Source of the DNA: an uncultured Clostridia bacterium
GTDB taxonomy: Bacteria; Bacillota; Clostridia; TANB77; CAG-508
DNA: 64,000 nucleotides
Direction: 5' to 3'
Assembly: GCA_934162255.1 (NCBI GenBank)
Contig: CAKPIG010000005.1
Coordinates: 18,480 to 82,479, forward strand
In this document: piece by piece, positions 1 through 64,000 of the stretch
Numbering within the stretch: position 1 is the stretch's first letter
Layout of the letters: the number at the start of each line of letters is the position of its first letter
The notes under the pieces: model-generated
The model's database searches: none
Seen by the model: only the letters and a program-made list of their open reading frames with translations
What the model was told of the DNA's origin: nothing
Program-made: the position numbers and the translations under genes

Positions 1-36
1 TATATTTATAATACTTTTTATGAAAGGATGATTTAT

Positions 37-642
37 ATGTTAGCTTATATAAAAGGCTCTTTGGAGATGAAGTTTAAAGATTATATCGTAATTGATGTTT
101 GTGGACTTGGTTACAAAGTTTTTATGGGTGAAAATTCTATAAATTCTATTGGAGATATTGGAGATATTGTTAAAGTTTATACATATTACAGAGTTAGAGA
201 GGATGATATTAGTATTTTTGGTTTTAAGACTCAAGAGGAGTTAAAAACTTTTGAATTACTTTTATCTGTTAGTGGTGTTGGTGCAAAAAGTGCTTTGGTA
301 ATGCTTTCTTGCATTGAGCCATCTGATTTTGCATTAGCAGTAATTTCTAATGATGTGAAATTATTAACTCAAGTTCCTGGTATAGGTAATAAGTCTGCCC
401 AAAGAATTATTTTGGAATTAAAAGATAAGTTAAAATCTGAACAGTTAGAAGATGAAGCAAAATCCAAATTGACAAAAGCTAAGGCTTCTAATAATGAAAA
501 TATTCAAGAAGCAATTTCTGGTTTGATGGTTCTTGGTTTTGCAAAAAAAGATATTGAAAAAGCTTTTGAACATCTTGATGTTGATAATTTATCTTTAGAG
601 GATTTAATAAAGAAAGGATTAATTTTATTAACAAAAAAATAG
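37..642 (+). CDS. ruvA: Holliday junction branch-migration protein RuvA
   Basis: Track ORF 28..642. The N-terminus MLAYIKG and the helix-hairpin-helix motifs (SGVGAKSAL, VPGIGNKSAQRI) are RuvA-typical. I prefer the ATG at 37 (AAAGGA 9 nt upstream) to the track start at 28. Confidence 0.9.
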   Translation: MLAYIKGSLEMKFKDYIVIDVCGLGYKVFMGENSINSIGDIGDIVKVYTYYRVREDDISIFGFKTQEELKTFELLLSVSGVGAKSALVMLSCIEPSDFALAVISNDVKLLTQVPGIGNKSAQRIILELKDKLKSEQLEDEAKSKLTKAKASNNENIQEAISGLMVLGFAKKDIEKAFEHLDVDNLSLEDLIKKGLILLTKK

Positions 643-672
643 AGCTTTGCCTGCAAGGCTGCTCTATTTTTT
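640..672. terminator. Bidirectional intrinsic terminator between convergent ruvA and the membrane ORF
   Basis: Hairpin TAGAGC/GCTCTA with an inner GCCT-GCA-AGGC, preceded by A7 (633..639) and followed by T6 (667..672). It spans both stop codons (640..642 and 664..666). Confidence 0.75.
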
Positions 673-1182
673 CTTTTTATTTTGTCTATCTGGTAAAATT
701 TTTCCCACAAAATGTACTATTTTAGTAGATTCTTTATTTGCAACTTCTTTTCCAAGTGCTTTACCTCCAACTGTTAATGAGGCTACGATTGCACTTATTA
801 CAAATTGAAAATTTGCTCCTGTCTTTTCTGCAATTTTTGCAGCAATCATTGCACTAATCGCTCCACTAAGTACTCCACAAATGTCTCCTATTACATCAGC
901 ACATATATTAGCTACTTTTGCTGAATTTTTTATTAATTTTATTGATGTTTTTGCTCCATTTGCTTTTTTAGTAGCTTTTGCATGAAATTCTTCTTCATTT
1001 GCTACTGTTACAGCAACTCCTATTATATCAAATACAATTCCTACTAATATTACAAATATTAATATTAGTATTGAGAAAAATAAGTTTAAATTTGTTATTC
1101 CATTTGTTGATATGTATGAAAAACATATTGATAGTACAAATGTTAGTATAAATACTTCAATAAACCATTTTGTTTTTTCCAT
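664..1182 (-). CDS. Small four-TM membrane protein, OapA-like candidate (function unverified)
   Basis: 172 aa, with ATG at 1182 and AAAGGAG 14 nt upstream. It has four hydrophobic helices, a Lys-rich loop (KATKKANGAKTSIKLIKNSAK) between TM2 and TM3, and ADVIGD in TM3. It lies directly downstream of the large structured RNA with no terminator in between. Confidence 0.8.
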   Translation of the reverse strand: MEKTKWFIEVFILTFVLSICFSYISTNGITNLNLFFSILILIFVILVGIVFDIIGVAVTVANEEEFHAKATKKANGAKTSIKLIKNSAKVANICADVIGDICGVLSGAISAMIAAKIAEKTGANFQFVISAIVASLTVGGKALGKEVANKESTKIVHFVGKILPDRQNKKKK

Positions 1183-1210
1183 TTTGTCTTGTTGTTCTCC
1201 TTTATTTTTT

Positions 1211-1743
1211 GCTAGATGGTGAAATCTAAGTAAATTTTACGGTTTAGGTCTAGTTGAATTTCTCTATCCTTTACTATACATTACTGCATAGCTGTTTCCA
1301 TTTAAAAGAACATCTATATATTTCATTAGACACTAGATCGCCACTTAAATCCGTACCTTAATCCTTAGATTTCTATGTTCCTCTAGGAACAAACACTCTA
1401 GAAGTTTTCCTTAACATACTATATTTATTGTTAGTCTTTTTTGCAAGTGCAATTTCATAACTGATATAATGCTAATCCCAGTACATTCACTCAAGACAGG
1501 CTACAATATGTATTTTGTGTCTTGGCACTCAACATAGGTTTTACTTAAACAAGGTTGTTTTAAGCCTCCACGAGAAGAGGGAGTTTTGCATATGCCATTA
1601 TACAGTTCCCCAGTCTCTTTACTCCCTGCTCACACACAAAACTGGCATTTCGCGCACAAACAAGAAACTTCATCGGTATGCCCTTTAGTGGATTTTTAGC
1701 CCCACCCTCACAATAACTAGTATGACTAGAATAGTGCACCATC
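1211..1743 (-). ncRNA. Large (about 530 nt) structured non-coding RNA, possibly OLE-class (class unverified)
   Basis: The 590-nt gap has no credible ORF and is visibly richer in G+C than its flanks. The 5' GAUGGUG (1743..1737) pairs with CACCAUC (1221..1215). A perfect 10-bp long-range helix joins 1364..1373 and 1221..1230. Further helices join 1578..1584 with 1621..1627 and form a hairpin at 1717..1729. A consensus-like promoter sits immediately upstream. Confidence 0.65.
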
Positions 1744-1749
1744 TTTTAT

Positions 1750-1778
1750 ATTATACTATTTTTCCTAATATTTTACAA
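1750..1778 (-). promoter_or_regulatory. Sigma-A-type promoter for the structured RNA
   Basis: On the minus strand: TTGTAA (1778..1773), a 17-nt spacer, then TATAAT (1755..1750). This puts G1743 at a typical +1 distance. The -35 overlaps the stop codon of the tmk-like gene. Confidence 0.55.
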
Positions 1779-2444
1779 GTGTTTTTTTATTTCATTATAT
1801 ATTTCTTCATGTATATCATCAATTGTTCTTATTTCTCCATCTTTTATGCAATTTACCTTATACCAATTGTAATCTTTAGCAACTTCTACAGCTGCAGTAT
1901 ATGCGTCTATTAAATGGTTTTTATCACTTTCGTGAATATCTTTTTTATCTTCATGTGTAAATTTGTTTTCTCTTTTTTCCATTAATTCAAGTGTTTTTTC
2001 AACTGGCATGTCCAAAAATATTACTTCTGTTGGAATTGGCAATTTATATAGATTGAATTCAAAATCCCACAACCAATTTAAGAATTTTTTTCTTTCTTCT
2101 TTGTCTGCAATCTTGCCAGCTTGATGTACCATGTTAGAAGTTGTGTATCTATCTGCTATTATTATTCCTCCATTTTCATAGTATTTTTTATATTCTTTTT
2201 GGAATGTTGCATATCTATCTGCTGCATAAAATGTTGATGCTATATATGGACTTATTTCCTTTGCATTTTTGCCAAATTCTCCTGATAGATACATTTTTAC
2301 AAGTGAAGAACTTGGGCTTTCATAATTCGGAAAGCTTACTGTTTTATAGTTAATTTTATTTTCATCAAATCTTTCTTTTAATTTTGCAGATTGTGTTTGT
2401 TTTCCACTTCCGTCTGTTCCGTCTATTACAAATAATTTTCCCAT
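1773..2444 (-). CDS. tmk: Thymidylate kinase family protein
   Basis: 223 aa, with P-loop DGTDGSGKQT, a DRY-type motif (ADRYTTSN) and a GGAGG RBS. Confidence 0.75.
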   Translation of the reverse strand: MGKLFVIDGTDGSGKQTQSAKLKERFDENKINYKTVSFPNYESPSSSLVKMYLSGEFGKNAKEISPYIASTFYAADRYATFQKEYKKYYENGGIIIADRYTTSNMVHQAGKIADKEERKKFLNWLWDFEFNLYKLPIPTEVIFLDMPVEKTLELMEKRENKFTHEDKKDIHESDKNHLIDAYTAAVEVAKDYNWYKVNCIKDGEIRTIDDIHEEIYNEIKKHL

Positions 2445-2503
2445 TTTTTGTACCTCCTTTACAAATTATATATATCTTTTATATTTTTGTAAAGTTTTAT
2501 GTG

Positions 2504-2552
2504 CAAAAAAAGAGAACTAGATTACTGGTTTTAAAAGCAATTAATCTAGTTC
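2504..2552 (-). terminator. Intrinsic terminator downstream of the 150-aa ORF
   Basis: Perfect 11-bp stem GAACTAGATTA / TAATCTAGTTC (2514..2524 and 2542..2552), followed on the minus strand by TCTTTTTTT. Confidence 0.7.
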
Positions 2553-2644
2553 AATAAACGGATTTATAAAACATATAAATATATGATTTATGCTGTTATT
2601 TTAGCAAAAAGATTCATAGAAGTCAATAAATTTCGACATTTTTT

Positions 2645-3097
2645 TTAAAATTTATTTTTCTTAAATAGACCTTTTATTAGGCTAAAAATTTTCTTAAGAA
2701 AACTTGGTTCTTCATACAACATTAAGTCTGTTGTTTCAGTATTATTTTCTTCTTTATTTATCTGTGCTTTTCTCTTTTCAAAAACTTCATTTATGTCATA
2801 TTGTTTCTGTAATTCTTCCTCTACTTTTCTTAGCTCTTCTGCGTCTTTTAGTTGTAGTCTTTCTTTTTCTTCAGGGCTTGCTAAGAAGTCTCTATAAATT
2901 AAACCTAATATTATTGTTGTTTCTTTTTTTAATTTTTGTTCTTCTATAGGTTCTTTTATATCTGCTTTATAGTCAGTAGCTTTATTTTCTGTTATAACAT
3001 TTCTGAATTGCACCGGTATTTTACTTAATAATTCAATTGGCATTAATTTTAATATTTCGTCAACTTCAACAAAAGCTTCCTCATATTCCCTTTTCAA
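2645..3097 (-). CDS. Hypothetical protein (charged, helical, no TM)
   Basis: 150 aa with a TTG start 7 nt after GGAGGA. It lies 17 nt downstream of the preceding ORF, so the two are probably co-transcribed. I recognise no family. Confidence 0.6.
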   Translation of the reverse strand: MKREYEEAFVEVDEILKLMPIELLSKIPVQFRNVITENKATDYKADIKEPIEEQKLKKETTIILGLIYRDFLASPEEKERLQLKDAEELRKVEEELQKQYDINEVFEKRKAQINKEENNTETTDLMLYEEPSFLKKIFSLIKGLFKKNKF

Positions 3098-3114
3098 TTA
3101 ATTTTCCTCCTATG

Positions 3115-3783
3115 TTATTCTCTTTCCATTCTTGCTAGTGGCTCTATTAGTCTCTTTTGTGTTCTTTCTTTTGGGAAGTTTTCCATCGCTTCTTTTCTAT
3201 CTTGTGCTGTATTTTTTTCAAAACATTGTTTACAAAATTCCATTTTGCTTTGAACTGAATTTTTAACCATTTCTTTTTTTTGACCTAGTTCAAAAAATAC
3301 TCCCCTTTGGTATTCTATAACTCTTTGCATAAATAGTTTTGATTCATCATATTTTTGTGTAAACATTTCTATATATCCATTTAATTTTTCTTTACATTTT
3401 TGTGCTTTTATAAAGTCTTTTCCAGCAACTGCTTTTGCCCCAGCGTCTATTGCTCCTTGACATGCTAATAGTATTTTTTCAAATGCTTGATTTCTTGTTT
3501 CTGGATTTTCTACTTTTTCTTTTTCATCTTCTAAATCATGTCCATCATATTTGGCTGAAATTTCTGCCATTAGTGGTTTTGATAATACATCTAATTCATT
3601 TTCTTCAGTTATTTTTTCCATCTCTTGTGATAATGTATTATACCTTTCTTCATCTTCTTTAGATATTTCAGAGAAATTAGGATAATATTTAATTTTTATT
3701 ATTTTCATTACTTCGGCTATTTTCTTTACATTTTCACATGCTTTTTGGTATCTTACTGCATCTTCCGTTTTTTCGTATTCCAT
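3115..3783 (-). CDS. Hypothetical protein
   Basis: The track ORF ends at 3804 (GTG). I prefer the ATG at 3783 (MEYEKTED...), 8 nt after AAAGGAG. I recognise no family. Confidence 0.6.
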   Translation of the reverse strand: MEYEKTEDAVRYQKACENVKKIAEVMKIIKIKYYPNFSEISKEDEERYNTLSQEMEKITEENELDVLSKPLMAEISAKYDGHDLEDEKEKVENPETRNQAFEKILLACQGAIDAGAKAVAGKDFIKAQKCKEKLNGYIEMFTQKYDESKLFMQRVIEYQRGVFFELGQKKEMVKNSVQSKMEFCKQCFEKNTAQDRKEAMENFPKERTQKRLIEPLARMERE

Positions 3784-4043
3784 AAATAATTCTCCTTTGT
3801 TCACTTATACATTTTTATTATAACAAACCAATTTTTTTTTGTAAATATCTTTTTCTACAATTTTTTCAAATCTTTTATGGCTGGCTCATAGATATTTTTT
3901 TCAGAAATATGAACAATTTGGCTTTATGGCATATATTCTTCCTTCTTTGTTTTTATTATTTACAATTTATGAATATTTTTTCATTTTTTATAGAAAAATA
4001 TATTATAAAGTGATATACTACATTTGTTTTAGGAGGGAAAATT

Positions 4044-5441
4044 ATGGAAGAAAATTTAAAAGAAAAACTTTTTAATGAAAAAAAAGTTGGTTGGGAAAAA
4101 TTAAGTGACATTGAAAAAGATCTTATTTTCTCTTTTTCTAATGGGTACATTAATTTTTTAAACAAGTCAAAAATTGAAAGAGAAGCAGTTATTACTGCTA
4201 GAGAACTTGCTGAGTCTCATGGTTTTAAAGATGTTATGTATTTTGAACATTTAAAACCTGGAGATAAAGTTTATTTTGTAAACAGAGATAAGAGCATATA
4301 TTTAGCTGTAATTGGTACAGAAAAATTAGAAAATGGTCTTCAAATTGTTGGAGCTCATATAGATTCTCCACGCTTAGATTTAAAACCAAATCCTTTATGT
4401 GAAGATGGTGGTTTTGCATATTTTAAAACTCATTACTATGGTGGAATAAAAAAATATCAATGGACAACAATTCCTTTGAGTCTACATGGAGTTATTGTTA
4501 AAGCTAATGGAGAGAAAATTAATGTTAATATTGGTGAAGATGAAAACGATCCAATTTTTACAATTACAGATTTACTTCCTCATTTAGCACAAGAACAAAT
4601 GGAATTAAAATTAAAAAATGGTATTGATGGTGAATCTTTAGCCGTATTAATTGGAAGTATTCCTTATGATGATGATAAAATTTCTGAAAAAATCAAATTA
4701 AATATTTTAAATATTTTACATCAAAAATATGAGATTACAGAAGCTGATTTACTAAGTTCAGAAATTGAAGTTGTTCCTGCTTTCAAGGCTCGTTCTTTAG
4801 GTTTTGATTCAAGCATGGTTGCAGCTTATGGTCAAGATGATAAGATATGTGCATATACTTCACTTGCAGCAATGATGGATTTAAAAGATGTTAAAACAAC
4901 TGCTGTTTGCATACTTTCTGATAAAGAAGAAATAGGAAGTATGGGAAATACAGGTATGGAATCACATATGTTTGATTTCTTCATTTCTGAATTGTTAAAC
5001 AAGGCTGGTGAAAATAGACCTAATTTATTAGATAAAGTATTTTGTTTCTCAAGAATGCTTTCTGCAGATGTTGATGCCGGTTTTGACCCATTATATGCAA
5101 ATGTTTCTGATAGAACAAATGCAGCATTCTTAGGACGTGGTATTGGATTAAATAAATATACTGGTGCTCGTGGAAAATCTGGTGCATCTGATGCAAATGC
5201 AGAATTTGTTGCATGGGTTAGAAATATATTTGAGAAAAATAATGTTAAATATCAAGTTTCTGAACTTGGAAAGGTTGATATTGGAGGTGGCGGAACTATT
5301 GCCTATATATTAGCAAATAAAGGTGTTGATGTAATAGACTGTGGTGTTCCTGTTCTTTCAATGCATGCTCCTTATGAAGTTACAAGTAAATACGATATAT
5401 ATACTGCTTACAGAGGATATAAAGCCTTCTGGGAAGCATAA
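4044..5441 (+). CDS. M18-family aminopeptidase (aminopeptidase 1 type)
   Basis: 465 aa with VGAHIDSPRLDLKPNPL and overall M18 aspartyl/aminopeptidase-like architecture. AGGAGG RBS. Confidence 0.8.
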   Translation: MEENLKEKLFNEKKVGWEKLSDIEKDLIFSFSNGYINFLNKSKIEREAVITARELAESHGFKDVMYFEHLKPGDKVYFVNRDKSIYLAVIGTEKLENGLQIVGAHIDSPRLDLKPNPLCEDGGFAYFKTHYYGGIKKYQWTTIPLSLHGVIVKANGEKINVNIGEDENDPIFTITDLLPHLAQEQMELKLKNGIDGESLAVLIGSIPYDDDKISEKIKLNILNILHQKYEITEADLLSSEIEVVPAFKARSLGFDSSMVAAYGQDDKICAYTSLAAMMDLKDVKTTAVCILSDKEEIGSMGNTGMESHMFDFFISELLNKAGENRPNLLDKVFCFSRMLSADVDAGFDPLYANVSDRTNAAFLGRGIGLNKYTGARGKSGASDANAEFVAWVRNIFEKNNVKYQVSELGKVDIGGGGTIAYILANKGVDVIDCGVPVLSMHAPYEVTSKYDIYTAYRGYKAFWEA

Positions 5442-5443
5442 TA

Positions 5444-5465
5444 AAAGACCTCAGAAGAGGTCTTT
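5444..5465. terminator. Bidirectional terminator hairpin
   Basis: AAAGACCTC-agaa-GAGGTCTTT lies between the convergent aminopeptidase and surface-protein genes. It is flanked by A/T runs. Confidence 0.75.
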
Positions 5466-7992
5466 ATTTATTCGTAAATCCTGTTGCTTTACATCCGTTA
5501 AACATTCCTGTTGTTGTAGCTTTAGTTGACCAATTTCCTGCTCTTCTATTTATTGTCGCTAAATTTGAACAGTTTTGAAACATATAATTCATGTTTGTTA
5601 CACTTTTTGTATTCCAACAACTACTATCAAAATCATTATAACAATTTAAACTTGTTAAGCTAGAACATCCACTAAACATTTCTTGCATATTTGTTACTTT
5701 ATTTGTTTTGAATGCTTTTATATTTGTAGGTGTTGTTAGTTTTGAGCATCCTCTAAACATTGCCTGCATCCAAATTGCATTACTTGTATTAAAATTACTC
5801 AAGTTAATTGTTGTAAGTCTTGAACATCCATCAAACATCATTTCAAAATATTGAACATTTGATGTGCTTGAAAATCTTGTAATAAAGTTTAAGCTTGTTA
5901 AACTTGAACAATTTTGGAACATTCCTCTCATTTGTGTTACTGAATTTGTATTTAATGTTGCTGAATCATATGCAATATTATTTAACTTTCCGCATCCTGC
6001 AAAAACATATGTCATATACTTAAGTTTACTGCTTGTTATAGCTGGAATTTGAGCAGTTGTTAATGATGAACAGCCATAGTACATATATCCTATACTTTCA
6101 ACATTTTTTGTATCTATTGATGTTCTTATTGTCGTACTTACATTTGTTAAGTTTGTGCAATTATAAAACCACATTCCCATACTATCCGGTATTATTGTAT
6201 TTATTACTTGTGTACTTTTTACGCTTAAAGCATATCCTAACCATGGTATATTATTTGCTGTTTGTGAATCTGCTGCTGGATGGTATTTCTGCCCTGTTAT
6301 ATTCCATGTTCCTGCTTGTACAGTTTTTCCTGCAATTGTTCCTGGAACATTGTTAAATGCAAGTGTCCCATCTGTATATAATGTTACATATATTGTATTT
6401 GGTGTTGTACATGTAATAACATCTGATGGTTCGCTATTTCCTGCTACATCATATACCATTGCATATATGTTATACGTTGTTGATGGTTTTAAATATAAGA
6501 TTCCATTTTTATTTTTAGAACTTACCCCAGCAATTGAACCATTCATATTAGTATATGTTTCATCATCACTATTATATGAACTTGCAGATACTTCTTTATA
6601 ACGCCATTCTATTCTTTGAATTCCACTTAATTCGTCTCGTGCAGTTATATTAAATGATATATTTGCTTCTGTTTCGGCTGCACTTGCAGATATTTGAGCT
6701 GTTGGCAAATCTTTGTCGATATTATTTACATTATATGTTGCATCACTTCCAACATTTCCACTCTTATCTACTAATCTTGCATATACCAATCCATTTGAAC
6801 TACGTTCCATTGTACTTATATTTTCATAGTTTATTCCATCTAAACTCATTTGTACCATATAACCACTATTTAAAATTTCTTGTTTTACTGTTGCCGTTAC
6901 TGTTACATCTTTATTTGTCCATGTAGATGGTGAACCTGAAAGTGTTATGTTTGTTTTATCTGGCACTTTTAGTGTTCTAGCTGAAACTGCCTCACTTATA
7001 TTTCCTGCAACATCTATTGCAAATATATAATATGTTGTTTCTTGTTTTAGTCTTGTTACAACATCTTTTGCTTCTTTTTGTCCTGTTACTCCTTTATTTA
7101 AAAATTCATTTGCATTTGGCATTGTTTGGCTGTCTTTAAGTATATAACTATAGATTCCACTTCCATCATCTGTTGCCTTAAATTCTATACTATCTGATTT
7201 TGTATTTAGTATTGTTACTATTGGAGCTTTTTCATCTTTCCACACAGCATATAATTCTTTGTTTTCATTTTTAGTATAATATCTACTATCTTTTTCGTTC
7301 TTATATAAAGGTTCTGTATCTGTTGCGTTTTCTGCCCAACCTTTAAATCTATACCCTTCTTTGTACATATAATCATCTATGTTAAATAATAATTCAAGTG
7401 ATTTATTGCTTTTTTTCTTGTATGTTGGTAATGCTTTCCCTGTCTTCAATGTTCCACCATTTGGATTATATGTTATATTGTATTCAAAAACAGTTTGATT
7501 TTCATCATCATTTCCTCCTGGTGTTGTTCCAGAATTTCCACCTGGATTTGTTCCTGTTGTATTATTTGCATCTATTTCGATTTCTACTAAATAACTATTA
7601 TTTGTATTAGAGAATGTAACTTTTACAATTGTATATCTAGCACTTTGAGCTTTTACTACCGTTTCTAATGTTTCTTTGTCACTGTCTGTTGCTTCTTCTA
7701 TTTTGATGTCATTTCCATTTGCATATTTTTGTAGATATACATTAAGAGATTCTTTATTCAATCCTATAGTTATTTCATCATTATATTTTACGCCTTTGTT
7801 CATTTGCATTTCAGTGTATGCTGACTTTATTACTTTGATTTCTTCATCTTTTGTAGTTGTCTCACTTGTTTTTTCTACATTATCAAAAAGCCCTCCATTT
7901 TTCGCTATAGCTATTGCTACTCCAGCTATTATTAGTATTACTATTATTGTCACTACTAATGCAATTAAAGTAATTCCTTTTTCTTTTTTCAT
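5464..7992 (-). CDS. Large surface protein with a pilin-like N-terminal anchor, a Listeria-Bacteroides-type repeat, Ig-like modules and C-terminal DUF285/BspA-like leucine-rich repeats
   Basis: 842 aa. The N-terminus MKKEKG-ITLIALVVTIIVILII resembles a prepilin leader but has Ala, not Glu, at +5. YNITYNPNGG...GYRFKGW is a Flg_new-type repeat. The C-terminus has repeated MF.GCSSLTSL / NTSNV..M..MF units. AGGAGGAAACC RBS. It starts only 23 nt downstream of nagZ. Confidence 0.8.
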   Translation of the reverse strand: MKKEKGITLIALVVTIIVILIIAGVAIAIAKNGGLFDNVEKTSETTTKDEEIKVIKSAYTEMQMNKGVKYNDEITIGLNKESLNVYLQKYANGNDIKIEEATDSDKETLETVVKAQSARYTIVKVTFSNTNNSYLVEIEIDANNTTGTNPGGNSGTTPGGNDDENQTVFEYNITYNPNGGTLKTGKALPTYKKKSNKSLELLFNIDDYMYKEGYRFKGWAENATDTEPLYKNEKDSRYYTKNENKELYAVWKDEKAPIVTILNTKSDSIEFKATDDGSGIYSYILKDSQTMPNANEFLNKGVTGQKEAKDVVTRLKQETTYYIFAIDVAGNISEAVSARTLKVPDKTNITLSGSPSTWTNKDVTVTATVKQEILNSGYMVQMSLDGINYENISTMERSSNGLVYARLVDKSGNVGSDATYNVNNIDKDLPTAQISASAAETEANISFNITARDELSGIQRIEWRYKEVSASSYNSDDETYTNMNGSIAGVSSKNKNGILYLKPSTTYNIYAMVYDVAGNSEPSDVITCTTPNTIYVTLYTDGTLAFNNVPGTIAGKTVQAGTWNITGQKYHPAADSQTANNIPWLGYALSVKSTQVINTIIPDSMGMWFYNCTNLTNVSTTIRTSIDTKNVESIGYMYYGCSSLTTAQIPAITSSKLKYMTYVFAGCGKLNNIAYDSATLNTNSVTQMRGMFQNCSSLTSLNFITRFSSTSNVQYFEMMFDGCSRLTTINLSNFNTSNAIWMQAMFRGCSKLTTPTNIKAFKTNKVTNMQEMFSGCSSLTSLNCYNDFDSSCWNTKSVTNMNYMFQNCSNLATINRRAGNWSTKATTTGMFNGCKATGFTNK

Positions 7993-8015
7993 GGTTTCCT
8001 CCTATTTCTTTTGTG

Positions 8016-9092
8016 TTATATTGATTCTTTTACTTCTTGTATTTCTCTATTTATTTCTTCTAGGTTGATTCCTTCTATTTCGTCAGTATCTGATATATTA
8101 TATTTTTGTTTCATTTTTATAATTCTCTTTACACTATTGTTTATTCTGTATTCTTTAATTTCACCTTTTTTTACAAGATTTATTATTTTATTAATCACTC
8201 TTTTTTCTTCATCTTTTCCAAATCTAAATACTATAATATCATTTCCTGCTTCAAAGGCTTTTATTACCGCCAGGTCTGCACCATATACAAATTTTATTGA
8301 TCTCATTTTTAAGTCATCAGTTACAATTAACCCATTATATCTATATTTTTTTCTTAAATATTTATATATGAATTTTCTTGATAGTGATGCTGGATATATT
8401 CTAGTTACACCTTTTACCATTAAATGCCCTACTAAAATTGCATCCGCTCCGTTTTTTATTGCTTGCTCAAATGGATACATGTCTTCTTTTTCAAGAAGTT
8501 GCATCTTTTTATTAATTATTGGTAACCAATAGTGTGAGTCTTGTTTTGTTGCACCATGACCAGGAAAATGTTTTATAACAGAAATTATTTTCTCTTTTTG
8601 CATTTCTTGCATTGTCGCTATCCCACATTTTGCAACAATTTCTTTTTCTTTTCCAAAACTTCTATCTCCTATTACTGTCTTATCTTTTGTTCTTTTTATA
8701 TCTAATACTGGTGCAAAATTCAAGTTAAAACCTGACTTTCTTAAAATTCTAGCTGTGATATTTGCTGATTTTCTTACGAGTTTTTCTCCTCCACTATTCG
8801 CTATTGAATTTGCTGCTGGCAAGTTTAATAATTCTTTTGGCATTCTATTTACTCTTCCACCTTCTTGGTCAATTGCAATAAATAGTGGTACTTTATTATT
8901 TTTGTTTAGGTCTTTTAATTCTTTTATTAGTTTTAACATATCTGCATATGTACTAAAGTTTTTTCTATATAATATTATACCACCAATTTTATATTGCTGA
9001 ATCATTGTTTTGATTCTTTCTGTTATATAGTTTGTATCCATTCCTATTATTATCATTTGGCAAACTTTTTCTTCAATCGTTAGTTCTTTCAT
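8016..9092 (-). CDS. nagZ: Beta-N-acetylhexosaminidase, glycoside hydrolase family 3
   Basis: KHFPGHGAT and VTDDLKM motifs. I prefer the ATG at 9092 (MKELTIEEK) after AAAGGGG to the track start at 9122. Confidence 0.8.
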   Translation of the reverse strand: MKELTIEEKVCQMIIIGMDTNYITERIKTMIQQYKIGGIILYRKNFSTYADMLKLIKELKDLNKNNKVPLFIAIDQEGGRVNRMPKELLNLPAANSIANSGGEKLVRKSANITARILRKSGFNLNFAPVLDIKRTKDKTVIGDRSFGKEKEIVAKCGIATMQEMQKEKIISVIKHFPGHGATKQDSHYWLPIINKKMQLLEKEDMYPFEQAIKNGADAILVGHLMVKGVTRIYPASLSRKFIYKYLRKKYRYNGLIVTDDLKMRSIKFVYGADLAVIKAFEAGNDIIVFRFGKDEEKRVINKIINLVKKGEIKEYRINNSVKRIIKMKQKYNISDTDEIEGINLEEINREIQEVKESI

Positions 9093-9240
9093 TTTTTCCC
9101 CTTTTTTATCTTTTAGTTCCATAATATCATATTTTTATTTTGTTTGCATCTATTTTTAAATATTTATTATAAAACAGTTCGTTTTATTTTATAATTCCTT
9201 TTAGTTTTTATAGAAAGGATTTAAAAACGGAAACAGGTTT

Positions 9241-9286
9241 AAAAAATAAAAAAAACATTACTAATTTTGAAACTAGTAATGTTTTT
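9241..9286 (-). terminator. Terminator downstream of tRNA-Arg
   Basis: Stem ACATTACTA / TAGTAATGT (9255..9263 and 9274..9282), flanked by long A and T runs. Confidence 0.65.
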
Positions 9287-9314
9287 TATTATACATGTTC
9301 GTATAATAATGTTG

Positions 9315-9391
<77 letters not shown>

Positions 9392-9454
9392 ATTTATCAA
9401 CAACAATTATGATATCACATTTATATGATAAAGTCAACCTTTTTTTTATATTTT

Positions 9455-10312
9455 TTAGTTGTTCTTGATTTTTTCCTTTTCTTCCACATCACTTTCAAGC
9501 AATTCTGGCTTTTTTAAATACTTTGTTAATTGTTTGAATGATGTAGCATAATAGTAACCATCACAGATTCTTTCATCTCCTACGAATGCTATTGTTATAC
9601 ATTTTTCCTCTCTTATCTCATCATCCTCATATATGAAACTTTTTTTCTTTTTTCCCATTGAAAAGAACATACTAGTTGTTCCAAAATTGTATATATGATG
9701 GTATATACTATCTATTCCAAGAGACCCTACATTTGTTAAAAATACACTTGTGTGGAATGGACTTAAGTTTATTATAAATTTAGGCATTAGTCCATATTTA
9801 TCTAATAATTTTAATAATCTTACAGTCCACAATATTAATGTATTTGGAACTAAATTAAAGAATTTTATTGCCTTATCTGTATTGTTTACTGTTGCTGTGT
9901 CTTTATTTTTTTCTATTGTTTTTTCTAGTTTATCTTTTATTTCAAAAATATTTTCTGTTCCATCATATCCTATTTTTGTAACAGTCTCTTGACCTTCATC
10001 ACTTAATGATTTTTTTATTGCAAGTGACACATATATTTTGTTTCTCTCATATAATGTACCATTCATTACAAACCAATTTAAATGAGGTCTCTCATGTATT
10101 ATTCTTACTATGGCGGCATAAATTATATTCATATATGATATTTTTATTCCTTCTGCCGCTTTTTTATCTATGTATTCATCCATTTTTTTGATTGGTATAT
10201 CTTGTTTAAAATATACCTGTGAATCATTTCTTTGCATCATTATAAATGGTATTACTCTAAATATTGGTGCTACATTTTTTACCTTTTTTCCATCTGATCT
10301 ATGTCCAAACAT
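9455..10312 (-). CDS. Stand-alone protein resembling the 2-oxoacid dehydrogenase acyltransferase (E2) catalytic domain
   Basis: 285 aa. The C-terminal ITIAFVGDERICDGYYYATSF aligns with the E2/CAT DHRxxDG motif but has Glu in place of the catalytic His. Confidence 0.55.
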   Translation of the reverse strand: MFGHRSDGKKVKNVAPIFRVIPFIMMQRNDSQVYFKQDIPIKKMDEYIDKKAAEGIKISYMNIIYAAIVRIIHERPHLNWFVMNGTLYERNKIYVSLAIKKSLSDEGQETVTKIGYDGTENIFEIKDKLEKTIEKNKDTATVNNTDKAIKFFNLVPNTLILWTVRLLKLLDKYGLMPKFIINLSPFHTSVFLTNVGSLGIDSIYHHIYNFGTTSMFFSMGKKKKSFIYEDDEIREEKCITIAFVGDERICDGYYYATSFKQLTKYLKKPELLESDVEEKEKIKNN

Positions 10313-10381
10313 TATTTTCTCCTCTTTTTTCTTTTAATCGTGAAAAGACCTCTCGCTATTTCGAAAGGCCTTTCTCTTTTA

Positions 10382-11323
10382 TTATAATCCTAATAATTTT
10401 ACTTCAACATTATACATTTTATATTTCTTAGAAGCCTCATCTATCTTAAATTCTATTAGTGTGTTTTCTAGTGTATCACTATTTTGTCTTAAATCTGTAG
10501 TAAAGTATAATTTTATTTGTGGTATTTCAAGTTTATTCTTAACTATTTCTTTGAATGTTTCTGCTGTATGTTTGTCATCTTCACATACAAAAATCAATTG
10601 TGGCATTGTTCCAAAACCAGAATCTCCTGGTTCAAAGTTTTCATAAAATTCTTTATATAGTGTCATTTTATCTACTAACTTTTTCTTCCAATCTGTTTCT
10701 CTTCTTATTACTTCAAACAAGAATGTTATTGATTTACCATTTTTAGCAAGTTTTATTGATCCTCCTGTTGCTTTAAATGTCTTTCCTGATACTTTTGTAT
10801 TTATGGCTGGTTTTACTACATATCCATCTACTGCTTTTACTTTTCTTAAATATGCTATTATTGTTTGATTTCCTGCTAATCTCTTTTTTATCATTGGAAC
10901 TGGCTTTACATTATCTGTTTGTTGCCATTTGCATTCAATTTCTTTTGATGTTAACAAGTATTTTCCCATCTTTTCCAAGCAATAAATTCTATATATTCCC
11001 TTTCCTTCTTCTGAAGTGAAATAATATCTTGTTAATATTTTTGATTTCACTAATTGTTCTAGTTTATTATTTAATTTATCTTGTGATTTTGGATCTATTC
11101 CCTTATATTCTAGCATTTGATATAATTGTCTTGATGTTATAAATTCAAATTCATTTACTAGTTCTAATATTGCAAAATGAATATCTGTAATATGACCTAT
11201 ATTGATTTTATGTATTATTTGATTCATTGATACATATCCGTCTTTTCCGTCAAATGTTTTTATTTCACCCTCTCTTATTGCAAATGGTGATACTGTTGCT
11301 TTGATTTGGTTATCTTCAACCAT
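10382..11323 (-). CDS. Hypothetical winged-helix protein, possibly replication-relaxation family
   Basis: 313 aa. The N-terminal segment ILELVNEFEFITSRQLYQML...KLEQLVKSKILTRY...IYCLEKMGKYLL resembles the wHTH of Replic_Relax proteins. This is a by-eye call only. Confidence 0.35.
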   Translation of the reverse strand: MVEDNQIKATVSPFAIREGEIKTFDGKDGYVSMNQIIHKINIGHITDIHFAILELVNEFEFITSRQLYQMLEYKGIDPKSQDKLNNKLEQLVKSKILTRYYFTSEEGKGIYRIYCLEKMGKYLLTSKEIECKWQQTDNVKPVPMIKKRLAGNQTIIAYLRKVKAVDGYVVKPAINTKVSGKTFKATGGSIKLAKNGKSITFLFEVIRRETDWKKKLVDKMTLYKEFYENFEPGDSGFGTMPQLIFVCEDDKHTAETFKEIVKNKLEIPQIKLYFTTDLRQNSDTLENTLIEFKIDEASKKYKMYNVEVKLLGL

Positions 11324-11346
11324 TTCAATCCCTCCTTATAATTTAC

Positions 11347-11802
11347 TTAAACTATAACTAATTTTACTTTTTTCTTCTCTGGTATTATTTTTTTTATGCA
11401 AACATCTACAGTTTCTCCATATTGTAGTTTTTCTGAATATTCTGTCATTCCTACTAAATTAGGTGTTAGTTCTATAAATACTCCATTTTTATTTTTTTCT
11501 TTGTCTCTTACAATTCCTTTAACTGTCATTCCCTCTTTAAAGTTTTGAGCATTTTCTTCCCAACTACCTAAACAGTCCTTATATGACAAATTTATTTTTC
11601 CTGTTTTTTCATCTATAGATTTTACCATACATTTTACTTTTTGTCCAATATTTACCCTTTCGTCTGGTGATTTTATTCGAACTACTGATAAATCTTCTAT
11701 AAACGCAAGACCTACTGGTCCATCTTTAATTTCAATAAATGCACCATATGGTCTTATTCCTTTGACTATGCCTTCTACAATTTGACCTTGCTTAACATCC
11801 AT
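11347..11802 (-). CDS. S1 RNA-binding domain protein
   Basis: 151 aa. GQIVEGIVKGIRPYGAFIEI...KVKCMVKSID is a canonical S1 fold signature, and a second OB-like half follows. Confidence 0.75.
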   Translation of the reverse strand: MDVKQGQIVEGIVKGIRPYGAFIEIKDGPVGLAFIEDLSVVRIKSPDERVNIGQKVKCMVKSIDEKTGKINLSYKDCLGSWEENAQNFKEGMTVKGIVRDKEKNKNGVFIELTPNLVGMTEYSEKLQYGETVDVCIKKIIPEKKKVKLVIV

Positions 11803-11879
11803 TTGTATTTTTCTCCTTTTTTTCTTTAGTTTATTATATTATATATTTTTTATTTTTCTTTTTCAATATTTTCCAGTAA

Positions 11880-12596
11880 TTATTTTAATATCTCTGCAAC
11901 TTCTTTTTTGGTTAAGTATCTCCATTTTCCTAATTCGACATTTTTCACTTCTATTTTTCCTATTTTGCTTCTGTGTAGTGCTATTACTTTTTTGCCAATT
12001 GCTTCACACATTTTTCTTACTTGTCTATTTTTTCCTTCATGTATTGTTATTTCCAATCTTGAAATGTTTTTTTCTTCATCTGTTTTTAAGATTTTTACTC
12101 TTGCTGGTTTTGTTATATAGTCTTCAATTTTTACACCATCTCTTAGTTTCTGAACCTCAGTTTTTTCAACAATTCCTTTTATTGTTACTGTATATGTTTT
12201 TTCTATTTCATGTTTTGGATGTGTTACTTTATACACAAAGTCTCCATCATTAGTAAGAATTAATGCTCCTGATGTATACATGTCTAACCTTCCTACAGGA
12301 ACTATTCTTTGTTTTACTTTTACTAAATCTAATACTGTGTCTCTTTTAAATTGATCATCTACTGTTGTAACATATCCTATTGGTTTATTTAGCAATATAT
12401 ATACTTTTTCATTTGATGGTTTTACAATTTTTCCATTATATTTTACAATGTCTACTTCTGGTACAATTTTTGTTCCCACTTCTGTTACTGTTTTTTCATT
12501 TACTTTTATCTTTCCTTCTGCAATTAATTCTTCACATTTTCGTCTTGAAGCAACTCCACAATTTGCCAAATATTTTTGTAGTCTTATTTCTTCCAT
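11880..12596 (-). CDS. rluB: Pseudouridine synthase, RsuA/RluB family
   Basis: S4 domain (RLQKYLANCGVASRR) plus the catalytic GRLDMYTSGALILTNDG. Confidence 0.85.
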   Translation of the reverse strand: MEEIRLQKYLANCGVASRRKCEELIAEGKIKVNEKTVTEVGTKIVPEVDIVKYNGKIVKPSNEKVYILLNKPIGYVTTVDDQFKRDTVLDLVKVKQRIVPVGRLDMYTSGALILTNDGDFVYKVTHPKHEIEKTYTVTIKGIVEKTEVQKLRDGVKIEDYITKPARVKILKTDEEKNISRLEITIHEGKNRQVRKMCEAIGKKVIALHRSKIGKIEVKNVELGKWRYLTKKEVAEILK

Positions 12597-12717
12597 AAAT
12601 TTTCCCTTCTTTTTGTGTTATATTAATTAATGTTTTGCATATTATATATTAATTCCTTTTATTTTTTAAAAGGCTTTATATAGATTCTCCGGCAGGGTTC
12701 TCTTGCCGGATTTTTTC

Positions 12718-13620
12718 TTAGAATATTTCTTTTATTACATCTTCAAAGTATTTTGGTAGTGGTGCTTCTAGTTTCATTTTTTTCCCTGTTATTGGGTGTT
12801 TGAATTCTAAAATTTGTGCGTGAAGACATTGTCCTTCTATTCCAAATTCATTTTTTCCGTTTGAATATACACTATCTCCTATTATCGGATATCCTATTTG
12901 TGCTAAATGTACACGGATTTGATGCGTTCTTCCTGTTTCTATATTTACTTGTAGCAATGTATATTTGCTGTTTCTTTTTAGGACTTTTATATGTGTTATC
13001 GCATTTTTTCCATTCTTTGTTACTGCCATTTTCTTTCTATCTGTAGTACTTCTTCCTATTGGCATATTTATTGTTGCTTCATTTTCTTTAACTTGTCCTC
13101 TTACTAATGCAATATATGTTTTCTTAATTTCATGATTTTTTAATTGATTACTTAAGTTAACATGTGCTTCATCATTTTTAGCTACTATTAGTAGACCAGA
13201 TGTATCTTTATCAATTCTATGTACTATTCCAGGCCTTATTTCTCCACCTATGCCTGATAATGAATCTTTGCATATTGCCATTATTGCATTTACAAGTGTT
13301 CCATCTGGATTGCCATTCGCAGGATGCACTACCATTCCTTTTGGCTTGTTTACTACTATTATATCTTTGTCTTCATATATTATTTCTATAGGAATATTTT
13401 GTGCTTTTAGCTCAATTTCTTTAGGCTTAACTTCTTTAACGGTTACTTTATCTCCTTCTGCTATTTTATATGAAACTTTTTGTTTTTTTCCATTTACAAG
13501 TATATGTTCTTCTTCAATTAATCTTTGTGCTGCAGTTCTAGTTATTTTTTCATTTTGAGTCGCTACATATGCGTCTAATCTTTTTCCTTCATCCTCGCTT
13601 TTTACTATATATTCTTCCAT
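12718..13620 (-). CDS. rluD: Pseudouridine synthase, RluA/RluD family
   Basis: 300 aa with an N-terminal S4-like domain and the catalytic HRIDKDTSGLLIVAKN. Confidence 0.85.
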   Translation of the reverse strand: MEEYIVKSEDEGKRLDAYVATQNEKITRTAAQRLIEEEHILVNGKKQKVSYKIAEGDKVTVKEVKPKEIELKAQNIPIEIIYEDKDIIVVNKPKGMVVHPANGNPDGTLVNAIMAICKDSLSGIGGEIRPGIVHRIDKDTSGLLIVAKNDEAHVNLSNQLKNHEIKKTYIALVRGQVKENEATINMPIGRSTTDRKKMAVTKNGKNAITHIKVLKRNSKYTLLQVNIETGRTHQIRVHLAQIGYPIIGDSVYSNGKNEFGIEGQCLHAQILEFKHPITGKKMKLEAPLPKYFEDVIKEIF

Positions 13621-13630
13621 TTTTCTCCTT

Positions 13631-15157
13631 CTATTTTTCTATTTCATAAAAAACAAAATTAAGGTCTTCTGCTATTAGTTTATAATTTTCTAATCCTGTT
13701 TTTTCTATAATCATATTCATTTTTGAATTTTTATATAAGATTACATGTGTTATATCATATTTTTCAAATATATCTCCAAAGTAAACATCTAAGTTTGAAG
13801 ATTTTATAAAATCTGAAAATATGTCTTGTCCTTCATTATATTCTGGTGCATATAAATCACATCTTGAATCTATGAATACTGGTATTCCTTCAAATAATAA
13901 ATAGCTTCCATAATTATATTCATTATATATCCTTACATTTGTGAAATCATTGTTAAAATATGTTTTTATATATGTACTCATGTCTACTGGATATGCACTG
14001 TCATTTATATATGGTGATCTTATTATTGGTTTTATAAATATGAAGCTTAATATTAAAACAAATAATGTTATTATTGTTAAACCAAATGGTTTAGTAAATA
14101 TATTTATTAATTTTTCATCTATGTTTTCTTCATTATCTTCCATAAATTGATATATCAATTTATTTAATATTATAAATCCTACTAATACAAATATCGTTGT
14201 TTGTCTTTTTGAATAAAACATTAATAATGTTAGTCCTGCAAGCATAATCCAATCACTTACTTTTAGTTTTGTTTTTGTAAATATTAGTAGTGTAAGAAGT
14301 ACTATTGTTACACATATTACATCTGTGCTATTTATTAATACAAGTGGTTGGTGTTCGCTTATGCTCTGGGTTGTATTTCCTATCATTGTTTTGATTAAAT
14401 ATGTATATGGTGTTGTCCCTAATGGTGTTAAAAATCCTGCCAATATCGCTAATATCATAAATATTATTAATAATTTTACTCCTGGTCTTTTATAGATTAG
14501 TATTCTTTCTCCTTGTTTTACTTCTTTTCCATATTTATGTGCTGTTTTTTCTTCTATTACTGCTAAGAAATATTCAACTATATATGGCAAGTACAATACA
14601 AATGTAAATGGCCATACTGCAACATGTAGGTTTGCAACTAATATTGATATTATCAATAGTGCAATCCCATATTTTTTCTCTTTTGTATCACATAGTTTTT
14701 CTATGCAATAGACTTCTAATACAAAAAATATGAATGTCACTAATTGTGCTCTTGCAGCTATAAAACTTTTTAACATAATCATTGCCATTATTGTTATTAT
14801 GAATGATATCGATTGATTTTTGGCAAGTTTTGTGTTTACTTTATATATTGTAATTCCTAATATTACGGCAAGTACACATGTTGATGCATAAATTCCTGCC
14901 ATTCCACCTACTGAGTAAATTAAGTATATTAATACATCATATAACCAATGTGGATATGTATAACTTAAATTTTCATGCCATGAAAATGGATCTTTCATGT
15001 CTATTCCTTTGTTTTGTACTATGTGTTCTCCTATTTTGATTGTGTAAAATGTATCATTTTGTAACATTTTTGGTGATAGGCTTACGCAAAGTATTGCTAT
15101 TAGCGTTATTGCTAATATATCAAATATGATTTTTTTATTTATCTTTTTTTCCTTCAT
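13631..15157 (-). CDS. Polytopic membrane protein (GT-C-like glycosyltransferase possible)
   Basis: About 508 aa with many TM helices. I prefer the ATG at 15157, because the track TTG start at 15169 lies inside the GGAGG RBS. The family is not verifiable by eye. Confidence 0.6.
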   Translation of the reverse strand: MKEKKINKKIIFDILAITLIAILCVSLSPKMLQNDTFYTIKIGEHIVQNKGIDMKDPFSWHENLSYTYPHWLYDVLIYLIYSVGGMAGIYASTCVLAVILGITIYKVNTKLAKNQSISFIITIMAMIMLKSFIAARAQLVTFIFFVLEVYCIEKLCDTKEKKYGIALLIISILVANLHVAVWPFTFVLYLPYIVEYFLAVIEEKTAHKYGKEVKQGERILIYKRPGVKLLIIFMILAILAGFLTPLGTTPYTYLIKTMIGNTTQSISEHQPLVLINSTDVICVTIVLLTLLIFTKTKLKVSDWIMLAGLTLLMFYSKRQTTIFVLVGFIILNKLIYQFMEDNEENIDEKLINIFTKPFGLTIITLFVLILSFIFIKPIIRSPYINDSAYPVDMSTYIKTYFNNDFTNVRIYNEYNYGSYLLFEGIPVFIDSRCDLYAPEYNEGQDIFSDFIKSSNLDVYFGDIFEKYDITHVILYKNSKMNMIIEKTGLENYKLIAEDLNFVFYEIEK

Positions 15158-15220
15158 TTTGGCCTCCAATATTAATTTTTAATATTGAGTATTATATCAA
15201 AGATTTTTTTAAAGGTCAAA

Positions 15221-15255
15221 ATTTTTAAAAGAGCACTTCTTTTGAAATGCTCTTT
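15221..15255 (-). terminator. Terminator downstream of the SSB-like gene
   Basis: Stem AAGAGCA / TGCTCTT (15229..15235 and 15248..15254), followed on the minus strand by TTTTAAAAATTTT. Confidence 0.6.
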
Positions 15256-15270
15256 CTACTTTTATTTATA

Positions 15271-15972
15271 TTATACAGCTTCACTTTCTGTTGTTTCTTC
15301 TTTTTTGTCTGTTCCTTCTTCATTTAATAGTTCTAGACTGCATATTGAAACTTCATATGCAACTTTCATTTCAGATGTTCCATCTTCATATTTCTTTTCA
15401 TATTGTCTTGATTGAACTCTTCCTATTATTTTTACTTGAGCTCCAACTTCTAAGTTTTGGCAAAATCTTGCATTTCTTCCCCATGCTATTGTTGGAATAT
15501 AGTCTGATTTATTGTACGCTCTGTTTACTGCTAATAATAAATCTGCTATTTCTCTTCCAAATGGTGTTTGTCTGTAAATTGGTTTTTTACAAACAAATCC
15601 AATAAGTACAACTTCATTTGTTGTTTCATCTTTTTTTGCAATTTCGCTTTCTTCTTGCTCTTCTGATTCTTTAACTTCTTCAACATCTTTAGCGAATACT
15701 GTTAGAATTAACTTGTTTCTTTCATTTTCATAACTATTGTAAGATCTGAATTGACCTTTTATTAATAGTTTTTTACCTTCTTCTAACATTTCATCAGTTA
15801 TTATTCTTTCTGATATAGTTATTGGTATTATGTCTGCGTTTCCACTTAAACGTGGTATTGATAAATTAAAAATGTAAAATTTTTCTCCATAAATTTCATG
15901 GCTAAATTTTTTTTCGCCTGTAACTTTTCCTACTAATGTTAAGTAGTTGTTTTCTAAATAATTTGTATCCAA
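15271..15972 (-). CDS. Single-stranded DNA-binding protein-like, with two tandem OB folds
   Basis: 233 aa with a TTG start after GGAGGA. Both halves match the SSB pattern: LTLVGKV...LLIKGQFRSY and VVLIGFV...IAWGRNA...VKIIGRVQSRQYE. An acidic linker joins them. The acidic tail lacks a terminal PF. Confidence 0.7.
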   Translation of the reverse strand: MDTNYLENNYLTLVGKVTGEKKFSHEIYGEKFYIFNLSIPRLSGNADIIPITISERIITDEMLEEGKKLLIKGQFRSYNSYENERNKLILTVFAKDVEEVKESEEQEESEIAKKDETTNEVVLIGFVCKKPIYRQTPFGREIADLLLAVNRAYNKSDYIPTIAWGRNARFCQNLEVGAQVKIIGRVQSRQYEKKYEDGTSEMKVAYEVSICSLELLNEEGTDKKEETTESEAV

Positions 15973-16131
15973 TTTTATTTCCTCCCTATCTTTTTTTATT
16001 TATCAATTGTAAATTACCTTCTTGCTTTTCTCTTTTTAAAATTTTCTACATTTCTTATTATACAACATTTTTTTGGTTTTGTCTACATAAAAAGTTATTT
16101 TTTTCTAATTTTTCCTCATTTTATTGCCTTT

Positions 16132-16623
16132 TTATAAATTATGGAGTTGTTTTATTATGAAAACCACCAAATTCGTGTAAACTTTTTTGTCTTTTTTTTG
16201 ACTTATATCTATTTCTTTTTCTTGTATTTCTATCTTTTTATTATTCGCACTTATTAGCTCTCTTTGTATACTTACTATTATTTTTTCTTCTTTTATACTT
16301 GATATTGTTATTGTTGATTTTGGATTAAATCCATATGTTATTAGCTTGATTGGTATGTTTATGCTAATTTTACTCAATATTTCTATTCTAATATCTGCAT
16401 TTATTATTAAGTAATTTACTCTATTTATCAACTCTTCAAAATATTTATATTCTTGCTGGTCAATTTCTATGTCTTCCATAAATATGATTTCATTAAATTT
16501 GATGTTTTTTAAATTTTTTATGCTTTCTTTATTTAATTGTATTATTTTTGATTCTATATTATTGGTTTCATTTTTTATCAGCTGTATACTTTTCTTTTTT
16601 CCAATTATACCAATTAGTGACAT
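16132..16623 (-). CDS. Hypothetical protein
   Basis: 163 aa with ATG after AAGGAG. I recognise no family. Confidence 0.5.
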   Translation of the reverse strand: MSLIGIIGKKKSIQLIKNETNNIESKIIQLNKESIKNLKNIKFNEIIFMEDIEIDQQEYKYFEELINRVNYLIINADIRIEILSKISINIPIKLITYGFNPKSTITISSIKEEKIIVSIQRELISANNKKIEIQEKEIDISQKKDKKVYTNLVVFIIKQLHNL

Positions 16624-16772
16624 GGCATCTCCTTACATAAATATATTGTAAGTGTTTCCTATTTGTTGTTATTTATGCAAGTCTTTTTATATAAATTTGT
16701 ACATATATTCTATTAGGTATAATGGTATATTTAATATTTTGCCGTCTTGATTTAAATTATTTAACTAGTTTT

Positions 16773-17549
16773 TCACACTTTTGTAAGGATTTTTGTTTTT
16801 TGAGTTCCATTATTATCTATATTATAGTTATCTTTATATATTAATTCTGAAACAGTTACAAGATCATAACCTTGTGCTTTTATATTTTTTATTAACATAT
16901 CTAAGCTTTCTGCTGTATGCTTTGTTCCATTATGGCTTAATATTATTGAACCTTTTTCTAATTTATTTTTTAACCTTTTCCACATTTCTTCTCCTGTTAG
17001 GCCTTCATAATCTAATGTATCTAAGTTCCATTGAATACAATAATATCCATTATCTTGTGCTGTTTTTATTACAGTGTTGTTATATTCTCCATATGGTGCT
17101 CTATATAATTTTGTTTTTTCTCCTGTTATTTTTTCGATTTTGCTTACACTTAGATTAATTTCTTCTAAATTTTTTTCTGCACTTAATTTATTTACATGTG
17201 GATGTGTGTTACTATGTGATGCTATTTCATGCCCAGCATCATGTATCTTTTTTACTGCCTCTGGATATTTATCAACCCATTCTCCTACAACAAAAAATGT
17301 TATATGTACATCATTATTTTTTAATGTTTCTAATATGCTGTCTATGTCGTTTGCATTCCATGCACAATTCATTGTAAATGCAACTTTGTTTTCTTCTGTT
17401 TGCACATTATATATTGGCAAATATCTTATATTTGCCGATGTTTCAATTACACTTAAATTATTTATATTTGCTATAACTATTAATGTTACAACTGTTAATA
17501 TTGATACAATATATGTTTGTATCTTTTCTTTGCTGAATATAAAAAACAT
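16773..17549 (-). CDS. Polysaccharide deacetylase (NodB homology domain) with N-terminal membrane anchor
   Basis: HITFFVVGEW and HEIASHSNTHPH motifs. GGAGG RBS. Confidence 0.85.
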   Translation of the reverse strand: MFFIFSKEKIQTYIVSILTVVTLIVIANINNLSVIETSANIRYLPIYNVQTEENKVAFTMNCAWNANDIDSILETLKNNDVHITFFVVGEWVDKYPEAVKKIHDAGHEIASHSNTHPHVNKLSAEKNLEEINLSVSKIEKITGEKTKLYRAPYGEYNNTVIKTAQDNGYYCIQWNLDTLDYEGLTGEEMWKRLKNKLEKGSIILSHNGTKHTAESLDMLIKNIKAQGYDLVTVSELIYKDNYNIDNNGTQKTKILTKV

Positions 17550-17706
17550 AAATCATAACCTCCATGTTAAGCCATAAAACTATTTATATTTAATTTTATG
17601 TTTTATTTTGAAGATTATGATTTTATTTTTTTATAAATTTTTTGCTCATTTTAGCAAAAAATTTTTGGCCATCAGTACTTTTTTCTAATTTTTTTACATT
17701 TAAATA

Positions 17707-18105
17707 TTATTGTTTGATATTTAATATCTCATCCTTTTTATTTTTCAACCAATTGATTTCTCTATTAAAGTCTTCATCACTCCAATTGCAAAATGTATAA
17801 TTTGTATCTTTATTTTTCCTGATTTGTTCCATTTCCTCAATTGTAATATATTTTACGTCTGCAACCTCTTCTTTTTGTAATATATATTCATTTATTTTAT
17901 AATTTACCACAAAAATAAAATTATATGAAAAACGTTTATTAGTATCATTACACTTATGAATATCTATTGTTCTAATTTGTTCTTTAGGAATTTCTATTCC
18001 TAATTCTTCTTTTACTTCTCTTGATATTGCATTTTCCACAGTTTCACCACTATCAACTTGTCCTGTTAATTGGTTATTTTCATCAACAACATCTACTAAT
18101 TCCAT
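17707..18105 (-). CDS. NUDIX-like protein with an apparent in-frame internal deletion
   Basis: Nudix box GETVENAISREVKEELGI. I prefer the ATG at 18105 (MELVDVVDEN) after GGAGGGG. Only about 20 residues precede the Nudix box, where relatives that start the same way have about 70. Confidence 0.6.
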   Translation of the reverse strand: MELVDVVDENNQLTGQVDSGETVENAISREVKEELGIEIPKEQIRTIDIHKCNDTNKRFSYNFIFVVNYKINEYILQKEEVADVKYITIEEMEQIRKNKDTNYTFCNWSDEDFNREINWLKNKKDEILNIKQ

Positions 18106-18124
18106 TATACCCCTCCGTCTAATC

Positions 18125-18892
18125 TTATATTTTCTCCATATACTCATTTGATATTTTCAAAATCTCATCAACCTGTTTTTTTATTATTTCACTTGAAAAA
18201 TGCTCTTTTACTCTTTGAGCAAATTGTTCTAAATATTTTCTATTTTTTAGATATTCCAATGAAAAATCAAAATTCAAATCATATATATATGCATAAAATG
18301 TTGCTATTTGGTCTGCATTATTTTCAACATCTTTATAATTTATAACATGATCATAAATAAATTGATTCATTATTTTTGAACTTATCTCTTTGCATTCAAA
18401 ATCTTTATACCAAAATATGCTTTCAAAATCATATTTACAAATCGTATAATATATATCAAGTTTATCTGCATCTCTAATTAGTTTTACAAAAAATAATTCT
18501 TCATCAGTTAAGTTATCATCTATTTTATATTTGTTATGATTTAAGATTGCTTTTTTTATTATTTCATAATATTTTTGTTCTACTTTAAATTTTTCTATTA
18601 ATCCGTCTTCAAACAAGACTTTTACACTCAATTCAGCATGATTTATTGAATTTTTATCACTAAATGTATTATAAATTTCGGCTTGTTTGAATCTTCCTAT
18701 ATCATGACAATATCCTATTGTTTCGGCAAGTTTTATTTGTTCTTCATTTAGATTTAGTTTTTCGGCTAGTATTTTGCTCATTTCAGCAACTCTTTCTATA
18801 TGTTCAATTTTTAATTTTATTCTGCCTTCCTCTGGATTGAATTGCTTTATGTATTTTTCAAATTCATTTTTTACGTTTTCTATCTCTATCAT
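18125..18892 (-). CDS. HD-domain phosphohydrolase
   Basis: 255 aa with the HD signature IGYCHDIGRF and a later DADKLD. AGGAG RBS. Confidence 0.75.
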   Translation of the reverse strand: MIEIENVKNEFEKYIKQFNPEEGRIKLKIEHIERVAEMSKILAEKLNLNEEQIKLAETIGYCHDIGRFKQAEIYNTFSDKNSINHAELSVKVLFEDGLIEKFKVEQKYYEIIKKAILNHNKYKIDDNLTDEELFFVKLIRDADKLDIYYTICKYDFESIFWYKDFECKEISSKIMNQFIYDHVINYKDVENNADQIATFYAYIYDLNFDFSLEYLKNRKYLEQFAQRVKEHFSSEIIKKQVDEILKISNEYMEKI

Positions 18893-19052
18893 TTTGAACT
18901 CCTTTCAATTTTTACCATTATACTTTTTTCTTTGCCTCTAGTAAATACTTTTCTGAATTTTCATTTAATAATTCAGCTCTATTTGGATAGACTATGTTTG
19001 CGAATTTTATTGCTATACTTCATTTAAGAATATTTTCAATGGGGTGATATAT

Positions 19053-19289
19053 ATGTATTTATCTGATGCAGTAAGAAATAGAATTAGATTTTATCAAGAC
19101 AAAAAGCAAATGAGTCTTTGGGCTTTGTTCAAGGCTTCTGGTGTTCCAATGTCAACACTTGCAGCTTTTATGAGTCAAAGAACTGAATTAATAAAGTTAG
19201 ATACTTTACTTCATATTTGCGAAGGTTTTGGTATAACTTTAACAGAATTTTTTGAAGACGAAGTTTTTAAAGAAGTAGAACAAGATTAA
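19053..19289 (+). CDS. XRE-family helix-turn-helix transcriptional regulator
   Basis: 78 aa. MSLWALFKASGVPMSTLAAFMSQRT...LHICEGFGITLTEFF is a typical HTH_3/Cro-C1 fold pattern. ATG at 19053 after GGGGTGA. Confidence 0.8.
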   Translation: MYLSDAVRNRIRFYQDKKQMSLWALFKASGVPMSTLAAFMSQRTELIKLDTLLHICEGFGITLTEFFEDEVFKEVEQD

Positions 19290-19297
19290 TTGAATAT

Positions 19298-19336
19298 TGT
19301 AATATTTTTGTAATATAAATGTAATGTAATTGTAAT
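19298..19336 (+). promoter_or_regulatory. Phased TGTAAT direct-repeat element, copy A
   Basis: Four TGTAAT hexamers start at 19298, 19309, 19320 and 19331, an exact 11-bp phasing. The element begins a few nt after the XRE stop codon and lies upstream of a TATAAT at 19359..19364 and the HExxH ORF. Confidence 0.6.
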
Positions 19337-19409
19337 ACACTTTTACGACAAAATATTGTATAATTAATTTGACGAATTTTTATACAAAAAGACAAATTTG
19401 GAGGATAAA

Positions 19410-20492
19410 ATGAGCATTGAGTCTGACCTACGCAAAGATGGAATTAGAGTAATCGACATACTTGATACAGTATCTGTAAATAAAATAGCTCATAGTATAG
19501 CCAAAAAACTTTGTGATAATTTTCCTGAACTTTGTTTTAGTGAAAATGTTTTATTCACAAAATTGTCTCAATTAAATATGTATAGAGCTAGTATGCCTGA
19601 AGGAATGGCTGAGGCTAACTATTTTTATAAAAATACATCTATATATTTTAATGAAAAAATCGCATTTGAGGACTTAGAAGAATTCGCTATTCACGAGTGT
19701 ATTCATTATATTCAAGAAGTTAAAGATAAAAAGAATAACCTTGTTCGAATGGGTCTATGCGTTTTTGATAATTTTAAAATTTTAGGTATGGGATTAAATG
19801 AAGCTGCTGTGCAGTATATGACTTCCAAAATCATAGGTATTGAAAGAGACTATGTAAAATATTTTGGAGTTTCTTTCAGAACAGCAAGTCCATCATATTA
19901 TCCTATAGAATGTAATTTAATTGAACAAATGGCTTATATAACAGGTGAATCTGTTTTATTTGATAGTACTTTTACAAGTAATGATAAATTTAAGAATAAG
20001 TTTATTGAGTTAACTTCTGAAAAAACATATGATGAGGTTGAATATTGTATCGACCAAATTCTTGAACTTGAAGAAACAATTATAAAATTAGGTAATAAGT
20101 TTGCTTCTTTTGATGAAAGAAATAAAAAGGTTGATAAAATAGTTGCAAAATCTGATAGCTGTAAGGCTAAGATTGCCGAATATTATGTTAAAGCTCAAAA
20201 TTTAATAATCAAAAATTATTTTGATAGAGCTTTTAAAAAGATTACTAATTTAGAAGAACTTGATGAATATAGAAAAAGCTTAGAACATTATAAGGAGTTA
20301 ATTGGTCGTACTGATGACTATACCTTCTTTGATGATTACTATACAGAAAAGATGACCGAGTTAGAACATAAATCTAATATACTTGAAAATGGCGGCATCG
20401 AAACTGCTCTTGAGGTCAAGAAAGTTAATAAATTTGTTTCTTGGTTTAGAGCATTTAAGAACTTCGTAACAGGAGAAAAAATACATAATTAA
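19410..20492 (+). CDS. HExxH metallopeptidase-motif protein (ImmA/IrrE-like N-terminal region, long helical C-terminus)
   Basis: 360 aa with ATG at 19410 after GGAGGA. It has FAIHECIHYIQE (HExxH), with GLNEAAVQY about 30 residues later as a possible third ligand. Confidence 0.55.
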   Translation: MSIESDLRKDGIRVIDILDTVSVNKIAHSIAKKLCDNFPELCFSENVLFTKLSQLNMYRASMPEGMAEANYFYKNTSIYFNEKIAFEDLEEFAIHECIHYIQEVKDKKNNLVRMGLCVFDNFKILGMGLNEAAVQYMTSKIIGIERDYVKYFGVSFRTASPSYYPIECNLIEQMAYITGESVLFDSTFTSNDKFKNKFIELTSEKTYDEVEYCIDQILELEETIIKLGNKFASFDERNKKVDKIVAKSDSCKAKIAEYYVKAQNLIIKNYFDRAFKKITNLEELDEYRKSLEHYKELIGRTDDYTFFDDYYTEKMTELEHKSNILENGGIETALEVKKVNKFVSWFRAFKNFVTGEKIHN

Positions 20493-20575
20493 CAAATGAT
20501 GAATTTTAGTTTACAAATGATTCTAATTTGCTAATGAAATTTTTATCTACTAATGATTATTATACAAAAGATATT

Positions 20576-20602
20576 AAAACCTCAGTTTTTAGCTGAGGTT
20601 TT
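20576..20602. terminator. Bidirectional terminator
   Basis: AAAACCTCAG-tttttag-CTGAGGTTTT lies between the convergent HExxH ORF and the 648-aa ORF. Confidence 0.8.
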
Positions 20603-20604
20603 AT

Positions 20605-22551
20605 TTATTGTATTCCAAATGAACCTGTATATGCATTTATTGCTTCTGTTGTACTTCCTAAATATCCAATAATCGTTTGTCTTGAATATGAACTCCCAAT
20701 TAATCCTGCATGATAATTTAATCCTCCTGAATCTGGTTCTCTAAACATTATAGATCTATATATTCTTCTAACATGTTCTGTGTTATTGTAGTTGTGTAAA
20801 TTATATTCCTCTCCATTTAATAAACCTGCTTGTACCACTGCCATTGCCATGTATTTTTGATTTCCTGATACACTTGAGCTATATCCACAAGATGAAAAAT
20901 ACCCTTGTCCACTAGGCCAATAGTTAAAATTATATCCATCATATAAAATCTTTGTCCAATATTCTTCACCTGAATCATCTGCCATTCTGTCTAATATATT
21001 ATAATATGCTCTTACAACAAATGCTTGGTATTTATTATATACTCTAATTGTTTGTTTTGCATATCCAATATTTCCTGCTGAATCTACTCCTTTTCCATAT
21101 ATATAATATATTGTAGAATTAGCTGCAGCTGTAGCTGATGATGGACTATCATTTGCAGAAAGTCTTATTACTGTTTCTTGAGTACTTCCTCCAGAAACAT
21201 TGCTCCAGTTTCCAGAAGCACTTACAGATGTTACATTATCATAATTACCAACATTTTGTGTGCTTGCTCTAAATTGAAGGCTTGTTATATATTCATTTGC
21301 ATTTATTCTCATAGTTATTGCTTTTCCAGAAAATGCTTTATATGTGCTTGTACTTGTCCCTGATGCCATTCCATTAGTCAAGTTATAACTATCAGTACCA
21401 ACTCTCATGTTATACCACATTGTTTCTCCTAATGATATGGTTGGAGCAATATTGTCTAAATAAAATGCATTTGTTCTAGCAGTTGTAGTATTTCCCACAT
21501 TGTCTTTGGCTATAACCCACAAATACCAGTTGTTTCCACTATCGACTGACCCTGTTATTGTCCCTCCATTTGAAAATGTTCTGCTAAATGAACTTTCTGC
21601 TGGTGTTGACGTGCTTTGAGTCCATGCATATTTTAATGAACTTGTATTAACTCCTGATCCACTATCAGATACTGTTACTGTTGTGCTATGGCTTTTAGCC
21701 CATGTTGTACTTCCATTTGTTCCAAAAGATACCGTTGGAGCTGTTATATCCATTTTTACTTGAGTTGTTTCAACTTCACTTACTTGTCCAAGATTATCTA
21801 CTGCTCTAAACCAAATTGTCGTATTATAATTGTTATACCATCCACCTTTTATGCTTGCTGAGTTTCCGTTTCTTTCTAGACTATTTCCCCAATTTGTTGA
21901 CCAATTTACATTATCATAACTAAACTCTATTCTGTCTATTTGTGTTCTATCATCTTCTGTTGATGATGTTGCTGTTATAGTCAACATTGAATTTGTCCAG
22001 TTTCCATTACTTGGGTTGTCTATTACTGGCTTACTTGGTGGTGGTGGACCTATTTCAAAATTTATGTATGAATTCAATTCATTGCTATTTGCAACAGTTC
22101 CATCTTTATATTTGAAAGTTATATATATTGTAACTTCCTCTTTTGATTTTATTAATCCTCCCTTTTGTATTCCTCCTGTATCAATAACTACTTCTATATC
22201 AGTATTATCATAAAATGACTCATCATAGCTTAAACCTATAAAAGCATAGTTTTGACTTGTATTGTTATATAATTTTACTTTATATGTTATACTTGAGCTT
22301 CCATTTGTCTTTGATAACACTACTGTATTACTTAACATTCTTTTGACATATGTATTTATTTTTGATTCTACTGTGTCTGCATCTACATTTGAATAATATT
22401 CTGCATCACTTATAAATACTCCTTCTTGTAAAGGACTTTCTGCTTGTACTTCTATTGTTCCTGTGATATTTCCTATACTTGCAAATGCAGTTCCTAATAT
22501 CATTACGATAAACATGAGAAAAAAAGGAATTATACTTCTTATTTTTTTCAT
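20605..22551 (-). CDS. Secreted surface protein with Ig-like modules and a C-terminal DUF4214-like domain
   Basis: 648 aa. The leader MKKIRSIIPFFLMFIVMILGTAFASIGNITG shares a motif with the two small paralogs at 39858..40878. Modules are repeated (DITAPTVSF...SDSGSGV...AKDNVGN). The C-terminus reads YYNILDRMADDSGEEYW ... IMFREPDSGGLNYH, which is DUF4214-like. Confidence 0.75.
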   Translation of the reverse strand: MKKIRSIIPFFLMFIVMILGTAFASIGNITGTIEVQAESPLQEGVFISDAEYYSNVDADTVESKINTYVKRMLSNTVVLSKTNGSSSITYKVKLYNNTSQNYAFIGLSYDESFYDNTDIEVVIDTGGIQKGGLIKSKEEVTIYITFKYKDGTVANSNELNSYINFEIGPPPPSKPVIDNPSNGNWTNSMLTITATSSTEDDRTQIDRIEFSYDNVNWSTNWGNSLERNGNSASIKGGWYNNYNTTIWFRAVDNLGQVSEVETTQVKMDITAPTVSFGTNGSTTWAKSHSTTVTVSDSGSGVNTSSLKYAWTQSTSTPAESSFSRTFSNGGTITGSVDSGNNWYLWVIAKDNVGNTTTARTNAFYLDNIAPTISLGETMWYNMRVGTDSYNLTNGMASGTSTSTYKAFSGKAITMRINANEYITSLQFRASTQNVGNYDNVTSVSASGNWSNVSGGSTQETVIRLSANDSPSSATAAANSTIYYIYGKGVDSAGNIGYAKQTIRVYNKYQAFVVRAYYNILDRMADDSGEEYWTKILYDGYNFNYWPSGQGYFSSCGYSSSVSGNQKYMAMAVVQAGLLNGEEYNLHNYNNTEHVRRIYRSIMFREPDSGGLNYHAGLIGSSYSRQTIIGYLGSTTEAINAYTGSFGIQ

Positions 22552-22669
22552 ATTTTTCTTTCCTTTTTATATTATTTCAAGTATATCATTATGTCTATTT
22601 TTTAACAACATTAAAAATTCCGATATATATATATACGCCCTCAAGGGTTTCCGGGATTTTTATGTGATT

Positions 22670-22713
22670 ATTAATTTTTTATTACATTTTTGTTACAAAA
22701 ATATTACAATATT
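22670..22713 (-). promoter_or_regulatory. Phased TGTAAT direct-repeat element, copy B
   Basis: On the minus strand it reads AATATTGTAATATTTTTGTAACAAAAATGTAAT and matches copy A at 31 of 33 positions. Hexamers at 22708..22703, 22697..22692 and 22686..22681 are 11 bp apart, with a degenerate fourth at 22675..22670. It lies about 130 nt upstream of the 648-aa ORF. Confidence 0.6.
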
Positions 22714-23956
22714 ATTGTTCTAAGTATTTTTTTATAGATTCTGCTGCATCTCTTCCTGAGCGGGCTGCCCAAGCAACAGTCCCTTTGCATTTTGCTAAAT
22801 CTCCACCAGCAAAAACTTTTTCTCTTGATGTCATATTTTCATCATTAATTTTTATATATCCTTTTTCATCTGTGTCTAATTTAAGTGTTTTTGTGATGTC
22901 ATCTGGTCTTGAACCAAGTGCCATTATTACATAGTCCATATCTATTATGTAATTACTGCCTTCTATATCTATTGGTACTTTTCTTATTTCATTATCTTTT
23001 TGAACTAATTGCGTTTTTATTAATTCTATTTTTTTTACTTTTTCATTTCCAATTATTTTTGTTATATTATTTTGGAATAAAAATTTTATTCCTTCTTGTT
23101 TTGCTTCTTCTATTTCTTTTTCCTCTGCAGGCATTTCTTCTTGTGATCTCCTATAAATTATATTTACTTCAGAAGGTCCCATTCTTTTTATCGTTCTTGC
23201 ACAGTCTATTGCAACATTTCCTCCGCCTATTATTGCTACTTTTCTATTTTTGTAATCTGGATGGTTTCCTTTTTCTAATAATTGATTTCCTCCATATACT
23301 CCTTTTAAGTTTTCTCCTTCTACATTCATTTTAGTTGTTATATTTGCTCCAAAGGCTAGAAATATTGCATCATATTTTTCTTCTAGTTCACAAAGTTGTA
23401 GATTTTTGCCTAATTCTTTGTTATATTCTACATTTAATCCTAAATCTATTATTTTTTTAACTGTTTGTTTTACTATGTCTTTAGGCAATCTGAATTCAGG
23501 TATTCCATGAACAAGTAGTCCTCCTAAATAATTATATTTTTCAAATATAGTAACTTCATATCCTTCTTTTAGCAAAAATGCTGCTGCAGTTAAACCTGCA
23601 GGACCAGCACCTATTATTGCTATTTTCTTGTTCTTTTTATTTTTTTTATTTAATTTATATTTTTCTCTTATTGAAATATCTCCTATAAACGCTTCCATTT
23701 TTCCAATATTTACAGGCTTTGATTTTATTCCTCTTACACATGATCCTTGGCATTGCTTCGTATGTGGACATATTCTGCCACATACTGCTTCTAATACTGT
23801 TGTTTCTGAAAGTATTTCATATGCTTTTTCGTAATTTTCTTCTTTTATTTGTTGTATAAAATTTGGTATATCATTTCCTAAAGGACAGCCTTTATTTGAA
23901 CATGGTTTTATTTTACAGTTCAAGCAATAATTTGCGAATTCTTTTATTTCTTCCAT
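22712..23956 (-). CDS. GltD/NfnB-family NAD(P)H-dependent FAD oxidoreductase (glutamate synthase small-subunit-like)
   Basis: N-terminal Cys clusters (CLNCKIKPCSNKGCP, CGRICPHTKQCQGSC) and two Rossmann motifs (IAIIGAGPAGLTAA, VAIIGGGNVAIDCA). I prefer the ATG at 23956, because the track TTG start lies in the RBS. Confidence 0.8.
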   Translation of the reverse strand: MEEIKEFANYCLNCKIKPCSNKGCPLGNDIPNFIQQIKEENYEKAYEILSETTVLEAVCGRICPHTKQCQGSCVRGIKSKPVNIGKMEAFIGDISIREKYKLNKKNKKNKKIAIIGAGPAGLTAAAFLLKEGYEVTIFEKYNYLGGLLVHGIPEFRLPKDIVKQTVKKIIDLGLNVEYNKELGKNLQLCELEEKYDAIFLAFGANITTKMNVEGENLKGVYGGNQLLEKGNHPDYKNRKVAIIGGGNVAIDCARTIKRMGPSEVNIIYRRSQEEMPAEEKEIEEAKQEGIKFLFQNNITKIIGNEKVKKIELIKTQLVQKDNEIRKVPIDIEGSNYIIDMDYVIMALGSRPDDITKTLKLDTDEKGYIKINDENMTSREKVFAGGDLAKCKGTVAWAARSGRDAAESIKKYLEQ

Positions 23957-23957
23957 T

Positions 23958-24518
23958 TTATTCTCCAATATTTTTATATTTTTCTAATACTTCTTCTAGA
24001 TCTTTTATAAAATTTATTTTTTTACTTTCATCTCTTAATAATGCTGCTGGATGCCATGTTGGCATATATAATATTCCTCTTTTTTCAATCCATTTTCCTC
24101 TACTTGCTGTTATTCCATATTCTTTACCTAATATGTTTTTTAGTGCTACACTTCCAAGTAATACTATTATTTTAGGTTTTACTAGAATTACTTGATTTCT
24201 TAAATAATCTAAACATGCTGTTGCTTCATCATCTTCTGGATTTCTGTTTAATGGAGGTCTACATTTTACTATATTTGCTATATATACTTCTTCTCTTTTC
24301 ATTCCTAATGCTTCAAATGCCATGTTCATTAGTTTTCCTGCTTTTCCTACAAATGGTTCTCCTTGCATGTCTTCATCTGCACCTGGTCCTTCACCAATAA
24401 ACATTATATCTGCATTTCTATTTCCAACTCCAAATACAACATTATTTCTATTTTGAAATAACTTACATTTTCTACATTTTTTTACTTCGGCTTCTAGTTC
24501 TTCCCAATTATCATACAT
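23958..24518 (-). CDS. Uracil-DNA glycosylase, family 4
   Basis: [15 protein letters not shown] and [11 protein letters not shown] motifs. Confidence 0.85.
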
Positions 24519-24529
24519 TTCTACACATC

Positions 24530-25315
24530 CTATATATTAAATATTTCCATCGCATTTTTATATGTTTGTTTTGCAACTTCTTCTACATCTATACCTTTTA
24601 TTTCTGCTATTTTTTCTGCCACAAATTTGACATTTCTAGAATCATTTCTCTTTCCTCTATTTGGCTCTGGTGATAGATATGGACTATCTGTTTCTATTAA
24701 AATCTTATCTAACGGAACCATTTTCACAACATCAGGAGCATTTTTTGAATTTTTAAATGTTATTGAACCTGCAAATGAAATATAATAGCCTAATTCTAAA
24801 GCTTGTCTTACTAATTCTTGATTTAGTTGACAACAATGAAATATTCCTCTTTTATTTACTTCATGTTCTTTTAGAATTTGTATTGTATCTACAGATGCAT
24901 CTCTTGAATGAATTACTATAGGTAATTTTAATTTATTTGCTAGTTCTATTTGTTTTATAAATGCATCTTTTTGAAGTTCTTTATTTTCTTTGTTCCAATA
25001 ATAGTCTAATCCAATTTCTCCTATTGCGACTATTTTTGTCCCTGAATTTTCATGATATATTTGTTCTATTTTTTCTATGTTTATCCACAATTCAGTATTA
25101 GATTGTGGAATATCATTAGGTGATATCCCAATTATAGTATAAGTAAAATCATATTTCTTTGCAATTTCAATTGCTTTTTTTGATGATTCAATATCATATC
25201 CTGCTACTATAAATTTTGTTATTCCAGAATCATATGTATCTTTTATTAATTGTTCTCTATCTTCATCAAATTTTTCATCATTATAATGTGCATGTGAGTC
25301 AAATAGCTCCATCAT
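24530..25315 (-). CDS. tatD: TatD-family metal-dependent DNase/hydrolase
   Basis: 261 aa with FDSHAH at the N-terminus and TatD-like spacing of His/Asp/Glu ligands (IGEIGLDY, VIHSRDA, ETDSPY). Confidence 0.85.
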   Translation of the reverse strand: MMELFDSHAHYNDEKFDEDREQLIKDTYDSGITKFIVAGYDIESSKKAIEIAKKYDFTYTIIGISPNDIPQSNTELWINIEKIEQIYHENSGTKIVAIGEIGLDYYWNKENKELQKDAFIKQIELANKLKLPIVIHSRDASVDTIQILKEHEVNKRGIFHCCQLNQELVRQALELGYYISFAGSITFKNSKNAPDVVKMVPLDKILIETDSPYLSPEPNRGKRNDSRNVKFVAEKIAEIKGIDVEEVAKQTYKNAMEIFNI

Positions 25316-25694
25316 TTTCCTCCTTGTATAGAACTACCACATTAGCTGTTGCATAATTTTTGCAATGTGATAGACTTATATCTATATTTTCTATATTTTT
25401 CATGTAGTTTTCATTTAATTTAACATATGGTCTTCCATTTTCATCATTTAGTATTTCAATTTGTTTCCAGTCTATGTCAAATTTATCTTTTAAGCTATCT
25501 GATATTGCTTTAAATACCGCTTCTTTTGCTGCAAATCTTGCTGCATAATGCTGATATTTCTGAACATTTTTACTTTCACAATACTTTATTTCATTTGCTG
25601 TATATACTCTATCACAAAATTTGCCATCAGTATTTTCTATAGATTTTTGTACTCTTTCTATTTCTATTATATCTGTTCCTGTTTTTATTTTCAT
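25299..25694 (-). CDS. acpS: Holo-[acyl-carrier-protein] synthase
   Basis: 131 aa with GTDIIEIERV and FAAKEAVFKA motifs. It overlaps tatD by 17 nt. Confidence 0.85.
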   Translation of the reverse strand: MKIKTGTDIIEIERVQKSIENTDGKFCDRVYTANEIKYCESKNVQKYQHYAARFAAKEAVFKAISDSLKDKFDIDWKQIEILNDENGRPYVKLNENYMKNIENIDISLSHCKNYATANVVVLYKEENDGAI

Positions 25695-25741
25695 TTTTAC
25701 CTCTTTACAATAATTTTACCAGAAGACACTCCCTCTGGTAA

Positions 25742-26971
25742 TTATTTAAAAATTAATAATATACTTATTGCATTTATTATTAATGCAACTATTAATAGTG
25801 CTGATACAGCCACATTTATTTTATTATTTTTTTCAATATTTAGTTCTTTATATAAAATATCATATTTGTTTTTTGTTTCAAAATATAAAGAATTCAATTC
25901 TAATACATCTTTTAAGTATTGGAAATATAGTGAACCTGTATCTTCTGATGTTACTTCATTTATCCAAAGTGTTTGTGTAAATTTTATGAATTCTTTTCTC
26001 GTCTGTTTTATTCTTGTTCCTTGTCTAAATTCAAAGTTTATTTTTTTCAAATATATTTGTGTATATATTGCTAATATATATGTATACAAATATTGTTCCT
26101 GATATTCTTGTGGTAGTACTGTATAATTATTGATGTCTGCTGTTGAAGTAAACATTGTTACTCCTTGTTTTGTCACTCCTAATTTTCCATATTGCCACTT
26201 AGAAATTACTTTCATATTTTCTCTTGAATAATTTACACTATTATCATTTGGTAACACATTTAAGAATTTAATATATGTTTCTTTTATTTTTTCAAATTCA
26301 CTTGTATTGTTCCAACTTTCTTGGTCTATGCATACATATGAATATGTTAAAAATCTTTCAGTATCAATGTCTAATTTCAAAGATTCTATTGTTGGTCCTG
26401 TTATGCTTTTTATAAATTCTTTTAGAATTTTCACATCAGCAAAACAGTCAGTTTGAACTCTTATTTTGTCATAATTATTCATACTTGAGAATTCTTGATT
26501 TATATCTCTAAATTTGTAATTAAAATTTAATACATCTGAAAATTTTTCACTATCTTCTATATTTGTTTTTATACATAAGAAACATATTCCTGTATTAAAA
26601 CATATTAATTCAATTTTAGGTATCTTAAAAAATATGCCACTTTTTTCTTCTGTTTTACCTTGTATGTCTTTTTTTATATTATATTCAAATATTGTGCAAT
26701 TATTTTTTGCTAATATTGCAGCTCTTGTTTCAAGAGGTAGTTCTTCCAATTTTTCTAATTTGCTTTTATTCCAATTGAAACTATTAAACATATAATTTCT
26801 TATTCTATTAGAAAAATATGAATATATTTCAAAATCTTTGTCTTTTTTGAAAATTTTTAAATTACAATTTTTATCTTTTAATAATCTTTGTATATATTTT
26901 ACATATTTACTTTCTTTTATAACATAAGGATATATAAAATATGTATATTGATATTTTGTCTTTAGCTCCAT
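25742..26971 (-). CDS. Hypothetical protein with a single C-terminal TM helix
   Basis: 409 aa, Tyr/Asn/Lys-rich soluble region ending in NVAVSALLIVALIINAISILLIFK. I recognise no family. Confidence 0.6.
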   Translation of the reverse strand: MELKTKYQYTYFIYPYVIKESKYVKYIQRLLKDKNCNLKIFKKDKDFEIYSYFSNRIRNYMFNSFNWNKSKLEKLEELPLETRAAILAKNNCTIFEYNIKKDIQGKTEEKSGIFFKIPKIELICFNTGICFLCIKTNIEDSEKFSDVLNFNYKFRDINQEFSSMNNYDKIRVQTDCFADVKILKEFIKSITGPTIESLKLDIDTERFLTYSYVCIDQESWNNTSEFEKIKETYIKFLNVLPNDNSVNYSRENMKVISKWQYGKLGVTKQGVTMFTSTADINNYTVLPQEYQEQYLYTYILAIYTQIYLKKINFEFRQGTRIKQTRKEFIKFTQTLWINEVTSEDTGSLYFQYLKDVLELNSLYFETKNKYDILYKELNIEKNNKINVAVSALLIVALIINAISILLIFK

Positions 26972-26994
26972 TTATTACAACATTCCTTTCATTA

Positions 26995-28503
26995 TTATTT
27001 GTCACAATAATAATTCATGTTTAAATCTTCTCCTAAGTGCCATTTTCCTATAAAATCTATTTTTAAATTATTATTTAGATTATATTTTGGTTCTATTACA
27101 ACATTTCCATTTTGGTCTATTGCTCCCCATAGTCCGTCTTTTTTTACAGCTGCATATCCACATTCATTTTGTTCTGTTGCATCATCATATATATTTTCTA
27201 CAACAGTGTTTCCTTTTTTGTCTACATATCCATATTTACCATTTTGTTTGCTTAAAAATAATGTATTATTTTTTAATATTTCTGTATTTGGTTTTTCTTC
27301 ACATTTAAAATCATAATATTTGTTTTCATCATTTTCTCTTATTTTTATGTATTCATTTTCTGTATTTATTTCTGATATTATTCCTGTTGCTTTTTTATTA
27401 AATTGTGAATCGATTATTGTTGTTTGATAGTCTTCTGTTTCTGCAAGGAAGATATCTGCTTTTTCATTATATGAAATTCCTTGATATTCAAATTGTATTT
27501 TTTCATTTCCTATTGTATCTATGATTCCATATTTGTCATTTTGTTTTGCAATATATATTCCTTCTTTTGCTTCTTTTAAATCTTGATATTTAGGTTCTAT
27601 TAAGTTTATTCCTGTTGTGTCTTTTTCTCCATACATTCCATTTTGTACAAATATGATTCCTCTTGAAGTTCCTGATTTTATTTCATCAAACCCAGTTTCT
27701 ATTATTGTTTCTCCTGATGAATTTATTAGTTTTGTCTTTCCTGCTTCCTTTATTAAATAATAGTTTGGAATATATATTTGTTCTATTTCTTCATATTTGT
27801 TTTCTAGTAATTGTTTTTTAGTTGTACTTATTATTCCATATTTATTGTCTTCTGTTATTGTTATATAACCTTCTTTATATGTTTCCCCTAAGTTTTTAAT
27901 TTCTTTATAATTTGGTTCTATTATTACGCTTCCTTTATCATTTGCAATTCCTTTTTTTCCTTCTTTTGATATAATTAAACTGTTTTCTATTCCAGGTAAT
28001 ACTTCAATATCATCATATTCGCAAGCAAGTAATTCTTTTCCATCTAGATTTATTAATCCATATTTTCCTGTTTTACTTACTTTTAGTACATTTTCTTCAT
28101 ACCAAACATTGTCATTTTTATCAAAGTTTGGTATTGCTTCTATTCCATCATATTCATTAAATATTTGCTCATTTTGACTATTTATTGCTTTTGTGCTATA
28201 TTCTCCTGTTTCTTCATTCACATTATATGTACAGATAAATACTTCTTTTTTCTTATCTGGTATTACTATCATTTCTTGATATGTTGGCTTTATTAGCTCT
28301 TCACCATCTTGATTGATTATTCCCCATTTTTGATTTGCATATAGTGCAAAATATTCATTATCTTTATTTATTCTTTTCTTTCCTGTAAATACATTTATTA
28401 TTATAACAGCACACATTATTATGACTAATAATGCTATAACTACTGCAAATACTTTTTGATAGTTAAGTGTTCCTTCTGTTTCGTACCTTTTTCCTTTACT
28501 CAT
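26995..28503 (-). CDS. WG-repeat (KWG-type) protein with N-terminal membrane anchor
   Basis: Repeated GKYGLINLDGKELL, NKYGIIS, DKYGIIDTIGNE, GKYGYVDKKGN and GLWGAIDQNGN units. I prefer the ATG at 28503 after GGAGG. Confidence 0.75.
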   Translation of the reverse strand: MSKGKRYETEGTLNYQKVFAVVIALLVIIMCAVIIINVFTGKKRINKDNEYFALYANQKWGIINQDGEELIKPTYQEMIVIPDKKKEVFICTYNVNEETGEYSTKAINSQNEQIFNEYDGIEAIPNFDKNDNVWYEENVLKVSKTGKYGLINLDGKELLACEYDDIEVLPGIENSLIISKEGKKGIANDKGSVIIEPNYKEIKNLGETYKEGYITITEDNKYGIISTTKKQLLENKYEEIEQIYIPNYYLIKEAGKTKLINSSGETIIETGFDEIKSGTSRGIIFVQNGMYGEKDTTGINLIEPKYQDLKEAKEGIYIAKQNDKYGIIDTIGNEKIQFEYQGISYNEKADIFLAETEDYQTTIIDSQFNKKATGIISEINTENEYIKIRENDENKYYDFKCEEKPNTEILKNNTLFLSKQNGKYGYVDKKGNTVVENIYDDATEQNECGYAAVKKDGLWGAIDQNGNVVIEPKYNLNNNLKIDFIGKWHLGEDLNMNYYCDK

Positions 28504-28589
28504 GTTAACCTCCACGTTACTTTATTATGGCTATACTATATCACAATTTTCCATATCTTACAAGTATTTGTAAAAACAAACCCCCAATA

Positions 28590-30980
28590 TCATTTGGGGT
28601 TGTTCTTTAGTTTGCATACTATTATACTCATATCGTCTTTTGCCATTCCATAATTATTATCTATAGATTCATTTAACATTATATCTGCAATTTTTTGGCA
28701 ATTATTTGTTTCTATATCTTCTAACATATATTTTATCCATAATTCTTTATTTTTATATTCTATGTTTGAATCAAGAACCCCATCACTACATATTACTAAT
28801 ATATCTCCATCTTGAATGTCTTTATCATATGTAGTTAAATTTATATTTTCAAGTATCCCTGCTGGCAGACTTAATGATTTTACAATTTGGACTTTCCTCT
28901 TGTTTTTTACATATGTTGGGCATGCTCCATTTTTTATAAATTCTACTTTTCCATTATATAAATCTATAATTGCTATATCTAGTGTTGCAAAAATTTCTTC
29001 ATTTGTATTCATTATTGTTGTATTTATAAGGTCTATTGAGGTGTCTTTATCAAACCCTGACATTAAAAGTCTTTCCAACATTTTTATTGCAATTTGACTA
29101 CTTTTCCTTGCTTCTGGTCCTGAACCCATTCCATCACTTAAAGCAATTAAGTATTTTCCATCATTTAATCTAGTTTGTAGTATGCTATCTCCTGATACTA
29201 TGCTGTCTTTTTTAGTCTTAGTTGCTTGTCCTATTTGTATTATATATTTATCTGCAGATAAATAACTAAATACTCTTTTTCCTAAATTGCTAAGTTTTTT
29301 TGTTTTGGTTTCATTTAACATCATTTTTTCGTTTAGTACTTTTTCAATACTCTGTTGTATATTTTCTATATCAATATTTTTATTTGTTTTATTTTCTTCT
29401 TGTATATAGACTTCTACAAAATATCTATTTTCTTTTTTACTAATTTCTATTCCATCTATTAGTATATCTTTTATTTCAAGCATTTCTGTTATTTTTTTCT
29501 TTTGAACAGAATAGGTTGTTTCTTCTCCTATTTTTTCTTCAATATCTGTTGCTATACTTGATATTGCTTTTGAAACTCCATCTAATTGTGCTTGTACATT
29601 TTTTTTGCTACTTTTAATTTTTTCTTCAAATATAAAATCTGTTTTGCTTGCCTTATATGCATTGTTTACTGTTCTTACAATCTTGTTTATATCTTCTTGT
29701 ATTGTGTCATTTACTTTTATGTAATTATTAAATTTTTCAAATGTTTTTATTAAATCTTTGTCATTTATTTCTTGTTTTTCTATAAGTATTTCAAACAGTT
29801 CTTTTATTATTGGACTTTCAGGTTTAGACATATCATCATATAAAATATTTTCTTCCATTCCATCTAAATTGTTTAAAAGCTCTATTTCAAATTTCTTTCT
29901 ATTATTTGCTATTTTTTCTTCCTTGTTTTTCTCTTTATATGCATCAGCCATATCTTTTATGGTTTCTGATACTACATTTAGCCTATTAATTGTTTCCTCA
30001 CTTTGAGTCAATCCTCTTGAATTATATTCAGGAAGCAATTCTTCTGTTTTGTTTAACCCTTCTATGTCTATTCCAGCCCATTTTGGAACTGCAAGTAGCC
30101 CTAGTGATGCAAGTAGTACTTCTTTAAACATTATAAGATTTATTGTTGTGCCATGTGATGCATATAGTAATATTCCATTTCCTGCAACAAATCCTATTAT
30201 TACTCCTATTTTTCCAAATCTATTTAGTAATCCTGCAATCATTCCTGATAATGCATATACTGCTATTATCATTGGTTCATTTTGTGATATTATTCCAAGT
30301 GTTACTCCTATTGTTACACCTGCTGTTGTTCCAACTAATATTCCATTTTTCCATCCTAATATTAATACTAATAATATGCTTAATATATTTCTTATTGATA
30401 GTCCAAATACACCAAAATCTCCAAATGCTGAAACTGCTATAGATATAAGTAAACTTGCTCCTATTACTTCTTCTATTGAAAATGCTCTTTTTTCTGTTAT
30501 ATTTTGAATTACTGTTAGTGAGTTTACAAATATTTTATAGAATATTACTGAAAATATTGCTAATGTTATATGTACCAATAAATCTCCTATCGTAAATTTT
30601 GTTAATATTAGTTTGGCAATCATAATTAGTATTATGCTTACAAATATATGTCCTGATATTTTTATTTGCTCATTTTTGTATTCATCATTTTCCTTTGGAG
30701 GTTTTATAAATATTGATATTAATAGCATCAATATTATTAGGATATAGTTTAATGCACCTGCAGCGCCTACTCCTATTACATTTCCTAATAATCCTGCTAC
30801 CACGACTCCTATAGCAGGAACTCCACTCGCTAAGCTTGCACCTACAATTGCAATACTAAATGGTGATACTTCTTGTCCCATTCCTATTATTGATATCATA
30901 AATGCAATTATATAAACTGTTACATTTTTTATATTGATTAAGTTTTTTAGTACTTCTTTTTGTGTATCTTTTTTTAACAT
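28590..30980 (-). CDS. spoIIE: Stage II sporulation protein E (membrane PP2C phosphatase)
   Basis: About 10 N-terminal TM helices, a central region and a C-terminal PP2C/SpoIIE domain (SGDSIL...ALSDGMGSGPEA...SDGVLD). I prefer the ATG at 30980 after GAGGTG. Confidence 0.85.
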   Translation of the reverse strand: MLKKDTQKEVLKNLINIKNVTVYIIAFMISIIGMGQEVSPFSIAIVGASLASGVPAIGVVVAGLLGNVIGVGAAGALNYILIILMLLISIFIKPPKENDEYKNEQIKISGHIFVSIILIMIAKLILTKFTIGDLLVHITLAIFSVIFYKIFVNSLTVIQNITEKRAFSIEEVIGASLLISIAVSAFGDFGVFGLSIRNILSILLVLILGWKNGILVGTTAGVTIGVTLGIISQNEPMIIAVYALSGMIAGLLNRFGKIGVIIGFVAGNGILLYASHGTTINLIMFKEVLLASLGLLAVPKWAGIDIEGLNKTEELLPEYNSRGLTQSEETINRLNVVSETIKDMADAYKEKNKEEKIANNRKKFEIELLNNLDGMEENILYDDMSKPESPIIKELFEILIEKQEINDKDLIKTFEKFNNYIKVNDTIQEDINKIVRTVNNAYKASKTDFIFEEKIKSSKKNVQAQLDGVSKAISSIATDIEEKIGEETTYSVQKKKITEMLEIKDILIDGIEISKKENRYFVEVYIQEENKTNKNIDIENIQQSIEKVLNEKMMLNETKTKKLSNLGKRVFSYLSADKYIIQIGQATKTKKDSIVSGDSILQTRLNDGKYLIALSDGMGSGPEARKSSQIAIKMLERLLMSGFDKDTSIDLINTTIMNTNEEIFATLDIAIIDLYNGKVEFIKNGACPTYVKNKRKVQIVKSLSLPAGILENINLTTYDKDIQDGDILVICSDGVLDSNIEYKNKELWIKYMLEDIETNNCQKIADIMLNESIDNNYGMAKDDMSIIVCKLKNNPK

Positions 30981-31249
30981 CCTTACCACCTCATAACTTC
31001 TTTATAACATAGTAAATATTTTAATCCTTTTCCTTTGTACATTCTGTCTTTTTTTGTACTCTATTACAAAAAAGTTTTTTACATTTTGTGATATTTATTT
31101 TTTATTTTCCTCATTTTACTCTGTTTTGTATTTTTTATTTTATTATATTTTGTTGAAAATTACAAGGTTTTATTGAAATTTTGAATAACATTTTGATTGT
31201 TTTTTTCATATTATATTAAATAATACATAAATTGTTAAGGGGTGATATT

Positions 31250-31693
31250 ATGTCTGATAATATGAATGATTTATTTGCAAGTGTGAAGAAAATGGTTGAT
31301 AGTGGTAATATACCTGATGATTTAAAAAATATGATGAATAATTTTAATTCTTCTGGAAGTTCTAATAATTCTAACAATAATTTAAATGATGTCTTGAGTC
31401 AAATTTCTCCTGAAATGATTAATAATATGAGTTCAATGTTAAACAATGGTAACAATAATAATTCTAATAATACTAGTTCTGCTCCTAATATAGATATGGG
31501 AACTATTATGAAGATGAAGTCTATAATGGATAATATGAATAATAAGAATGATCCTCGTGCCAATTTGCTATATTCTTTGAAACCATATTTGAGAGATAGT
31601 AAAAAAAATAAACTTGACCAATATGTTAACCTTTTAAATATTTCAAAAATTGCTGATATAATGAATTCAAAGGAAGATAAAAAAAATGAATAA
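31250..31693 (+). CDS. Hypothetical Asn/Ser-rich protein
   Basis: 147 aa with ATG at 31250 after AAGGGGTGA. It has low-complexity poly-N tracts and a conserved-looking C-terminus LLYSLKPYLRDSKKNKLDQYVNLLNISKI. Confidence 0.55.
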   Translation: MSDNMNDLFASVKKMVDSGNIPDDLKNMMNNFNSSGSSNNSNNNLNDVLSQISPEMINNMSSMLNNGNNNNSNNTSSAPNIDMGTIMKMKSIMDNMNNKNDPRANLLYSLKPYLRDSKKNKLDQYVNLLNISKIADIMNSKEDKKNE

Positions 31694-31952
31694 TTATATG
31701 CCTTTTCAATTTTATCGTCCTTATAGGCCATATATACCTCCAAGGTCGGTGCCTCAAACACCACCTCCTCAAGTACAAAGTCCACCTCCTCCACAAAACA
31801 CCAAAAATGATGACTCTTTTTTATTTGATATATTTGGCATTAAACTTTTTTTTGATGATGTTCTTATTCTCAGTCTTTTATTTTTCTTATATAAGGAAGA
31901 TGTTAAAGATGAAGGCTTGTTTCTTGCTCTTGTATTGTTATTAATTAGTTAA
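31686..31952 (+). CDS. Hypothetical small protein with a Pro-rich N-terminus and a hydrophobic C-terminus
   Basis: 88 aa. Its start overlaps the preceding stop (ATGA). It contains YRPYRPYIPPRSVPQTPPPQVQSPPPPQ followed by two hydrophobic stretches. Confidence 0.45.
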   Translation: MNNYMPFQFYRPYRPYIPPRSVPQTPPPQVQSPPPPQNTKNDDSFLFDIFGIKLFFDDVLILSLLFFLYKEDVKDEGLFLALVLLLIS

Positions 31953-31991
31953 AAAAGTTACCCTAAGAATATTCCTAAGGTAACTTTTTTA
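31951..31991. terminator. Bidirectional terminator between the small ORFs and minC
   Basis: Stem AGTTACC / GGTAACT (31956..31962 and 31979..31985) with an A6 run before and a T6 run after. Confidence 0.7.
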
Positions 31992-32600
31992 TTAATCTAT
32001 TATTATTTCATCTTCCAAAACACTTATATATGCATTTTTATATTCTTCTTCATCATTTCTATCAATCTCTTTTACTATATTAGAAATTCTTAATTGCACT
32101 GCATCTAGTTTTTCTGCCACTATAATCGCCTCTTTATTTCCTTTAGCACCTGCATGTGCTAATCCCCTAAGAGCTCCCATTATAACAATATTTTCAGATG
32201 CTATTACTTCTGCTCCAGAGTTTACATCTCCGATTATTACTATACTTCCTTCTACTTCTATTTTTTGTCCTGAACGTAAAGAGCCTTTATGAAATTTTGT
32301 TTCTGATATTCCTATGTCTTTTTTATAGCTCTTTTTAATACTAGATAGTCCTAATGTTGTTGGACTATCAAATATTATTTCAACATCTATTTGACTTTTT
32401 ATTAGCTCTTTTATTTCCTCTAATTCAGAATTTTTTAAGATTTTTCCAACTACATGTATAGGTATTTTTTCGTCTTTATATAATTTTTTTAATTCTCTAA
32501 TTTTTTTCATAAGTGCAAATACTATTTCTTCTTGACTCGCATTATCATCAATTTTTATTACTATTTCATTAGTTTTTAGGTTTATACTGACACAATTCAT
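31992..32600 (-). CDS. minC: Septum site-determining protein MinC
   Basis: C-terminal beta-helix signature GSIVIIGDVNSGAEVIASENIVIMGALRGLAHAG. I prefer the ATG at 32600. Confidence 0.8.
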   Translation of the reverse strand: MNCVSINLKTNEIVIKIDDNASQEEIVFALMKKIRELKKLYKDEKIPIHVVGKILKNSELEEIKELIKSQIDVEIIFDSPTTLGLSSIKKSYKKDIGISETKFHKGSLRSGQKIEVEGSIVIIGDVNSGAEVIASENIVIMGALRGLAHAGAKGNKEAIIVAEKLDAVQLRISNIVKEIDRNDEEEYKNAYISVLEDEIIID

Positions 32601-32622
32601 ATTACACATCCCTTTCGTATAG

Positions 32623-34779
32623 CTATCTCATTTCTTCTGTATATGGAACTGCTGTCACACTTTCGCTAATTTGTTCTGTCTCATTTCTTCCAAAATATTG
32701 AGTAAGAATGTCTCTTGCTACTTCTGCGGCATAGTTTCCATGTCCACCATTTTCTATCATTACAGCTACCGCAACTTCAGGATTTTCAAATGGAGCAAAA
32801 CATACAAACCAAGCATTTACAATGTCATTGCCATTTTCATCTTCTCCAGCTTCTGCAGAACCTGTTTTTCCTGCAACTTCTACTCCAAAGTTTTTGAATA
32901 TATTATATGCTGTTCCTCCTGCCTCTGCTGTGGCCATTCTCATTCCTTCTTTTGCTATATCTATACTTTCTTTATTTATTGTAATTCCATCATCTGTAGT
33001 ATCTATTCCTAATTTTTCATTTGTATATTTTTCAATTTCTTCTTTTGGTACTTCTGTTCCATCTGAGTTTAGTATTGTTTTTATTATTGTTGGTTTTATT
33101 ACTGTCCCTCCATTTGCAATTGATGAAATATATTTTGCAATTTGCATTGGAGTAAAGTTATTATCTCCTTGGCCTATAGATGCATTTAATACATCACCTG
33201 GTCCTATTTTAGCTCCATCTCTTAATTTTGCATGTGTCTCTCTTGATGCAACTGTTCCTGCTGATTCACTTGGTAACTCTACTCCCGTTTTCTTACCTAG
33301 TCCAAAATGTAATGCATATTTTGCTAAAGTATCTATTCCCATTCTATCTCCTGTTTCATAGAAGAAATAGTTGCATGAGTGTTGTAATGCTTGTGTTACA
33401 TTTTGATATCCATGGCCTCTATGATAACTTGTATAATACCAACATTTCATTTCTATTCCATATTTTTTATATATACCTGTATCATTTATCTTTTCTTTTG
33501 AGGATATCGCGCCAGATTCAAGTCCTGCAATTGCTGTAACCATTTTGAATACAGATCCTGGTGCATATGCTGATTGTATTGCTTTATTTAACATTGGATG
33601 CGATTTATCATCTCTTATTGCATTCCATCTTTCTGTTGAAATTCCTCCAACAAACCATTCAGGTTCATAATTTGGATAACTTGCTGATGCTAAAACTTCT
33701 CCTGTATTTACATTCATTACAACAGCAGCCCCTCCTCTTGCATCATAAGTTTGTGAAAATCCACCTGTTCTAATTTTATTTATACAATTTTCTAATGCTT
33801 TTTCTGTTGCTTGTTGTAAATTCGAATCTATTGTTAATACAACATCACTTCCTGCTTTTGCATTTTCAGCTATATATTCTCCTGTGATTGTACCATCAAC
33901 AGACATATCAACTTGTTTTTCACCATCTTCACCTTTAAGATATTTCTCAAATAAATATTCTATACCTGTTTTTCCTATAATATCATCTCTATCATAGCTA
34001 TCCTTTTTTTCATTGTATTCATTTTCATTTATTCTGCCTGTATACCCAATTATATGTGATGCCAAACTACCTACTAAATATGTTCTAACAGCTTTTGTTT
34101 CTATTGTGATTCCAGGAAATTCATCATTTTTTTCACTTATTTGTGCTACTACATCTTGACTAACATCTGTTGCTATTTCTATTGATTTTGTAGCACTATA
34201 TCCTGTCGTTGTTATTTTATATCTTATTGAAAGTATTTTTCTTATTTCTTCTATATTATCATTTGTTATTTCATATTTTGCTTTAAATTTTTCTATTGCT
34301 TCTTCTGCTGTTGCATTTTCTGCTATTTTATATTTTGTTTTCCAATCTGCTAATTCTTTATCTGCTATTGTGTATTCACATGGATTTATTTTTATTGGAA
34401 ATGTATCTGTATATGATATTTCATATTCATTTAATAGATTTACTAATTTTAGAATTGCTTCATTTAATTCTCCATTTGTTATATTTGTCTTATATAATTC
34501 CACATTATATTGTGTTCTTACTCCAACTAATTCATTTCCACTTCTGTCTACAATTGAACCTCTTGCAGCTTTTATTGTTGAAATTCTGGACAATCTTGTA
34601 TTTGATTGTTCTCTATATGTATCACCATTTAATATTTGAAGATTGAATAATTGAACAATTAAAATTATTCCAATTACATATACTAAAATATTGATTATAT
34701 TAAATCTTAAGTTTATCTGCTCATTTCCCATTTCTTTTTCCCAAGAAGTGTCTTTATCAAAGCTTATTCTATTGTTCAA
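32623..34779 (-). CDS. mrdA: Penicillin-binding protein 2 (elongasome transpeptidase)
   Basis: 718 aa with an N-terminal TM anchor and the SxxK (SVFK), SxN (SCN) and KTG (KTGSAE) motifs. It lies in the mre cluster. Confidence 0.85.
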   Translation of the reverse strand: MNNRISFDKDTSWEKEMGNEQINLRFNIINILVYVIGIILIVQLFNLQILNGDTYREQSNTRLSRISTIKAARGSIVDRSGNELVGVRTQYNVELYKTNITNGELNEAILKLVNLLNEYEISYTDTFPIKINPCEYTIADKELADWKTKYKIAENATAEEAIEKFKAKYEITNDNIEEIRKILSIRYKITTTGYSATKSIEIATDVSQDVVAQISEKNDEFPGITIETKAVRTYLVGSLASHIIGYTGRINENEYNEKKDSYDRDDIIGKTGIEYLFEKYLKGEDGEKQVDMSVDGTITGEYIAENAKAGSDVVLTIDSNLQQATEKALENCINKIRTGGFSQTYDARGGAAVVMNVNTGEVLASASYPNYEPEWFVGGISTERWNAIRDDKSHPMLNKAIQSAYAPGSVFKMVTAIAGLESGAISSKEKINDTGIYKKYGIEMKCWYYTSYHRGHGYQNVTQALQHSCNYFFYETGDRMGIDTLAKYALHFGLGKKTGVELPSESAGTVASRETHAKLRDGAKIGPGDVLNASIGQGDNNFTPMQIAKYISSIANGGTVIKPTIIKTILNSDGTEVPKEEIEKYTNEKLGIDTTDDGITINKESIDIAKEGMRMATAEAGGTAYNIFKNFGVEVAGKTGSAEAGEDENGNDIVNAWFVCFAPFENPEVAVAVMIENGGHGNYAAEVARDILTQYFGRNETEQISESVTAVPYTEEMR

Positions 34780-34796
34780 AAATTTCTCACCTTCTT

Positions 34797-35330
34797 TTAA
34801 AAATATCTTGTTAAAATTCTGTCTCCTTTTATCTCATTTTCTACTTCATATCCTGTATTTTTTATTAGTGGATATAAAATAACAATAAGTAATACATTAT
34901 ATAATGTTTCTATACTTAGTGTTTTTATAAATAACATTATTTCTATATTTGTTCCTAATACTATATGTCTTAATACATAATTTATAATTTCATATATTAT
35001 TGTACATAGTGCTCCCATAATAATAATAGTTATTCTACTGTCTTTAGAAAAATTTTTGTCAAATACTCCTCCCAGTAGTCCAATTATTGCAAGACAAGCT
35101 GATGTTATTCCTATATTTCTTCCAATCCAGATATCTAAAAATATTCCATATACTATACCATAAATTGTTCCCATACATCTTCCCATATATAATCCTATAT
35201 ATAAAATTAGTATTATAAAAATATTAGGCATTACATTAGCTATTGTAAAATTGGCAAAAAAAGTAGTTTGCAAAAAATATGTTAGTATAAAGATAATTAC
35301 TAATGATACATGAATTATTGCTTTTTTCAT
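34797..35330 (-). CDS. mreD: Rod shape-determining protein MreD
   Basis: 177-aa polytopic membrane protein immediately downstream of mreC. Confidence 0.75.
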   Translation of the reverse strand: MKKAIIHVSLVIIFILTYFLQTTFFANFTIANVMPNIFIILILYIGLYMGRCMGTIYGIVYGIFLDIWIGRNIGITSACLAIIGLLGGVFDKNFSKDSRITIIIMGALCTIIYEIINYVLRHIVLGTNIEIMLFIKTLSIETLYNVLLIVILYPLIKNTGYEVENEIKGDRILTRYF

Positions 35331-35340
35331 TTTTACCCCT

Positions 35341-36159
35341 TTATTGACTTGTTATAACAAGTACTGTTTCTAATTTTTCAAAGTCTACGGCTGATTCTAT
35401 AAGTGCATATGAATCTGTTTTATTTGTTCCTTCTACAACTTTCTTTATTCTACCTATATGTATTCCCTTTGTATAAATTCCTCCCAATCCAGAAGTTTCT
35501 ACACTATCTCCTTGGATTAGTTTTGCATCTGTTGAAATAAATGTCGCTTTTAATGTTGATGTGTTTTCTATCGTTCCTTTTGCAATCATTGTGTCTCTTG
35601 TTGAACTTGATAAACAACTTGTAGCACTTGCACTATCCACTATTGTTTGAATTTTTGATGTATTTTCTGATACAGATACTACATATCCAACAAGTCCTTC
35701 ATCAGCTATTACTGTCATTTTTTCTTTTATTCCACTAGAACTTCCTACATTTATTACAACAGTTTTTGAATAATTACTTATATCTCTTGTTATTATTGTT
35801 CCTGGAACAGTTGTATATTGTCCATATTTTTCTGATAAATTTAATTCTTGTTTTAATTGTTCATTTTCATTTTTCATAATTTCAAATTCTCTTAATGATT
35901 GTTCTAGTTGACTATTTTTTTCTTTTAAGTCTGCATTTTCTGCTTTTAGTTCATCTATATTTTCGAAAAATTTGTCATTATTACTTAATTTATTTTTTAA
36001 ATATGTTAATCCATTTTGTATTGGCATAACAATAGTGTTTGCAATACTATTTATTATTGTTTCTTTTTTAACATCTTGATTTGTAAAAATAATAAGCAAA
36101 ATTAATATTATTATAGTTATTATAACTCCTATAACTCCACCTTTTCTATCTCTATCCAT
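35341..36159 (-). CDS. mreC: Rod shape-determining protein MreC
   Basis: 272 aa with an N-terminal TM helix, a coiled coil and a C-terminal beta domain (GLVGYV..., GGIYTKGIHIGRI). Confidence 0.85.
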   Translation of the reverse strand: MDRDRKGGVIGVIITIIILILLIIFTNQDVKKETIINSIANTIVMPIQNGLTYLKNKLSNNDKFFENIDELKAENADLKEKNSQLEQSLREFEIMKNENEQLKQELNLSEKYGQYTTVPGTIITRDISNYSKTVVINVGSSSGIKEKMTVIADEGLVGYVVSVSENTSKIQTIVDSASATSCLSSSTRDTMIAKGTIENTSTLKATFISTDAKLIQGDSVETSGLGGIYTKGIHIGRIKKVVEGTNKTDSYALIESAVDFEKLETVLVITSQ

Positions 36160-36177
36160 TTACTCTCTTTCCTTTAA

Positions 36178-37209
36178 TTATCTTCTTTTTCTTGAGTCAG
36201 CTAAGACATTTTTTAATTTTTCTAAATCTTGTAATGTTTTTTCTGTTCCTCTAACAACACAATCTAAAGATTCTTCTGTAACATATACAGGCATACCTGT
36301 TTCTAGACTTATTAACTTGTCCAAATTCTGTATTAATGAACCTCCTCCTGCTAATACAATTCCTTTTTCCATTATATCTGATGCAAGTTCTGGTGGTGTT
36401 TTTTCTAATGTTAGTTTTATTACTTCTACGATTTTTTCTATTGATTCTTTTATTGCCTCTTCTACTTGATTTGAAGTTATTGTTACTGTTCTAGGTAATC
36501 CATCAGATAAGTCTCTTCCCTTTATTTCCATAGACATTTGTGTCATCAAAGGCATTGCACATCCCAAATATTTTTTTACTTGTTCAGCAGTAGTTTCTCC
36601 TATAGCTAAATTAAGTTCTTTTTTTACATAATTAATAATATCCTCATCAAGTTCATCTCCTGCAATTCTTAATGAATTACTGATTACAATTCCTCCTAGG
36701 GAAATAACCGCAACTTCTGTTGTTCCTCCACCAATATCTACTATTATGTTTCCACTTGGCTCTTCTATTTCGATTCCTGCCCCTATTGCTGCAGCCATTG
36801 GCTCTTCTATCAAATACACTTCTCTTGCACCCGCATGTAATATTGATTCTTGTACTGCTCTTTCTTCTACTTCTGTTATTCCAGAAGGAACTCCTACTAA
36901 AACTCTTGGCCTTAATGCATTATATCTTTTACAAACTCTTTCTAATATGTTCTTTAGCAATAATTTTGTTGCTGTAAAATCTGCTATTACACCATCTTTT
37001 AATGGTCTTATTGCATCTATTTCTTTTGGTGTTCTTCCTATCATTTCTTTTGCTTCATTTCCAGTTGCAATTATTTCATTTTTACTTTTATTTACTGCTA
37101 TAACTGAAGGTTCTCTTAAAACAATACCTTTTCCTTTTATGGTTACTAATATATTAGCTGTTCCTAAATCTATTCCTATGTCCTTAGATTTGAATGACAA
37201 AAAACTCAT
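36178..37209 (-). CDS. mreB: Rod shape-determining protein MreB
   Basis: Actin-like ATPase motifs (DIGIDLGTANILV, DIGGGTTEVAV). I prefer the ATG at 37209 (MSFLSF) to the GTG at 37233. Confidence 0.9.
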   Translation of the reverse strand: MSFLSFKSKDIGIDLGTANILVTIKGKGIVLREPSVIAVNKSKNEIIATGNEAKEMIGRTPKEIDAIRPLKDGVIADFTATKLLLKNILERVCKRYNALRPRVLVGVPSGITEVEERAVQESILHAGAREVYLIEEPMAAAIGAGIEIEEPSGNIIVDIGGGTTEVAVISLGGIVISNSLRIAGDELDEDIINYVKKELNLAIGETTAEQVKKYLGCAMPLMTQMSMEIKGRDLSDGLPRTVTITSNQVEEAIKESIEKIVEVIKLTLEKTPPELASDIMEKGIVLAGGGSLIQNLDKLISLETGMPVYVTEESLDCVVRGTEKTLQDLEKLKNVLADSRKRR

Positions 37210-37232
37210 ATACTCTCGTTCCTTTCTTTGCA

Positions 37233-37931
37233 CTAGCTCTCTCTCATTTTAGAAATTATACTTATGTATTTTAGTTTGCCTATTACTATGTGGTCAAGTA
37301 ATTCTATTCCTAGTATTTGGGCTGCTTTTTCTACTTTTATAGTAAATTCAAAGTCTTCATTGCTTGGCGTTGGATCACCTCCTGGGTGATTATGTACTAA
37401 AATTATTTTTGGTGCTTCTACTTTTACAGCTTCATTTAATACTGATTTTATTGTTGCTACAACAAAATTTCCGCTTCCTTTTGCTACATCTTTTATTTTG
37501 ATTACATTATTTTTTCCGTCAAGAATAACTACTTTAAGTATCTCTTGTTTTTCAAATCTCATTTCTTTCATTAGTAATTCTGCTACATCGCTTGGTCTTG
37601 TAATTTTTGTTTTCCTTTCTTGTACTGTGGTGTTCATTCTATTTGAAAATTCACATAAGGCTTTTATTTGTATAGCTTTTACTTTTCCTATTCCTTTTAT
37701 TTTTATCAGTTCCTGAATTGTAATGTCTCTTAAAAAATTTAGATTGTCTTTTTCTATATCTTCATTAAGTTGTAAAATTCTCTGTGCTAGTCCAACTGAT
37801 GTTTCTTCTTTAGTTCCTGTTTTTATTATTATTGCAAGTAACTCTGCATTTGTTAACATCTTTTCGCCATATTTTTCTAATTTCTCATATGGCCTTTCTG
37901 ATTCTGGTAATTCTTTTATTTTTATTGGCAC
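37233..37931 (-). CDS. radC: RadC-family JAB-domain protein
   Basis: N-terminal ERPYEKL...NAELLAIII and the JAMM motif HNHPGGDPTPSNED. Confidence 0.85.
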   Translation of the reverse strand: MPIKIKELPESERPYEKLEKYGEKMLTNAELLAIIIKTGTKEETSVGLAQRILQLNEDIEKDNLNFLRDITIQELIKIKGIGKVKAIQIKALCEFSNRMNTTVQERKTKITRPSDVAELLMKEMRFEKQEILKVVILDGKNNVIKIKDVAKGSGNFVVATIKSVLNEAVKVEAPKIILVHNHPGGDPTPSNEDFEFTIKVEKAAQILGIELLDHIVIGKLKYISIISKMRES

Positions 37932-38115
37932 TTTTTCCTCCTATCATTCGTGCCCCTTACGGAAATTACTTTTTCGCCTTGCCATTATTATATATTGATT
38001 TTGTGTTTTTTTCAAGTCTTATACTATTTTTTTCATATTTAATTACCAAATTTTGTTTCTTTAAATATAATACAATTAGTAGTATAATATAAGTATAGTT
38101 ATATGGAGGTTTTAC

Positions 38116-38655
38116 ATGAAATTCGAAAAATTAAATGATAATAAAATTAGGATTTTTATTCCGAACGATGATATAAATTTTTCTGCTAATATGTTTTTTT
38201 CTAATAGCAATGTTTCTCAAGAGGTTATTCAGTATATTCTTAATAAAGCCGAAAAGAGTATTGGATTTGAAACAGGCGATTCTGAACTATTAGTAGAAGC
38301 TATATCTTCTGATTCAAATTTTATTATTACTATAACAAAGCTTACCATATATAATAATCATGATATGTTTTCTTCAAATTTAATCTTTAAATTTAATAAT
38401 ATTGATGCTTTTTTAGATTTTAAAGATAGTTTAATTTGCTTTAAAAACTTTAAATATGGTTTTGAGACTTGTTCTCTGATTTTATATAATAATTATTTAT
38501 ATTTATACATATTTGATTTAAATATTCCCTCAAGTTTTATAAGCTTATTATCTGAATTTTCAACACAAATTGAATATTCAGATAAATTTGATGGTATACT
38601 GCACGAATATGGAAGAGTTCTTTCAAACAAAATAGAAAATGGTATCTTTTTTTGA
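38116..38655 (+). CDS. MecA-like adaptor protein (tentative)
   Basis: 179 aa. The N-terminus MKFEKLNDNKIRIFIPNDDI ... LLVEAISSDSNFIITITKL parallels the N-terminal domain pattern of MecA. This is a by-eye call only. Confidence 0.4.
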   Translation: MKFEKLNDNKIRIFIPNDDINFSANMFFSNSNVSQEVIQYILNKAEKSIGFETGDSELLVEAISSDSNFIITITKLTIYNNHDMFSSNLIFKFNNIDAFLDFKDSLICFKNFKYGFETCSLILYNNYLYLYIFDLNIPSSFISLLSEFSTQIEYSDKFDGILHEYGRVLSNKIENGIFF

Positions 38656-38667
38656 TACCATTTTTTA
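38639..38667. terminator. Bidirectional terminator
   Basis: ATGGTATC-ttttttt-GATACCAT followed by T6. It overlaps both convergent stop codons. Confidence 0.7.
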
Positions 38668-39675
38668 ATATAAGTAATTTTGAGGATTATATGCTACTCC
38701 TCCAACTCTAATTTCTAAATGAAGATGATTTCCTGTGCTATTTCCTGTACTACCAACTTCTGCAATTGCTTGTCCTTGCTCTACATATGTTCCAGCTTGG
38801 TAATATAATTTACTACAATGTCCATAATAAGTTTCTACACCATTACTATGTGTTATCACTATTAAATTTCCATATGAACCTTTTCTTCCAGAATAAGTTA
38901 CTGTTCCTGATGCAGCAGCTTTTATTGGAGTTCCTCTAGGTGCTGCTATATCCAATCCTGTATGACTGCTTGACCTTATACTACTTATTGCTCCAAATCT
39001 TGACGTTATTTGTCCTGATATTGGTCTTATTAAGTCTAATCCTAATGATACTTTTTGATATGAGACATTTGTTGATGTATTAACTCTTCCCGTTGAAGCT
39101 ACAACTGTTGGTTGTTTTTTAGGTTTTTCTACTACTTTTTGCACATATAATGATGCAACAGTATCTTCTATTGATGAAAAGTCTATCATGTGATTTTCAT
39201 ATAGTTCTACTATTGAAATTTTATCTATATTTGTGCTTTCTTTTTCTTTTAATTGCTCTACTATTTTTTCTGCTGAAGCAAAATCTGAAACATATGCTTT
39301 TTCTTCTTCTCCTTCTGCTATAGCATAATATTTATAATAAACAACTCCACTTTCTTTTACTTTTTTAAATATTTCATCATCATTTGTTGTTATATTTCTT
39401 TTTAATAAACACATTTTATATTCTGGTAGATTATCTACTTGTGCAAATGCTATATTTGAATTTGACTCATCTCCACCATTTTCTATAAAATTATTTATTT
39501 TTGCTTGTAATTTACTTTTATCTTTGCTATATCCTACAAATTCTCCATTTATTGTTACACTATAAATAGGCTTAAAAAATAATGCTACTGCACATATTAT
39601 TAAAAATATTGAAACTGATATAAGTATTGTAAGTTTCATGGATTTTCTTGCAAATACTAATATGTGTTTTATCAT
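38665..39675 (-). CDS. M23-family peptidoglycan endopeptidase with N-terminal membrane anchor
   Basis: HTGLDIAAPRGTPI and GNHLHLEI motifs. I prefer the ATG at 39675 after AAGGAGA. Confidence 0.85.
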   Translation of the reverse strand: MIKHILVFARKSMKLTILISVSIFLIICAVALFFKPIYSVTINGEFVGYSKDKSKLQAKINNFIENGGDESNSNIAFAQVDNLPEYKMCLLKRNITTNDDEIFKKVKESGVVYYKYYAIAEGEEEKAYVSDFASAEKIVEQLKEKESTNIDKISIVELYENHMIDFSSIEDTVASLYVQKVVEKPKKQPTVVASTGRVNTSTNVSYQKVSLGLDLIRPISGQITSRFGAISSIRSSSHTGLDIAAPRGTPIKAAASGTVTYSGRKGSYGNLIVITHSNGVETYYGHCSKLYYQAGTYVEQGQAIAEVGSTGNSTGNHLHLEIRVGGVAYNPQNYLY

Positions 39676-39817
39676 TTTATATCTCCTTGTATATTTTTGC
39701 CTATATTGTATATTATTGTATTCAGTTTTAGCAATATTTCTCATATTGAATTTATTAGGTATTTTCTTATGTTTTCTCTTTTTTTCTTTTTTTTTCTCGT
39801 TTTTTTAGAAAACAACA

Positions 39818-39852
39818 CAAAAAAACAGAAGAATTCTTTTCTTCTGTTTTTA
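39818..39852 (-). terminator. Terminator downstream of the paralog pair
   Basis: Stem ACAGAAGA / TCTTCTGT (39825..39832 and 39840..39847), followed on the minus strand by a T7 run. Confidence 0.75.
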
Positions 39853-39857
39853 TATAA

Positions 39858-40355
39858 CTATGGTTGTACAGGTGCTGCAGTTAATGATACTGTTATTTTT
39901 CCTGATGGACTTGTTGATATAGGTGTTTTTATTAGTTCAACTTTTACAGTTACTGTAGCTGTTTTTCCAGTTGTGATTGCTGCTGTTGTTGAAGGTGTTG
40001 CTGTAACTTTGAAGTATTCTGTATCTGTTATTGATGCAGCTGCTACTGCTATTTTAGCAGATAAATCTGGACTTGCATTAGTTACTGTAAATGTTGCTGT
40101 TGCACTATCTCCTTTTGCTGTTAGTCCTGATACTGTCATTGTTGCATTTTTATCATCTGTAATAGTTGCTTCTGTTACATGTGTACCTTTTGTTGGTGTT
40201 CCTGTAAATTTAACTTTGAAGTTTGCATCACTTGGAACAGCTGCTGCTGTACCATTAATATTTAATGTAATATTGCTTATTGCAGCATATGCTACTCCTA
40301 AAATTACAATTGCTGCAACTACAATTAATGCTATTATAAGATTTTTGTTTTTCAT
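39858..40355 (-). CDS. Small secreted Thr/Ala-rich protein, TasA/camelysin-like candidate (paralog 2)
   Basis: 165 aa. The leader MKNKNLIIALIVVAAIVILGVAYAAISNITLNINGTA resembles a SipW-type signal region (compare TasA GGGTWAAFND). LTAKGDSATATFTVTNASPDLSAKI matches the TasA-like L..GD.....F.V.N...L pattern. It has no Cys and no LPXTG. Confidence 0.75.
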   Translation of the reverse strand: MKNKNLIIALIVVAAIVILGVAYAAISNITLNINGTAAAVPSDANFKVKFTGTPTKGTHVTEATITDDKNATMTVSGLTAKGDSATATFTVTNASPDLSAKIAVAAASITDTEYFKVTATPSTTAAITTGKTATVTVKVELIKTPISTSPSGKITVSLTAAPVQP

Positions 40356-40383
40356 TCTTTATTTTCCTTTCTCTTTTATTAAA

Positions 40384-40878
40384 TTATGCTGTTGGTTGAG
40401 CTGGTGCTGCAACTAATTTTACTTGGATAGTAGCAGATTGATTTCCTGTTATTGGAGTTTTCAATAATTCAACTGTTACTGTTACTGTTGCACTAGCTCC
40501 TTTTGCTAAAGATGTTGGTGTTACAGTTTGTGTTACCTTAAAGTAATCTGTATTACTATTAGTATTTGTTACTGTAAGATTTGCTGTTAAATCAGGACTT
40601 GAGTTTTTTACTGTATATGTTGCTGTTGCTTTGTCTCCTTTTGCCGTTAATCCTGTTACTGTCATTGTTGCAGTTTTATCATCTGTTAATTTTGCTGTTG
40701 CTCCTCCTGTTGCTGTTGGTGTTCCTGTAAATCCAACACTAAAGTTTGATTGTGATGGAGATGCTGCTGCTGTACCATTAATATTTAATGATATATTACT
40801 TATTGCTGCATATGCAACCCCCAAAATTACAATTGCTGCAACTACAATTGCTGCAATTACAAGTTTTTTGTTTTTCAT
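40384..40878 (-). CDS. Small secreted Thr/Ala-rich protein, TasA/camelysin-like candidate (paralog 1)
   Basis: 164 aa. The first 40 or so residues are nearly identical to the downstream paralog. It contains LTAKGDKATATYTVKNSSPDLTANL. The two genes are 28 nt apart. Confidence 0.75.
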   Translation of the reverse strand: MKNKKLVIAAIVVAAIVILGVAYAAISNISLNINGTAAASPSQSNFSVGFTGTPTATGGATAKLTDDKTATMTVTGLTAKGDKATATYTVKNSSPDLTANLTVTNTNSNTDYFKVTQTVTPTSLAKGASATVTVTVELLKTPITGNQSATIQVKLVAAPAQPTA

Positions 40879-40940
40879 ACTCTTTTATTTTAGCTATTGC
40901 TAAAATTCCCCCCCTTTCTTATATATGTTAATCTATTCTG

Positions 40941-40968
40941 ATTATAGCATTTGAGATGTAAAAGTCAA
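40941..40968 (-). promoter_or_regulatory. Sigma-A promoter of the paralog operon
   Basis: On the minus strand: TTGACT (40968..40963), a 16-nt spacer, then TGC-TATAAT (extended -10, TATAAT at 40946..40941). Confidence 0.6.
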
Positions 40969-40983
40969 CAGATTTCGACTTAA

Positions 40984-41020
40984 TGTAATATTTGTAACAC
41001 AAATGTAATATTATTGTAAT
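40984..41020 (+). promoter_or_regulatory. Phased TGTAAT direct-repeat element, copy C
   Basis: Hexamers are TGTAAT at 40984, TGTAAC at 40993, TGTAAT at 41004 and TGTAAT at 41015 (spacings 9, 11, 11). The core TGTAATATTTGTAACACAAATGTAAT matches copies A and B. It starts 16 nt upstream of the -35 of the paralog promoter and is inverted relative to transcription. Confidence 0.55.
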
Positions 41021-41048
41021 AAAAGAAGGAATACATATCCTGTACTCC

Positions 41049-41297
41049 CTATCCTTGTTGTAATTCAGTTTTTAATGTTTCAATTTCTGTTACTGTAGCT
41101 TTTTGTGCCGTTTTATAATATCCTTTTGAATTTGCTACTTTAAATAACTCATATTGAAAGCTTTCATCACTGTTTCTTATTTGTTGTAAAGTTTGTCTCA
41201 ATTGCATATTTTCAGCTTCAGATATTGCTGTTTGATATGCAGTTAAGTCAGCTTTTACACTTCCTAATATGTCATTTACCATTGTTTTTTCATCCAT
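41049..41297 (-). CDS. Spore coat protein, CotF-domain family
   Basis: About 82 aa. DILGSVKADLTAYQTAISEAENMQLRQTLQQIRNSDESFQYELF follows the Coat_F pattern. I prefer the ATG at 41297 after AGGGAGA. Confidence 0.6.
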   Translation of the reverse strand: MDEKTMVNDILGSVKADLTAYQTAISEAENMQLRQTLQQIRNSDESFQYELFKVANSKGYYKTAQKATVTEIETLKTELQQG

Positions 41298-41314
41298 AAC
41301 CAAAATCTCCCTTA

Positions 41315-41503
41315 CTAATTATTCAAAAAACTCATTAATTTTTGTTTTGTGTTTAATGCATCTTGTGCTGACTTTGTAAACATTTGCTTTATCTGAGCAT
41401 CTTGAACTTGATTTGAATATGCAGTTAATTTTTGATATGCAGTTTCATGAGCTCCAATCAAATGTCTTAAATTTTGCAATTCTGCTTGTGTTAAATCTGC
41501 CAT
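41315..41503 (-). CDS. Small coat-associated protein (partner of the CotF-like gene)
   Basis: 62 aa with ATG at 41503. LTQAELQNLRHLIGAHETAYQKL... resembles the small ORFs usually paired with CotF-like genes. Tentative. Confidence 0.45.
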   Translation of the reverse strand: MADLTQAELQNLRHLIGAHETAYQKLTAYSNQVQDAQIKQMFTKSAQDALNTKQKLMSFLNN

Positions 41504-41563
41504 TATAATCACCCTTTCTAATATTTTATAAATTTATTATGCACTTTTAATAAAAAGTTATAC

Positions 41564-41592
41564 AAAAAAAGAAGCATATTCGCTTCTTTTTT
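41564..41592 (-). terminator. Terminator downstream of pcrA
   Basis: AGAAGC-atattc-GCTTCT flanked by A7 and T6 runs. Confidence 0.7.
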
Positions 41593-41594
41593 GA

Positions 41595-43871
41595 TTATAT
41601 AATTTCTAAATTGGCAAATTTGGCCATTAATCTCTTATGTCCAACTTTATCAAAATTTATATCTACTTTTAAGTCATTTCCCTCTTCTTCAACATAATTT
41701 ATTGTTCCTTCACCAAATTTTTTGTGATATACTCTCACTCCTGATTGATATCCTGATAAATCCATATTTTTAGGTTCATTATTTTTAGTCAAATTATTTA
41801 AGAAACTTTCTGCAGTTCTAAAAGCAAATCCATTATTTGATTTTGCGGCCGCATATACAGGTTCTGAGTTTTTATAAATTTTAACATCAGAATTACTTCT
41901 ACTTCCATAGCTCCAAGTATAATTACTTTCTGGTATAGAAGCAGGTTCTTCATATCCATCTAGCAATTCCTTAGGTATTTCTTGTAAAAATCTTGATGGA
42001 GGATTATGTGTTGTTGAGCCAAATGTTGTACGTTGTTTACTATTTGTTAAATATAATTTTTCTTTAGCTCTAGTAACTCCTACATAGCATAAACGTCTTT
42101 CTTCTTCTAGTTCTTTTTGTTCTACAATTGATTTATATCCTGGAAATACGCCTTCCTCCATTCCTACTAAAAATACTACTGGGAATTCCAAACCTTTTGC
42201 ACTATGTAATGTCATTAATGTTACAGATTCTTCTGTTTCTTCCATATTATCTAAGTCACTTGAAAGTGTTATTCCTTCTAAGAAGTCGCTTAATCCATTT
42301 TCTGCTGATTCTTCTTCAAATTCTATTGCTACATTTAAAAATTCTTCTAAATTAGCAATTCTATTTTCTGCTTCTTGTGTTTTTTCATTTTCTAATGCTG
42401 CCATATATCCACTATCTTTTAATATCTTTTTTATTAATTCAGATATTGACATTTCATCTTTTTGTGCTCTTATATTTTCAATAAAATTCACAAATTCTCT
42501 TGAATTTGAATATACTCTATTAAGCCCATATTGTTCTGCATTTTTTATTATTTCATACATTGATGTATTTGCTTGTTTCGCAATACTCGCAATATTATCT
42601 AGACTTGTTTTTCCTATTCCCCTTTTAGGTTCATTTATTATTCTATTTAAGCTTAAATTATCTGATGGATTTTGAATTAATCTTAAATATGAAATTGTAT
42701 CTTTTATTTCTTTTCTTTCATAGAATTTCAATCCACCAATAATTTTATATGGTATTGCTTCTCTTCTTAGTATTTCCTCTATTGCTCTTGATTGGGTATT
42801 CATTCTATATAGCACTGCAAAATCAGAGTATTTTAGTTGTTCTTCTCTTCTTAAATGCTCTATTTGTTCTACTATATATCTTCCTTCATCATATTCATTG
42901 TCTGCTGTGAATACTTTTGGTAATTCTCCTTTTTCATTTTCAGTCCATAATTTTTTATCATATTTTACTTCATTGTTTTTTATTACCGCATTTGCTACAT
43001 TTAAAATATTTCCTGTGCATCTATAATTTTGCTCTAATTTTATTATTTTTGTTCCTGGAAAGTCCTTTTCAAAATTTAGTATATTTGATATATCTGCCCC
43101 TCTAAAGCTATAAATTCCTTGGTCATTATCTCCAACAGCCGTAATGTTTCCATGTTTTGATGCCAACATGGTTACTAATGTAAATTGTGATTTGTTTGTA
43201 TCTTGATACTCATCTACTAAAATATATTTAAATTTGTCAGAATAATATTGTAATACGTCTTCATTTTCCATTAAAATTTTTATTGTATAATTTATTATAT
43301 CATCAAAATCTATTGCATTATTTTCTTTAAGCTTTCTTTGATATATTTTATAGACTTCTGCTATTTTTTCTTTTCTGAATTCTCCTTGTGCTCTTACTAA
43401 ATATTCTTCAGGTTCTAACATTTCATTTTTGGCATTACTTATTTCAGATATTACAGATCTATCACTAAATATTTTTTCATCATATTCTAGTTCTTTCAAT
43501 ATTTGTTTAACCATTGTTCTTTGATCTGTTGTATCAAATATTATAAATGAAGAATCAAAACCAATTCTGTCTATAAATTTTCTTAAAATTCTTACACATA
43601 TTGAATGAAAAGTTCCTACCCACATTTCTTTTGCAGCCTCTCCAACTAACATTTCAATTCTTTCTTTCATTTCATTTGCCGCTTTATTTGTAAATGTTAT
43701 TGCTAATATATTCCATGGTAAAACTCTTTTTTCTTGCATTAAATATGCTATTTTATGTGTTAATACTTTTGTTTTTCCACTTCCTGCACCTGCTATTACT
43801 AAGCATGGTCCTTCTGTATTTGTCACTGCTTCATATTGTTTATCATTTAATCCTTTTAGTATTTCGTCCAT
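41595..43871 (-). CDS. pcrA: ATP-dependent DNA helicase PcrA (UvrD family)
   Basis: 758 aa with Walker A GAGSGKTKVL, DEYQDTN, and a C-terminal Tudor-like tail typical of PcrA. Confidence 0.9.
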   Translation of the reverse strand: MDEILKGLNDKQYEAVTNTEGPCLVIAGAGSGKTKVLTHKIAYLMQEKRVLPWNILAITFTNKAANEMKERIEMLVGEAAKEMWVGTFHSICVRILRKFIDRIGFDSSFIIFDTTDQRTMVKQILKELEYDEKIFSDRSVISEISNAKNEMLEPEEYLVRAQGEFRKEKIAEVYKIYQRKLKENNAIDFDDIINYTIKILMENEDVLQYYSDKFKYILVDEYQDTNKSQFTLVTMLASKHGNITAVGDNDQGIYSFRGADISNILNFEKDFPGTKIIKLEQNYRCTGNILNVANAVIKNNEVKYDKKLWTENEKGELPKVFTADNEYDEGRYIVEQIEHLRREEQLKYSDFAVLYRMNTQSRAIEEILRREAIPYKIIGGLKFYERKEIKDTISYLRLIQNPSDNLSLNRIINEPKRGIGKTSLDNIASIAKQANTSMYEIIKNAEQYGLNRVYSNSREFVNFIENIRAQKDEMSISELIKKILKDSGYMAALENEKTQEAENRIANLEEFLNVAIEFEEESAENGLSDFLEGITLSSDLDNMEETEESVTLMTLHSAKGLEFPVVFLVGMEEGVFPGYKSIVEQKELEEERRLCYVGVTRAKEKLYLTNSKQRTTFGSTTHNPPSRFLQEIPKELLDGYEEPASIPESNYTWSYGSRSNSDVKIYKNSEPVYAAAKSNNGFAFRTAESFLNNLTKNNEPKNMDLSGYQSGVRVYHKKFGEGTINYVEEEGNDLKVDINFDKVGHKRLMAKFANLEII

Positions 43872-43943
43872 TATTCTTCCCTTTCTTTTCTCAAATATGT
43901 GTTTGTATTTTACTATACTTTTTATATTTTTGCAATACTTTAT

Positions 43944-43977
43944 AAAAAAATTCCTAGCATCTGCTAGGAACTTTTTT
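43944..43977 (-). terminator. Terminator downstream of hsp20
   Basis: TTCCTAGC-atct-GCTAGGAA (43951..43970), flanked by an A7 run and a T-rich run. Confidence 0.75.
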
Positions 43978-44395
43978 AATCTTCTATCTCTATATATTTT
44001 TTTTCAGGTAATGCTTCTTTTTCTTCTATTTTTGGAACTTCAATTTTTAATGTTCCTCTCTTGAATGTTGCTTTTATATCTTCGTTTTTAACTGCTTCTC
44101 CTACAAAAAAGCTTCTTGAACATTCTCCTACATATCTTTCTCTTCTTACAAATTTACCCTTTTCTTTTTCTTCTTCATTGCTATTCATTGATGCTTGTAC
44201 TGTTAAATATCCATCTTCTACAGAAATTTTTATGTTTTCTTTATCATATCCTGGTAAATCAATTTCAATTAAATATTTGTCAGCCTTTTCTCTAATATCT
44301 GTTTTCATTATTTTGTTTTCATGTTCTATGAAAAATGGATCTCTAAACATTCCTCCAAACAAATCAAAATCATTTTTTCTTGGTATCATCATCAT
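43976..44395 (-). CDS. Small heat-shock protein, Hsp20/alpha-crystallin family
   Basis: 139 aa with the alpha-crystallin domain DIREKADKYLIEIDLPGYDKENIKISVEDGYLTV ... GTLKIEVPK. Confidence 0.9.
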   Translation of the reverse strand: MMMIPRKNDFDLFGGMFRDPFFIEHENKIMKTDIREKADKYLIEIDLPGYDKENIKISVEDGYLTVQASMNSNEEEKEKGKFVRRERYVGECSRSFFVGEAVKNEDIKATFKRGTLKIEVPKIEEKEALPEKKYIEIED

Positions 44396-44475
44396 ATCAA
44401 TCTACTCCCTTTCATCTTATGTGTTGACAGCACATATTTAATTTGTAAAGTTTATCTTTTCCCTTTACATTTTAA

Positions 44476-44503
44476 ATTATACCACCTTTTTTAGCAATGT
44501 CAA
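44476..44503 (-). promoter_or_regulatory. Sigma-A promoter of hsp20
   Basis: On the minus strand: TTGACA (44503..44498), a 16-nt spacer, then TATAAT (44481..44476). Confidence 0.65.
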
Positions 44504-44517
44504 TATATGAGTGCTAA
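44491..44517. promoter_or_regulatory. CIRCE-like inverted repeat (HrcA operator)
   Basis: TTAGCAATG-N9-GAGTGCTAA compared with the consensus TTAGCACTC-N9-GAGTGCTAA. The right arm is perfect and the left arm has 2 mismatches. It overlaps the -35 of the hsp20 promoter. Confidence 0.7.
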
Positions 44518-44541
44518 AATTCACACAATTTTCACATTCTT

Positions 44542-45603
44542 TTAAGACTCTTCTCCATTAAGCTTTTCAGCCCTATCTGCCGCACTTAAATTATCAATCA
44601 TTTCGTCTAAGTCACCATTTAAAAAGTTTTCCATTTGGAATATGCTCATTCCTATTCTGTGGTCAGTTATACGGCCTTGTGGATAATTATATGTTCTGAT
44701 TTTTTCACTCCTATCTCCACTACCTACTTGTATTTTTCTTGCATTTGATATTTCTGATTCTTGTTTTTCTTTTTCTATATTATATAGTCTTGATCTTAAC
44801 ATTTTCATTGCATATTCTCTATTTTGTAATTGTGAACGCTCTGTTTGACATTCAACTACAATCCCTGTTGGTTCATGTATAAGTCTTACTGCTGATGAAG
44901 TTTTATTAATATGTTGTCCTCCAGCTCCTGAAGCTCTGAATACTTCCATTTTTATGTCTGCAGGATTTATTTCTATTTCAACATCTTCTACTACAGGTAA
45001 TACTGCCACTGTTGCTGTTGAAGTATGAATTCTTCCACTGCTTTCAGTATCTGGAACTCTTTGTACTCTATGAACTCCACTCTCAAATTTTAATCTACTA
45101 TATGCTCCTTTTCCATTTACCATAAATGAAATTTCTTTATACCCACCGAGTTCAGTTTCATTTTCATTTAAAACTTCAATTTTCCAATGTTTTCTTTCCG
45201 CATACATTGAATACATTCTAAATAGTGTTCCTGCAAATAATGCTGCTTCTTCTCCTCCAGCTCCTGCACGAATTTCACAAATAATATTGTTATCATCATT
45301 TGGATCTTTTGGAATTAATAACATTTTTAGTTCTTCTTCTATCTTTGGAAGATTTTCCTTTGCTTCATAAAACTCTGCTTCAGCAAGTTCTTTTAGTTCT
45401 TTATCTTCCATCATTTCCTTTGCTTCGTCCATTCTTTGTTTTTCTTTTTTATACTCTCTATATTTCATAACCACTTCTTCTATAGAGCTATGTTCTTTTA
45501 TTAATTTTTGCCATTCTGCTTGATTTGCAATTATTTCTGGATCACTTATTAATTTTGTTAATTCCTCATATCTTGTCTCTACGCCTTCTAATTTATCAAA
45601 CAT
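44542..45603 (-). CDS. prfA: Peptide chain release factor 1
   Basis: 353 aa with GGQ ([11 protein letters not shown]) and an RF1-type PxT tripeptide (RVPDTES). Confidence 0.9.
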
Positions 45604-45636
45604 TTTTATCTCTCCTTTTTTATTTTTGACTTTTCT

Positions 45637-45665
45637 ATTATACTACATAATGGCGGTTTTTTCAA
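45637..45665 (-). promoter_or_regulatory. Sigma-A promoter upstream of prfA
   Basis: On the minus strand: TTGAAA (45665..45660), a 17-nt spacer, then TATAAT (45642..45637). Confidence 0.55.
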
Positions 45666-45677
45666 GCAGTCTGGCTT

Positions 45678-47624
45678 TTATAGTTCTATAAAATTAAAAT
45701 TTATTTGATTTTCTTCTAAAACTGCTTTTTCTCTTTTTGTACATGTTAATATTATTACTTGCCTATCTGAAAATTCATTTGCTAAATATTTTAAAATATT
45801 TTCTAATCTTTTTTTATCATAATAAGCAAATGCTTCATCTAATATTATTGGAACTTTTTCTTCTGAGATTTCATCCAACATAGATAATCTTAGTGATAAA
45901 TATAATTGGTCGATAGTTCCTATGCTCAATCTTTCTGCAGAAATATAATTTCCATTTTCTAGTTCTACAATTAATCCTTTTTCATCATTTAAATAAATAT
46001 TATTATATTTATCATTTGTTATTTTTGATATATTTTTAGATAATTTTTCTGTAAATATTGGACTCACATTATTTTTCATTTTTTCATATGCTTTTTCTAA
46101 CATTTCTCTTGCTATATTAATGCTTAGTGTTTCATCTTGTAAATCCTTATATTGCTCTTCAAGAGATTCTAACTCTTCTTCTATATTAGATAAATTATCT
46201 AATTGTGGCTCTATATTATTAAATTCTAGTTCTAATTTATTTAATTCCAATCTATCATTATTTATTTTATTTTCAATATAATTATTTTTTTCTTCTATAT
46301 CTATTAAAAATAATTTTTTAATTTCATTTTCATCTATAATTTTATATTTATTTATTGTTTTTTGTTGTTCTAAATTATTTAGCAAATTATTTTCCATATT
46401 TATTTTATTTATATCATTTATTATTTCTTGATAATTTTTTTCTATTATTTTTATTTCTTTTTCATAATTAATTTTTTCATCATTTATTTTTTCAATTTCT
46501 TTATTTTTATTTTTTTCTATTTCTTTTATTTTTTTATCTGATTTATTTTTAATTATTTTATATATAATTAAAAATATTGGTATTGTTATTAAAATTGAAT
46601 ATTTTACTATTTTATTATTAATTATTTGTGGCATAAATATTATCCATAAAATATTAATTAATATTAACAAAATAAATATAATATTTAATTTAATTTGCAT
46701 TTTATTTTTTTCTTTTTTATTTTTTGGATTGTTTTTTTCTTTTATTTTTTTATTTAATTCATCTTCTTTTTCTTCTATTTTATTTTTTAATATATTTATT
46801 TTATTTTTATTTTTTTCATTTATATTTTCTTTTATTTTTATTTTTTCTTTTTCCAAATTTTCTTTTTCTTTTATTTTTTTAATTTCTTTTATTAATTCAT
46901 TTTTTATTTCATCTTTTTTTATTTGATTTTTTAATTCGTTTTTTTCTTGTTCAATTTCATATTGTATATTTTCATATTTTTTTAATTCATTTATTTTTTG
47001 TGTATTTTTTTCTATTTTATTTTGAATTATATTTAATGGTTTTTCTTTGCTTCTTTCTGTTCCTATTTTTTCTAATTGTCTTTTCTTTAATTTTTCTAGA
47101 GCTTTATTATAAGAAATATTATCTTCACCTGTTCCTAATAAATTTGATATTTTTTGGATAAGCACACTCTGTGTTTCTTTTCCTATTTTTATTTCTTTTT
47201 GCATTGCTACAGATGTTGCTGTAAACATCTCTTCATTTATTCCTGTTTGCTCATAAAAAAATTCGCTTCCTTTATTTTTATCAATATTAAATTCTTTTGA
47301 AATATCTTCTCCATTTTCATTAAATATTATTGGATTTCTTTTATTGAATTCTCTATATATTTCATATTTATTTTTATTATCTAGTTCATATAATAATTTT
47401 CCAGAAAATTCTTCTGAATTCCATGGTTTATATTTTTCAAAATCTGATATTTCTTTTCCTTTTTTATTTTTTGATATTCCATAAAAAATATTTAAAATAA
47501 ATTTCAATAAAGTAGACTTTCCACTTTCATTTTCTCCATATATTATATTTATATTATTATTTAATTCTATTTCTTTATTTTTTAATTTTCCATATGAATT
47601 AATTTTTATTTTATTTATTTTCAT
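45678..47624 (-). CDS. Rad50/SbcC-like AAA ATPase of the YhaN type, with a central TM hairpin
   Basis: 648 aa with N-terminal Walker A GENESGKST, long Lys/Glu/Asn coiled coils, two hydrophobic helices in the middle (IIFILLILINILWIIF, YSILITIPIFLIIY), a C-terminal signature LSIGTIDQLYLSLRL and Walker B IILDEAF. Confidence 0.75.
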   Translation of the reverse strand: MKINKIKINSYGKLKNKEIELNNNINIIYGENESGKSTLLKFILNIFYGISKNKKGKEISDFEKYKPWNSEEFSGKLLYELDNKNKYEIYREFNKRNPIIFNENGEDISKEFNIDKNKGSEFFYEQTGINEEMFTATSVAMQKEIKIGKETQSVLIQKISNLLGTGEDNISYNKALEKLKKRQLEKIGTERSKEKPLNIIQNKIEKNTQKINELKKYENIQYEIEQEKNELKNQIKKDEIKNELIKEIKKIKEKENLEKEKIKIKENINEKNKNKINILKNKIEEKEDELNKKIKEKNNPKNKKEKNKMQIKLNIIFILLILINILWIIFMPQIINNKIVKYSILITIPIFLIIYKIIKNKSDKKIKEIEKNKNKEIEKINDEKINYEKEIKIIEKNYQEIINDINKINMENNLLNNLEQQKTINKYKIIDENEIKKLFLIDIEEKNNYIENKINNDRLELNKLELEFNNIEPQLDNLSNIEEELESLEEQYKDLQDETLSINIAREMLEKAYEKMKNNVSPIFTEKLSKNISKITNDKYNNIYLNDEKGLIVELENGNYISAERLSIGTIDQLYLSLRLSMLDEISEEKVPIILDEAFAYYDKKRLENILKYLANEFSDRQVIILTCTKREKAVLEENQINFNFIEL

Positions 47625-48684
47625 CTAATATCTCCATTCCTATCTCAAATGCTTTTTCTATTGTTTTTTTATCATATTCATTATTTTTTAATAATTTTAA
47701 TATTTCTTCTGCAAATAATCCCTTTAATGTTTTTTGATTTGATATTTTTTCTATATCATAATTTATTTTTGTTTTATTTTCTATTTTTATTATTTGAATT
47801 GGTAATTCATATTTATATAATTCATATTTTTCAATTTCAAAATTTCTTTTTCCTGTTAAAATAATTTTATATAAATAATTTTCTGCTAATTTTAAATTAT
47901 TTATTTTTTCTATTATTTCTTCTATTGATTTTATTTCTGTACAGTCTAATTCTATTTGAGAAAATTTATTTTCTTCCAATTCTATATATTCAATTTTTCG
48001 TTTTTCTGTATCTCCTACTATCATTCCATGTTTTCCTATTTCATCAAAACCTAAAGAAATAGTTGAACCGGGATAAATTATTTTTTCATTTTCTGAATAG
48101 TTTGTTTTATGTATATGCCCTAATGCAATATAATCAAATCCTTTTTCCTCTAGCATTTTTTTACTCATAGAATTATATTGTTTGTCTTCTATTGTAGCTC
48201 CATCAAGTGTACCATGTATTACTAATATATTTGTTTTTGATGGATTTTCAATTTTTAAATCTTCAATTCCTGATTCCATACAATAAAAGTCGTCAAAACC
48301 ATATCCATATATATCTGCTTCTTCTGTTTCTATTTTTGATATTTTTGAGTTAAATATATGAACATTTTTATTCCAATTAAATGTATTGTAATATGACTTT
48401 TTTAAAAATGGGTCATGATTTCCTGGTGCAATAAATATTTGTGTATTTTCTATTTCTTTAAATAAATCATTTATATATTCTATTGTTGATTTTCTTATAT
48501 GTTTATGTTCATATAAATCTCCTGCAATAAAAAAATATTTTATATTTTCCTCTTTTATATACTCTATTATTTTTTTAAATATTTTTCTTTGTTCCATTCT
48601 TTTTTTATCACCTAAATTGCCTTGGTCTGATAAGGCTATAAATGGTGCGTCAAAATGCATGTCTGCTATATGTACAAATTTCAT
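47611..48684 (-). CDS. SbcD/Mre11-like metallophosphoesterase (YhaO type)
   Basis: HIADMHFD, GDLYE and GNHDPF motifs. It overlaps the downstream ATPase gene by 14 nt. Confidence 0.8.
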   Translation of the reverse strand: MKFVHIADMHFDAPFIALSDQGNLGDKKRMEQRKIFKKIIEYIKEENIKYFFIAGDLYEHKHIRKSTIEYINDLFKEIENTQIFIAPGNHDPFLKKSYYNTFNWNKNVHIFNSKISKIETEEADIYGYGFDDFYCMESGIEDLKIENPSKTNILVIHGTLDGATIEDKQYNSMSKKMLEEKGFDYIALGHIHKTNYSENEKIIYPGSTISLGFDEIGKHGMIVGDTEKRKIEYIELEENKFSQIELDCTEIKSIEEIIEKINNLKLAENYLYKIILTGKRNFEIEKYELYKYELPIQIIKIENKTKINYDIEKISNQKTLKGLFAEEILKLLKNNEYDKKTIEKAFEIGMEILDENK

Positions 48685-48758
48685 CTTTTGCTCCTTTCTG
48701 CAACATTTGTTTGCATTATATCATTTAAATTATTTTTCTTCAATATTATTTTCAATAA

Positions 48759-48786
48759 AAAAGATACCTTTTTCAAGATATCTTTT
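48759..48786 (-). terminator. Terminator downstream of the YhgE-like gene
   Basis: AAAAGATA / TATCTTTT stem with a 12-nt loop and T-rich flanks. The stem is AT-rich, so confidence is modest. Confidence 0.45.
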
Positions 48787-48792
48787 TATTAT

Positions 48793-50682
48793 TTAATTTT
48801 CTTCTTTTTTTAGTGGATCTGTCATTAATATAAATTTAACATTTCCATTCATTTCTTCATCTTTCATTGCAAAATTTACATATTGTTTTGATAATTCATT
48901 TAAACAATCGATTCTATCTGTTAAATCTTTAACTTCTCCATTTACTGTTGTATAGATTTTATCTATTGCTTCTGCATTAAATTCTATTATTCCTTCAGAT
49001 AAAGTAATAGCTCCTTCTGCTATTGTTTTTGAACCATCTGTTAATTGTGTACTTGCATTATATAATTGGTTTGTACTTTGATTTACTGTTGCTACACCCG
49101 ATGTTAAGCTTGTTGTTCCTGTTTTTATTTGTTTTATTCCAGAAATTAAACTTCCTGCACTTGTTGAAAGTGTTTGTGTTCCAGAAACTAATTCATCAAC
49201 TTTACTATTCATTTCATTTAAACCTGATGATAATGTATTTAAATTACTATCTAATGATTTTGCTCCATCTACTAATCCTGGTTTTTCTGCATTTCCATCT
49301 AATCCTGCTTTTATTTTGTTTATTCCTGTTTTTAATGCTGGCATTGATTGTAACGATGATATATTACTTTCTATACTTTTTATTGAAAGTTCATTCATTG
49401 CTTTTTGATTTGTAAGTAATGTTGCAAGCTCTTTATTTTCTTCTGCTGTTGCAGCTTGAATTTGAGCATCTAAAGCTTTATTCATATTTTCTAAGTTAGT
49501 TTTTAATAAATTTAAGCTTTGGACTTGTTCAGGAATTTTACTTACATCAACACTAGATAATTGTTGACTAATAGTATTTATTCCAGCAGAAATATCTTGA
49601 ATTCCACTATCTATACTTGTTGCTCCTTCTGCTAATTTTTCAGTTGATTCTGCAGCATAGTTTATTTTTTCTTTTAATGTACTTGTTCCTTCTGCAATTT
49701 TTGTTACTCCTGGTACTAAAGCTTCTGATTTACTTGCAAGTTGATTTACACCATTTTGTACTTGTTTTGCTCCAGCTTCTGCTTTAGTTGTTCCTTTTGC
49801 TAATTCTCCCATATATGATGTAAATTCTTCTGATTTTTCTGCATAATTTTCAGTTCCTTCTTTTAAAGTATTAGCACCTTCTTCTATTTGTTCACTTGCT
49901 TCTTTCATCTGGTCTACAGCATCATATATTTCTTTTAAATCACTTGTTAATTTTCCATCTTCATCATCTAATATTTTGGGTGTTATATATGTTAATATAT
50001 TATCTAATTCAAAACATTCTGTGTCCATTGTTATCTCAATGTTTTCTGGTATTTCTATTCTGTTTGTATTTAGACTTGCTTCCATTCCAGGGAATGCTAT
50101 TCCTATTGCAATTGTATTTCCGTCTTTTTCTATTAATTTTCCATTTGTTATTTCTATGTTTTTATTTACCTTATTATCTATTGCTGTTCCTGTAATTGTT
50201 ATAAATGGTGTATATAATGTTTCATTTTTTCCGTTTACTTTCACTATATGTGAATCTTTATTTTCATATTCTATTATTATTTTTACTTTTCCTGCTTTCC
50301 CTACAATATCTTTTGCAGACATTTCTTCTCCATTTAATTCATATTTTATTGACGTTTCTACAGGTAAAGATTTTGTTGATTCTCCTTGATAATATATATC
50401 ATTTTCTCCTGCATTCCATACAACTGTATTATTATCTATTGAAAATGTTTCATCTCCTCCAACATTTTTTATATTTAATAAATCTGACATATCACTAATT
50501 ACTTGTAATAATTCTTCATTTTTTATATGTGTACTTACAATTGTATTATATGATTTTCCAGCATTATCTAATTTTGAATATACTGTTTCTTCTTTTGTTA
50601 AAGCAAATACAGGTGCTGTGTAACAAAGCATTGAGCATAAAGCAATACTACTTATTACTTTTTTTCCGATTCCTTTTTTCAT
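48793..50682 (-). CDS. YhgE/Pip-N-terminal-domain-like secreted protein with X-X-X-Leu-X-X-Gly heptad repeats
   Basis: 629 aa with a signal peptide and a long repetitive helical region (LKEGTENY..., LAKGTTKAEAGAKQVQNGVNQL..., LAEGATSIDSGIQDISAGINTI...). It lies directly downstream of the MMPL gene. Confidence 0.65.
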   Translation of the reverse strand: MKKGIGKKVISSIALCSMLCYTAPVFALTKEETVYSKLDNAGKSYNTIVSTHIKNEELLQVISDMSDLLNIKNVGGDETFSIDNNTVVWNAGENDIYYQGESTKSLPVETSIKYELNGEEMSAKDIVGKAGKVKIIIEYENKDSHIVKVNGKNETLYTPFITITGTAIDNKVNKNIEITNGKLIEKDGNTIAIGIAFPGMEASLNTNRIEIPENIEITMDTECFELDNILTYITPKILDDEDGKLTSDLKEIYDAVDQMKEASEQIEEGANTLKEGTENYAEKSEEFTSYMGELAKGTTKAEAGAKQVQNGVNQLASKSEALVPGVTKIAEGTSTLKEKINYAAESTEKLAEGATSIDSGIQDISAGINTISQQLSSVDVSKIPEQVQSLNLLKTNLENMNKALDAQIQAATAEENKELATLLTNQKAMNELSIKSIESNISSLQSMPALKTGINKIKAGLDGNAEKPGLVDGAKSLDSNLNTLSSGLNEMNSKVDELVSGTQTLSTSAGSLISGIKQIKTGTTSLTSGVATVNQSTNQLYNASTQLTDGSKTIAEGAITLSEGIIEFNAEAIDKIYTTVNGEVKDLTDRIDCLNELSKQYVNFAMKDEEMNGNVKFILMTDPLKKEEN

Positions 50683-50696
50683 AATTTTTCTCCTCC

Positions 50697-52769
50697 TTAA
50701 TTTTCTATTTTTCTCATACCTATTGTTGTTTTACATATTATTTTATCAAATAACATTAAGAATGCTGGTAATACTGTTAGTACTGTAACCATACTTACTA
50801 TTGCTCCTCTTGCCATTAGGCTACATAGTGAACCTATCATTTCTATTTTTGAATATACTCCAACTCCAAATGTAGCTCCAAAAAAGCTTAATCCACTTAC
50901 TACTATTGATTGTATAGAAGTTCCTAATGCTTCATCTATTGCATCATGTTTATTTTTACCTTCTATTCTTGCTGTTTTATATTTTGTTGTAATTAATATT
51001 GCATAATCTATTGTTGCTCCTAATTGAATTGTTCCAATTACTATTGATGCTACAAATGGTAATGCTGTTCCTGTATATGCCGGTATTCCCATATTTATGA
51101 ATATTGCAAATTCAATTACTATAATTAATATTACTGGCAAACTTATTGATTTTAATACTAACATCATTATTACAAATATTATTGCAATTGAAACTGTATT
51201 TACACTATTAAAGTCGTGGTCACTTATTTCTACTAAATCTTTCATAAGAGGACCTTCACCTGCTAGTATTGCTGTGTCATCATATTTTTTAATAATCTCA
51301 TTTACTTTTGCAATTTGTTCATTTAATTCATCAGTTGCCATTTCATATTTTGAATTGATTATTATCATTTGATATTTATCACTTTCAAATATTTTTGATA
51401 AATCTTCAGGTATCATATCTTTTGGTATCATTGTTTGTTCAGATATTCTTGAATAACTTAATGTCCATTCTATTCCATCTAATTTATCAATTTCATCTAA
51501 CATTTGATTTATTTTATAATCATCCATATTTTTGTCTACAAGTAATACTTCTGTTGAAACCATATCGAACTTATCTTTTAATTCATTATTTGCTATAATA
51601 CTTTGTAAACTCTCTGGTAAAGACCTGTCAAGGTTATAATAACTTTCTGTATGTGTATATCCATAAATTGCAAATGGTAATATAATTACGAATATTACAA
51701 TTATTGCTTTATAATGTTTTATATTGAAATTTTTTATTTTTTCAAATCTTGGTAAGATTTCTCTATGTGTAGTTTTTTCTATTGCTTTATCAAATATTAA
51801 TATCATTGCTGGTAATACTGTTACAACACATATTAATCCAAATAATACACCTTTTGCCATTACAATTCCGATATCTTTTCCTAATGTTAGGTTCATGCTA
51901 CATAGTGCTAAGAATCCTGCTATTGTTGTTAATGAACTTCCTAGTACAGATACTAATGTTTTTGATATTGCATGTGCCATTGCTTCATCATTGTTTTTAT
52001 AATTATTTTTTTCTGCTTTATAGCTATGGTATAAGAATATTGCAAAATCCATTGTTACACCTAGTTGTAATACTGCACTAATTGCTTTTGTTATATAAGA
52101 TATTTCTCCTAAGAATATGTTTGTTCCCATATTGTATAATATTGCAATTCCTATATTTAAAAGCATTAATATTGGTGCTAAATATGAGTCTAATGCTAGT
52201 TGTAAAATTAATAAACATAGTGCAACTGCAATTACTACATATATTGCAACTTCTGAATTAGATAAATCTCTTGTATCTAATACAACTGCTGACATTCCAC
52301 TTATTTTGCATCTCTCATCTGTTTTTTCTCTTAAATTTTCAATTGTTTTTAATGTTGCATCATCTGATATTCCTTCTTTAAATGTTACTAAAATTGGTGT
52401 TGAACCATCTTTGTAAATCTTGTCTTTTATGCTATCTGGTAACATTTCTAGTGGTATTGATTTTCCTGTAACATCTGCTACTCCTATTACTTTTTCAACA
52501 TTATCCATATTTCTAAATTCATCTTCTAATTTTAGAATATCTTTTGTTTCCATGTTGTCTAAGATAACTACAGAAAAAGCTCCCATATTAAAATCTTTTG
52601 CTAATATATTTTCGCCTTTTATTGTTTCTATATCATCTGGCAGATAAACTAATATATCGTAATTTACTCTTGTTGCCATATATCCAAATATTGATGGTAT
52701 TAAAAGCAATATTGAAACTATTAAAATAATTTTTTTATGTTTGCATACAAACTCTCCAAACTTCTCCAT
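50697..52769 (-). CDS. MMPL/RND-superfamily membrane transporter
   Basis: 690 aa with two 6-TM bundles, each preceded by a soluble loop domain. This is the typical MMPL duplication. Confidence 0.8.
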   Translation of the reverse strand: MEKFGEFVCKHKKIILIVSILLLIPSIFGYMATRVNYDILVYLPDDIETIKGENILAKDFNMGAFSVVILDNMETKDILKLEDEFRNMDNVEKVIGVADVTGKSIPLEMLPDSIKDKIYKDGSTPILVTFKEGISDDATLKTIENLREKTDERCKISGMSAVVLDTRDLSNSEVAIYVVIAVALCLLILQLALDSYLAPILMLLNIGIAILYNMGTNIFLGEISYITKAISAVLQLGVTMDFAIFLYHSYKAEKNNYKNNDEAMAHAISKTLVSVLGSSLTTIAGFLALCSMNLTLGKDIGIVMAKGVLFGLICVVTVLPAMILIFDKAIEKTTHREILPRFEKIKNFNIKHYKAIIVIFVIILPFAIYGYTHTESYYNLDRSLPESLQSIIANNELKDKFDMVSTEVLLVDKNMDDYKINQMLDEIDKLDGIEWTLSYSRISEQTMIPKDMIPEDLSKIFESDKYQMIIINSKYEMATDELNEQIAKVNEIIKKYDDTAILAGEGPLMKDLVEISDHDFNSVNTVSIAIIFVIMMLVLKSISLPVILIIVIEFAIFINMGIPAYTGTALPFVASIVIGTIQLGATIDYAILITTKYKTARIEGKNKHDAIDEALGTSIQSIVVSGLSFFGATFGVGVYSKIEMIGSLCSLMARGAIVSMVTVLTVLPAFLMLFDKIICKTTIGMRKIEN

Positions 52770-52789
52770 TTTTACCTCCTATCTCTTAC

Positions 52790-52890
52790 TGACTAACAGT
52801 CACTTTTAATAGTATACTCTTTTAATGACTAATAGTCAATACTTTTTTAACATTTTTTACTATTTTTTTATATTTTATTGACCAATCGTC
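52790..52890. promoter_or_regulatory. Candidate TetR operators in the divergent MMPL/tetR intergenic region
   Basis: Two perfect palindromes, TGACTAACAGTCA (52790..52802) and TGACTAATAGTCA (52826..52838), plus a degenerate copy TGACCAATCGTC (52879..52890). Confidence 0.55.
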
Positions 52891-52932
52891 TATTTTGTGC
52901 AATAATAATATATATGTAGGAGGCTTGTTTTT

Positions 52933-53541
52933 ATGAAAAAAATTAATAATAATGATGATAATAATAAAGGAAATAAAGAAGAAAGATTACTAAACACAGG
53001 TTTTAAATTGTTTACCGAAAAAGGATTTAAAGATACTTCTATTCAAGATATTGTTGACAATGCAAATGTTGCAAAGGGAACTTTTTATTTATATTTTAAA
53101 GACAAATATGAATTAAGAGATATTTTAATTGCAAAAAAATCAATGGCATTATTTACAGATGCAATAAATTCATTACACGAAAATTATATTGAAAATTTTT
53201 CGGATCAAATTATTTTTGTAATTAATTATATTATAGATGAACTTTCTAAGTCTCCTGTTTTATTAAAATTTATTTCAAAAAATTTATCATGGGGGCTTTA
53301 TAGTCAGACTGTTTTAAAACTTTATGATAATAATAAAGAATCTGAAAACGGTCTTGTTTATTTATTTTTAAACGGAGTAAAAGAAAATAATTTAAATTTA
53401 AAAAATCCAGAAGTTACTCTTTATATGATTATTGAACTGGTTAGTTCTACTTGTTTCAATTCTATTTTATATGGAGAACCTCTGCCTATAAAAGATTTTA
53501 AACCATATTTATATGATTTAATTAGAAATATGCTAAAATAG
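52933..53541 (+). CDS. TetR/AcrR-family transcriptional regulator
   Basis: N-terminal HTH FTEKGFKDTSIQDIVDNANVAKGTFYLYFKDK. It is divergent from the MMPL transporter gene. Confidence 0.85.
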   Translation: MKKINNNDDNNKGNKEERLLNTGFKLFTEKGFKDTSIQDIVDNANVAKGTFYLYFKDKYELRDILIAKKSMALFTDAINSLHENYIENFSDQIIFVINYIIDELSKSPVLLKFISKNLSWGLYSQTVLKLYDNNKESENGLVYLFLNGVKENNLNLKNPEVTLYMIIELVSSTCFNSILYGEPLPIKDFKPYLYDLIRNMLK

Positions 53542-53571
53542 CCTCGGACTTTAAATCCAAGGCTATTTTTT
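53538..53571. terminator. Bidirectional terminator between tetR and the coupling-protein gene
   Basis: ATAGCCT...AGGCTAT stem with an inner GGA/TCC pairing, followed by T6. Confidence 0.65.
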
Positions 53572-53579
53572 ATTAAAAA

Positions 53580-55577
53580 TTATTCATCAAGTGACCCAAA
53601 TAATTCATCAAATTTTGCTTCTAATTCTTTTTGTAAATCATATGTATCTTCCTCTTCTTGCATAGGTATAGTGTCATTACTTATTGTGCCAATAGGTTCA
53701 CTTACTTCTTCTTTAATTTCTTCTTTTGCAGGTTCTTTTATTGGTTCTTCTTGTTTTTTTTCTGTTTCTGCTGGTACATCTTCAAACAAGTCATCTAAAG
53801 ATTCTACTTTTAAATTTTGAACTGCTTTTTCAGTTTTGTCTTCTGTCCAAGGATTATATGGATTAAACTTTCTCCAAACACCTCTATCTAATTCTTCAAT
53901 ATCATTATGGCTAATTGCTACTTTTTTTAAATTATTATACATATTTTTATGTTTAAAATAGTAATATTTATTTGCTTTTACAGGTTTAATTCCTTTTTCA
54001 AATATTATACATAAATCATTATCTAATCTTCTTAGCTCATCAGGAGTCATTAATGCTCTTGCCATTACTTGATCAGATGTACTTTGACCTGTTTTCCAAT
54101 ACTGTCTGTCTCTATTTATTGATACACTATCTCTTTCAATTGTCTTCTCTCCCAATGCTTTTGAGAAATATTCTACAGTCTTATATGAGTTACTTCCTAA
54201 GAATACATGTGTATCACAGTTACCAATTATTGTTTCATATGATTTCTCATATGTAGCTTCTAGCTGATCTAAGTTTTGTAAAATTACACTAAACGATATT
54301 TTTCTACTTCTTGATGTTGATATTTTTTTATCAAAATCTGGTATCTTTCCTATATTTGCAAACTCATCTAGTATGAAAAATGTTCTAACTTTTAATTCTC
54401 CTCCATTATCATCTGCATAATTATATAATTGTTGAATCATTTGTGAAAAGAATATTGTAAGTAAAAAGTCATATGCCGTATGTGTATCTGATGATATTAC
54501 ATATACTGCTGTTTTTTTGTTTCCTATATCTTCAAATTTTATTGTATCTGTTGATGTTAGTTCTGCAATTTCTTTTGAATCAAATTTACCTAATTTTGAT
54601 TGTAGTGTACTTAATATTGAGCTATATGTCTTTTCTGGTGCTATTTCAATAGATTTGTAATTCATTCTTGCAGGATGATCATATGGAAGTTTACTCATTA
54701 ATTCTGAAAGTAAATTACTTCCTCCATTTGAATTTGCTGCTCTTACAAGTTCCGCACAACTTGCTAAGTTTTGCTCTTCTGCTGGCCTTGTTGCTAATAA
54801 ATAGTATATTAGTGCTTTTAATAACATTTCAGCAGAATCTTCCCAGAATGGGTCTGAACTAGCTCCATCTGATTTTTGTCCTTTTACTATTGTATTTGCA
54901 ATAACATCTACATCTATTTCTGATGTAACATGTGCTAATGGATTATACCCATCACTATTTTGTGGTTTTACTAAGTTTAAAACTTTTATTTCATATCCAT
55001 TTTCTTTTAGATATCCTGCTGTTTGGTCATATAGTTCACCTTTAGGATCTGTAAATACATATGATCCTAATAATTGATATGCATTTGGAATTGAGTATGA
55101 TGCAGATTTACCTGAACCTGAGCCACCGACTACTAGGACATTTATATTTCCTATTTTTGTTACAGGTAAATAGTTATTTTCTGCTAAAATTATTCCATTT
55201 TTATTATCTAATACTTGATATTGTTCTCCATTTTTGCTCCAGTCACTTGAACCATGTTCAAAATCTGTAAATTCATTTTTGGGTGCAGATCTTGCAACCC
55301 CTACAATAAAGAATAGTGCAAAAAATATTGAAAATCCTCCTAATGCTTTAAAATATGTTCCAAATAGATTTCTTGATGCGAGTTCTGATATTCCCCTAAT
55401 TGGATTTTTCATTGTTTCTAATAATAATGTTATTGCATTTGAACTATCAACTGACATTTCATTATGACATATTGTTATAGGCACAATTAATACTATGGCT
55501 ATAAATAACCATAGTATTCCAAATATCCAAAAATATTTTCTATTTCTTCTTAATGCTCCTTCAACTTTGTAATTCAT
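53580..55577 (-). CDS. VirD4/TraG-type type IV coupling protein (T4CP)
   Basis: 665 aa with two N-terminal TM helices, Walker A VVGGSGSGKSAS, FTDPKGELY, Walker B FFILDEFANIG, the motif order characteristic of T4CPs, and an acidic C-terminal tail. Confidence 0.8.
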   Translation of the reverse strand: MNYKVEGALRRNRKYFWIFGILWLFIAIVLIVPITICHNEMSVDSSNAITLLLETMKNPIRGISELASRNLFGTYFKALGGFSIFFALFFIVGVARSAPKNEFTDFEHGSSDWSKNGEQYQVLDNKNGIILAENNYLPVTKIGNINVLVVGGSGSGKSASYSIPNAYQLLGSYVFTDPKGELYDQTAGYLKENGYEIKVLNLVKPQNSDGYNPLAHVTSEIDVDVIANTIVKGQKSDGASSDPFWEDSAEMLLKALIYYLLATRPAEEQNLASCAELVRAANSNGGSNLLSELMSKLPYDHPARMNYKSIEIAPEKTYSSILSTLQSKLGKFDSKEIAELTSTDTIKFEDIGNKKTAVYVISSDTHTAYDFLLTIFFSQMIQQLYNYADDNGGELKVRTFFILDEFANIGKIPDFDKKISTSRSRKISFSVILQNLDQLEATYEKSYETIIGNCDTHVFLGSNSYKTVEYFSKALGEKTIERDSVSINRDRQYWKTGQSTSDQVMARALMTPDELRRLDNDLCIIFEKGIKPVKANKYYYFKHKNMYNNLKKVAISHNDIEELDRGVWRKFNPYNPWTEDKTEKAVQNLKVESLDDLFEDVPAETEKKQEEPIKEPAKEEIKEEVSEPIGTISNDTIPMQEEEDTYDLQKELEAKFDELFGSLDE

Positions 55578-55604
55578 TTATAAATCACCTTCTCTTTGGT
55601 TTGA

Positions 55605-55877
55605 TTAATCTGTAATTTCTTTATCTTTACTATTTTTGCTTTTTGTTTTTTCGTTGTTATATGCTTTTATTGATAAGTAGTTTCCTTTATCTTCTACTCC
55701 CTTTTGATTAACTAAGTTTTCCATTACTGATTTATGTAATTTTCCTTTAGCTTCTAAATTCCATTCTGCTTCTAATTTTCCTCTTACTTGCTGAACTACT
55801 TCTAATACTCTTATTTCGGTATCAATATCTTTTTGCCCCGCTGCTTTTCCAATTTTCTTTACCGTGCCATTTGCCAT
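55605..55877 (-). CDS. Hypothetical small protein
   Basis: 90 aa, Lys-rich, lying between the 173-aa ORF and the T4CP gene with gaps of 14 and 27 nt. GGAGG RBS. Confidence 0.55.
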   Translation of the reverse strand: MANGTVKKIGKAAGQKDIDTEIRVLEVVQQVRGKLEAEWNLEAKGKLHKSVMENLVNQKGVEDKGNYLSIKAYNNEKTKSKNSKDKEITD

Positions 55878-55891
55878 AGTAAATTGCCTCC

Positions 55892-56413
55892 TTAATTTTC
55901 ATCTCCTCTTATTTCAAAAGCGAAATAAGATTTATATGGTTTTAATTTGCACCTACCCTTTACTTTATTTTCTTTTTCATCAAAATAAAGTCTAGGTTTT
56001 AATTCTTCTGTAGTTTCAGGGTCGATAACACATATATCCCTTTTTAAATTAGGTGTGTAATTGAATTCTTTAAATTCTTGCTCTTCCTCTGAATATAATG
56101 TATTAAACTTAAATGGTGTTGGTTTTTTTGAGATTCGAACTTCATCGTCAATTAATATACCAGAGTTGATTATAACATTTTCTTTTCCAAATGATAGGAT
56201 TACTAATTGATTTCCTCCAATTTGTGGTTCATCTACATAAAATGTTTTTCTCTTTGATTCTCCTCTGATTTCTTCCGTAAAGTCTAATCTCTCAACTGTG
56301 TATTTAGGATATTCTTTTAAATATTCTTTTTCTGTTTTGTTTATTTGGTAAATAACCGTGTTTACTCCTTTTGGATCTGTTATACTAAAATGTTTTCCTG
56401 GTAACATCTCCAT
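55892..56413 (-). CDS. Hypothetical protein
   Basis: 173 aa. I prefer the ATG at 56413 after GAGGTG. I recognise no family. It is the first gene behind a consensus promoter. Confidence 0.55.
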   Translation of the reverse strand: MEMLPGKHFSITDPKGVNTVIYQINKTEKEYLKEYPKYTVERLDFTEEIRGESKRKTFYVDEPQIGGNQLVILSFGKENVIINSGILIDDEVRISKKPTPFKFNTLYSEEEQEFKEFNYTPNLKRDICVIDPETTEELKPRLYFDEKENKVKGRCKLKPYKSYFAFEIRGDEN

Positions 56414-56481
56414 GCTTTTACACCTCATTCCTATGATTTTAATCCATAGTTTATCTTATGTCTACAAACACGCTACAACTA

Positions 56482-56510
56482 ATTATAGCATGTATCCATT
56501 GATTTGTCAA
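56482..56510 (-). promoter_or_regulatory. Consensus sigma-A promoter of the three-gene T4CP operon
   Basis: On the minus strand: TTGACA (56510..56505), a 17-nt spacer ending in TGC, then TATAAT (56487..56482). Confidence 0.7.
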
Positions 56511-56531
56511 TAGTTCGTCCATTTTGGAACC

Positions 56532-57419
56532 TTAAACTCTTCTTGGATTAAATTTTGATATTTCTTTTAACTTTTTAAACATTTCTCTTTCTTCCTTTGT
56601 TAGCTTTTCAGGTACTACAATTTTTACTTCAGCAATTAAATTTCCTCTTTCTCCATTTGAATCTTTATAACCTTTTTTAGGTATCTCTATAGTTTCTCCT
56701 GATTGTACTCCATTTGGTATATATATCTGTGTTTTTGTATCATCAATTGAAGGAATTTTAGCTTTTGTTCCAAGTGCCGCTTCCCAAGGTGAAATTGGTA
56801 TTATTGTGCATAAATCACAACCTGCTAATTTATATTTTTTATTGTCATCTATATTTATTTTTATATATAAATCTCCACTTCTTCCACCATTTTTCCCAGG
56901 CTTCCCTTGTCCAATAAGTCTTATTTTCTCTCCGCTTTGTATTCCTTCTGGAACTTTTATTGTTATTATTTTATCTTTGCCTTCAATGTTTTTTAATACT
57001 ATTTTTTTATCAACACCATAGAATCCTTCTTCTATTGATATATTGATTTCTGTTTCAATATTTTCTCCTTTTATTTGAGGTAGTCTACTTTGTTCTATTT
57101 CTTCTTTTATTTGTTCATTTCCAAAAAACATCCCAAAAAATTCTCCAGCCATTTGTCCTGATGTCTTTGTCTTAGCCTTTTTTTGTTTATTTCCTACATT
57201 ATAGTTCCATGTTCTGTCATATTTTCTTTTTGTTGCAGGTTCAGATAATACTCTATATGCCTCATTTATATCTTTTATTTTTTCTTCTGCTAATTTGTCT
57301 CCAACATTCAAATCTGGATGATATTTTTTCGCCTGTTTTCTATATGCTGATTTTATTTGTTCTATACTTACCTTACTATTTTCTAACTCTAATACTTTGT
57401 AATAATCTTTAAATTTCAT
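56532..57419 (-). CDS. J-domain co-chaperone lacking the zinc-finger region (CbpA-like)
   Basis: 295 aa with a J domain containing HPD (KKYHPDLN), a short G/F region and two DnaJ C-terminal beta domains. It has no CxxCxGxG repeats. Confidence 0.8.
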   Translation of the reverse strand: MKFKDYYKVLELENSKVSIEQIKSAYRKQAKKYHPDLNVGDKLAEEKIKDINEAYRVLSEPATKRKYDRTWNYNVGNKQKKAKTKTSGQMAGEFFGMFFGNEQIKEEIEQSRLPQIKGENIETEINISIEEGFYGVDKKIVLKNIEGKDKIITIKVPEGIQSGEKIRLIGQGKPGKNGGRSGDLYIKINIDDNKKYKLAGCDLCTIIPISPWEAALGTKAKIPSIDDTKTQIYIPNGVQSGETIEIPKKGYKDSNGERGNLIAEVKIVVPEKLTKEEREMFKKLKEISKFNPRRV

Positions 57420-57474
57420 CTGACATCCTCCAAAAAATTGGTACTTGTATTATATCAATTCCAGCAAAAAAAAT

Positions 57475-58851
57475 CTATAGTTTTTGGCAAATTTCAAAAA
57501 ATTTCATTCCATTTGATGCTTTTATCAAAACAATGTCATCTTTCTGCATTATTTCTATCAATTTTTTTAATATCTCATCATTATTTTTAAGCATTATTTT
57601 TTCTGTTTTTGAATTTTTATTTGCTCCTTCTATTATATATTTTGAATTATTTCCTGCACAAATTAATATATCTATATTGTTTTTGGCAACTTCTTCTCCT
57701 ACTCTTCTATGAAGTTCTTCTGCATATTCTCCCAATTCAAACATATCCCCAAGTACTGCTATTTTCCTTTTTCCTGTATGTTCTGCCAAATATTTTATAC
57801 TTGCTTTCATTGATTCATAACTTGCATTATAACTGTCATTGATTATTGTTGTTCCATTTTCTAATTTTTTTATGTCCATTCTTTTCTTTGTTAATTCAAA
57901 ATTTTTTATTCCATTTTGAATTTGCTCTTTTGAAATATCTAATAGTCTTCCTACTTCTGCTGCACTTAATGCATTATACACAAAGTGCTCTCCTCCTACA
58001 GGAACATCAATTTCGAATTTTTCATTTTCTGTTTGTGCATAAAATCTACTGTTTTCCTCATCTGATTTTATTTCTACAGCATTTATTTCACTTTTATTTT
58101 TAATTCCATATGTATGAATTTCTATTTTTTCTTTATTTTCTTCATACCATTTATGTAATAAGTCATTATCATTATTTATAATAACTCTAGGTATATTCAT
58201 TCCTTCAAGTATTTCAAGTTTTGCCTTTAATATATTTTCTCTTGAGCCTAGGTTCCCTATATGTGATGTTCCTATATTTGTAATTACTGCAAGTGTTGGT
58301 TTTGCAATACTCGTTAATAAGCTAATTTCCCCAAAGTGGTTCATTCCCATTTCTATAACTGCTGCTTCATGATCTTCAAGTTTTAAAATTGTTAATGGCA
58401 ATCCTATATTATTATTTTGATTTCCTTCTGTTTTTAATGTTTTGTATTTTTGGCTTACAACACTTCCTATTATATCTTTTGTACTTGTTTTTCCAACACT
58501 TCCTGTTATTGCAATTACAGGTATATCATATAAGCTTCTTTTGTATCTTGCAATTTCATATAGCGCTTTCAAAGTATCTTCAACTTCAATTATAATTTTT
58601 TTTGAATATTTTTCTAAATCATCTTCGGAAATTTTTTGTTTTGTTATTATTACTCCATCTGCACCATTATTTAATGCATCTTTCCAAAATGTACTTCCAT
58701 CAAACTTTTCTCCTTTTATTCCTATATATATGTCACCGTTTGTTACTTTTCTAGAATCTCTTTCATATTTTTTGCATATATATTCATCATCTCCTGATAT
58801 TAATTTACCATTCGTTATTTTTATTATATCTTTTACTCTTATATCTTTCAT
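57475..58851 (-). CDS. murF: UDP-N-acetylmuramoyl-tripeptide--D-alanyl-D-alanine ligase
   Basis: 458 aa with the Mur ligase P-loop ITGSVGKTSTKD and an N-terminus typical of MurF (IIKITNGKLISG). Confidence 0.85.
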   Translation of the reverse strand: MKDIRVKDIIKITNGKLISGDDEYICKKYERDSRKVTNGDIYIGIKGEKFDGSTFWKDALNNGADGVIITKQKISEDDLEKYSKKIIIEVEDTLKALYEIARYKRSLYDIPVIAITGSVGKTSTKDIIGSVVSQKYKTLKTEGNQNNNIGLPLTILKLEDHEAAVIEMGMNHFGEISLLTSIAKPTLAVITNIGTSHIGNLGSRENILKAKLEILEGMNIPRVIINNDNDLLHKWYEENKEKIEIHTYGIKNKSEINAVEIKSDEENSRFYAQTENEKFEIDVPVGGEHFVYNALSAAEVGRLLDISKEQIQNGIKNFELTKKRMDIKKLENGTTIINDSYNASYESMKASIKYLAEHTGKRKIAVLGDMFELGEYAEELHRRVGEEVAKNNIDILICAGNNSKYIIEGANKNSKTEKIMLKNNDEILKKLIEIMQKDDIVLIKASNGMKFFEICQKL

Positions 58852-58912
58852 AGCTTACCTCCAAATTGAATTTTTTTTATTATATGCCTTTTTTTTGCAA
58901 TTTGCAATAAAA

Positions 58913-58947
58913 ATAGAGAGTTCGCTTCAAAATAAAGTACTCTCTCT
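58913..58947 (-). terminator. Terminator downstream of ypeB
   Basis: 9-bp stem ATAGAGAGT / ACTCTCTAT, followed on the minus strand by TTTTTATT. Confidence 0.6.
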
Positions 58948-58954
58948 ATTATTT

Positions 58955-60268
58955 TTATTCTGTCAATATTCCATTTGGTGTATTTATTACTATAAGTATA
59001 TCTTCTTCATCTCCTGTTTCAGCATTTATATATGCTATAAATTCAATTTCTTCAACTTTTCCTTTAAATTCATAACAATATTTTTCTGTTTCCCATTCTG
59101 TAGGTATCATTGCCATTTTCTCACTTGTTATTTCGATTTTTTGGCTCAAATTCTCTCTTGCTTTTTCTATAGTTATCTTTGCTTTTGGTATTTGTCTTTC
59201 ATAATGACTATTTAAATATCCTGTTGTTTCAAGACCTATAATCTCTCCATTATCTAATGCGATTTTTACTTTTATTAAATCTGCGTATATAATTACATTT
59301 TCTTGAGAATATGCATAGTTTACTGTTATAAATCCATTTTCTTTTTGATAATATGTTTCTTGCATATTGTCAAACCCATGATTTTGCAAAAATTCTTTTC
59401 CTTTTTGTACTGCATCTTGTTCATTTATTTCTTCTTTTTCTATTTCTCTATCATAATTCATTAGAACAACATGTCCACCTTTTTTAGAAATTGATATTCC
59501 TATTTTTTTATCTTCATCTGTTGTAACTTCAAATCTATAAACTTCTATATTTCCATTTTCTACAAACCCATTGCTTTTTATTTCTTTTATTTTATCTTTT
59601 CCTAAAAATTCCTCTACTTTTGATTTTGCAATTTCTTCATCTATGTCTTCACCTGTCAATCCTTTTTTTTCTGAATTTGTTAAATGTTCTGAAAATGCTC
59701 CATCATATATTAATCCTGCATATTCATGAAAGTTTTGTTCTACAACATCAAATGTATTTGTATCTGAAACTTTTGCAATTTCATCCCATTTTACTGTTCC
59801 TTCATTTAATTCTGATGCCATCTCATTTAATGCATTTGCAAGGTCATTGCAATAATTGTATAGTTCTTTTATTTTATCTACTTCTTCATCTGTTAGATTC
59901 TCTCCTTCTATATTTTTTCTAGATAATGTGTATGAATATTCACTTACTTGATTTAAAAATTTTTCTGTATTTTCCAACACCTGGCTCTCTATTGGTAACA
60001 TACCTAAATAACTTTGAGCTAGATTTGCCTCTCTCCATACATGTGTAAGCATTTCTGCACCATGTTCAGATGATTTTGAGACCATTGTTTTTGCAAGATA
60101 TATTTTTACATTTTGCACATAATCTACAACTTCATAAAATACTTTGTTATAATCATTTTCCTTTGTTATTGCATAACTTGTGTTTCTACTATCTAAATTA
60201 TATCCCAGCACAGCCACAACAATTAATAAAATCACTGAAATTGCTATCCAAATTTTACTTGATTTCAT
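58955..60268 (-). CDS. ypeB: Germination protein YpeB
   Basis: N-terminal TM helix, a YpeB-like N-domain (NDYNKVFYEVVDYV...VWREANLAQSYLGMLP...FLNQVSEYSY) and C-terminal PepSY-like repeats. I prefer the ATG at 60268 after AAGGAGGA. Confidence 0.8.
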   Translation of the reverse strand: MKSSKIWIAISVILLIVVAVLGYNLDSRNTSYAITKENDYNKVFYEVVDYVQNVKIYLAKTMVSKSSEHGAEMLTHVWREANLAQSYLGMLPIESQVLENTEKFLNQVSEYSYTLSRKNIEGENLTDEEVDKIKELYNYCNDLANALNEMASELNEGTVKWDEIAKVSDTNTFDVVEQNFHEYAGLIYDGAFSEHLTNSEKKGLTGEDIDEEIAKSKVEEFLGKDKIKEIKSNGFVENGNIEVYRFEVTTDEDKKIGISISKKGGHVVLMNYDREIEKEEINEQDAVQKGKEFLQNHGFDNMQETYYQKENGFITVNYAYSQENVIIYADLIKVKIALDNGEIIGLETTGYLNSHYERQIPKAKITIEKARENLSQKIEITSEKMAMIPTEWETEKYCYEFKGKVEEIEFIAYINAETGDEEDILIVINTPNGILTE

Positions 60269-60370
60269 AAATTCCTCCTTTTTATTAATATTTTGTTTTT
60301 TTTTATAAAAATTATTCAAACTTTTTTTTATTTATGATAGAATATTTAAATAAAATTTAAGGAGCAAATT

Positions 60371-61498
60371 ATGAAAAAAATAATAATATTTTATGCAACC
60401 TATGGTGGTGGACATTTGTCTGCAGCTAAAGCAATAAAAGAATGTTTAGAAACTAATTTTAATGATATCAATATAAAATTAGTTGATTGTATGAATTATG
60501 TCAACAAACCTTTTAATGTTGTTACTACTAAAGCTTATTCTGAAATGGCAAAAGTAGCGCCTCGTACTTGGGGAAGTCTTTATAAAAGGTCTGAAAAAGG
60601 ACCTCTTGCTCACATAAGTACTACTTCAAATAAATTACTTGCTATAAAATTAAATACTTTATTAAAAAACTTTGAGCCAGATATTATAATTTCAACACAT
60701 CCATTTTCGACTCAAATGTGTGCATACTTAAAAAAGCATAAAAAACTAAATGCAAAAATTGCAACTATAATGACTGATTATGCACCACATGATCAATGGC
60801 TTGTTTTTAATGAATATGTTGATTATTATTTTGTATCACACGAAGGAATGAAAAAACAATTAAATGCACGTGGCATTCCAAATGAAAAAATTTTTGCAAC
60901 AGGTATTCCCGTTTCAAACAAATTTTTATTACATTATGATAAATCAAAAATATTAAAGGATTTTGGTCTTTCTGAAAATAAGAAAACAATCTTGTTCTTT
61001 GGAGGTGGCAAGTTTGGGTTAGGAAAAACTCACACTTTAAATATATTTAAATCATTTGTTGAGGATTTTAACGATATTCAAATTGTAGCAATTTCTGGCA
61101 AGAATGAAAAAATGAAACAAGAATTTGAAACATTAGTTAATTCTTTAAATAAAAATGATTCTGTTAAAATCTTAGAATATACAGATAAAGTTGCTGAACT
61201 AATGAGCATTTCAGATTTAGTTGTTACTAAACCTGGTGGTTTAACAACTACCGAAAGTTTAGTTTCAGGTTTGCCTATTATTATTATTAATCCAATTCCT
61301 GGTCAAGAAGAAGAAAACGCTGAGTTTTTAGAAAATAATAAAGTAGCTATTTGGATAAAAAAAGATGATGATGTAAAATTCATTTTGAATGATTTATTTT
61401 CAAATCAAGAAAAAATGCAAGAAATGAAAATCCGTGCTAGACTTTTATCAAAGAAAACTTCTACAAAAGATATTTGTGATATCATTTTAAATTCATAA
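60371..61498 (+). CDS. MGDG-synthase/UgtP-type diacylglycerol glycosyltransferase (GT28)
   Basis: 375 aa with an N-terminal YGGGHLSAAKAI and a C-terminal KPGGLTTTES...IPGQEEENA. Confidence 0.8.
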   Translation: MKKIIIFYATYGGGHLSAAKAIKECLETNFNDINIKLVDCMNYVNKPFNVVTTKAYSEMAKVAPRTWGSLYKRSEKGPLAHISTTSNKLLAIKLNTLLKNFEPDIIISTHPFSTQMCAYLKKHKKLNAKIATIMTDYAPHDQWLVFNEYVDYYFVSHEGMKKQLNARGIPNEKIFATGIPVSNKFLLHYDKSKILKDFGLSENKKTILFFGGGKFGLGKTHTLNIFKSFVEDFNDIQIVAISGKNEKMKQEFETLVNSLNKNDSVKILEYTDKVAELMSISDLVVTKPGGLTTTESLVSGLPIIIINPIPGQEEENAEFLENNKVAIWIKKDDDVKFILNDLFSNQEKMQEMKIRARLLSKKTSTKDICDIILNS

Positions 61499-61503
61499 AA
61501 AAA

Positions 61504-61536
61504 GACCACATCATATATTACATTATGGTGTGGTTC
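61504..61536. terminator. Bidirectional terminator between the glycosyltransferase gene and recR
   Basis: GACCACA...TGTGGT(T)C imperfect hairpin flanked by A6 and T6 runs. Confidence 0.6.
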
Positions 61537-61540
61537 TTTT

Positions 61541-62140
61541 TTACATTTCTCTTCTTCCTTCAAGAGCTTTTGTTAGTGTTATTTCATCTGTATATTCCAA
61601 GTCTCCTCCTACTGGAATTCCGTGAGCAATTCTCGTAACTTTAATTCCCAGTGGTTTTATTAATTTTGATAAATACATTGCTGTTGCTTCTCCCTCAACT
61701 CTAGGGTTCGTTGCTAAAATTACTTCTTTAACACTTCCATCCATTAGTCTTGCCAAAAGTTCTTTTATTTTTATATCATCTGGTCCAATTCCATTCATTG
61801 GTGATATTGACCCATGTAAGACATGATATACACCTTTGAATTCATGTGTTCTTTCCATTGCTATTATATCTCTTACATCTTCTACTACACAGATACTTGT
61901 TTGATCTCTTTTTGGATTTCCACATATTGTGCATGGATCTGTATCTGAGATATTGTAACATTTACTACAATATTTTAAATTCTTTTTTGCATTTGTTATT
62001 GCAGAAACAAATTCATTTGTTTCTTCTTCCGATGCATTTAGTATATAAAAAGCTAATCTTGCAGCTGTTTTATTTCCTATGCTTGGTAATTTTTCAAATG
62101 CTTCTATTAATTTTTCAATTGATGGTGAATAATATGACAT
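61541..62140 (-). CDS. recR: Recombination protein RecR
   Basis: 199 aa with an HhH N-terminus, the C4 zinc finger [16 protein letters not shown] and a Toprim domain. Confidence 0.9.
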
Positions 62141-62153
62141 CCTTTTTCTCCTC

Positions 62154-62495
62154 TTACATCAATCCAGGTATATTATATTTTCCCATAGATGCTGATTGAG
62201 CATCATCAACTTGTTTAAATGCTTGATTTATACATGTAACAATTAAATCTTGTAACATTTCTATATCATCTGGATCAACAACTTCTTTTTGTAATTTTAA
62301 TTCTTTTATTTCTTTTTGACCTGTAACTTTAACTGTTACAGCTCCTCCTCCAGCTGAAGCTTCAAATTCTTTTAATGCTAGTTCAGATTGTGTTTTTTCT
62401 AGATCTGCTTGCATTTTTTTTGCTTCTTTCATTAAATTGTTGATGTTCATTCCACCAAATCCTCCCATTCCAGGGAATCCTCCTCTTTTTGACAT
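62154..62495 (-). CDS. ybaB: Nucleoid-associated protein YbaB/EbfC
   Basis: 113 aa with [13 protein letters not shown]... It sits in the canonical position between dnaX and recR. Confidence 0.9.
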
Positions 62496-62507
62496 TTTGT
62501 ATTCCTC

Positions 62508-64000
62508 CTATTCTATAATATCAAATGGTATATCAAACCCACTTGCAAAATTTGAAATTTCTTGTTCTTCTGAATTCTCAGTTTCTTGTGGTTTTGTATC
62601 AATGTATTTTATATGCATTTCTTTTCCACATGCTATAGAAACTTGATTTGATATTTCTGATATACTCTCCGGTCTTTCTAATATTGTTTTTCCAAAAGGC
62701 GTTATTCCTTCAGGAAATTCTATTCCAACAGTCATATCATTTACTTCTACTGCATTTGTTTTTAACAAATTTGTATATAGCATTATTTTTCCATTTTTCT
62801 TAAAATTATTTACTATTTCCTTCCAATATTGAGCCGGCTTACTATCTTTTCCTATTCCTTCTATTGAAGTATTATCAATTTTTGGCTTTACTGCACTAGG
62901 ATTTTTTTTTACATTTGTAGACTGCATTCTAGGTACAGCTCCACCTGACCTTAAATAATTTTCTATTTTTTCTAGTCTTTCATAAATATCCTTATTTCCA
63001 CTACTGCTTTCATTTGTTTTACTTTCTTCTGCATCACATAATTTTATAATTCCTGCTTGAAAAACTATGAGTCTTTGTGTTGATGTTTTCATGTCATTTT
63101 CTAATTTAGATAACTCATATATTAATTTTATTGCTCTTTCTTTTGATACATTATTAGCTATATTTTGCAAGTCTTGTAAATCTTTTTCATTATATATTGT
63201 TAATTTTTGATTTGTTTTTATCATTAATATATCTTTTATATATTTTATAACTTCCCATATTAAATTATTTAAATCTTTTCCTTCATTTAATACTTGTGTA
63301 ATTGTTTCCATTGCTTTGTCTATATCATAATTTACAATTGCTTCAGTTATATTTTTTATATATGTAATTTTAGGTATTCCAACTAATTCTTTTATTTTAT
63401 CTTCATCAATATTATTTTCTCCATCTTGTACACATCTTTCTAATATTGATAATGCATCTCTCATTGCTCCTTCTGATAATGAAGCAATTATATTTAACGC
63501 CTGTTTTGTTATTTCTATTCCACTTTCTTTGCTAACTATTTCTAATCTTTTTATAATATCTTCATCAGAAATTCTTTTAAAATCAAACCTTTGGCATCTT
63601 GAAAGTATTGTTGCTGGCAATTTTTGTGGTTCTGTTGTCGCTAATATAAATTTAACATGTTCAGGTGGTTCTTCTAATGTTTTTAACAGTGCATTAAATG
63701 CACCTGTTGATAACATATGTACCTCATCTATTATATATACTCTATATTTTGCTTTTGTTGGTAAAAAGTTGACTTCTTCTCTTATTGAACGTATATCTTC
63801 TACACTATTGTTTGATGCAGCATCCATTTCTACAATATCTGTTAATGAGCCGGCAAGTGCTGCTTTACAAATTTCACATTCATTACATGGTTCTCCATCT
63901 TTAGGATTTAAACAATTTATTGCTCTTGCTAATACTTTTGCTGATGTTGTTTTTCCTGTACCTCTTCCTCCATTAAATAAATATGCATGGCCTACTCTAT
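62508..64000 (-). CDS. dnaX: DNA polymerase III subunit tau (gamma/tau), with the N-terminus running off the window
   Basis: The frame stays open upstream of the track start (63827) to the window edge and reads ...RVGHAYLFNGGRGTGKTTSAKVLARAINC...EMDAASNN. It also contains TILSRCQRFDF. Confidence 0.9.
   Translation of the reverse strand, partial: RVGHAYLFNGGRGTGKTTSAKVLARAINCLNPKDGEPCNECEICKAALAGSLTDIVEMDAASNNSVEDIRSIREEVNFLPTKAKYRVYIIDEVHMLSTGAFNALLKTLEEPPEHVKFILATTEPQKLPATILSRCQRFDFKRISDEDIIKRLEIVSKESGIEITKQALNIIASLSEGAMRDALSILERCVQDGENNIDEDKIKELVGIPKITYIKNITEAIVNYDIDKAMETITQVLNEGKDLNNLIWEVIKYIKDILMIKTNQKLTIYNEKDLQDLQNIANNVSKERAIKLIYELSKLENDMKTSTQRLIVFQAGIIKLCDAEESKTNESSSGNKDIYERLEKIENYLRSGGAVPRMQSTNVKKNPSAVKPKIDNTSIEGIGKDSKPAQYWKEIVNNFKKNGKIMLYTNLLKTNAVEVNDMTVGIEFPEGITPFGKTILERPESISEISNQVSIACGKEMHIKYIDTKPQETENSEEQEISNFASGFDIPFDIIE

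What the first reader, a model, noticed from the sequence alone, without database searches (positions are those of the whole stretch)
664..1778. A structured RNA of about 530 nt co-transcribed with a four-TM protein (OLE/OapA-like or a new ornate RNA)
Seen in the sequence:
- The 590 nt between the tmk-like stop (1773) and the start of the 172-aa membrane ORF (1182) have no credible ORF. The only candidate is a 60-aa ORF with no RBS.
- The region is clearly richer in G+C than its surroundings: about 40% in stretches I counted by hand, against under 30% nearby.
- On the minus strand, TTGTAA-17-TATAAT (1778..1750) places the transcription start at G1743.
- The first 7 nt, GAUGGUG (1743..1737), are perfectly complementary to CACCAUC at the far end (1221..1215).
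- Abutting that helix, CUUAGAUUUC (1230..1221) pairs perfectly over 10 bp with GAAAUCUAAG (1373..1364).
- Further perfect helices are CUAGU-cau-ACUAG (1729..1717) and AGGGAGU/ACUCCCU (1627..1621 with 1584..1578).
- No terminator separates the RNA 3' end from the RBS of the membrane ORF.

Established knowledge: OLE RNAs are ornate RNAs of about 600 nt from anaerobic or extremophilic Firmicutes. They lie immediately upstream of, and are co-transcribed with, oapA, which encodes a four-TM protein of about 21 kDa that tethers the RNA to the membrane.

The ORF here has four predicted TM helices, a Lys-rich loop and a DxxxD (ADVIGD) in TM3.

Inference: this is either an OLE-class RNA in an atypical neighbourhood (tmk and ruvA rather than isoprenoid or recN genes) or an undescribed ornate RNA with a membrane-protein partner. 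I cannot confirm the class by eye.
Basis: partly seen in the sequence, partly recalled or inferred. Interest (0 to 1): 0.8.

Follow-up and report, generated by a model that had tools for sequence, protein, structure and literature searches.

The report
Known OLE RNA with its oapA gene
The 590-base gap holds a gene for OLE RNA, a well-described large structured bacterial RNA, followed by the gene for its membrane-protein partner OapA; this is a correct rediscovery of something known, not a new RNA class.

Summary
Rfam's OLE model (RF01071) matches window 1200..1758 (-) end to end at 326 bits (threshold 50, E 4e-92). No other RNA family matches at E<=1.

The 172-aa ORF at 664..1182 (-) is OapA:
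- It is 38% identical (E 3e-31) to a published OapA sequence.
- Its DxxxD motif is invariant across 41 diverse homologues.
- It has four long helices and a CorB/CNNM-like predicted fold.
- Its homologue lies just downstream of an OLE gene in 78 of 78 testable loci from other genomes.

It does not support the other two, which clash with conserved P2/P3 and P5/P6 pairings.

The proposed promoter is conserved: a -10 box sits 6-7 nt upstream of P1 in 74 of 75 loci. A hairpin terminator follows oapA.

This copy is a shortened form. P9 lacks the palindromic GGCC loop that forms one dimer bridge, and P13 lacks a closed GNRA loop (the OapB site). That matches the published "variant 1" of uncultured gut Clostridia.

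Novelty: already known. Interest is low.

The parts
1750..1778 (-). Sigma-70-type promoter of the ole-oapA unit: -35 TTGTAA (1778..1773, overlapping the tmk stop codon) and -10 TATAAT (1755..1750).
   Evidence: The consensus scan matches 10 of 12 positions. A -10 box at the same distance from P1 is found in 74 of 75 homologous loci, and a -35 matching at least 4 of 6 in 61 of 75.
1200..1758 (-). OLE RNA gene as delimited by Rfam RF01071. The predicted RNA proper, from P1 5' strand to P1 3' strand, is 1743..1215 (529 nt).
   Evidence: 326.3 bits against a gathering score of 50, E 3.6e-92, model positions 1-616 of 616, not truncated. It is the only family with E<=1. 121 of 131 consensus pairs are canonical. 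Across 75 sequences 89.4% of cells are paired against 77% in shuffles and 40-45% with slid partners, and 105 of 142 pairs show double changes.
1215..1220 (-). P1 3' strand. It pairs with 1743..1738 (P1 5' strand) and closes the whole RNA.
   Evidence: This helix is not in the Rfam consensus structure. Covariation supports it: 99.1% paired, with for example AU:53 GC:10 UA:9 at one pair (helix 1).
1711..1733 (-). 5' strands of P2 (1733..1726, pairing with 1401..1394), P3 (1724..1718 with 1421..1415) and P3.1 (1716..1711 with 1430..1425). P3/P3.1 is the stem that the literature proposes spans the membrane.
   Evidence: P3 is 84% paired and P3.1 93% paired, each with several pair types. P2 is nearly invariant with one covarying pair. 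Stem numbering is inferred from the text of PMC12265935.
1687..1706 (-). P4 hairpin with the invariant A-rich loop CUAAAAAU. This loop is a dimer contact in the cryo-EM structures.
   Evidence: Rfam alignment. The loop columns are invariant in 75 sequences. Its role is taken from PMC12265935.
1572..1667 (-). P5/P5.1 (1667..1622, loop containing UGCCA at 1647..1643) and P6/P6.1 (1617..1572, loop containing UGGCA at 1597..1593). The two loops are complementary and form kissing contacts between monomers in published structures.
   Evidence: (helices 4-7, 88-99% paired). Their role is taken from PMC12265935.
1434..1564 (-). P7 (1564..1544), P8 (1537..1506) and a shortened P9 (1497..1434, 64 nt). 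The P9.3 arm and its palindromic GGCC loop are absent.
   Evidence: P9 is 64 nt here against a median of 98 nt. A GGCC- or AGCU-type palindrome is present in 59 of 75 relatives and absent here. The L9.3 palindrome corresponds to dimer bridge B3 (PMC12286853).
1221..1373 (-). 3' domain closed by the 10-bp helix 1373..1364 / 1230..1221. It contains P12.2 (1337..1332 / 1254..1249), P13 (1330..1313, loop UGAAAUAU) and P14/P14.1 (1312..1265, GUAA tetraloop).
   Evidence: helices 19-24, 92-100% paired; 9 of 10 pairs of the closing helix show double changes.
1197..1202 (-). Shine-Dalgarno-like AAGGAG, 14 nt upstream of the oapA ATG.
   Evidence: Read from the sequence. The spacing is on the long side.
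664..1182 (-). oapA: a 172-aa, 18.4-kDa membrane protein with DVIGD at residues 96-100.
   Evidence: 38% identity, E 3e-31, to the OapA sequence in Supplementary Table 4 of PMC12286853. hhalign gives probability 100%, E 2e-39. The DxxxD motif is invariant. AlphaFold pLDDT is 92.8. The top Foldseek hits are MtCorB 7M1T/7M1U and CorC 7CFF/7CFG. An OLE gene lies upstream of the homologue in 78 of 78 testable loci.
633..666 (-). Intrinsic terminator hairpin, UAGAGC...GCUCUA followed by U7, ending the ole-oapA unit. It is shared head-to-head with the convergent ruvA gene.
   Evidence: -17.1 kcal/mol, z -3.8. The scan also lists it on the + strand.

Best explanation
This is an ole-oapA locus of a low-G+C, probably spore-forming gut member of the Clostridia.

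Shown here:
- A conserved sigma-70-type promoter lies 6-7 nt upstream of P1, which places the transcription start at about G1743.
- An OLE-class RNA of about 529 nt (1743..1215) follows. It has the family's conserved sequence blocks and covarying helices.
- No terminator lies before oapA. The OapA homologue is at 664..1182, followed by a hairpin terminator.

Inferred from published work on other species:
- ole and oapA are co-transcribed, and the RNA is probably released or stabilised as a discrete species.
- OapA, as a dimer in the membrane, binds the RNA near P4a and holds it at the membrane.
- Two RNAs dimerise through the P4 A-rich loops and the P5.1/P6.1 kissing loops, all of which are present here.
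- The complex helps the cell cope with stress. In Halalkalibacterium halodurans these stresses are cold, short-chain alcohols, excess Mg2+ and poor carbon sources.

This copy is a reduced form. It lacks the P9.3 arm whose palindromic loop makes the third dimer bridge, and it lacks a closed GNRA tetraloop on P13, the primary OapB site. This fits the published 'variant 1' of uncultured gut Clostridia, which mostly lack OapB and OapC.
For: RNA identity:
- Rfam OLE matches at 326.3 bits, full-length, and is the only hit at E<=1.
- 121 of 131 consensus pairs are canonical.
- In 75 homologues 89.4% of cells are paired and 105 pairs show double changes. No shuffle of 500 and no slid control reaches those values.
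- P1, P2 and P3, which the Rfam model leaves unpaired, also covary.

Protein identity:
- BLASTP E 3e-31 and hhalign probability 100% against a published OapA.
- The DxxxD motif is invariant.
- The predicted fold resembles CorB/CNNM, as reported for H. halodurans OapA (PMC11332333).

Linkage:
- An OLE gene lies directly upstream, on the same strand, of the homologue in 78 of 80 loci by nhmmer. The other two loci are cut by contig ends.
- All 17 diverse loci tested with Rfam confirm this.

Transcription unit:
- The promoter is conserved.
- No internal terminator is present.
- A terminator follows oapA.

Variant status:
- P9 is 64 nt against a median of 98, with no GGCC loop, and the P13 loop is UGAAAUAU.
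- The score falls in the 310-390 bit band that PMC11332333 calls variant 1, although that study used a different model.

Host:
- The nearest relatives are uncultured Clostridia MAGs.
- A Coat_F spore-coat gene lies in the window.
Against: - Nothing contradicts the identification.
- Function, membrane localisation, dimerisation, processing and the transcription start are not measured here. They are carried over from other species.
- The Shine-Dalgarno-to-ATG spacing of 14 nt is long.
- Pfam and NCBIfam give no hit for the protein, which fits there being no OapA model in either library (not checked directly).
- The fourth helix of the protein is only moderately hydrophobic.
- Assignment of the host to the GTDB order TANB77 was not verified.
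Confidence: 0.97

Rival explanations
1. It is an undescribed class of ornate RNA that only resembles OLE in size and in having a membrane-protein neighbour.
For: None after testing.
Against: The full-length Rfam OLE match scores 326 bits, 6.5 times the curated threshold. The RNA shares invariant sequence blocks and covarying helices with OLE RNAs that score 440-558 bits in Oscillospiraceae, Anaeromonas and Ca. Petromonas.
Confidence: 0.01
2. The region encodes a small protein (the 60-aa ORF 1560..1742), and the RNA structure is incidental.
For: The ORF exists and starts at the ATG inside GAUGGUG.
Against: There is no RBS and no Pfam hit. At the homologous start the ORF length in 75 relatives ranges from 0 to 71 aa (median 24), and 7 relatives have no start codon there. 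Substitutions follow base-pairing rather than codon structure. Gene callers left the gap empty in four independent metagenome contigs.
Confidence: 0.01
3. It is a decaying, non-functional remnant of OLE in a reduced genome. The shortened P9 and altered P13 would then be signs of erosion.
For: It is shorter than full-length OLE. It lacks one dimer bridge and the OapB site, and it scores lower than full-length relatives.
Against: 92% of consensus pairs are intact. The remaining conserved loops are unchanged. The same shortened form recurs in at least 15 other species-level loci, with compensatory changes. The promoter and an intact oapA are retained. The identical OapA occurs in 63 blocks of the metagenome collection with the same gene order.
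Confidence: 0.02
4. The RNA is merely a long cis-acting leader, such as a riboswitch or attenuator, that controls oapA translation. It would not be a stable trans-acting RNP component.
For: It lies directly upstream of oapA with no terminator between them.
Against: It belongs to a family shown experimentally to be an abundant, stable, membrane-bound RNP RNA (PMC12265935). In L063 a 494-aa gene on the opposite strand separates OLE from oapA, yet both are kept. No expression-platform-like element lies at the 3' end.
Confidence: 0.02

Closest known systems
OLE (ornate, large, extremophilic) RNA, Rfam RF01071. The closest subtype is the 'variant 1' form described by Fernando & Breaker 2024 (PMC11332333).
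   Same: - Full-length covariance-model match.
- The same conserved blocks: the P4 loop CUAAAAAU, the P5.1 and P6.1 complementary loops, and GGAAAAC.
- The same helices with covariation.
- oapA immediately downstream, in a host from the Bacillota.
- Like variant 1, it has a short P7, a short P9, and no GNRA-capped P13.
   Different: - Compared with full-length OLE (about 600 nt; H. halodurans, C. acetobutylicum), it is 529-559 nt.
- It lacks P9.3/L9.3 (dimer bridge B3) and the primary OapB site.
- It sits behind its own promoter next to tmk, not inside the long isoprenoid/recN-type operon.
- P8 is of normal length here (32 nt, the median), whereas the paper describes variant 1 as also having a shorter P8.
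OapA (OLE-associated protein A)
   Same: - 38% identity to a published OapA.
- DxxxD motif in the third long helix.
- Four long helices and a basic loop between helices 2 and 3.
- CorB/CNNM-like predicted fold.
- Only one proline, and that one is in the C-terminal tail.
- Position directly 3' of ole.
   Different: It is slightly shorter: 172 aa against 194 aa for the published sequence. It also lacks the Lys-rich N-terminal extension seen in many homologues.
CNNM/CorB/MpfA Mg2+ transporters (Pfam PF01595 transmembrane domain)
   Same: The predicted fold of the membrane domain is similar. The top Foldseek hits are 7M1T, 7M1U, 7CFF and 7CFG, with TM-scores of 0.50-0.58.
   Different: There is no Pfam PF01595 hit. 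The CBS-pair and CorC domains are absent. It carries the DxxxD motif that CNNM domains lack, has four long helices rather than three, and always lies next to an OLE gene.

Membership tests
OLE RNA (RF01071) | Covariance-model score above the curated gathering threshold over the whole model | tested here: met
   326.3 bits against 50, model positions 1-616 of 616, not truncated. It is the only family with E<=1 in 1100..1850.
OLE RNA (RF01071) | Conserved multi-helix secondary structure supported by covariation | tested here: met
   121 of 131 consensus pairs are canonical in the window. In 75 sequences 89.4% of cells are paired against 77% in shuffles and 40-45% with slid partners, and 105 of 142 pairs show double changes. 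Caveat: the alignment is MAFFT, not structure-aware, and the sequences are related to one another.
OLE RNA (RF01071) | Many invariant nucleotides in loops and junctions (about 25% are >97% conserved in the literature) | tested here: met
   100 invariant and 92 nearly invariant columns out of 535 window positions in the 75-sequence alignment, including CUAAAAAUC, GGCAU and GGAAAAC.
OLE RNA (RF01071) | oapA immediately downstream on the same strand | tested here: met
   The ORF 664..1182 starts 32 nt after P1. It is homologous to a published OapA. The pairing holds in 78 of 78 testable related loci.
OLE RNA (RF01071) | Host in the Bacillota, typically anaerobic or extremophilic | tested here: met
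   The nearest loci are uncultured Clostridia or Clostridium sp. gut MAGs. A Coat_F spore-coat gene lies in the window. The window's own taxonomy is not given, so this rests on its nearest relatives.
OLE RNA (RF01071) | Stable abundant RNA, membrane-localised RNP, RNA dimer | not testable with these tools
   This needs RNA-seq or a Northern blot, fractionation, and biophysics.
Full-length OLE subtype | Long P9 ending in the palindromic L9.3 loop (GGCC, GAUC or AGCU), and P13 closed by a GNRA tetraloop (the OapB site) | tested here: not met
   P9 is 64 nt against a median of 98 and contains no such palindrome. The P13 loop is UGAAAUAU on a 4-bp stem, whereas full-length relatives show G-GCAA/GUGA/GCGA-C.
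OLE 'variant 1' (PMC11332333) | Shorter P7, P8 and P9; OapB site at P13 often missing; found in uncultured gut Clostridia (TANB77) | tested here: inconclusive
   P7 (21 nt) and P9 (64 nt) are short and the P13 GNRA loop is missing. P8 has the usual 32 nt. The score of 326 bits lies in the authors' 310-390 band, but they used a different model. TANB77 membership of the host could not be verified.
OapA | Sequence homology to an experimentally studied or named OapA | tested here: met
   BLASTP gives 38% identity over 172 aa, E 3e-31. hhalign gives probability 100%, E 2.3e-39. The comparison sequence is the OapA in Supplementary Table 4 of PMC12286853 (the text was machine-read).
OapA | DxxxD motif | tested here: met
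   D96-V-I-G-D100. D96, G99 and D100 are invariant in 41 homologues sharing 37-77% identity with the window protein.
OapA | Four transmembrane helices with a basic cytoplasmic cluster, about 20 kDa | tested here: met
   The AlphaFold model (pLDDT 92.8) has long helices at 2-29, 34-60, 87-121 and 126-150. Loop 61-86 has 6 Lys, and the protein is 18.4 kDa. Helix 4 is only moderately hydrophobic by Kyte-Doolittle.
OapA | CNNM-like fold without the conserved CNNM proline | tested here: met
   The top Foldseek hits are 7M1T, 7M1U, 7CFF and 7CFG. The protein has a single proline, in the C-terminal tail.
OapA | Binds OLE RNA (2:1) and brings it to the membrane | not testable with these tools
   This needs binding assays or imaging.
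   No match at E<=1 in 1100..1850, and none at gathering score anywhere in the window.
CNNM/CorB/MpfA Mg2+ transporters | PF01595 domain plus cytosolic CBS-pair and CorC domains | tested here: not met
   There is no Pfam hit at E<=0.01. The protein is only 172 aa with no cytosolic domains. The similarity is at the level of fold only.

The most novel reading that the evidence does not exclude
The sub-lineage containing this window (with L001-L007, L013, L016, L034, L044, L055 and others) carries a naturally minimised OLE. It has lost the whole P9.3 arch and its self-complementary loop (dimer bridge B3). It has also lost the GNRA cap of P13 (the OapB site), while keeping P1-P6, P12 and P14.

If such RNAs still dimerise and function with OapA alone, they would mark the P9 arch and OapB as dispensable. 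They would also offer a smaller natural construct for structural work on the unresolved 3' domain. The evidence does not exclude that this goes beyond what was published as 'variant 1'.
Probability: 0.15. Interest if true: 0.35.

Novelty: already known. Interest (0 to 1): 0.15.

Why it matters
OLE RNA is one of the largest bacterial non-coding RNAs whose biochemical function is still unknown, so each confirmed example is of some use for comparative work. This one adds nothing categorically new:
- Standard Rfam annotation finds it.
- Its reduced form in uncultured gut Clostridia has been described.

Three results are of modest value:
- The termini pair (P1), and P2/P3 covary, in a set of 75 gut-derived OLE RNAs.
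- A dedicated promoter placed exactly at P1 is conserved across that set.
- A clade is delimited in which the P9.3 dimer bridge is absent.

For the scan itself, the case shows that the first-stage reader can recognise OLE/OapA from raw sequence.

Tried and rejected
- Pfam and NCBIfam scans of the 172-aa protein found nothing, which fits those libraries holding no OapA model (not checked directly). I used homologue searches and a published sequence instead.
- PDB sequence searches, with the single protein and with a profile, gave only chance hits. Only the fold search was informative.
- The count of structure pairs for helix H4 failed twice because I pasted a structure string of the wrong length. 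I counted the pairs with my own script instead.
- I tried to confirm that the host clade is GTDB TANB77 through a paper search and the supplement of PMC11332333. Neither gave a mapping from the MAG names, so this is left unverified.
- I looked for OapB- or OapC-like genes in the window. No KOW or L7Ae domain appears in the 10 small ORFs scanned, and tblastn with published OapC and bS21 sequences gave only chance hits. This says nothing about the rest of the genome.
- I considered and rejected three readings: a coding role for the 60-aa ORF, a decayed remnant, and a mere cis-leader.
Full report
**What is there**

Window 1183..1772 is a 590-nt gap. On one side is a thymidylate-kinase gene (1773..2444, minus strand; PF02223). 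On the other is a 172-aa ORF (664..1182, minus strand). ruvA (28..642, plus strand; TIGR00084) converges on that ORF.

The gap is 35% G+C in a window that averages 27%. Only 0.8% of equal-sized windows are as G+C-rich.

**Identification of the RNA**

A scan of the whole window with all 4227 Rfam models at curated thresholds returned two hits. One is a tRNA at 9318..9391. The other is OLE (RF01071) at 1200..1758 on the minus strand: 326.3 bits against a threshold of 50, E 3.6e-92, covering model positions 1-616 without truncation.

A permissive scan of 1100..1850 at E<=1 found nothing else. This disposes of ROOL, GOLLD, HEARO, raiA, RNase P, tmRNA and SRP.

Mapping the Rfam consensus structure onto the window gives 131 pairs, of which 121 are canonical.

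**Identification of the protein**

Pfam and NCBIfam have no match for the ORF. The family is nevertheless large: 7361 close homologues were found, and 1079 cluster representatives.

- In an alignment of 41 members sharing 37-77% identity with the window protein, D96, G99 and D100 are invariant. This is the DxxxD motif that Fernando & Breaker (PMC11332333) call a distinctive feature of OapA.
- Supplementary Table 4 of Kretsch et al. (PMC12286853) prints an OapA sequence. The window protein is 38% identical to it over its whole length (E 3e-31). The family profile matches it with probability 100% (E 2e-39).
- The AlphaFold model is confident (pLDDT 92.8) and has four long helices.
- Its best PDB matches are the archaeal CNNM protein MtCorB (7M1T, 7M1U) and the CorC transmembrane domain (7CFF, 7CFG). 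PMC11332333 reports the same result for H. halodurans OapA.

**Linkage**

A scan of one genome per species for relatives of the protein returned 80 loci.

- The nearest are uncultured gut Clostridia, such as Clostridium sp. 26_21, CAG:793 and CAG:780, and MAGs from Hadza and rabbit ('Lapin') metagenomes.
- The farthest are Oscillospiraceae, Anaeromonas frigoriresistens and Ca. Petromonas.

nhmmer with the window's RNA found an OLE-like sequence upstream on the same strand in 78 of the 80. The two misses have fewer than 220 nt of upstream sequence before the contig ends. Rfam confirmed OLE at 218-558 bits in all 17 diverse loci tested.

The flanking genes vary. tmk lies upstream in 8 loci, ruvA is nearby in 5, and only L006 shares the window's full arrangement. 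So the 'atypical neighbourhood' is simply a variable neighbourhood around a constant ole-oapA pair.

The identical OapA protein occurs in 63 blocks of the metagenome collection. The four contigs examined show the same tmk / gap / oapA / ruvA order.

I aligned 75 OLE sequences and counted pairs.

- **H1** (1743..1738 with 1220..1215) is not in the Rfam structure. It is paired in 99.1% of cells and shows double changes at 4 of 6 pairs, for example AU:53 GC:10 UA:9. This is the terminal helix P1.
- **H2** (1373..1364 with 1230..1221) is exactly an Rfam helix. It is 98.4% paired, with double changes at 9 of 10 pairs.
- **H3** (CUAGU-cau-ACUAG) is paired in only 64% of cells and has no compensatory change.
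  - Its 5' arm belongs to the nearly invariant P2 (1733..1726 with 1401..1394).
  - Its 3' arm belongs to P3 (1724..1718 with 1421..1415).
  - P3 and P3.1 (1716..1711 with 1430..1425) covary clearly.
- **H4** (1627..1621 with 1584..1578) competes with the closing stem of P5 and with P6, both well supported. Only 27 of 75 sequences can form it.

The thermodynamic fold of the window sequence alone recovers P1, P2, P3, P4, P5, P6 and the 10-bp helix (z = -2.7).

**Transcription unit**

The promoter-like site TTGTAA-17-TATAAT (1778..1750) would not be significant on its own in this AT-rich DNA. However, a -10 box, nearly always TATAAT and often preceded by TG, lies 6-7 nt before the first P1 base in 74 of 75 loci. 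A -35 hexamer accompanies it in 61 of them.

This is good comparative evidence that these OLE genes have their own promoter and that transcription starts at P1.

No terminator-like site lies between OLE and oapA. After the oapA stop codon there is a strong hairpin followed by seven U residues (633..666; -17.1 kcal/mol, z -3.8). The convergent ruvA gene shares it.

Co-transcription and later processing are inferred, not shown.

**The small ORF**

The 60-aa ORF inside the RNA is not conserved. At the homologous start the open frame runs 0-71 aa (median 24), and 7 sequences lack a start codon there.

**Which kind of OLE**

Helix numbers here are my mapping from the text of the reviews, because the figures are not available. 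The cryo-EM papers describe three kinds of dimer contact (PMC12265935, PMC12286853):
- the A-rich P4 loops;
- kissing between the P5.1 and P6.1 loops;
- a self-complementary loop at the tip of P9 (L9.3: GGCC, covarying to GAUC or AGCU).

The window keeps the P4 loop (CUAAAAAU) and the complementary UGCCA and UGGCA loops. Its P9, however, is 64 nt against a median of 98 and has no such palindrome. 59 of the 75 relatives have one, including AGCU variants. The 16 without it include the window's closest relatives.

P13 ends in an 8-nt loop (UGAAAUAU) on a 4-bp stem. In full-length relatives it ends in the G-GNRA-C cap that is the primary OapB site (PMC7936274). P14.1 keeps a GUAA tetraloop.

This pattern, together with the score of 326 bits, fits 'variant 1' of PMC11332333. 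That paper describes variant 1 as having short P7-P9, often lacking the OapB site, being common in uncultured gut TANB77 Clostridia that lack OapB and OapC, and scoring 310-390 bits with the authors' own model. Two reservations apply:
- P8 has normal length here.
- I could not verify the GTDB placement of the host.

No OapB-, OapC- or bS21-like gene was found in the parts of the window I searched. That says nothing about the rest of the genome.

**How it most likely works**

By homology with the studied systems, the RNA is made from its own promoter together with oapA. OapA dimers in the membrane bind it. Two RNAs pair through the retained P4 and P5.1/P6.1 contacts. The particle contributes to stress tolerance.

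In this lineage the particle probably does without the P9 arch and OapB. Only the sequence-level statements are shown here.

**Verdict**

The object is already known, and a routine Rfam scan detects it. Interest is low. The most that can be said for novelty is that this is a clean example of a minimised OLE.

Noticed in passing
L063:2106-4001: In this one related locus, OLE (1563..2106) and oapA (3977..4495) are separated by a 494-aa ORF on the opposite strand (2241..3725). In the other loci the oapA match starts at most about 700 nt after the end of OLE.
   Followed up: partly
L008:3277-3724 and L009:3561-4001: About 440 nt of unexplained sequence lies between the 3' end of OLE and the start of oapA. 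In the window the gap is about 30 nt.
   Followed up: no
L012:3130-3855; L031:897-1526; L036:3292-3884: Large lineage-specific insertions occur inside OLE helices. P9 is 208 nt in L012 and 154 nt in L031, against a median of 98. P13 carries an insertion making it 80 nt in L036, against a median of 18.
   Followed up: no
L064:3503-3983; also L020, L037, L041, L063: Even shorter OLE forms exist. L064 (uncultured Bacilli) is 481 nt with no P8 and a 13-nt P7. Several Clostridia MAGs have a P7 of 4-6 nt and a P8 of 0-18 nt. These resemble the published 'variant 2' and score 218-258 bits.
   Followed up: partly
window 1773-1778: The -35 hexamer of the OLE promoter (TTGTAA) overlaps the tmk stop codon, so the tmk coding sequence runs into the ole promoter.
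   Followed up: no
window 633-666: One hairpin serves as a bidirectional terminator for the convergent oapA and ruvA genes. The oapA stop codon UAG lies inside the stem.
   Followed up: partly
window 9318-19289: Next to the only tRNA gene (9318..9391, -) lies a run of genes with a mobile-element flavour. They include a Replic_Relax protein (10382..11323), an SSB-domain protein (15271..15972) and a Cro/C1-type HTH protein (19044..19289). This may be an integrated element.
   Followed up: no
window 5464-7992: An 842-aa protein carries DUF285 and a Listeria-Bacteroides repeat, so it is probably a surface protein. Beside it lie a GH3 glycosidase (8016..9122) and an M18 aminopeptidase (4044..5441).
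   Followed up: no
window 41049-41303 and 43976-44395: A spore-coat Coat_F gene and an Hsp20 gene. The Coat_F gene suggests a spore-former, which agrees with the published correlation between OLE and sporulation genes.
   Followed up: no
window 2645-3804: Two ORFs upstream of tmk (150 aa and 229 aa, both on the minus strand) have no significant Pfam or NCBIfam hit. Both are conserved next to tmk-OLE in L006 and L007.
   Followed up: no

Follow-up and report, generated by a model that had tools for sequence, protein, structure and literature searches.

Response regulators of the OmpR/PhoB family carry effector domains whose head-to-tail binding on direct repeats one helical turn (11 bp) apart is a hallmark of the family (PMC4415409). 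Among them, WalR (YycF/VicR) belongs to the WalRK system, which is stated to occur in all Firmicutes (PMC9210968), and its consensus site is TGTWAH-N5-TGTWAH (PMC9210968, PMC4168254). For VicR of S. mutans, footprinting and mutagenesis led to a refined site, TGTWAHA-N4-TGTWAHA, in which the adenine after each half-site matters; sites upstream of the −35 element go with activation, and the consensus for PhoB closely resembles that for WalR (PMC4168254). The Pho box of E. coli PhoB likewise consists of 6–7-bp direct repeats with an 11-bp period, bound by head-to-tail dimers of OmpR-family proteins (PMC4415409). The core binding region of B. subtilis PhoP is built in the same way. WalR boxes are directly oriented with a 5-nt (or 4-nt) spacer, lie upstream of or at the −35 element, and serve cell-wall, division and surface-protein genes. 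Most WalR sites described so far contain two hexamers rather than four; the core binding arrangement of B. subtilis PhoP has four hexamers with an 11-bp periodicity.

Two systems built around XRE-family regulators also resemble the locus described here. ImmR–ImmA pairs consist of a small XRE gene and, immediately downstream, a gene for a HExxH protein. In the SinR–tapA–sipW–tasA system of B. subtilis, an XRE regulator controls secreted fiber subunits that need a dedicated signal peptidase. Some XRE-family proteins, SinR for example, use tandem sites, and the SinR site, GTTCTYT, is unlike TGTAAT.

The window analyzed here is a stretch of 64,000 nucleotides from an uncultured Clostridia bacterium. 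It has 27% G+C and a clostridial look, with spoIIE-like, mreBCD, CotF and pcrA genes and an OLE RNA. A sequence-only reading of the window had described three arrays of TGTAAT hexamers phased at 11 bp, and had proposed that they define a small regulon, for which the XRE protein encoded next to copy A would be the most parsimonious binder. We find that the arrays are a well-known kind of regulatory element that was wrongly credited to the XRE neighbor, and that the regulon is much larger than three sites.

Phased hexamer arrays in the window

The coordinates and spacings of the three arrays were confirmed, as were their positions relative to the flanking genes (Table 1). Copy B matches the 33-nt stretch at 19293-19325, which overlaps copy A, at 31 of 33 positions, with two mismatches. 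An out-of-phase TGTAAT at 19325 in copy A is the product of a GTAAT spacer. The base following the hexamer, position 7, is A in 10 of the 11 units in the window, including three of the four in copy A. Position 4 is A in every window hexamer, which is narrower than the W of the published WalR/VicR consensus.

Table 1. Arrays, promoters and genes of the window discussed in the text.
Feature	Coordinates	Strand	Description
Copy A	19298..19336	+	Four in-phase TGTAAT (19298, 19309, 19320, 19331), exact 11-bp steps; faces the HExxH gene
Copy B	22713-22681	-	TGTAAT-N5-TGTAAC-N5-TGTAAT; faces the 648-aa gene
Copy C	40984..41020	+	TGTAAT 40984, TGTAAC 40993, TGTAAT 41004, TGTAAT 41015; spacings 9, 11, 11 bp
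XRE/HTH_26 gene, 78 aa	19053..19289	+	Upstream of copy A; Pfam HTH_26, E 9e-7
HExxH promoter −10, TATAAT	19359..19364	+	22 nt past the last TGTAAT; invariant in the alignment of orthologous promoters
HExxH gene, 360 aa	19410..20492	+	Served by copy A
648-aa surface-protein gene	20605..22551	-	C-terminal DUF4214; gene served by copy B
Promoter of the small paralogs	40941..40968	-	TTGACT-16-TATAAT; 11/12 matches; TG before the −10
Two paralogous secreted-protein genes, 164 and 165 aa	39858..40878	-	Served by copy C

A three-hexamer pattern allowing up to two mismatches matched four times in the 64-kb window against 0.11 expected, and none of 100 shuffles reached four matches. The WalR/VicR consensus TGTWAH-N5-TGTWAH gave eight matches against 1.7 expected, seven of them within copies A–C. 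Lone TGTAAT is not enriched in the window (101 occurrences, 96 expected); therefore, the signal lies in phasing and clustering. Essentially no arrays arose in 50 local shuffles, and relaxed scans of the 64-kb window returned no further arrays. Coding sequence makes up 92% of the window, and all three copies fall between genes (P ~6e-4). The arrays are real and far beyond chance.

Two other readings of the arrays were set aside. Rfam gave no match at the arrays, and copies A and C lie upstream of predicted start sites, features that do not suit an RNA element. A recent duplication giving rise to copies A and B is also unnecessary, because the string TGTAATATTTTTGTAAYATAAATGTAAT recurs at unrelated genes of other genomes (L161, L166 and L194; L-numbers denote loci gathered from metagenome and genome contigs). 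The shared string looks like a preferred consensus.

The HExxH promoter and its XRE neighbor

Copy A begins 4 nt past the stop codon of the XRE gene, and the ATG of the HExxH gene lies 74 nt beyond the array. The TATAAT −10 element of this promoter is preceded at the −35 position by TACACT, a poor match, and a sigma-70 scan calls no promoter here because the −35 is weak. Comparison of orthologous HExxH loci showed that the array, the HExxH gene and a 21–22-nt gap to TATAAT are kept together in 7/7 lineages, with protein identity as low as 47%. In the alignment of the seven promoters, the hexamers, the trailing A and the −10 hardly vary, while spacers and flanks diverge. One unit in L003 reads TTTAAT. 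At the most distant locus, everything outside the hexamers, the trailing A and the −10 has diverged. The arrays are a conserved, promoter-coupled regulatory element. Conservation of the element in relatives, which the sequence-only reading had put forward as a check, thus held in all seven lineages. Its description of the repeats as phased direct repeats of the kind seen at cooperative transcription-factor sites is supported as well.

The XRE gene follows the array less faithfully. It lies beside the HExxH gene in four of the seven lineages, is separated from it in one and was not found in two. The two genes are neighbors in the window, L001–L005 and L134, and the XRE protein is well conserved (85–87% identity). 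Another gene intervenes between XRE and the array in L182, the 8-kb locus L199 has no XRE, and an unrelated ORF occupies its place upstream in L194. In each of these three loci, the array nonetheless keeps the 21–22-nt geometry. No XRE homolog was seen near more than 50 arrays at other genes; XRE was found beside HExxH loci only.

The HExxH protein itself has more than 2,500 homologs in metagenomes and no Pfam, NCBIfam or PDB sequence match. Unlike ImmA, it gave no match to the Peptidase_M78/DUF955 profiles. Its AlphaFold2 model (pLDDT 63) is too poor for fold comparison, and Foldseek matches obtained from it are meaningless.

Arrays upstream of secreted-protein genes

Copy B starts at the stop codon of an upstream gltD-like oxidoreductase gene and lies 130 nt from the 648-aa gene. 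It is flanked by that stop codon and a hairpin and lacks the canonical geometry. The best candidate promoter for the 648-aa gene, TTGTTA-17-TATACT, is 72 nt downstream of copy B, a gap resembling a 70-nt class found at veg loci of other genomes (see below). L001 and L003 lack both the 648-aa gene and copy B, so the two represent an insertion in the lineage of the window.

Copy C sits between the terminator of the CotF gene and the promoter of the two small paralogs. Read toward these minus-strand genes, its units are RTTACA, with 15 nt to the −35 and 37 nt to the −10. The promoter-nearest unit is 9 bp, not 11, from the next and hence 2 bp out of phase. The three distal units lie 24 nt from the −35, compared to 25 nt in canonical four-unit arrays. 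A terminator at 39851-39821 follows the second paralog, and the M23 peptidase gene is therefore a separate transcription unit.

The leader motif ILG[VT]A[YF]A[AS]I[SG]NI[TS] is indeed common to all three secreted proteins, the 648-aa protein and both paralogs, and their profile comparison aligned only residues 1-39 (E 1.7e-5). The AlphaFold2 model of the paralogs (pLDDT 92) has an N-terminal helix followed by an Ig-like β-sandwich. Its PDB matches are weak, with donor-strand fibers among them, namely the Sulfolobus thread 7pnb (TM 0.46), CFA/I and FimG. The paralogs had been called TasA-like, but neither Pfam nor NCBIfam bears this out: no Peptidase_M73/TasA match was returned, only sub-threshold DUF1573 and choice-of-anchor D. 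The TasA fiber 8aur ranks 29 among the structural matches (TM 0.39). The paralogs thus differ from TasA and camelysin in having no family profile match, and the fold resemblance to the TasA fiber is weak.

Elsewhere, genes for homologs of the paralogs have a gene for a 375–378-aa Peptidase_S26/S24 protein next to them on the downstream side, accompanied in L247/L248 by a DUF5305 gene. This neighbor would fit a dedicated signal peptidase for the unusual leader, a likeness to the SinR–tapA–sipW–tasA system; no S26/S24 peptidase gene was seen in the window. Among five distinct loci encoding homologs of the 164-aa protein, only L247/L248 has a partial array, of two to three ATTACA units 14 nt before the −35. 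L246, L249, L250/L251 and L252 have none, and the link between arrays and this protein family is therefore not general. When the 164-aa protein guided a scan of metagenome contigs, one distant locus came up, also without an array. In L193, an array serves a homolog of the small secreted proteins.

Arrays in other genomes

One genome per bacterial and archaeal species was scanned for four TGTAAY hexamers at 11-bp phase, which gave at least 120 matches. Outside the window, the A at position 4 was imposed by this search pattern, whereas the A at position 7 was not. Among the matches listed, at least 55 loci are in low-GC genomes (G+C up to 34%), mostly MAGs labeled uncultured Clostridia or Clostridium, and these arrays have variable, AT-rich spacers. 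Further listed matches come from Ruminiclostridium, Oscillospiraceae, Ruminococcus and Tissierella. Some listed matches are unrelated: those in Bacteroidota, Nitrosopumilus, Runella and other groups consist of perfect tandem repeats with an 11-bp unit or belong to repeated elements. In a scan of viral contigs, the matches listed for a three-hexamer pattern were scattered, so that pattern is too unspecific as a probe for large collections.

The unit consensus is w-w-t-TGTAAY-A-t-w, usually in exactly four units and sometimes in three or five. Position 7 is A in 71–85% of units across the 56 arrays of low-GC Clostridia among the matches listed. The distances between arrays and promoters fall into a few classes. 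A −10-like hexamer lies 21–22 nt past the last unit in 15 of the 67 arrays listed, copy A among them. On the opposite strand, a −10 is found 37 nt past the array in another count of 15/67 and at 42 nt in eight. When strong promoters only are considered, the reverse orientation has a −35 gap of 14–15 nt in 17 of the arrays listed, including copy C. In the forward orientation, five listed arrays, mostly at veg loci, have a 70-nt gap. Array–promoter geometry is not random.

The arrays serve MreB (L128, L203 and L162), Veg (six loci) and an unnamed family of 290–330 aa (five loci). Other served genes encode HExxH orthologs, NrdD, FtsA and a Hydrolase_2/PG_binding_1 cell-wall hydrolase, and the surface genes include those for a thioester-domain (TED) surface protein, pilin-like proteins and lipoproteins. 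The large pilin-like proteins served elsewhere are of the same family as the one encoded at 5464-7992 of the window. The proposed link to secreted proteins is supported, since many served genes encode secreted or surface proteins. The small regulon of three sites is not, since similar arrays stand at dozens of unrelated promoters in related Clostridia. As an outcome that would speak against its proposal, the sequence-only reading had named an element found at many unrelated AT-rich intergenic sites with no gene association. That outcome is half borne out: the sites are many, but their association with genes is conserved and their geometry is fixed.

Arrays are frequent and they turn over. There are three in the 64 kb of the window, and related loci totaling 420 kb hold about six in addition to the seed arrays. 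In L234, an array lies upstream of the ortholog of the window gene 15271-15972, which has none in the window.

In other phyla, the four-hexamer pattern stands before genes for a pstC-like permease, a Na/Pi cotransporter and a PHO4 transporter, where it presumably represents Pho boxes. A gene of Bacteroidales encoding Response_reg and Trans_reg_C domains (an OmpR-family regulator) has the pattern 75 nt upstream, an arrangement that fits autoregulation. No phosphate-acquisition gene was found behind the clostridial arrays or in the window. A literature search returned no paper joining TGTAAT direct repeats with Clostridium, nor PhoP with TTAACA.

A putative response-regulator site

We propose, with moderate confidence, that the arrays are putative sites of a response regulator from the OmpR/PhoB family, with the WalR (YycF/VicR) ortholog as the likeliest candidate. 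Membership of the binder in the OmpR/PhoB family is the stronger part and appears somewhat better than an even prospect. Its identity with the WalR ortholog is a weaker assignment and should be taken as tentative.

Several lines of evidence point to this regulator. In sequence, the TGTAAYA unit equals the published WalR/VicR half-site, with the same position-7 A, the same 5-nt spacer and the same direct orientation, and like WalR boxes the arrays are found upstream of or at the −35. The clostridial gene set, with its division, shape, wall hydrolase and surface-protein genes, suits WalR better than PhoP. MreB, FtsA, Hydrolase_2, the TED protein, the pilin-like proteins and the lipoproteins fit an envelope and division regulon; veg, nrdD and HExxH do not obviously fit and are not classic WalR targets. 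The occurrence of the pattern before phosphate transporters and before the Response_reg gene in other phyla is an independent link to the OmpR/PhoB family. The arrays also differ from WalR boxes in having four units (elsewhere sometimes three or five) rather than two, and in adopting two or three fixed geometries, one of them reversed. Against the proposal counts a tblastn search with an approximate B. subtilis WalR query, which found no response-regulator gene in the window or near about 60 clostridial arrays. The same search placed response-regulator genes only in Bacteroidota-type and other non-clostridial loci.

In the proposed mechanism, each TGTAAYA would be one half-site, and four units would therefore hold two tandem dimers. 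Monomers would bind head-to-tail, one helical turn apart, on a single face of the DNA. The regulator would act mainly as an activator, a sign of regulation inferred from position only. Copy A, which ends at about −35 and is followed by a good −10 with a poor −35, would have the classical activator-dependent layout, in which the bound regulator recruits RNA polymerase and activates the HExxH gene. The reversed copy C ends at about −50, 15 nt before a near-consensus −35, and may modulate the paralog operon, probably activating it in a class I-type manner. Copy B is distal: the 648-aa gene has its likely start site about 100 nt downstream of the array. Such an arrangement is also present at veg, and the effect of copy B would be uncertain.

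Alternative explanations

Another uncharacterized, abundant DNA-binding protein could occupy the arrays, or they could be mainly phased bent DNA upstream of promoters. We consider this unlikely, although several observations speak for it. The arrays are frequent and turn over between close relatives (L234 and the window), they serve the housekeeping genes veg and nrdD, and no regulator gene was found near the clostridial arrays. Their AT-rich spacers, often alternating T-rich and A-rich runs, would suit curvature. However, it is the spacers that vary, whereas the G at position 2 and the hexamer as a whole are invariant, which indicates base-specific recognition. The exact match to a regulator consensus, position 7 included, would also have to be a coincidence.

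A second alternative is that the arrays are Pho boxes through which a PhoP/PhoB-type regulator switches surface-protein genes under phosphate limitation. B. subtilis PhoP sites, whose four-hexamer core has the same periodicity, replace or abut a weak −35, as copy A does. RTTACA agrees with TT(A/T/C)ACA at five of six positions, the pattern precedes phosphate-transport genes in other phyla, and TGTAAT is one base from the E. coli CTGTCAT core (PMC4415409). This explanation is nevertheless improbable. The half-site differs by that one base, the position-7 A agrees with the VicR refinement, and the clostridial arrays have no phosphate-acquisition gene behind them but stand before mreB, ftsA, cell-wall hydrolase and surface-protein genes, which suit WalR better.

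That the adjacent 78-aa XRE protein binds the arrays and governs a small private regulon of the HExxH and secreted-protein genes is very improbable. The proximity of the XRE gene to copy A, its adjacency to HExxH in the window, L001–L005 and L134, the conservation of the protein and the tandem sites used by some members of its family all favor it. The order of the genes also recalls ImmR–ImmA pairs. Yet the hexamers are direct repeats without dyad symmetry, and the only partial palindromes, which are AT-rich, weak and 74–91% complementary, come from the spacers. Unlike XRE/Cro-CI operators, the array does not sit at the XRE promoter but past the end of the XRE gene, and it does not travel with that gene: its geometry persists where XRE is separated (L182) or missing (L199 and L194). 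More than 50 arrays stand at other genes with no XRE homolog nearby, and the motif equals the consensus of another regulator family. The small XRE-tied regulon is rejected because the XRE gene is missing beside the array or separated from it in three of the seven lineages, the element is widespread, its consensus is WalR-like and it has no dyad symmetry.

In a variant, to which we give slightly less credence still, no response regulator takes part, and a small HTH protein specific to the lineage, the 78-aa XRE for instance, polymerizes head-to-tail on one face of the helix. If true, the surface proteome and the division genes of uncultured gut Clostridia would be under a new global regulator, and head-to-tail polymerization would be an unusual binding mode for the XRE family. 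Finally, a chance origin in AT-rich, low-complexity intergenic DNA, suggested by the 27% G+C and the unenriched lone hexamer, can be dismissed in view of the shuffles and of hexamers kept in orthologous promoters at fixed distances to the −10.

Implications

The arrays leave the current understanding of how OmpR/PhoB-family regulators work unchanged. If the assignment to a WalR-type regulator is right, the four-unit TGTAAYA array would be a sharp and easily scanned signature, and with it one could read from MAGs of uncultured gut Clostridia the envelope and division regulon that a two-component system of the essential type controls. That regulon would take in fast-evolving surface proteins, pilin-like proteins and small secreted proteins, the last with homologs encoded near a signal-peptidase gene. 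The fixed promoter geometries provide testable predictions of activation, and the turnover of arrays among close relatives suggests a way in which the expression of surface proteins is rewired.

Repeats flanking the HExxH gene

The 3′ flank of the gene for the 360-aa HExxH protein carries a second repeated motif, approximately TAC(A/T)A(A/T)(A/T)GA(T/A), in 5–10 copies (TACAAATGAT, TACTAATGA and TACAAAAGAT are examples) spaced 17–21 nt apart, with the number of copies varying among relatives. The copies are immediately followed by a bidirectional terminator (20575–20603), and an extra copy, TTATACAAAAAGACAAA, lies in the conserved 5′ leader of the gene (19380–19396). The short form of the motif is not enriched across the window (30 occurrences versus 24 expected); four short-motif copies are clustered within 80 nt in the 3′ flank. 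The motif could be a local site of the XRE protein encoded upstream of array copy A, or of an RNA-binding factor. In a related locus, L001, both sides of the HExxH gene also carry an inverted-repeat element of ~40 nt, possibly a small intergenic repeat family.

Coordinates of repeats, RNAs and pilin-like genes (L-numbers, loci on other contigs, in their own coordinates)
Feature	Location	Strand	Detail
Second repeat motif, HExxH 3′ flank	window 20486–20577; L001 7083–7255; L003 7082–7282		
Inverted-repeat element	L001 5803–5845 and 7322–7358		TTGAG-N-TTTTTCC-N-TTTTAGTC-N-AAA-N-CTCAAAT
CTGTAAC multi-copy element	L138, L155, L157, L160, L171, L184, L190, L196, L212, L221		
Long imperfect hairpin	window 22615–22660	−	AAAAATCCCGG…CGGAATTTTT
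Large pilin-like family	window 5464–7992	−	
Large pilin-like family, other members	L144, L172, L178, L213, L224, L225, L228		
OLE (ornate large extremophilic) RNA, full-length	window 1200–1758	−	Rfam RF01071, 326 bits
tRNA	window 9318–9391	−	

Surroundings of copy B

A hairpin separates copy B from the candidate promoter of the 648-aa surface-protein gene. The hairpin possibly terminates transcription of the oxidoreductase gene upstream, in which case copy B would lie within the 3′ untranslated region of that gene.

A peptidase gene beside homologues of the 164-aa protein

Homologues of the 164-aa secreted protein encoded behind copy C are followed by a gene for a 375–378-aa Peptidase_S26/S24 (signal peptidase I-like) protein (L247/L248, 3620–5884; L250, 4072–6334), and L247/L248 also has a DUF5305 gene downstream of the homologue. 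No such peptidase gene was noticed in the window. The downstream position of the peptidase gene suggests that the unusual leader ILGVAYAAISNI is served by a dedicated signal peptidase.

Arrays in relatives, and an unrelated repeat

A separate multi-copy element is built from four CTGTAAC units in direct orientation and, a short distance further on, inverted copies of these units (…GGTTACAG…). Its loci belong to Prolixibacteraceae MAGs wherever a taxon is given, and many contigs within one genome carry copies. It resembles the end of a mobile element or a family of palindromic repeats, and is unrelated to the clostridial arrays of TGTAAY hexamers phased at 11 bp.

One family of large proteins (445–860 aa) has a prepilin-like N-terminus, K-G-I-T-L-(I/V)-A-L-V-(I/V)-T-I, with an alanine in place of the E5 typical of type IV pilins. 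PARCEL repeats are a further feature of the window member. In relatives, a four-unit array and, after it, a conserved promoter (…TATTGAAAA…) lie upstream of the pilin-like genes; the window gene has no array.

In L234, a relative with ~76% nucleotide identity, the orthologue of window gene 15271–15972 has a four-unit array (2628–2666) upstream, whereas the array is absent from the matching place in the window (16060–16130). The flank GTCTACATAAAAAGTTA is kept between the two at this site. Arrays have therefore been gained or lost between species.

Follow-up and report, generated by a model that had tools for sequence, protein, structure and literature searches.

Tandem genes for small Ig-like secreted proteins in an uncultured gut Clostridia bacterium: candidate subunits of a donor-strand surface fibre

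Several surface fibres of archaea and bacteria are encoded together with a signal peptidase of their own. Besides minor subunits and tip proteins, the abpX loci of archaea and Bacillota encode a signal peptidase I with ten membrane helices and an accessory protein with DUF5305 (bioRxiv 10.64898/2026.01.04.697558). In the Tafi system, the signal peptidase TafD and the DUF5305 protein TafG are encoded beside small subunit genes; tafD is required for the fimbriae, TafA is processed by TafD and TafE assembles by strand donation (PMC11821415, PMC12337348). The gene cluster of the Sulfolobus threads has no homologue of tafD or tafG (PMC11821415). In the literature searched, DUF5305 was connected with strand-donation filaments in every case. 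In Bacillus, the TasA/camelysin proteins (PF12389) are found with SipW and TapA.

Here we analyse a pair of genes, A1 and A2, in the light of these systems. It appears reasonably probable that A1 and A2 provide major-type subunits of a surface fibre like those of TasA, AbpX and Tafi. In this reading, a dedicated peptidase of the polytopic SipW type, with its gene in another part of the genome, would mature the subunits, N-terminal strand donation would join them, and a protein of 648 aa would be a tip or minor subunit.

The A1/A2 transcription unit

The window, i.e. the whole 64-kb stretch of DNA that was analysed, carries the gene pair with its own signals for the start and end of transcription.

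40384..40878, minus strand: candidate fibre subunit A1, open reading frame of 164 aa; a signal peptide and a conserved N-terminal extension precede an Ig-like sandwich
39858..40355, minus strand: A2, the paralogue of A1, open reading frame of 165 aa; a separate ribosome-binding site lies inside the 28-nt spacer
40941..40968, minus strand: sigma-70-type promoter of A1/A2, TTGACT-16-(TG)TATAAT, 11/12 matches, TG extension
39821..39851, minus strand: intrinsic terminator 3' of A2, 13-pair stem followed by a T run

The earlier note had described two genes 28 nt apart whose products of 164 and 165 aa are nearly identical in the first 40 residues, and this was borne out: 35 of these 40 residues are the same. 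Over their full length the two proteins share 65% identity (BLASTP E 1e-64). The nucleotide sequences, which are out of frame with each other (523 nt from start to start), are 87-88% identical over the first 120 nt and 58-67% identical in the last third (from nt 301). The N-terminal pattern common to both proteins is MKNK[KN]L[VI]IA[AL]IVVAAIVILGVAYAAISNI[ST]LNINGTAAA. The two motifs pointed out earlier, LGVAYAAISNI[ST]LNINGTA in the leader and LTAKGD[KS]ATAT[YF]TV[KT]N.SPDL further on, are present in A1 as well as A2, and the proteins end in ...AAPAQPTA and ...AAPVQP, respectively. As had also been noted, there is no Cys in either protein, and no LPXTG, repeats or C-terminal hydrophobic tail were seen when the two sequences were read by eye. 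A sortase-assembled pilin was rejected on the lack of LPXTG and of such a tail.

The strong extended -10 promoter ascribed to the operon is indeed there (TTGACT-16-TATAAT with TG, 11 of 12 positions matching). A further terminator at 41050-41026 closes the CotF-like genes upstream. With its own promoter, its own terminator and this additional terminator, A1/A2 thus forms a separate transcription unit. Same-species contigs from several metagenomes of the human gut preserve the whole neighbourhood, i.e. pcrA, two cotF-like genes, A1/A2, an M23 peptidase gene, a mecA-like gene, radC and mreB.

The position of A1/A2 directly downstream of two genes with Coat_F domains (41049-41303 and 41315-41512), which is kept within the species, could suggest that the proteins belong to the spore surface, as part of coat, exosporium or an appendage. 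This reading is highly improbable. The terminator at 41050-41026 splits the cotF-like genes from A1/A2, which are served by a sigma-70-type promoter of their own, and on this layout a spore-coat link was rejected. The homologues of A1/A2 elsewhere are found in peptidase cassettes and not beside coat genes, and A1 and A2, free of Cys, have no similarity to subunits of Ena-type appendages. A Sec signal would also be unusual for mother-cell coat proteins.

Cleavage site, N-terminal extension and predicted fold

The N-terminal part of each protein is divided by a predicted cleavage site into a signal peptide and an extension that precedes the folded domain.

40807..40878, minus strand: A1 signal peptide, residues 1-24 (MKNKK, 16 hydrophobic residues and A-Y-A), predicted cut after the invariant Ala24
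40738..40806, minus strand: A1 mature N-terminal extension, residues 25-47, AISNISLNINGTAAASPSQSNFS, candidate donor strand
40215..40355, minus strand: A2 signal peptide (residues 1-24) and N-terminal extension (residues 25-47), with motifs as in A1

Conservation was assessed on an alignment of 46 homologues. The residue at -1 is Ala, that at -2 Tyr or Phe and that at -3 Gly or Ala in all 46. The conserved site may be written G-x-[GA]-Y-A|A, where the bar marks the cut; A1 and A2 would be cleaved after Ala24. The best-conserved stretch of the family comprises residues 20-37, with 3.13 bits per column as compared to 2.59 for the folded domain. L31 and G35 do not vary in any of the homologues, and there is an alternation of hydrophobic residues (positions 29, 31 and 33). 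The predicted mature proteins begin with A-I-S-N in A1/A2 and with A-L-[ST]-D in two distant relatives (L033 and L035). The leader had been judged to resemble a SipW-dependent signal more than a standard A-x-A site. This needs correction: A-Y-A|A is an entirely ordinary A-x-A site, and it is the conservation of the site and of the 13 residues behind it that is unusual. The SipW-cognate signal model gave no match for A1/A2 in the Pfam/NCBIfam scans. A type IV pilin, which would have a class III leader (short and basic, Gly at -1, followed by the hydrophobic helix with Glu5), was rejected as well; the hydrophobic segment precedes the conserved site, and a G|F/T-L-x-E motif is missing.

In an AF2 model of A1, built from the 46-sequence alignment (pLDDT 92.7), residues 4-24 form a helix, residues 25-47 have no secondary structure and residues 48-160 fold into a beta-sandwich of eight strands. 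When the predicted mature protein was modelled from Ala25, the sandwich was kept and the first 18 residues were unstructured (pLDDT 56-71). In these models, the best-conserved part of the protein is the cleavage site together with an amphipathic stretch outside the monomer fold. This resembles an N-terminal donor strand and would be consistent with one, though it is not proof. With eight strands already in place in the monomer, the secondary structure of the model does not by itself make an open acceptor groove apparent.

The helix of residues 4-24 is predicted as one long element, and its hydrophobic core of 16 residues is on the long side for a signal peptide. A1 and A2 might for these reasons be uncleaved type II membrane proteins, anchored by the helix, with the Ig-like domain on the surface and the juxtamembrane motif docked to a membrane partner. 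We regard this as improbable, given the invariant small residues at -1 and -3, the signal peptidase gene that adjoins the homologues, and the processing of TafA by TafD in the related archaeal system.

Foldseek searches with both AF2 models gave no match at E <= 0.001. The best match of the mature model was Saci_0406 of Sulfolobus acidocaldarius (7pnb; TM 0.52 by query, E 0.014, 12% identity), the subunit of the Sulfolobus threads, a beta-sandwich with an N-terminal donor strand; as a structural likeness this is marginal. Cannulae, FimG, the PapG pilin domain and CfaB were also listed, among many generic Ig-like domains. For the TasA fibre (8aur), the two models gave TM 0.39 and 0.38 with E 0.019 and 0.062, scores that generic Ig-like domains equal. 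The predicted fold of A1 is that of a generic Ig-like sandwich of eight strands with marginal likeness to TasA.

In sequence comparisons, PF12389 had no match at E <= 1 in A1/A2 or in any of 27 family members; all true TasA homologues match it. In an hhalign comparison of the family with 26 true TasA proteins, the probability was 35.8% over 33 columns, which cover the PGD...N.GSL strand pair only. Membership in the TasA/camelysin family is not upheld by these results (no PF12389 match, hhalign 36% over 33 columns, TM 0.38-0.39). The region that hhalign aligns is exactly the strand pair to which the earlier note had likened the LTAKGD... motif. Profile searches of all PDB chains with two family profiles found no pilin or matrix protein at E <= 10; the presence of an AbpX entry in that set is unconfirmed. 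Across the PDB profile, Pfam/NCBIfam and hhalign searches, the family could be linked by sequence neither to TasA or AbpX nor to a pilin of solved structure.

What A1/A2 have in common with TasA is the aromatic-Ala cleavage context (TWA|AFND in TasA, AYA|AISN here), the strand-pair motif (LKPGD...F.F.N.GSL and LTAKGD...Y.V.N.S.DL, respectively) and, in the relatives of A1/A2, a dedicated SipW-type peptidase; for fibre assembly, N-terminal strand donation is the analogy proposed. In contrast, mature TasA has about 230 aa as against about 140 aa in A1/A2, and SipW is without the large polytopic domain of the relatives' peptidase.

The data allow for a further reading, in which A1 and A2 are monomeric secreted or wall-associated Ig-like proteins cut by a housekeeping peptidase. 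They would form no fibre; the N-terminal stretch would bind the wall, DUF5305 or a host ligand, and the A domain would act as the stalk or base of adhesins. This agrees with the A-Y-A|A site, which obeys the general signal peptidase rule, with the complete eight-strand sandwich of the model and with Foldseek scores for pilin folds that are no better than those for generic Ig-like ones. The post-cleavage stretch, which is more conserved than the domain and varies in parallel between A and B proteins within genomes, speaks against it. Taken together with the gene linkage considered below, this makes the monomeric reading rather unlikely.

Peptidase cassettes and large proteins in related genomes

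In an exhaustive search at E <= 0.001, the family of A1/A2 comprised 1027 clusters (50% identity), and 472 of these had E <= 1e-10. In the sources its members are nameless or called "hypothetical protein". Pfam and NCBIfam scans of A1/A2 gave no model above threshold; below threshold, Ig-like models were matched (DUF1573, DUF11, CARDB, DUF7507, TRAP-beta and choice-of-anchor D). The matches in the genome collection were all metagenome-assembled genomes, mostly labelled Clostridia, and the isolate names of matching genomes point to animal and human gut samples. A genome may have up to about ten copies of the A gene. Many family members are larger proteins of 400-750 aa that begin with the same 164-aa module and continue with BspA-type LRRs or other domains.

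Of 16 related genomes that were sampled, 12 have one small A gene grouped, at distances within about 30-120 nt, with genes for a peptidase, a DUF5305 protein and a large B protein. The cassette peptidase (372-381 aa) matches TIGR02228, the model for signal peptidase I of the archaeal/ER type, with scores of 95 and 89 bits (cut-off 52), and its second-best match is Bacillus SipW. It has 8-10 hydrophobic segments ahead of the catalytic domain, and the motifs SM, HR and TKGD.N..D are conserved. The helper, a protein of roughly 370 aa with PF17231 (DUF5305), follows directly after the peptidase. As the peptidase, DUF5305 and small subunit genes are laid out as in the published loci, the relatives' cassette represents a bacterial version of the AbpX/Tafi platform. 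The reading of A1/A2 as fibre subunits rests on this linkage, because their homologues in related bacteria adjoin a dedicated signal peptidase and its helper.

The B proteins of the relatives have a leader of the type GIGY[AS]|[AS]INSITGEI.GK, as in the A proteins, and their first 100-150 residues match the A-family HMM with E 1e-6 to 1e-9. From genome to genome, the residues behind the cleavage site change together in the A and B proteins, as three examples show:

L031, post-cleavage stretch: A, VVNGVILEISG; B, SVNSIILDISG
L038, post-cleavage stretch: A, AISDTLFFSGDATI; B, ALSDTLSFGGDATI
L035, post-cleavage stretch: A, ALTDVLDITG; B, ALSDHLLITG

A protein of the same kind is encoded in the window.

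20605..22551, minus strand: B protein, candidate tip or minor subunit of 648 aa; an A-like first domain is followed by Ig-like modules, and DUF4214 lies at the C-terminus

Its leader, LGTAFA|SIGNITGTIEV, is of the same type as that of the A proteins, and over 166-171 N-terminal residues the protein shares 43% identity with the large cassette protein of the relatives. The gene lies 17 kb from A1/A2 in a different operon. With the relatives' proteins as tblastn queries, neither the peptidase nor DUF5305 was found in the 64-kb window or in the 10 kb to its left, which same-species contigs supply; this result counts against the fibre-subunit reading. At the site beside ruvA, which the cassette occupies in one relative, there is no cassette at the corresponding place in this species. 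Scattered subunit genes together with one cassette are the usual state among the relatives; a MAG with ten A loci, for example, has a single cassette. As the present locus shows, the genes for subunits and for assembly may be far apart, and operon-based searches therefore undercount such systems.

The monomeric reading draws on the lack of a dedicated peptidase in the window and on the many relatives in which the A domain is the base of LRR adhesins. The tight linkage to the peptidase and DUF5305 in 12 of the 16 genomes, a gene set that makes fibres in archaea, argues against it and for the fibre-subunit reading. The proposal of SipW-dependent fibre subunits with the 648-aa protein as partner is strengthened by the same linkage and by the AbpX/Tafi-like layout; membership in the TasA/camelysin family is not supported.

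In comparison with AbpX of Pyrodictium abyssi and its homologues, the relatives have the small subunit gene beside genes for a TIGR02228-type peptidase of about ten helices, DUF5305 and larger proteins predicted as minor or tip subunits; there is likewise an amphipathic N-terminal strand after the cleavage site, and most family members are acidic (pI 4-5). Of 23 relatives tested, 22 are acidic, with a pI of 4.05-5.04, and one tandem copy in L026 is basic like A1/A2. The pair in the window, in contrast, is basic (A1 pI 9.35, A2 pI 8.98; Asp+Glu 4.3% and 6.4%), as against a pI of about 4 and about 15% acidic residues in AbpX; this unusual charge is a point against the fibre-subunit reading. The family also has no detectable sequence similarity to any solved structure, and no peptidase gene lies near A1/A2. 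The hallmarks of AbpX are found in most relatives and not in A1/A2, whose predicted mature start, A-I-S-N, falls outside the AbpX definition.

The cassettes of the relatives are also like Tafi of haloarchaea, and the related clusters in Thermococcus and Archaeoglobus, in which peptidase and DUF5305 genes stand beside two or three subunit genes of 150-200 aa. Strand donation is seen there in the Natrinema TafE pilus structure. The systems differ in export, the haloarchaeal subunits being Tat-exported as against a Sec-type leader in the A family, in the peptidase, TafD having four membrane helices and that of the relatives eight to ten, and in the subunit families, TafA/E and DUF1102 being unmatched by the A family.

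Candidate operator, proposed assembly and significance

Upstream of the A1/A2 promoter, and at two other places in the window, TGTAAY hexamers are repeated with a phase of 11 bp.

40984..41020, unstranded: candidate operator of A1/A2, an array of TGTAAY hexamers in 11-bp phase that lies about 25 nt before the -35 box
22681..22708, unstranded: TGTAAY array of 11-bp-phased hexamers upstream of the 648-aa gene
19044..19289, plus strand: XRE-family HTH gene (81 aa), HTH_26 match; candidate regulator
19298..19336: third TGTAAY array of 11-bp-phased hexamers, after the XRE gene

The TGTAAT element that the earlier note had seen upstream of the operon is real: the window contains 9 phased TGTAAY matches where 1.24 are expected, and none of 100 shuffles reached 9. 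The phased hexamers next to A1/A2 span 40993-41020. Similar arrays are located just upstream of A genes in three relatives (L016, L026 and L027); that in L026 is placed about 20 nt before a TTGACA box. The shared arrays point to a conserved operator and to a common regulon of A1/A2 and the 648-aa gene. As one array adjoins the gene of the 81-aa XRE protein, this protein is a candidate for the regulator, and the SinR-like role that the earlier note had suggested for it may be considered on the position of this array. XRE homologues were not found near the cassettes of the relatives.

From the genes and models described above, the following route of assembly may be proposed. A1 and A2 would be co-transcribed from the strong vegetative-type promoter. 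The proteins would be exported by Sec and then cut after the invariant Tyr-Ala by a dedicated peptidase of the SipW/archaeal type, fused to a many-helix membrane domain and partnered by DUF5305, whose genes would lie elsewhere in the genome. The cut would free the amphipathic AISNI[ST]LNINGTA, which is outside the subunit's own Ig-like sandwich. Inserted as a beta-strand into the next subunit, the freed stretch would link the 14-kDa proteins non-covalently into a fibre on the cell surface, in the manner of TasA, AbpX, Tafi and the Sulfolobus threads. The fibre could also take up larger proteins that share the leader and begin with an A-like domain, such as the 648-aa protein of the window and the LRR fusions of relatives, as tip or decorating adhesins.

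A wider interpretation is put forward tentatively and may well prove wrong. An Ig-like family with no detectable relation to the TasA jelly roll would have been recruited to the ancient signal-peptidase/DUF5305 platform in gut and rumen Clostridia, with leader, strand and first domain serving as a plug-in module. Scattered genes for small subunits, LRR adhesins and the 648-aa protein would then feed one chaperone-free donor-strand fibre and be co-regulated through the TGTAAY operator, and basic variants would change the surface charge of the fibre, and with it the binding behaviour, relative to the acidic, calcium-dependent AbpX type.

A system of this kind has already been sketched in a 2026 preprint (bioRxiv 10.64898/2026.01.04.697558). 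The points of interest here are the unnamed subunit family, the scattered genes and the basic charge of A1/A2. With 1027 clusters at 50% identity, all of them nameless, the family deserves a model of its own and an experimental structure. If the fibre-subunit reading is true, abundant uncultured gut Clostridia would carry a surface fibre built like Bacillus TasA and the archaeal bundling pili, with many interchangeable adhesin-bearing subunits. Such a fibre would be relevant for attachment to mucus, food particles and other microbes, and for biofilm formation in the gut.

TGTAAY arrays upstream of fibre-subunit-type genes

Arrays of TGTAAY hexamers with 11-bp phasing are located 5′ of genes of the fibre-subunit type, both in this genome and in those of three further species, at the following positions.

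Window 19298-19336: TGTAAY array
Window 22681-22708: TGTAAY array
Window 40984-41020: TGTAAY array
L016 (related genome) 9656-9672: TGTAAY array
L026 (related genome) 9816-9832: TGTAAY array
L027 (related genome) 9762-9778: TGTAAY array

Nine phased matches were observed in the window against 1.24 expected. The array 5′ of the tandem pair and the one 5′ of the gene for the large 648-aa protein are not oriented alike with respect to the genes that they precede. The arrays are probably an operator for some regulator. The XRE gene and its linked array are followed on the 3′ side by the gene for a 364-aa protein.

Window 19398-20492, +: 364-aa protein

The protein matched no family and carries a HExxH-like motif, HECIH. 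A possible role is that of an ImmA/IrrE-type partner for the candidate XRE regulator.

Neighbours of the pair and genomic site of the cassette

Two small CotF-like genes lie immediately 5′ of the pair and have their own terminator at 41050-41026.

Window 41049-41303, -: CotF-like gene
Window 41315-41512, -: CotF-like gene

A Coat_F domain (E 1e-21) was detected in one of them; the second gave only below-threshold matches, to four-helix-bundle-type families. In one relative (L001/L002, 3162-3770), the cassette of small subunit gene, peptidase, DUF5305 and large protein adjoins ruvA and a mgsA-like gene. The matching ruvA neighbourhood immediately left of the window (L046 10541-11146) is without the cassette, so the cassette's location is not the same in the two genomes.

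Diversity within the candidate subunit family

The family is not uniform in charge, as seen in alignment A4 and in the L026 copies. The pI was 4.05-5.04 in 22 of the 23 relatives tested, and 9.0-9.7 in both window proteins and in the L026 tandem copy nearer the peptidase.

L026 9917-10441 and 10626-11132: tandem pair of A-type genes
L007 (related genome) 5788-6483: divergent A-like protein, 231 aa (HMM E 6e-35)
L005 (related genome) 7926-16167: four tandem A-module fusion genes

The leader and strand of the L007 protein are changed (NSYA|IATSKKIS) and its gene sits 1.2 kb 5′ of the cassette peptidase; it may be a minor subunit type. The L005 fusions share one common A module of leader, strand and Ig-like domain and differ in their C-terminal regions, which are 380-580 aa long, and BspA-type LRRs are present in P0126 and P0128, the cluster representatives matching these genes. 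The L005 array looks like a cassette of exchangeable adhesin subunits.
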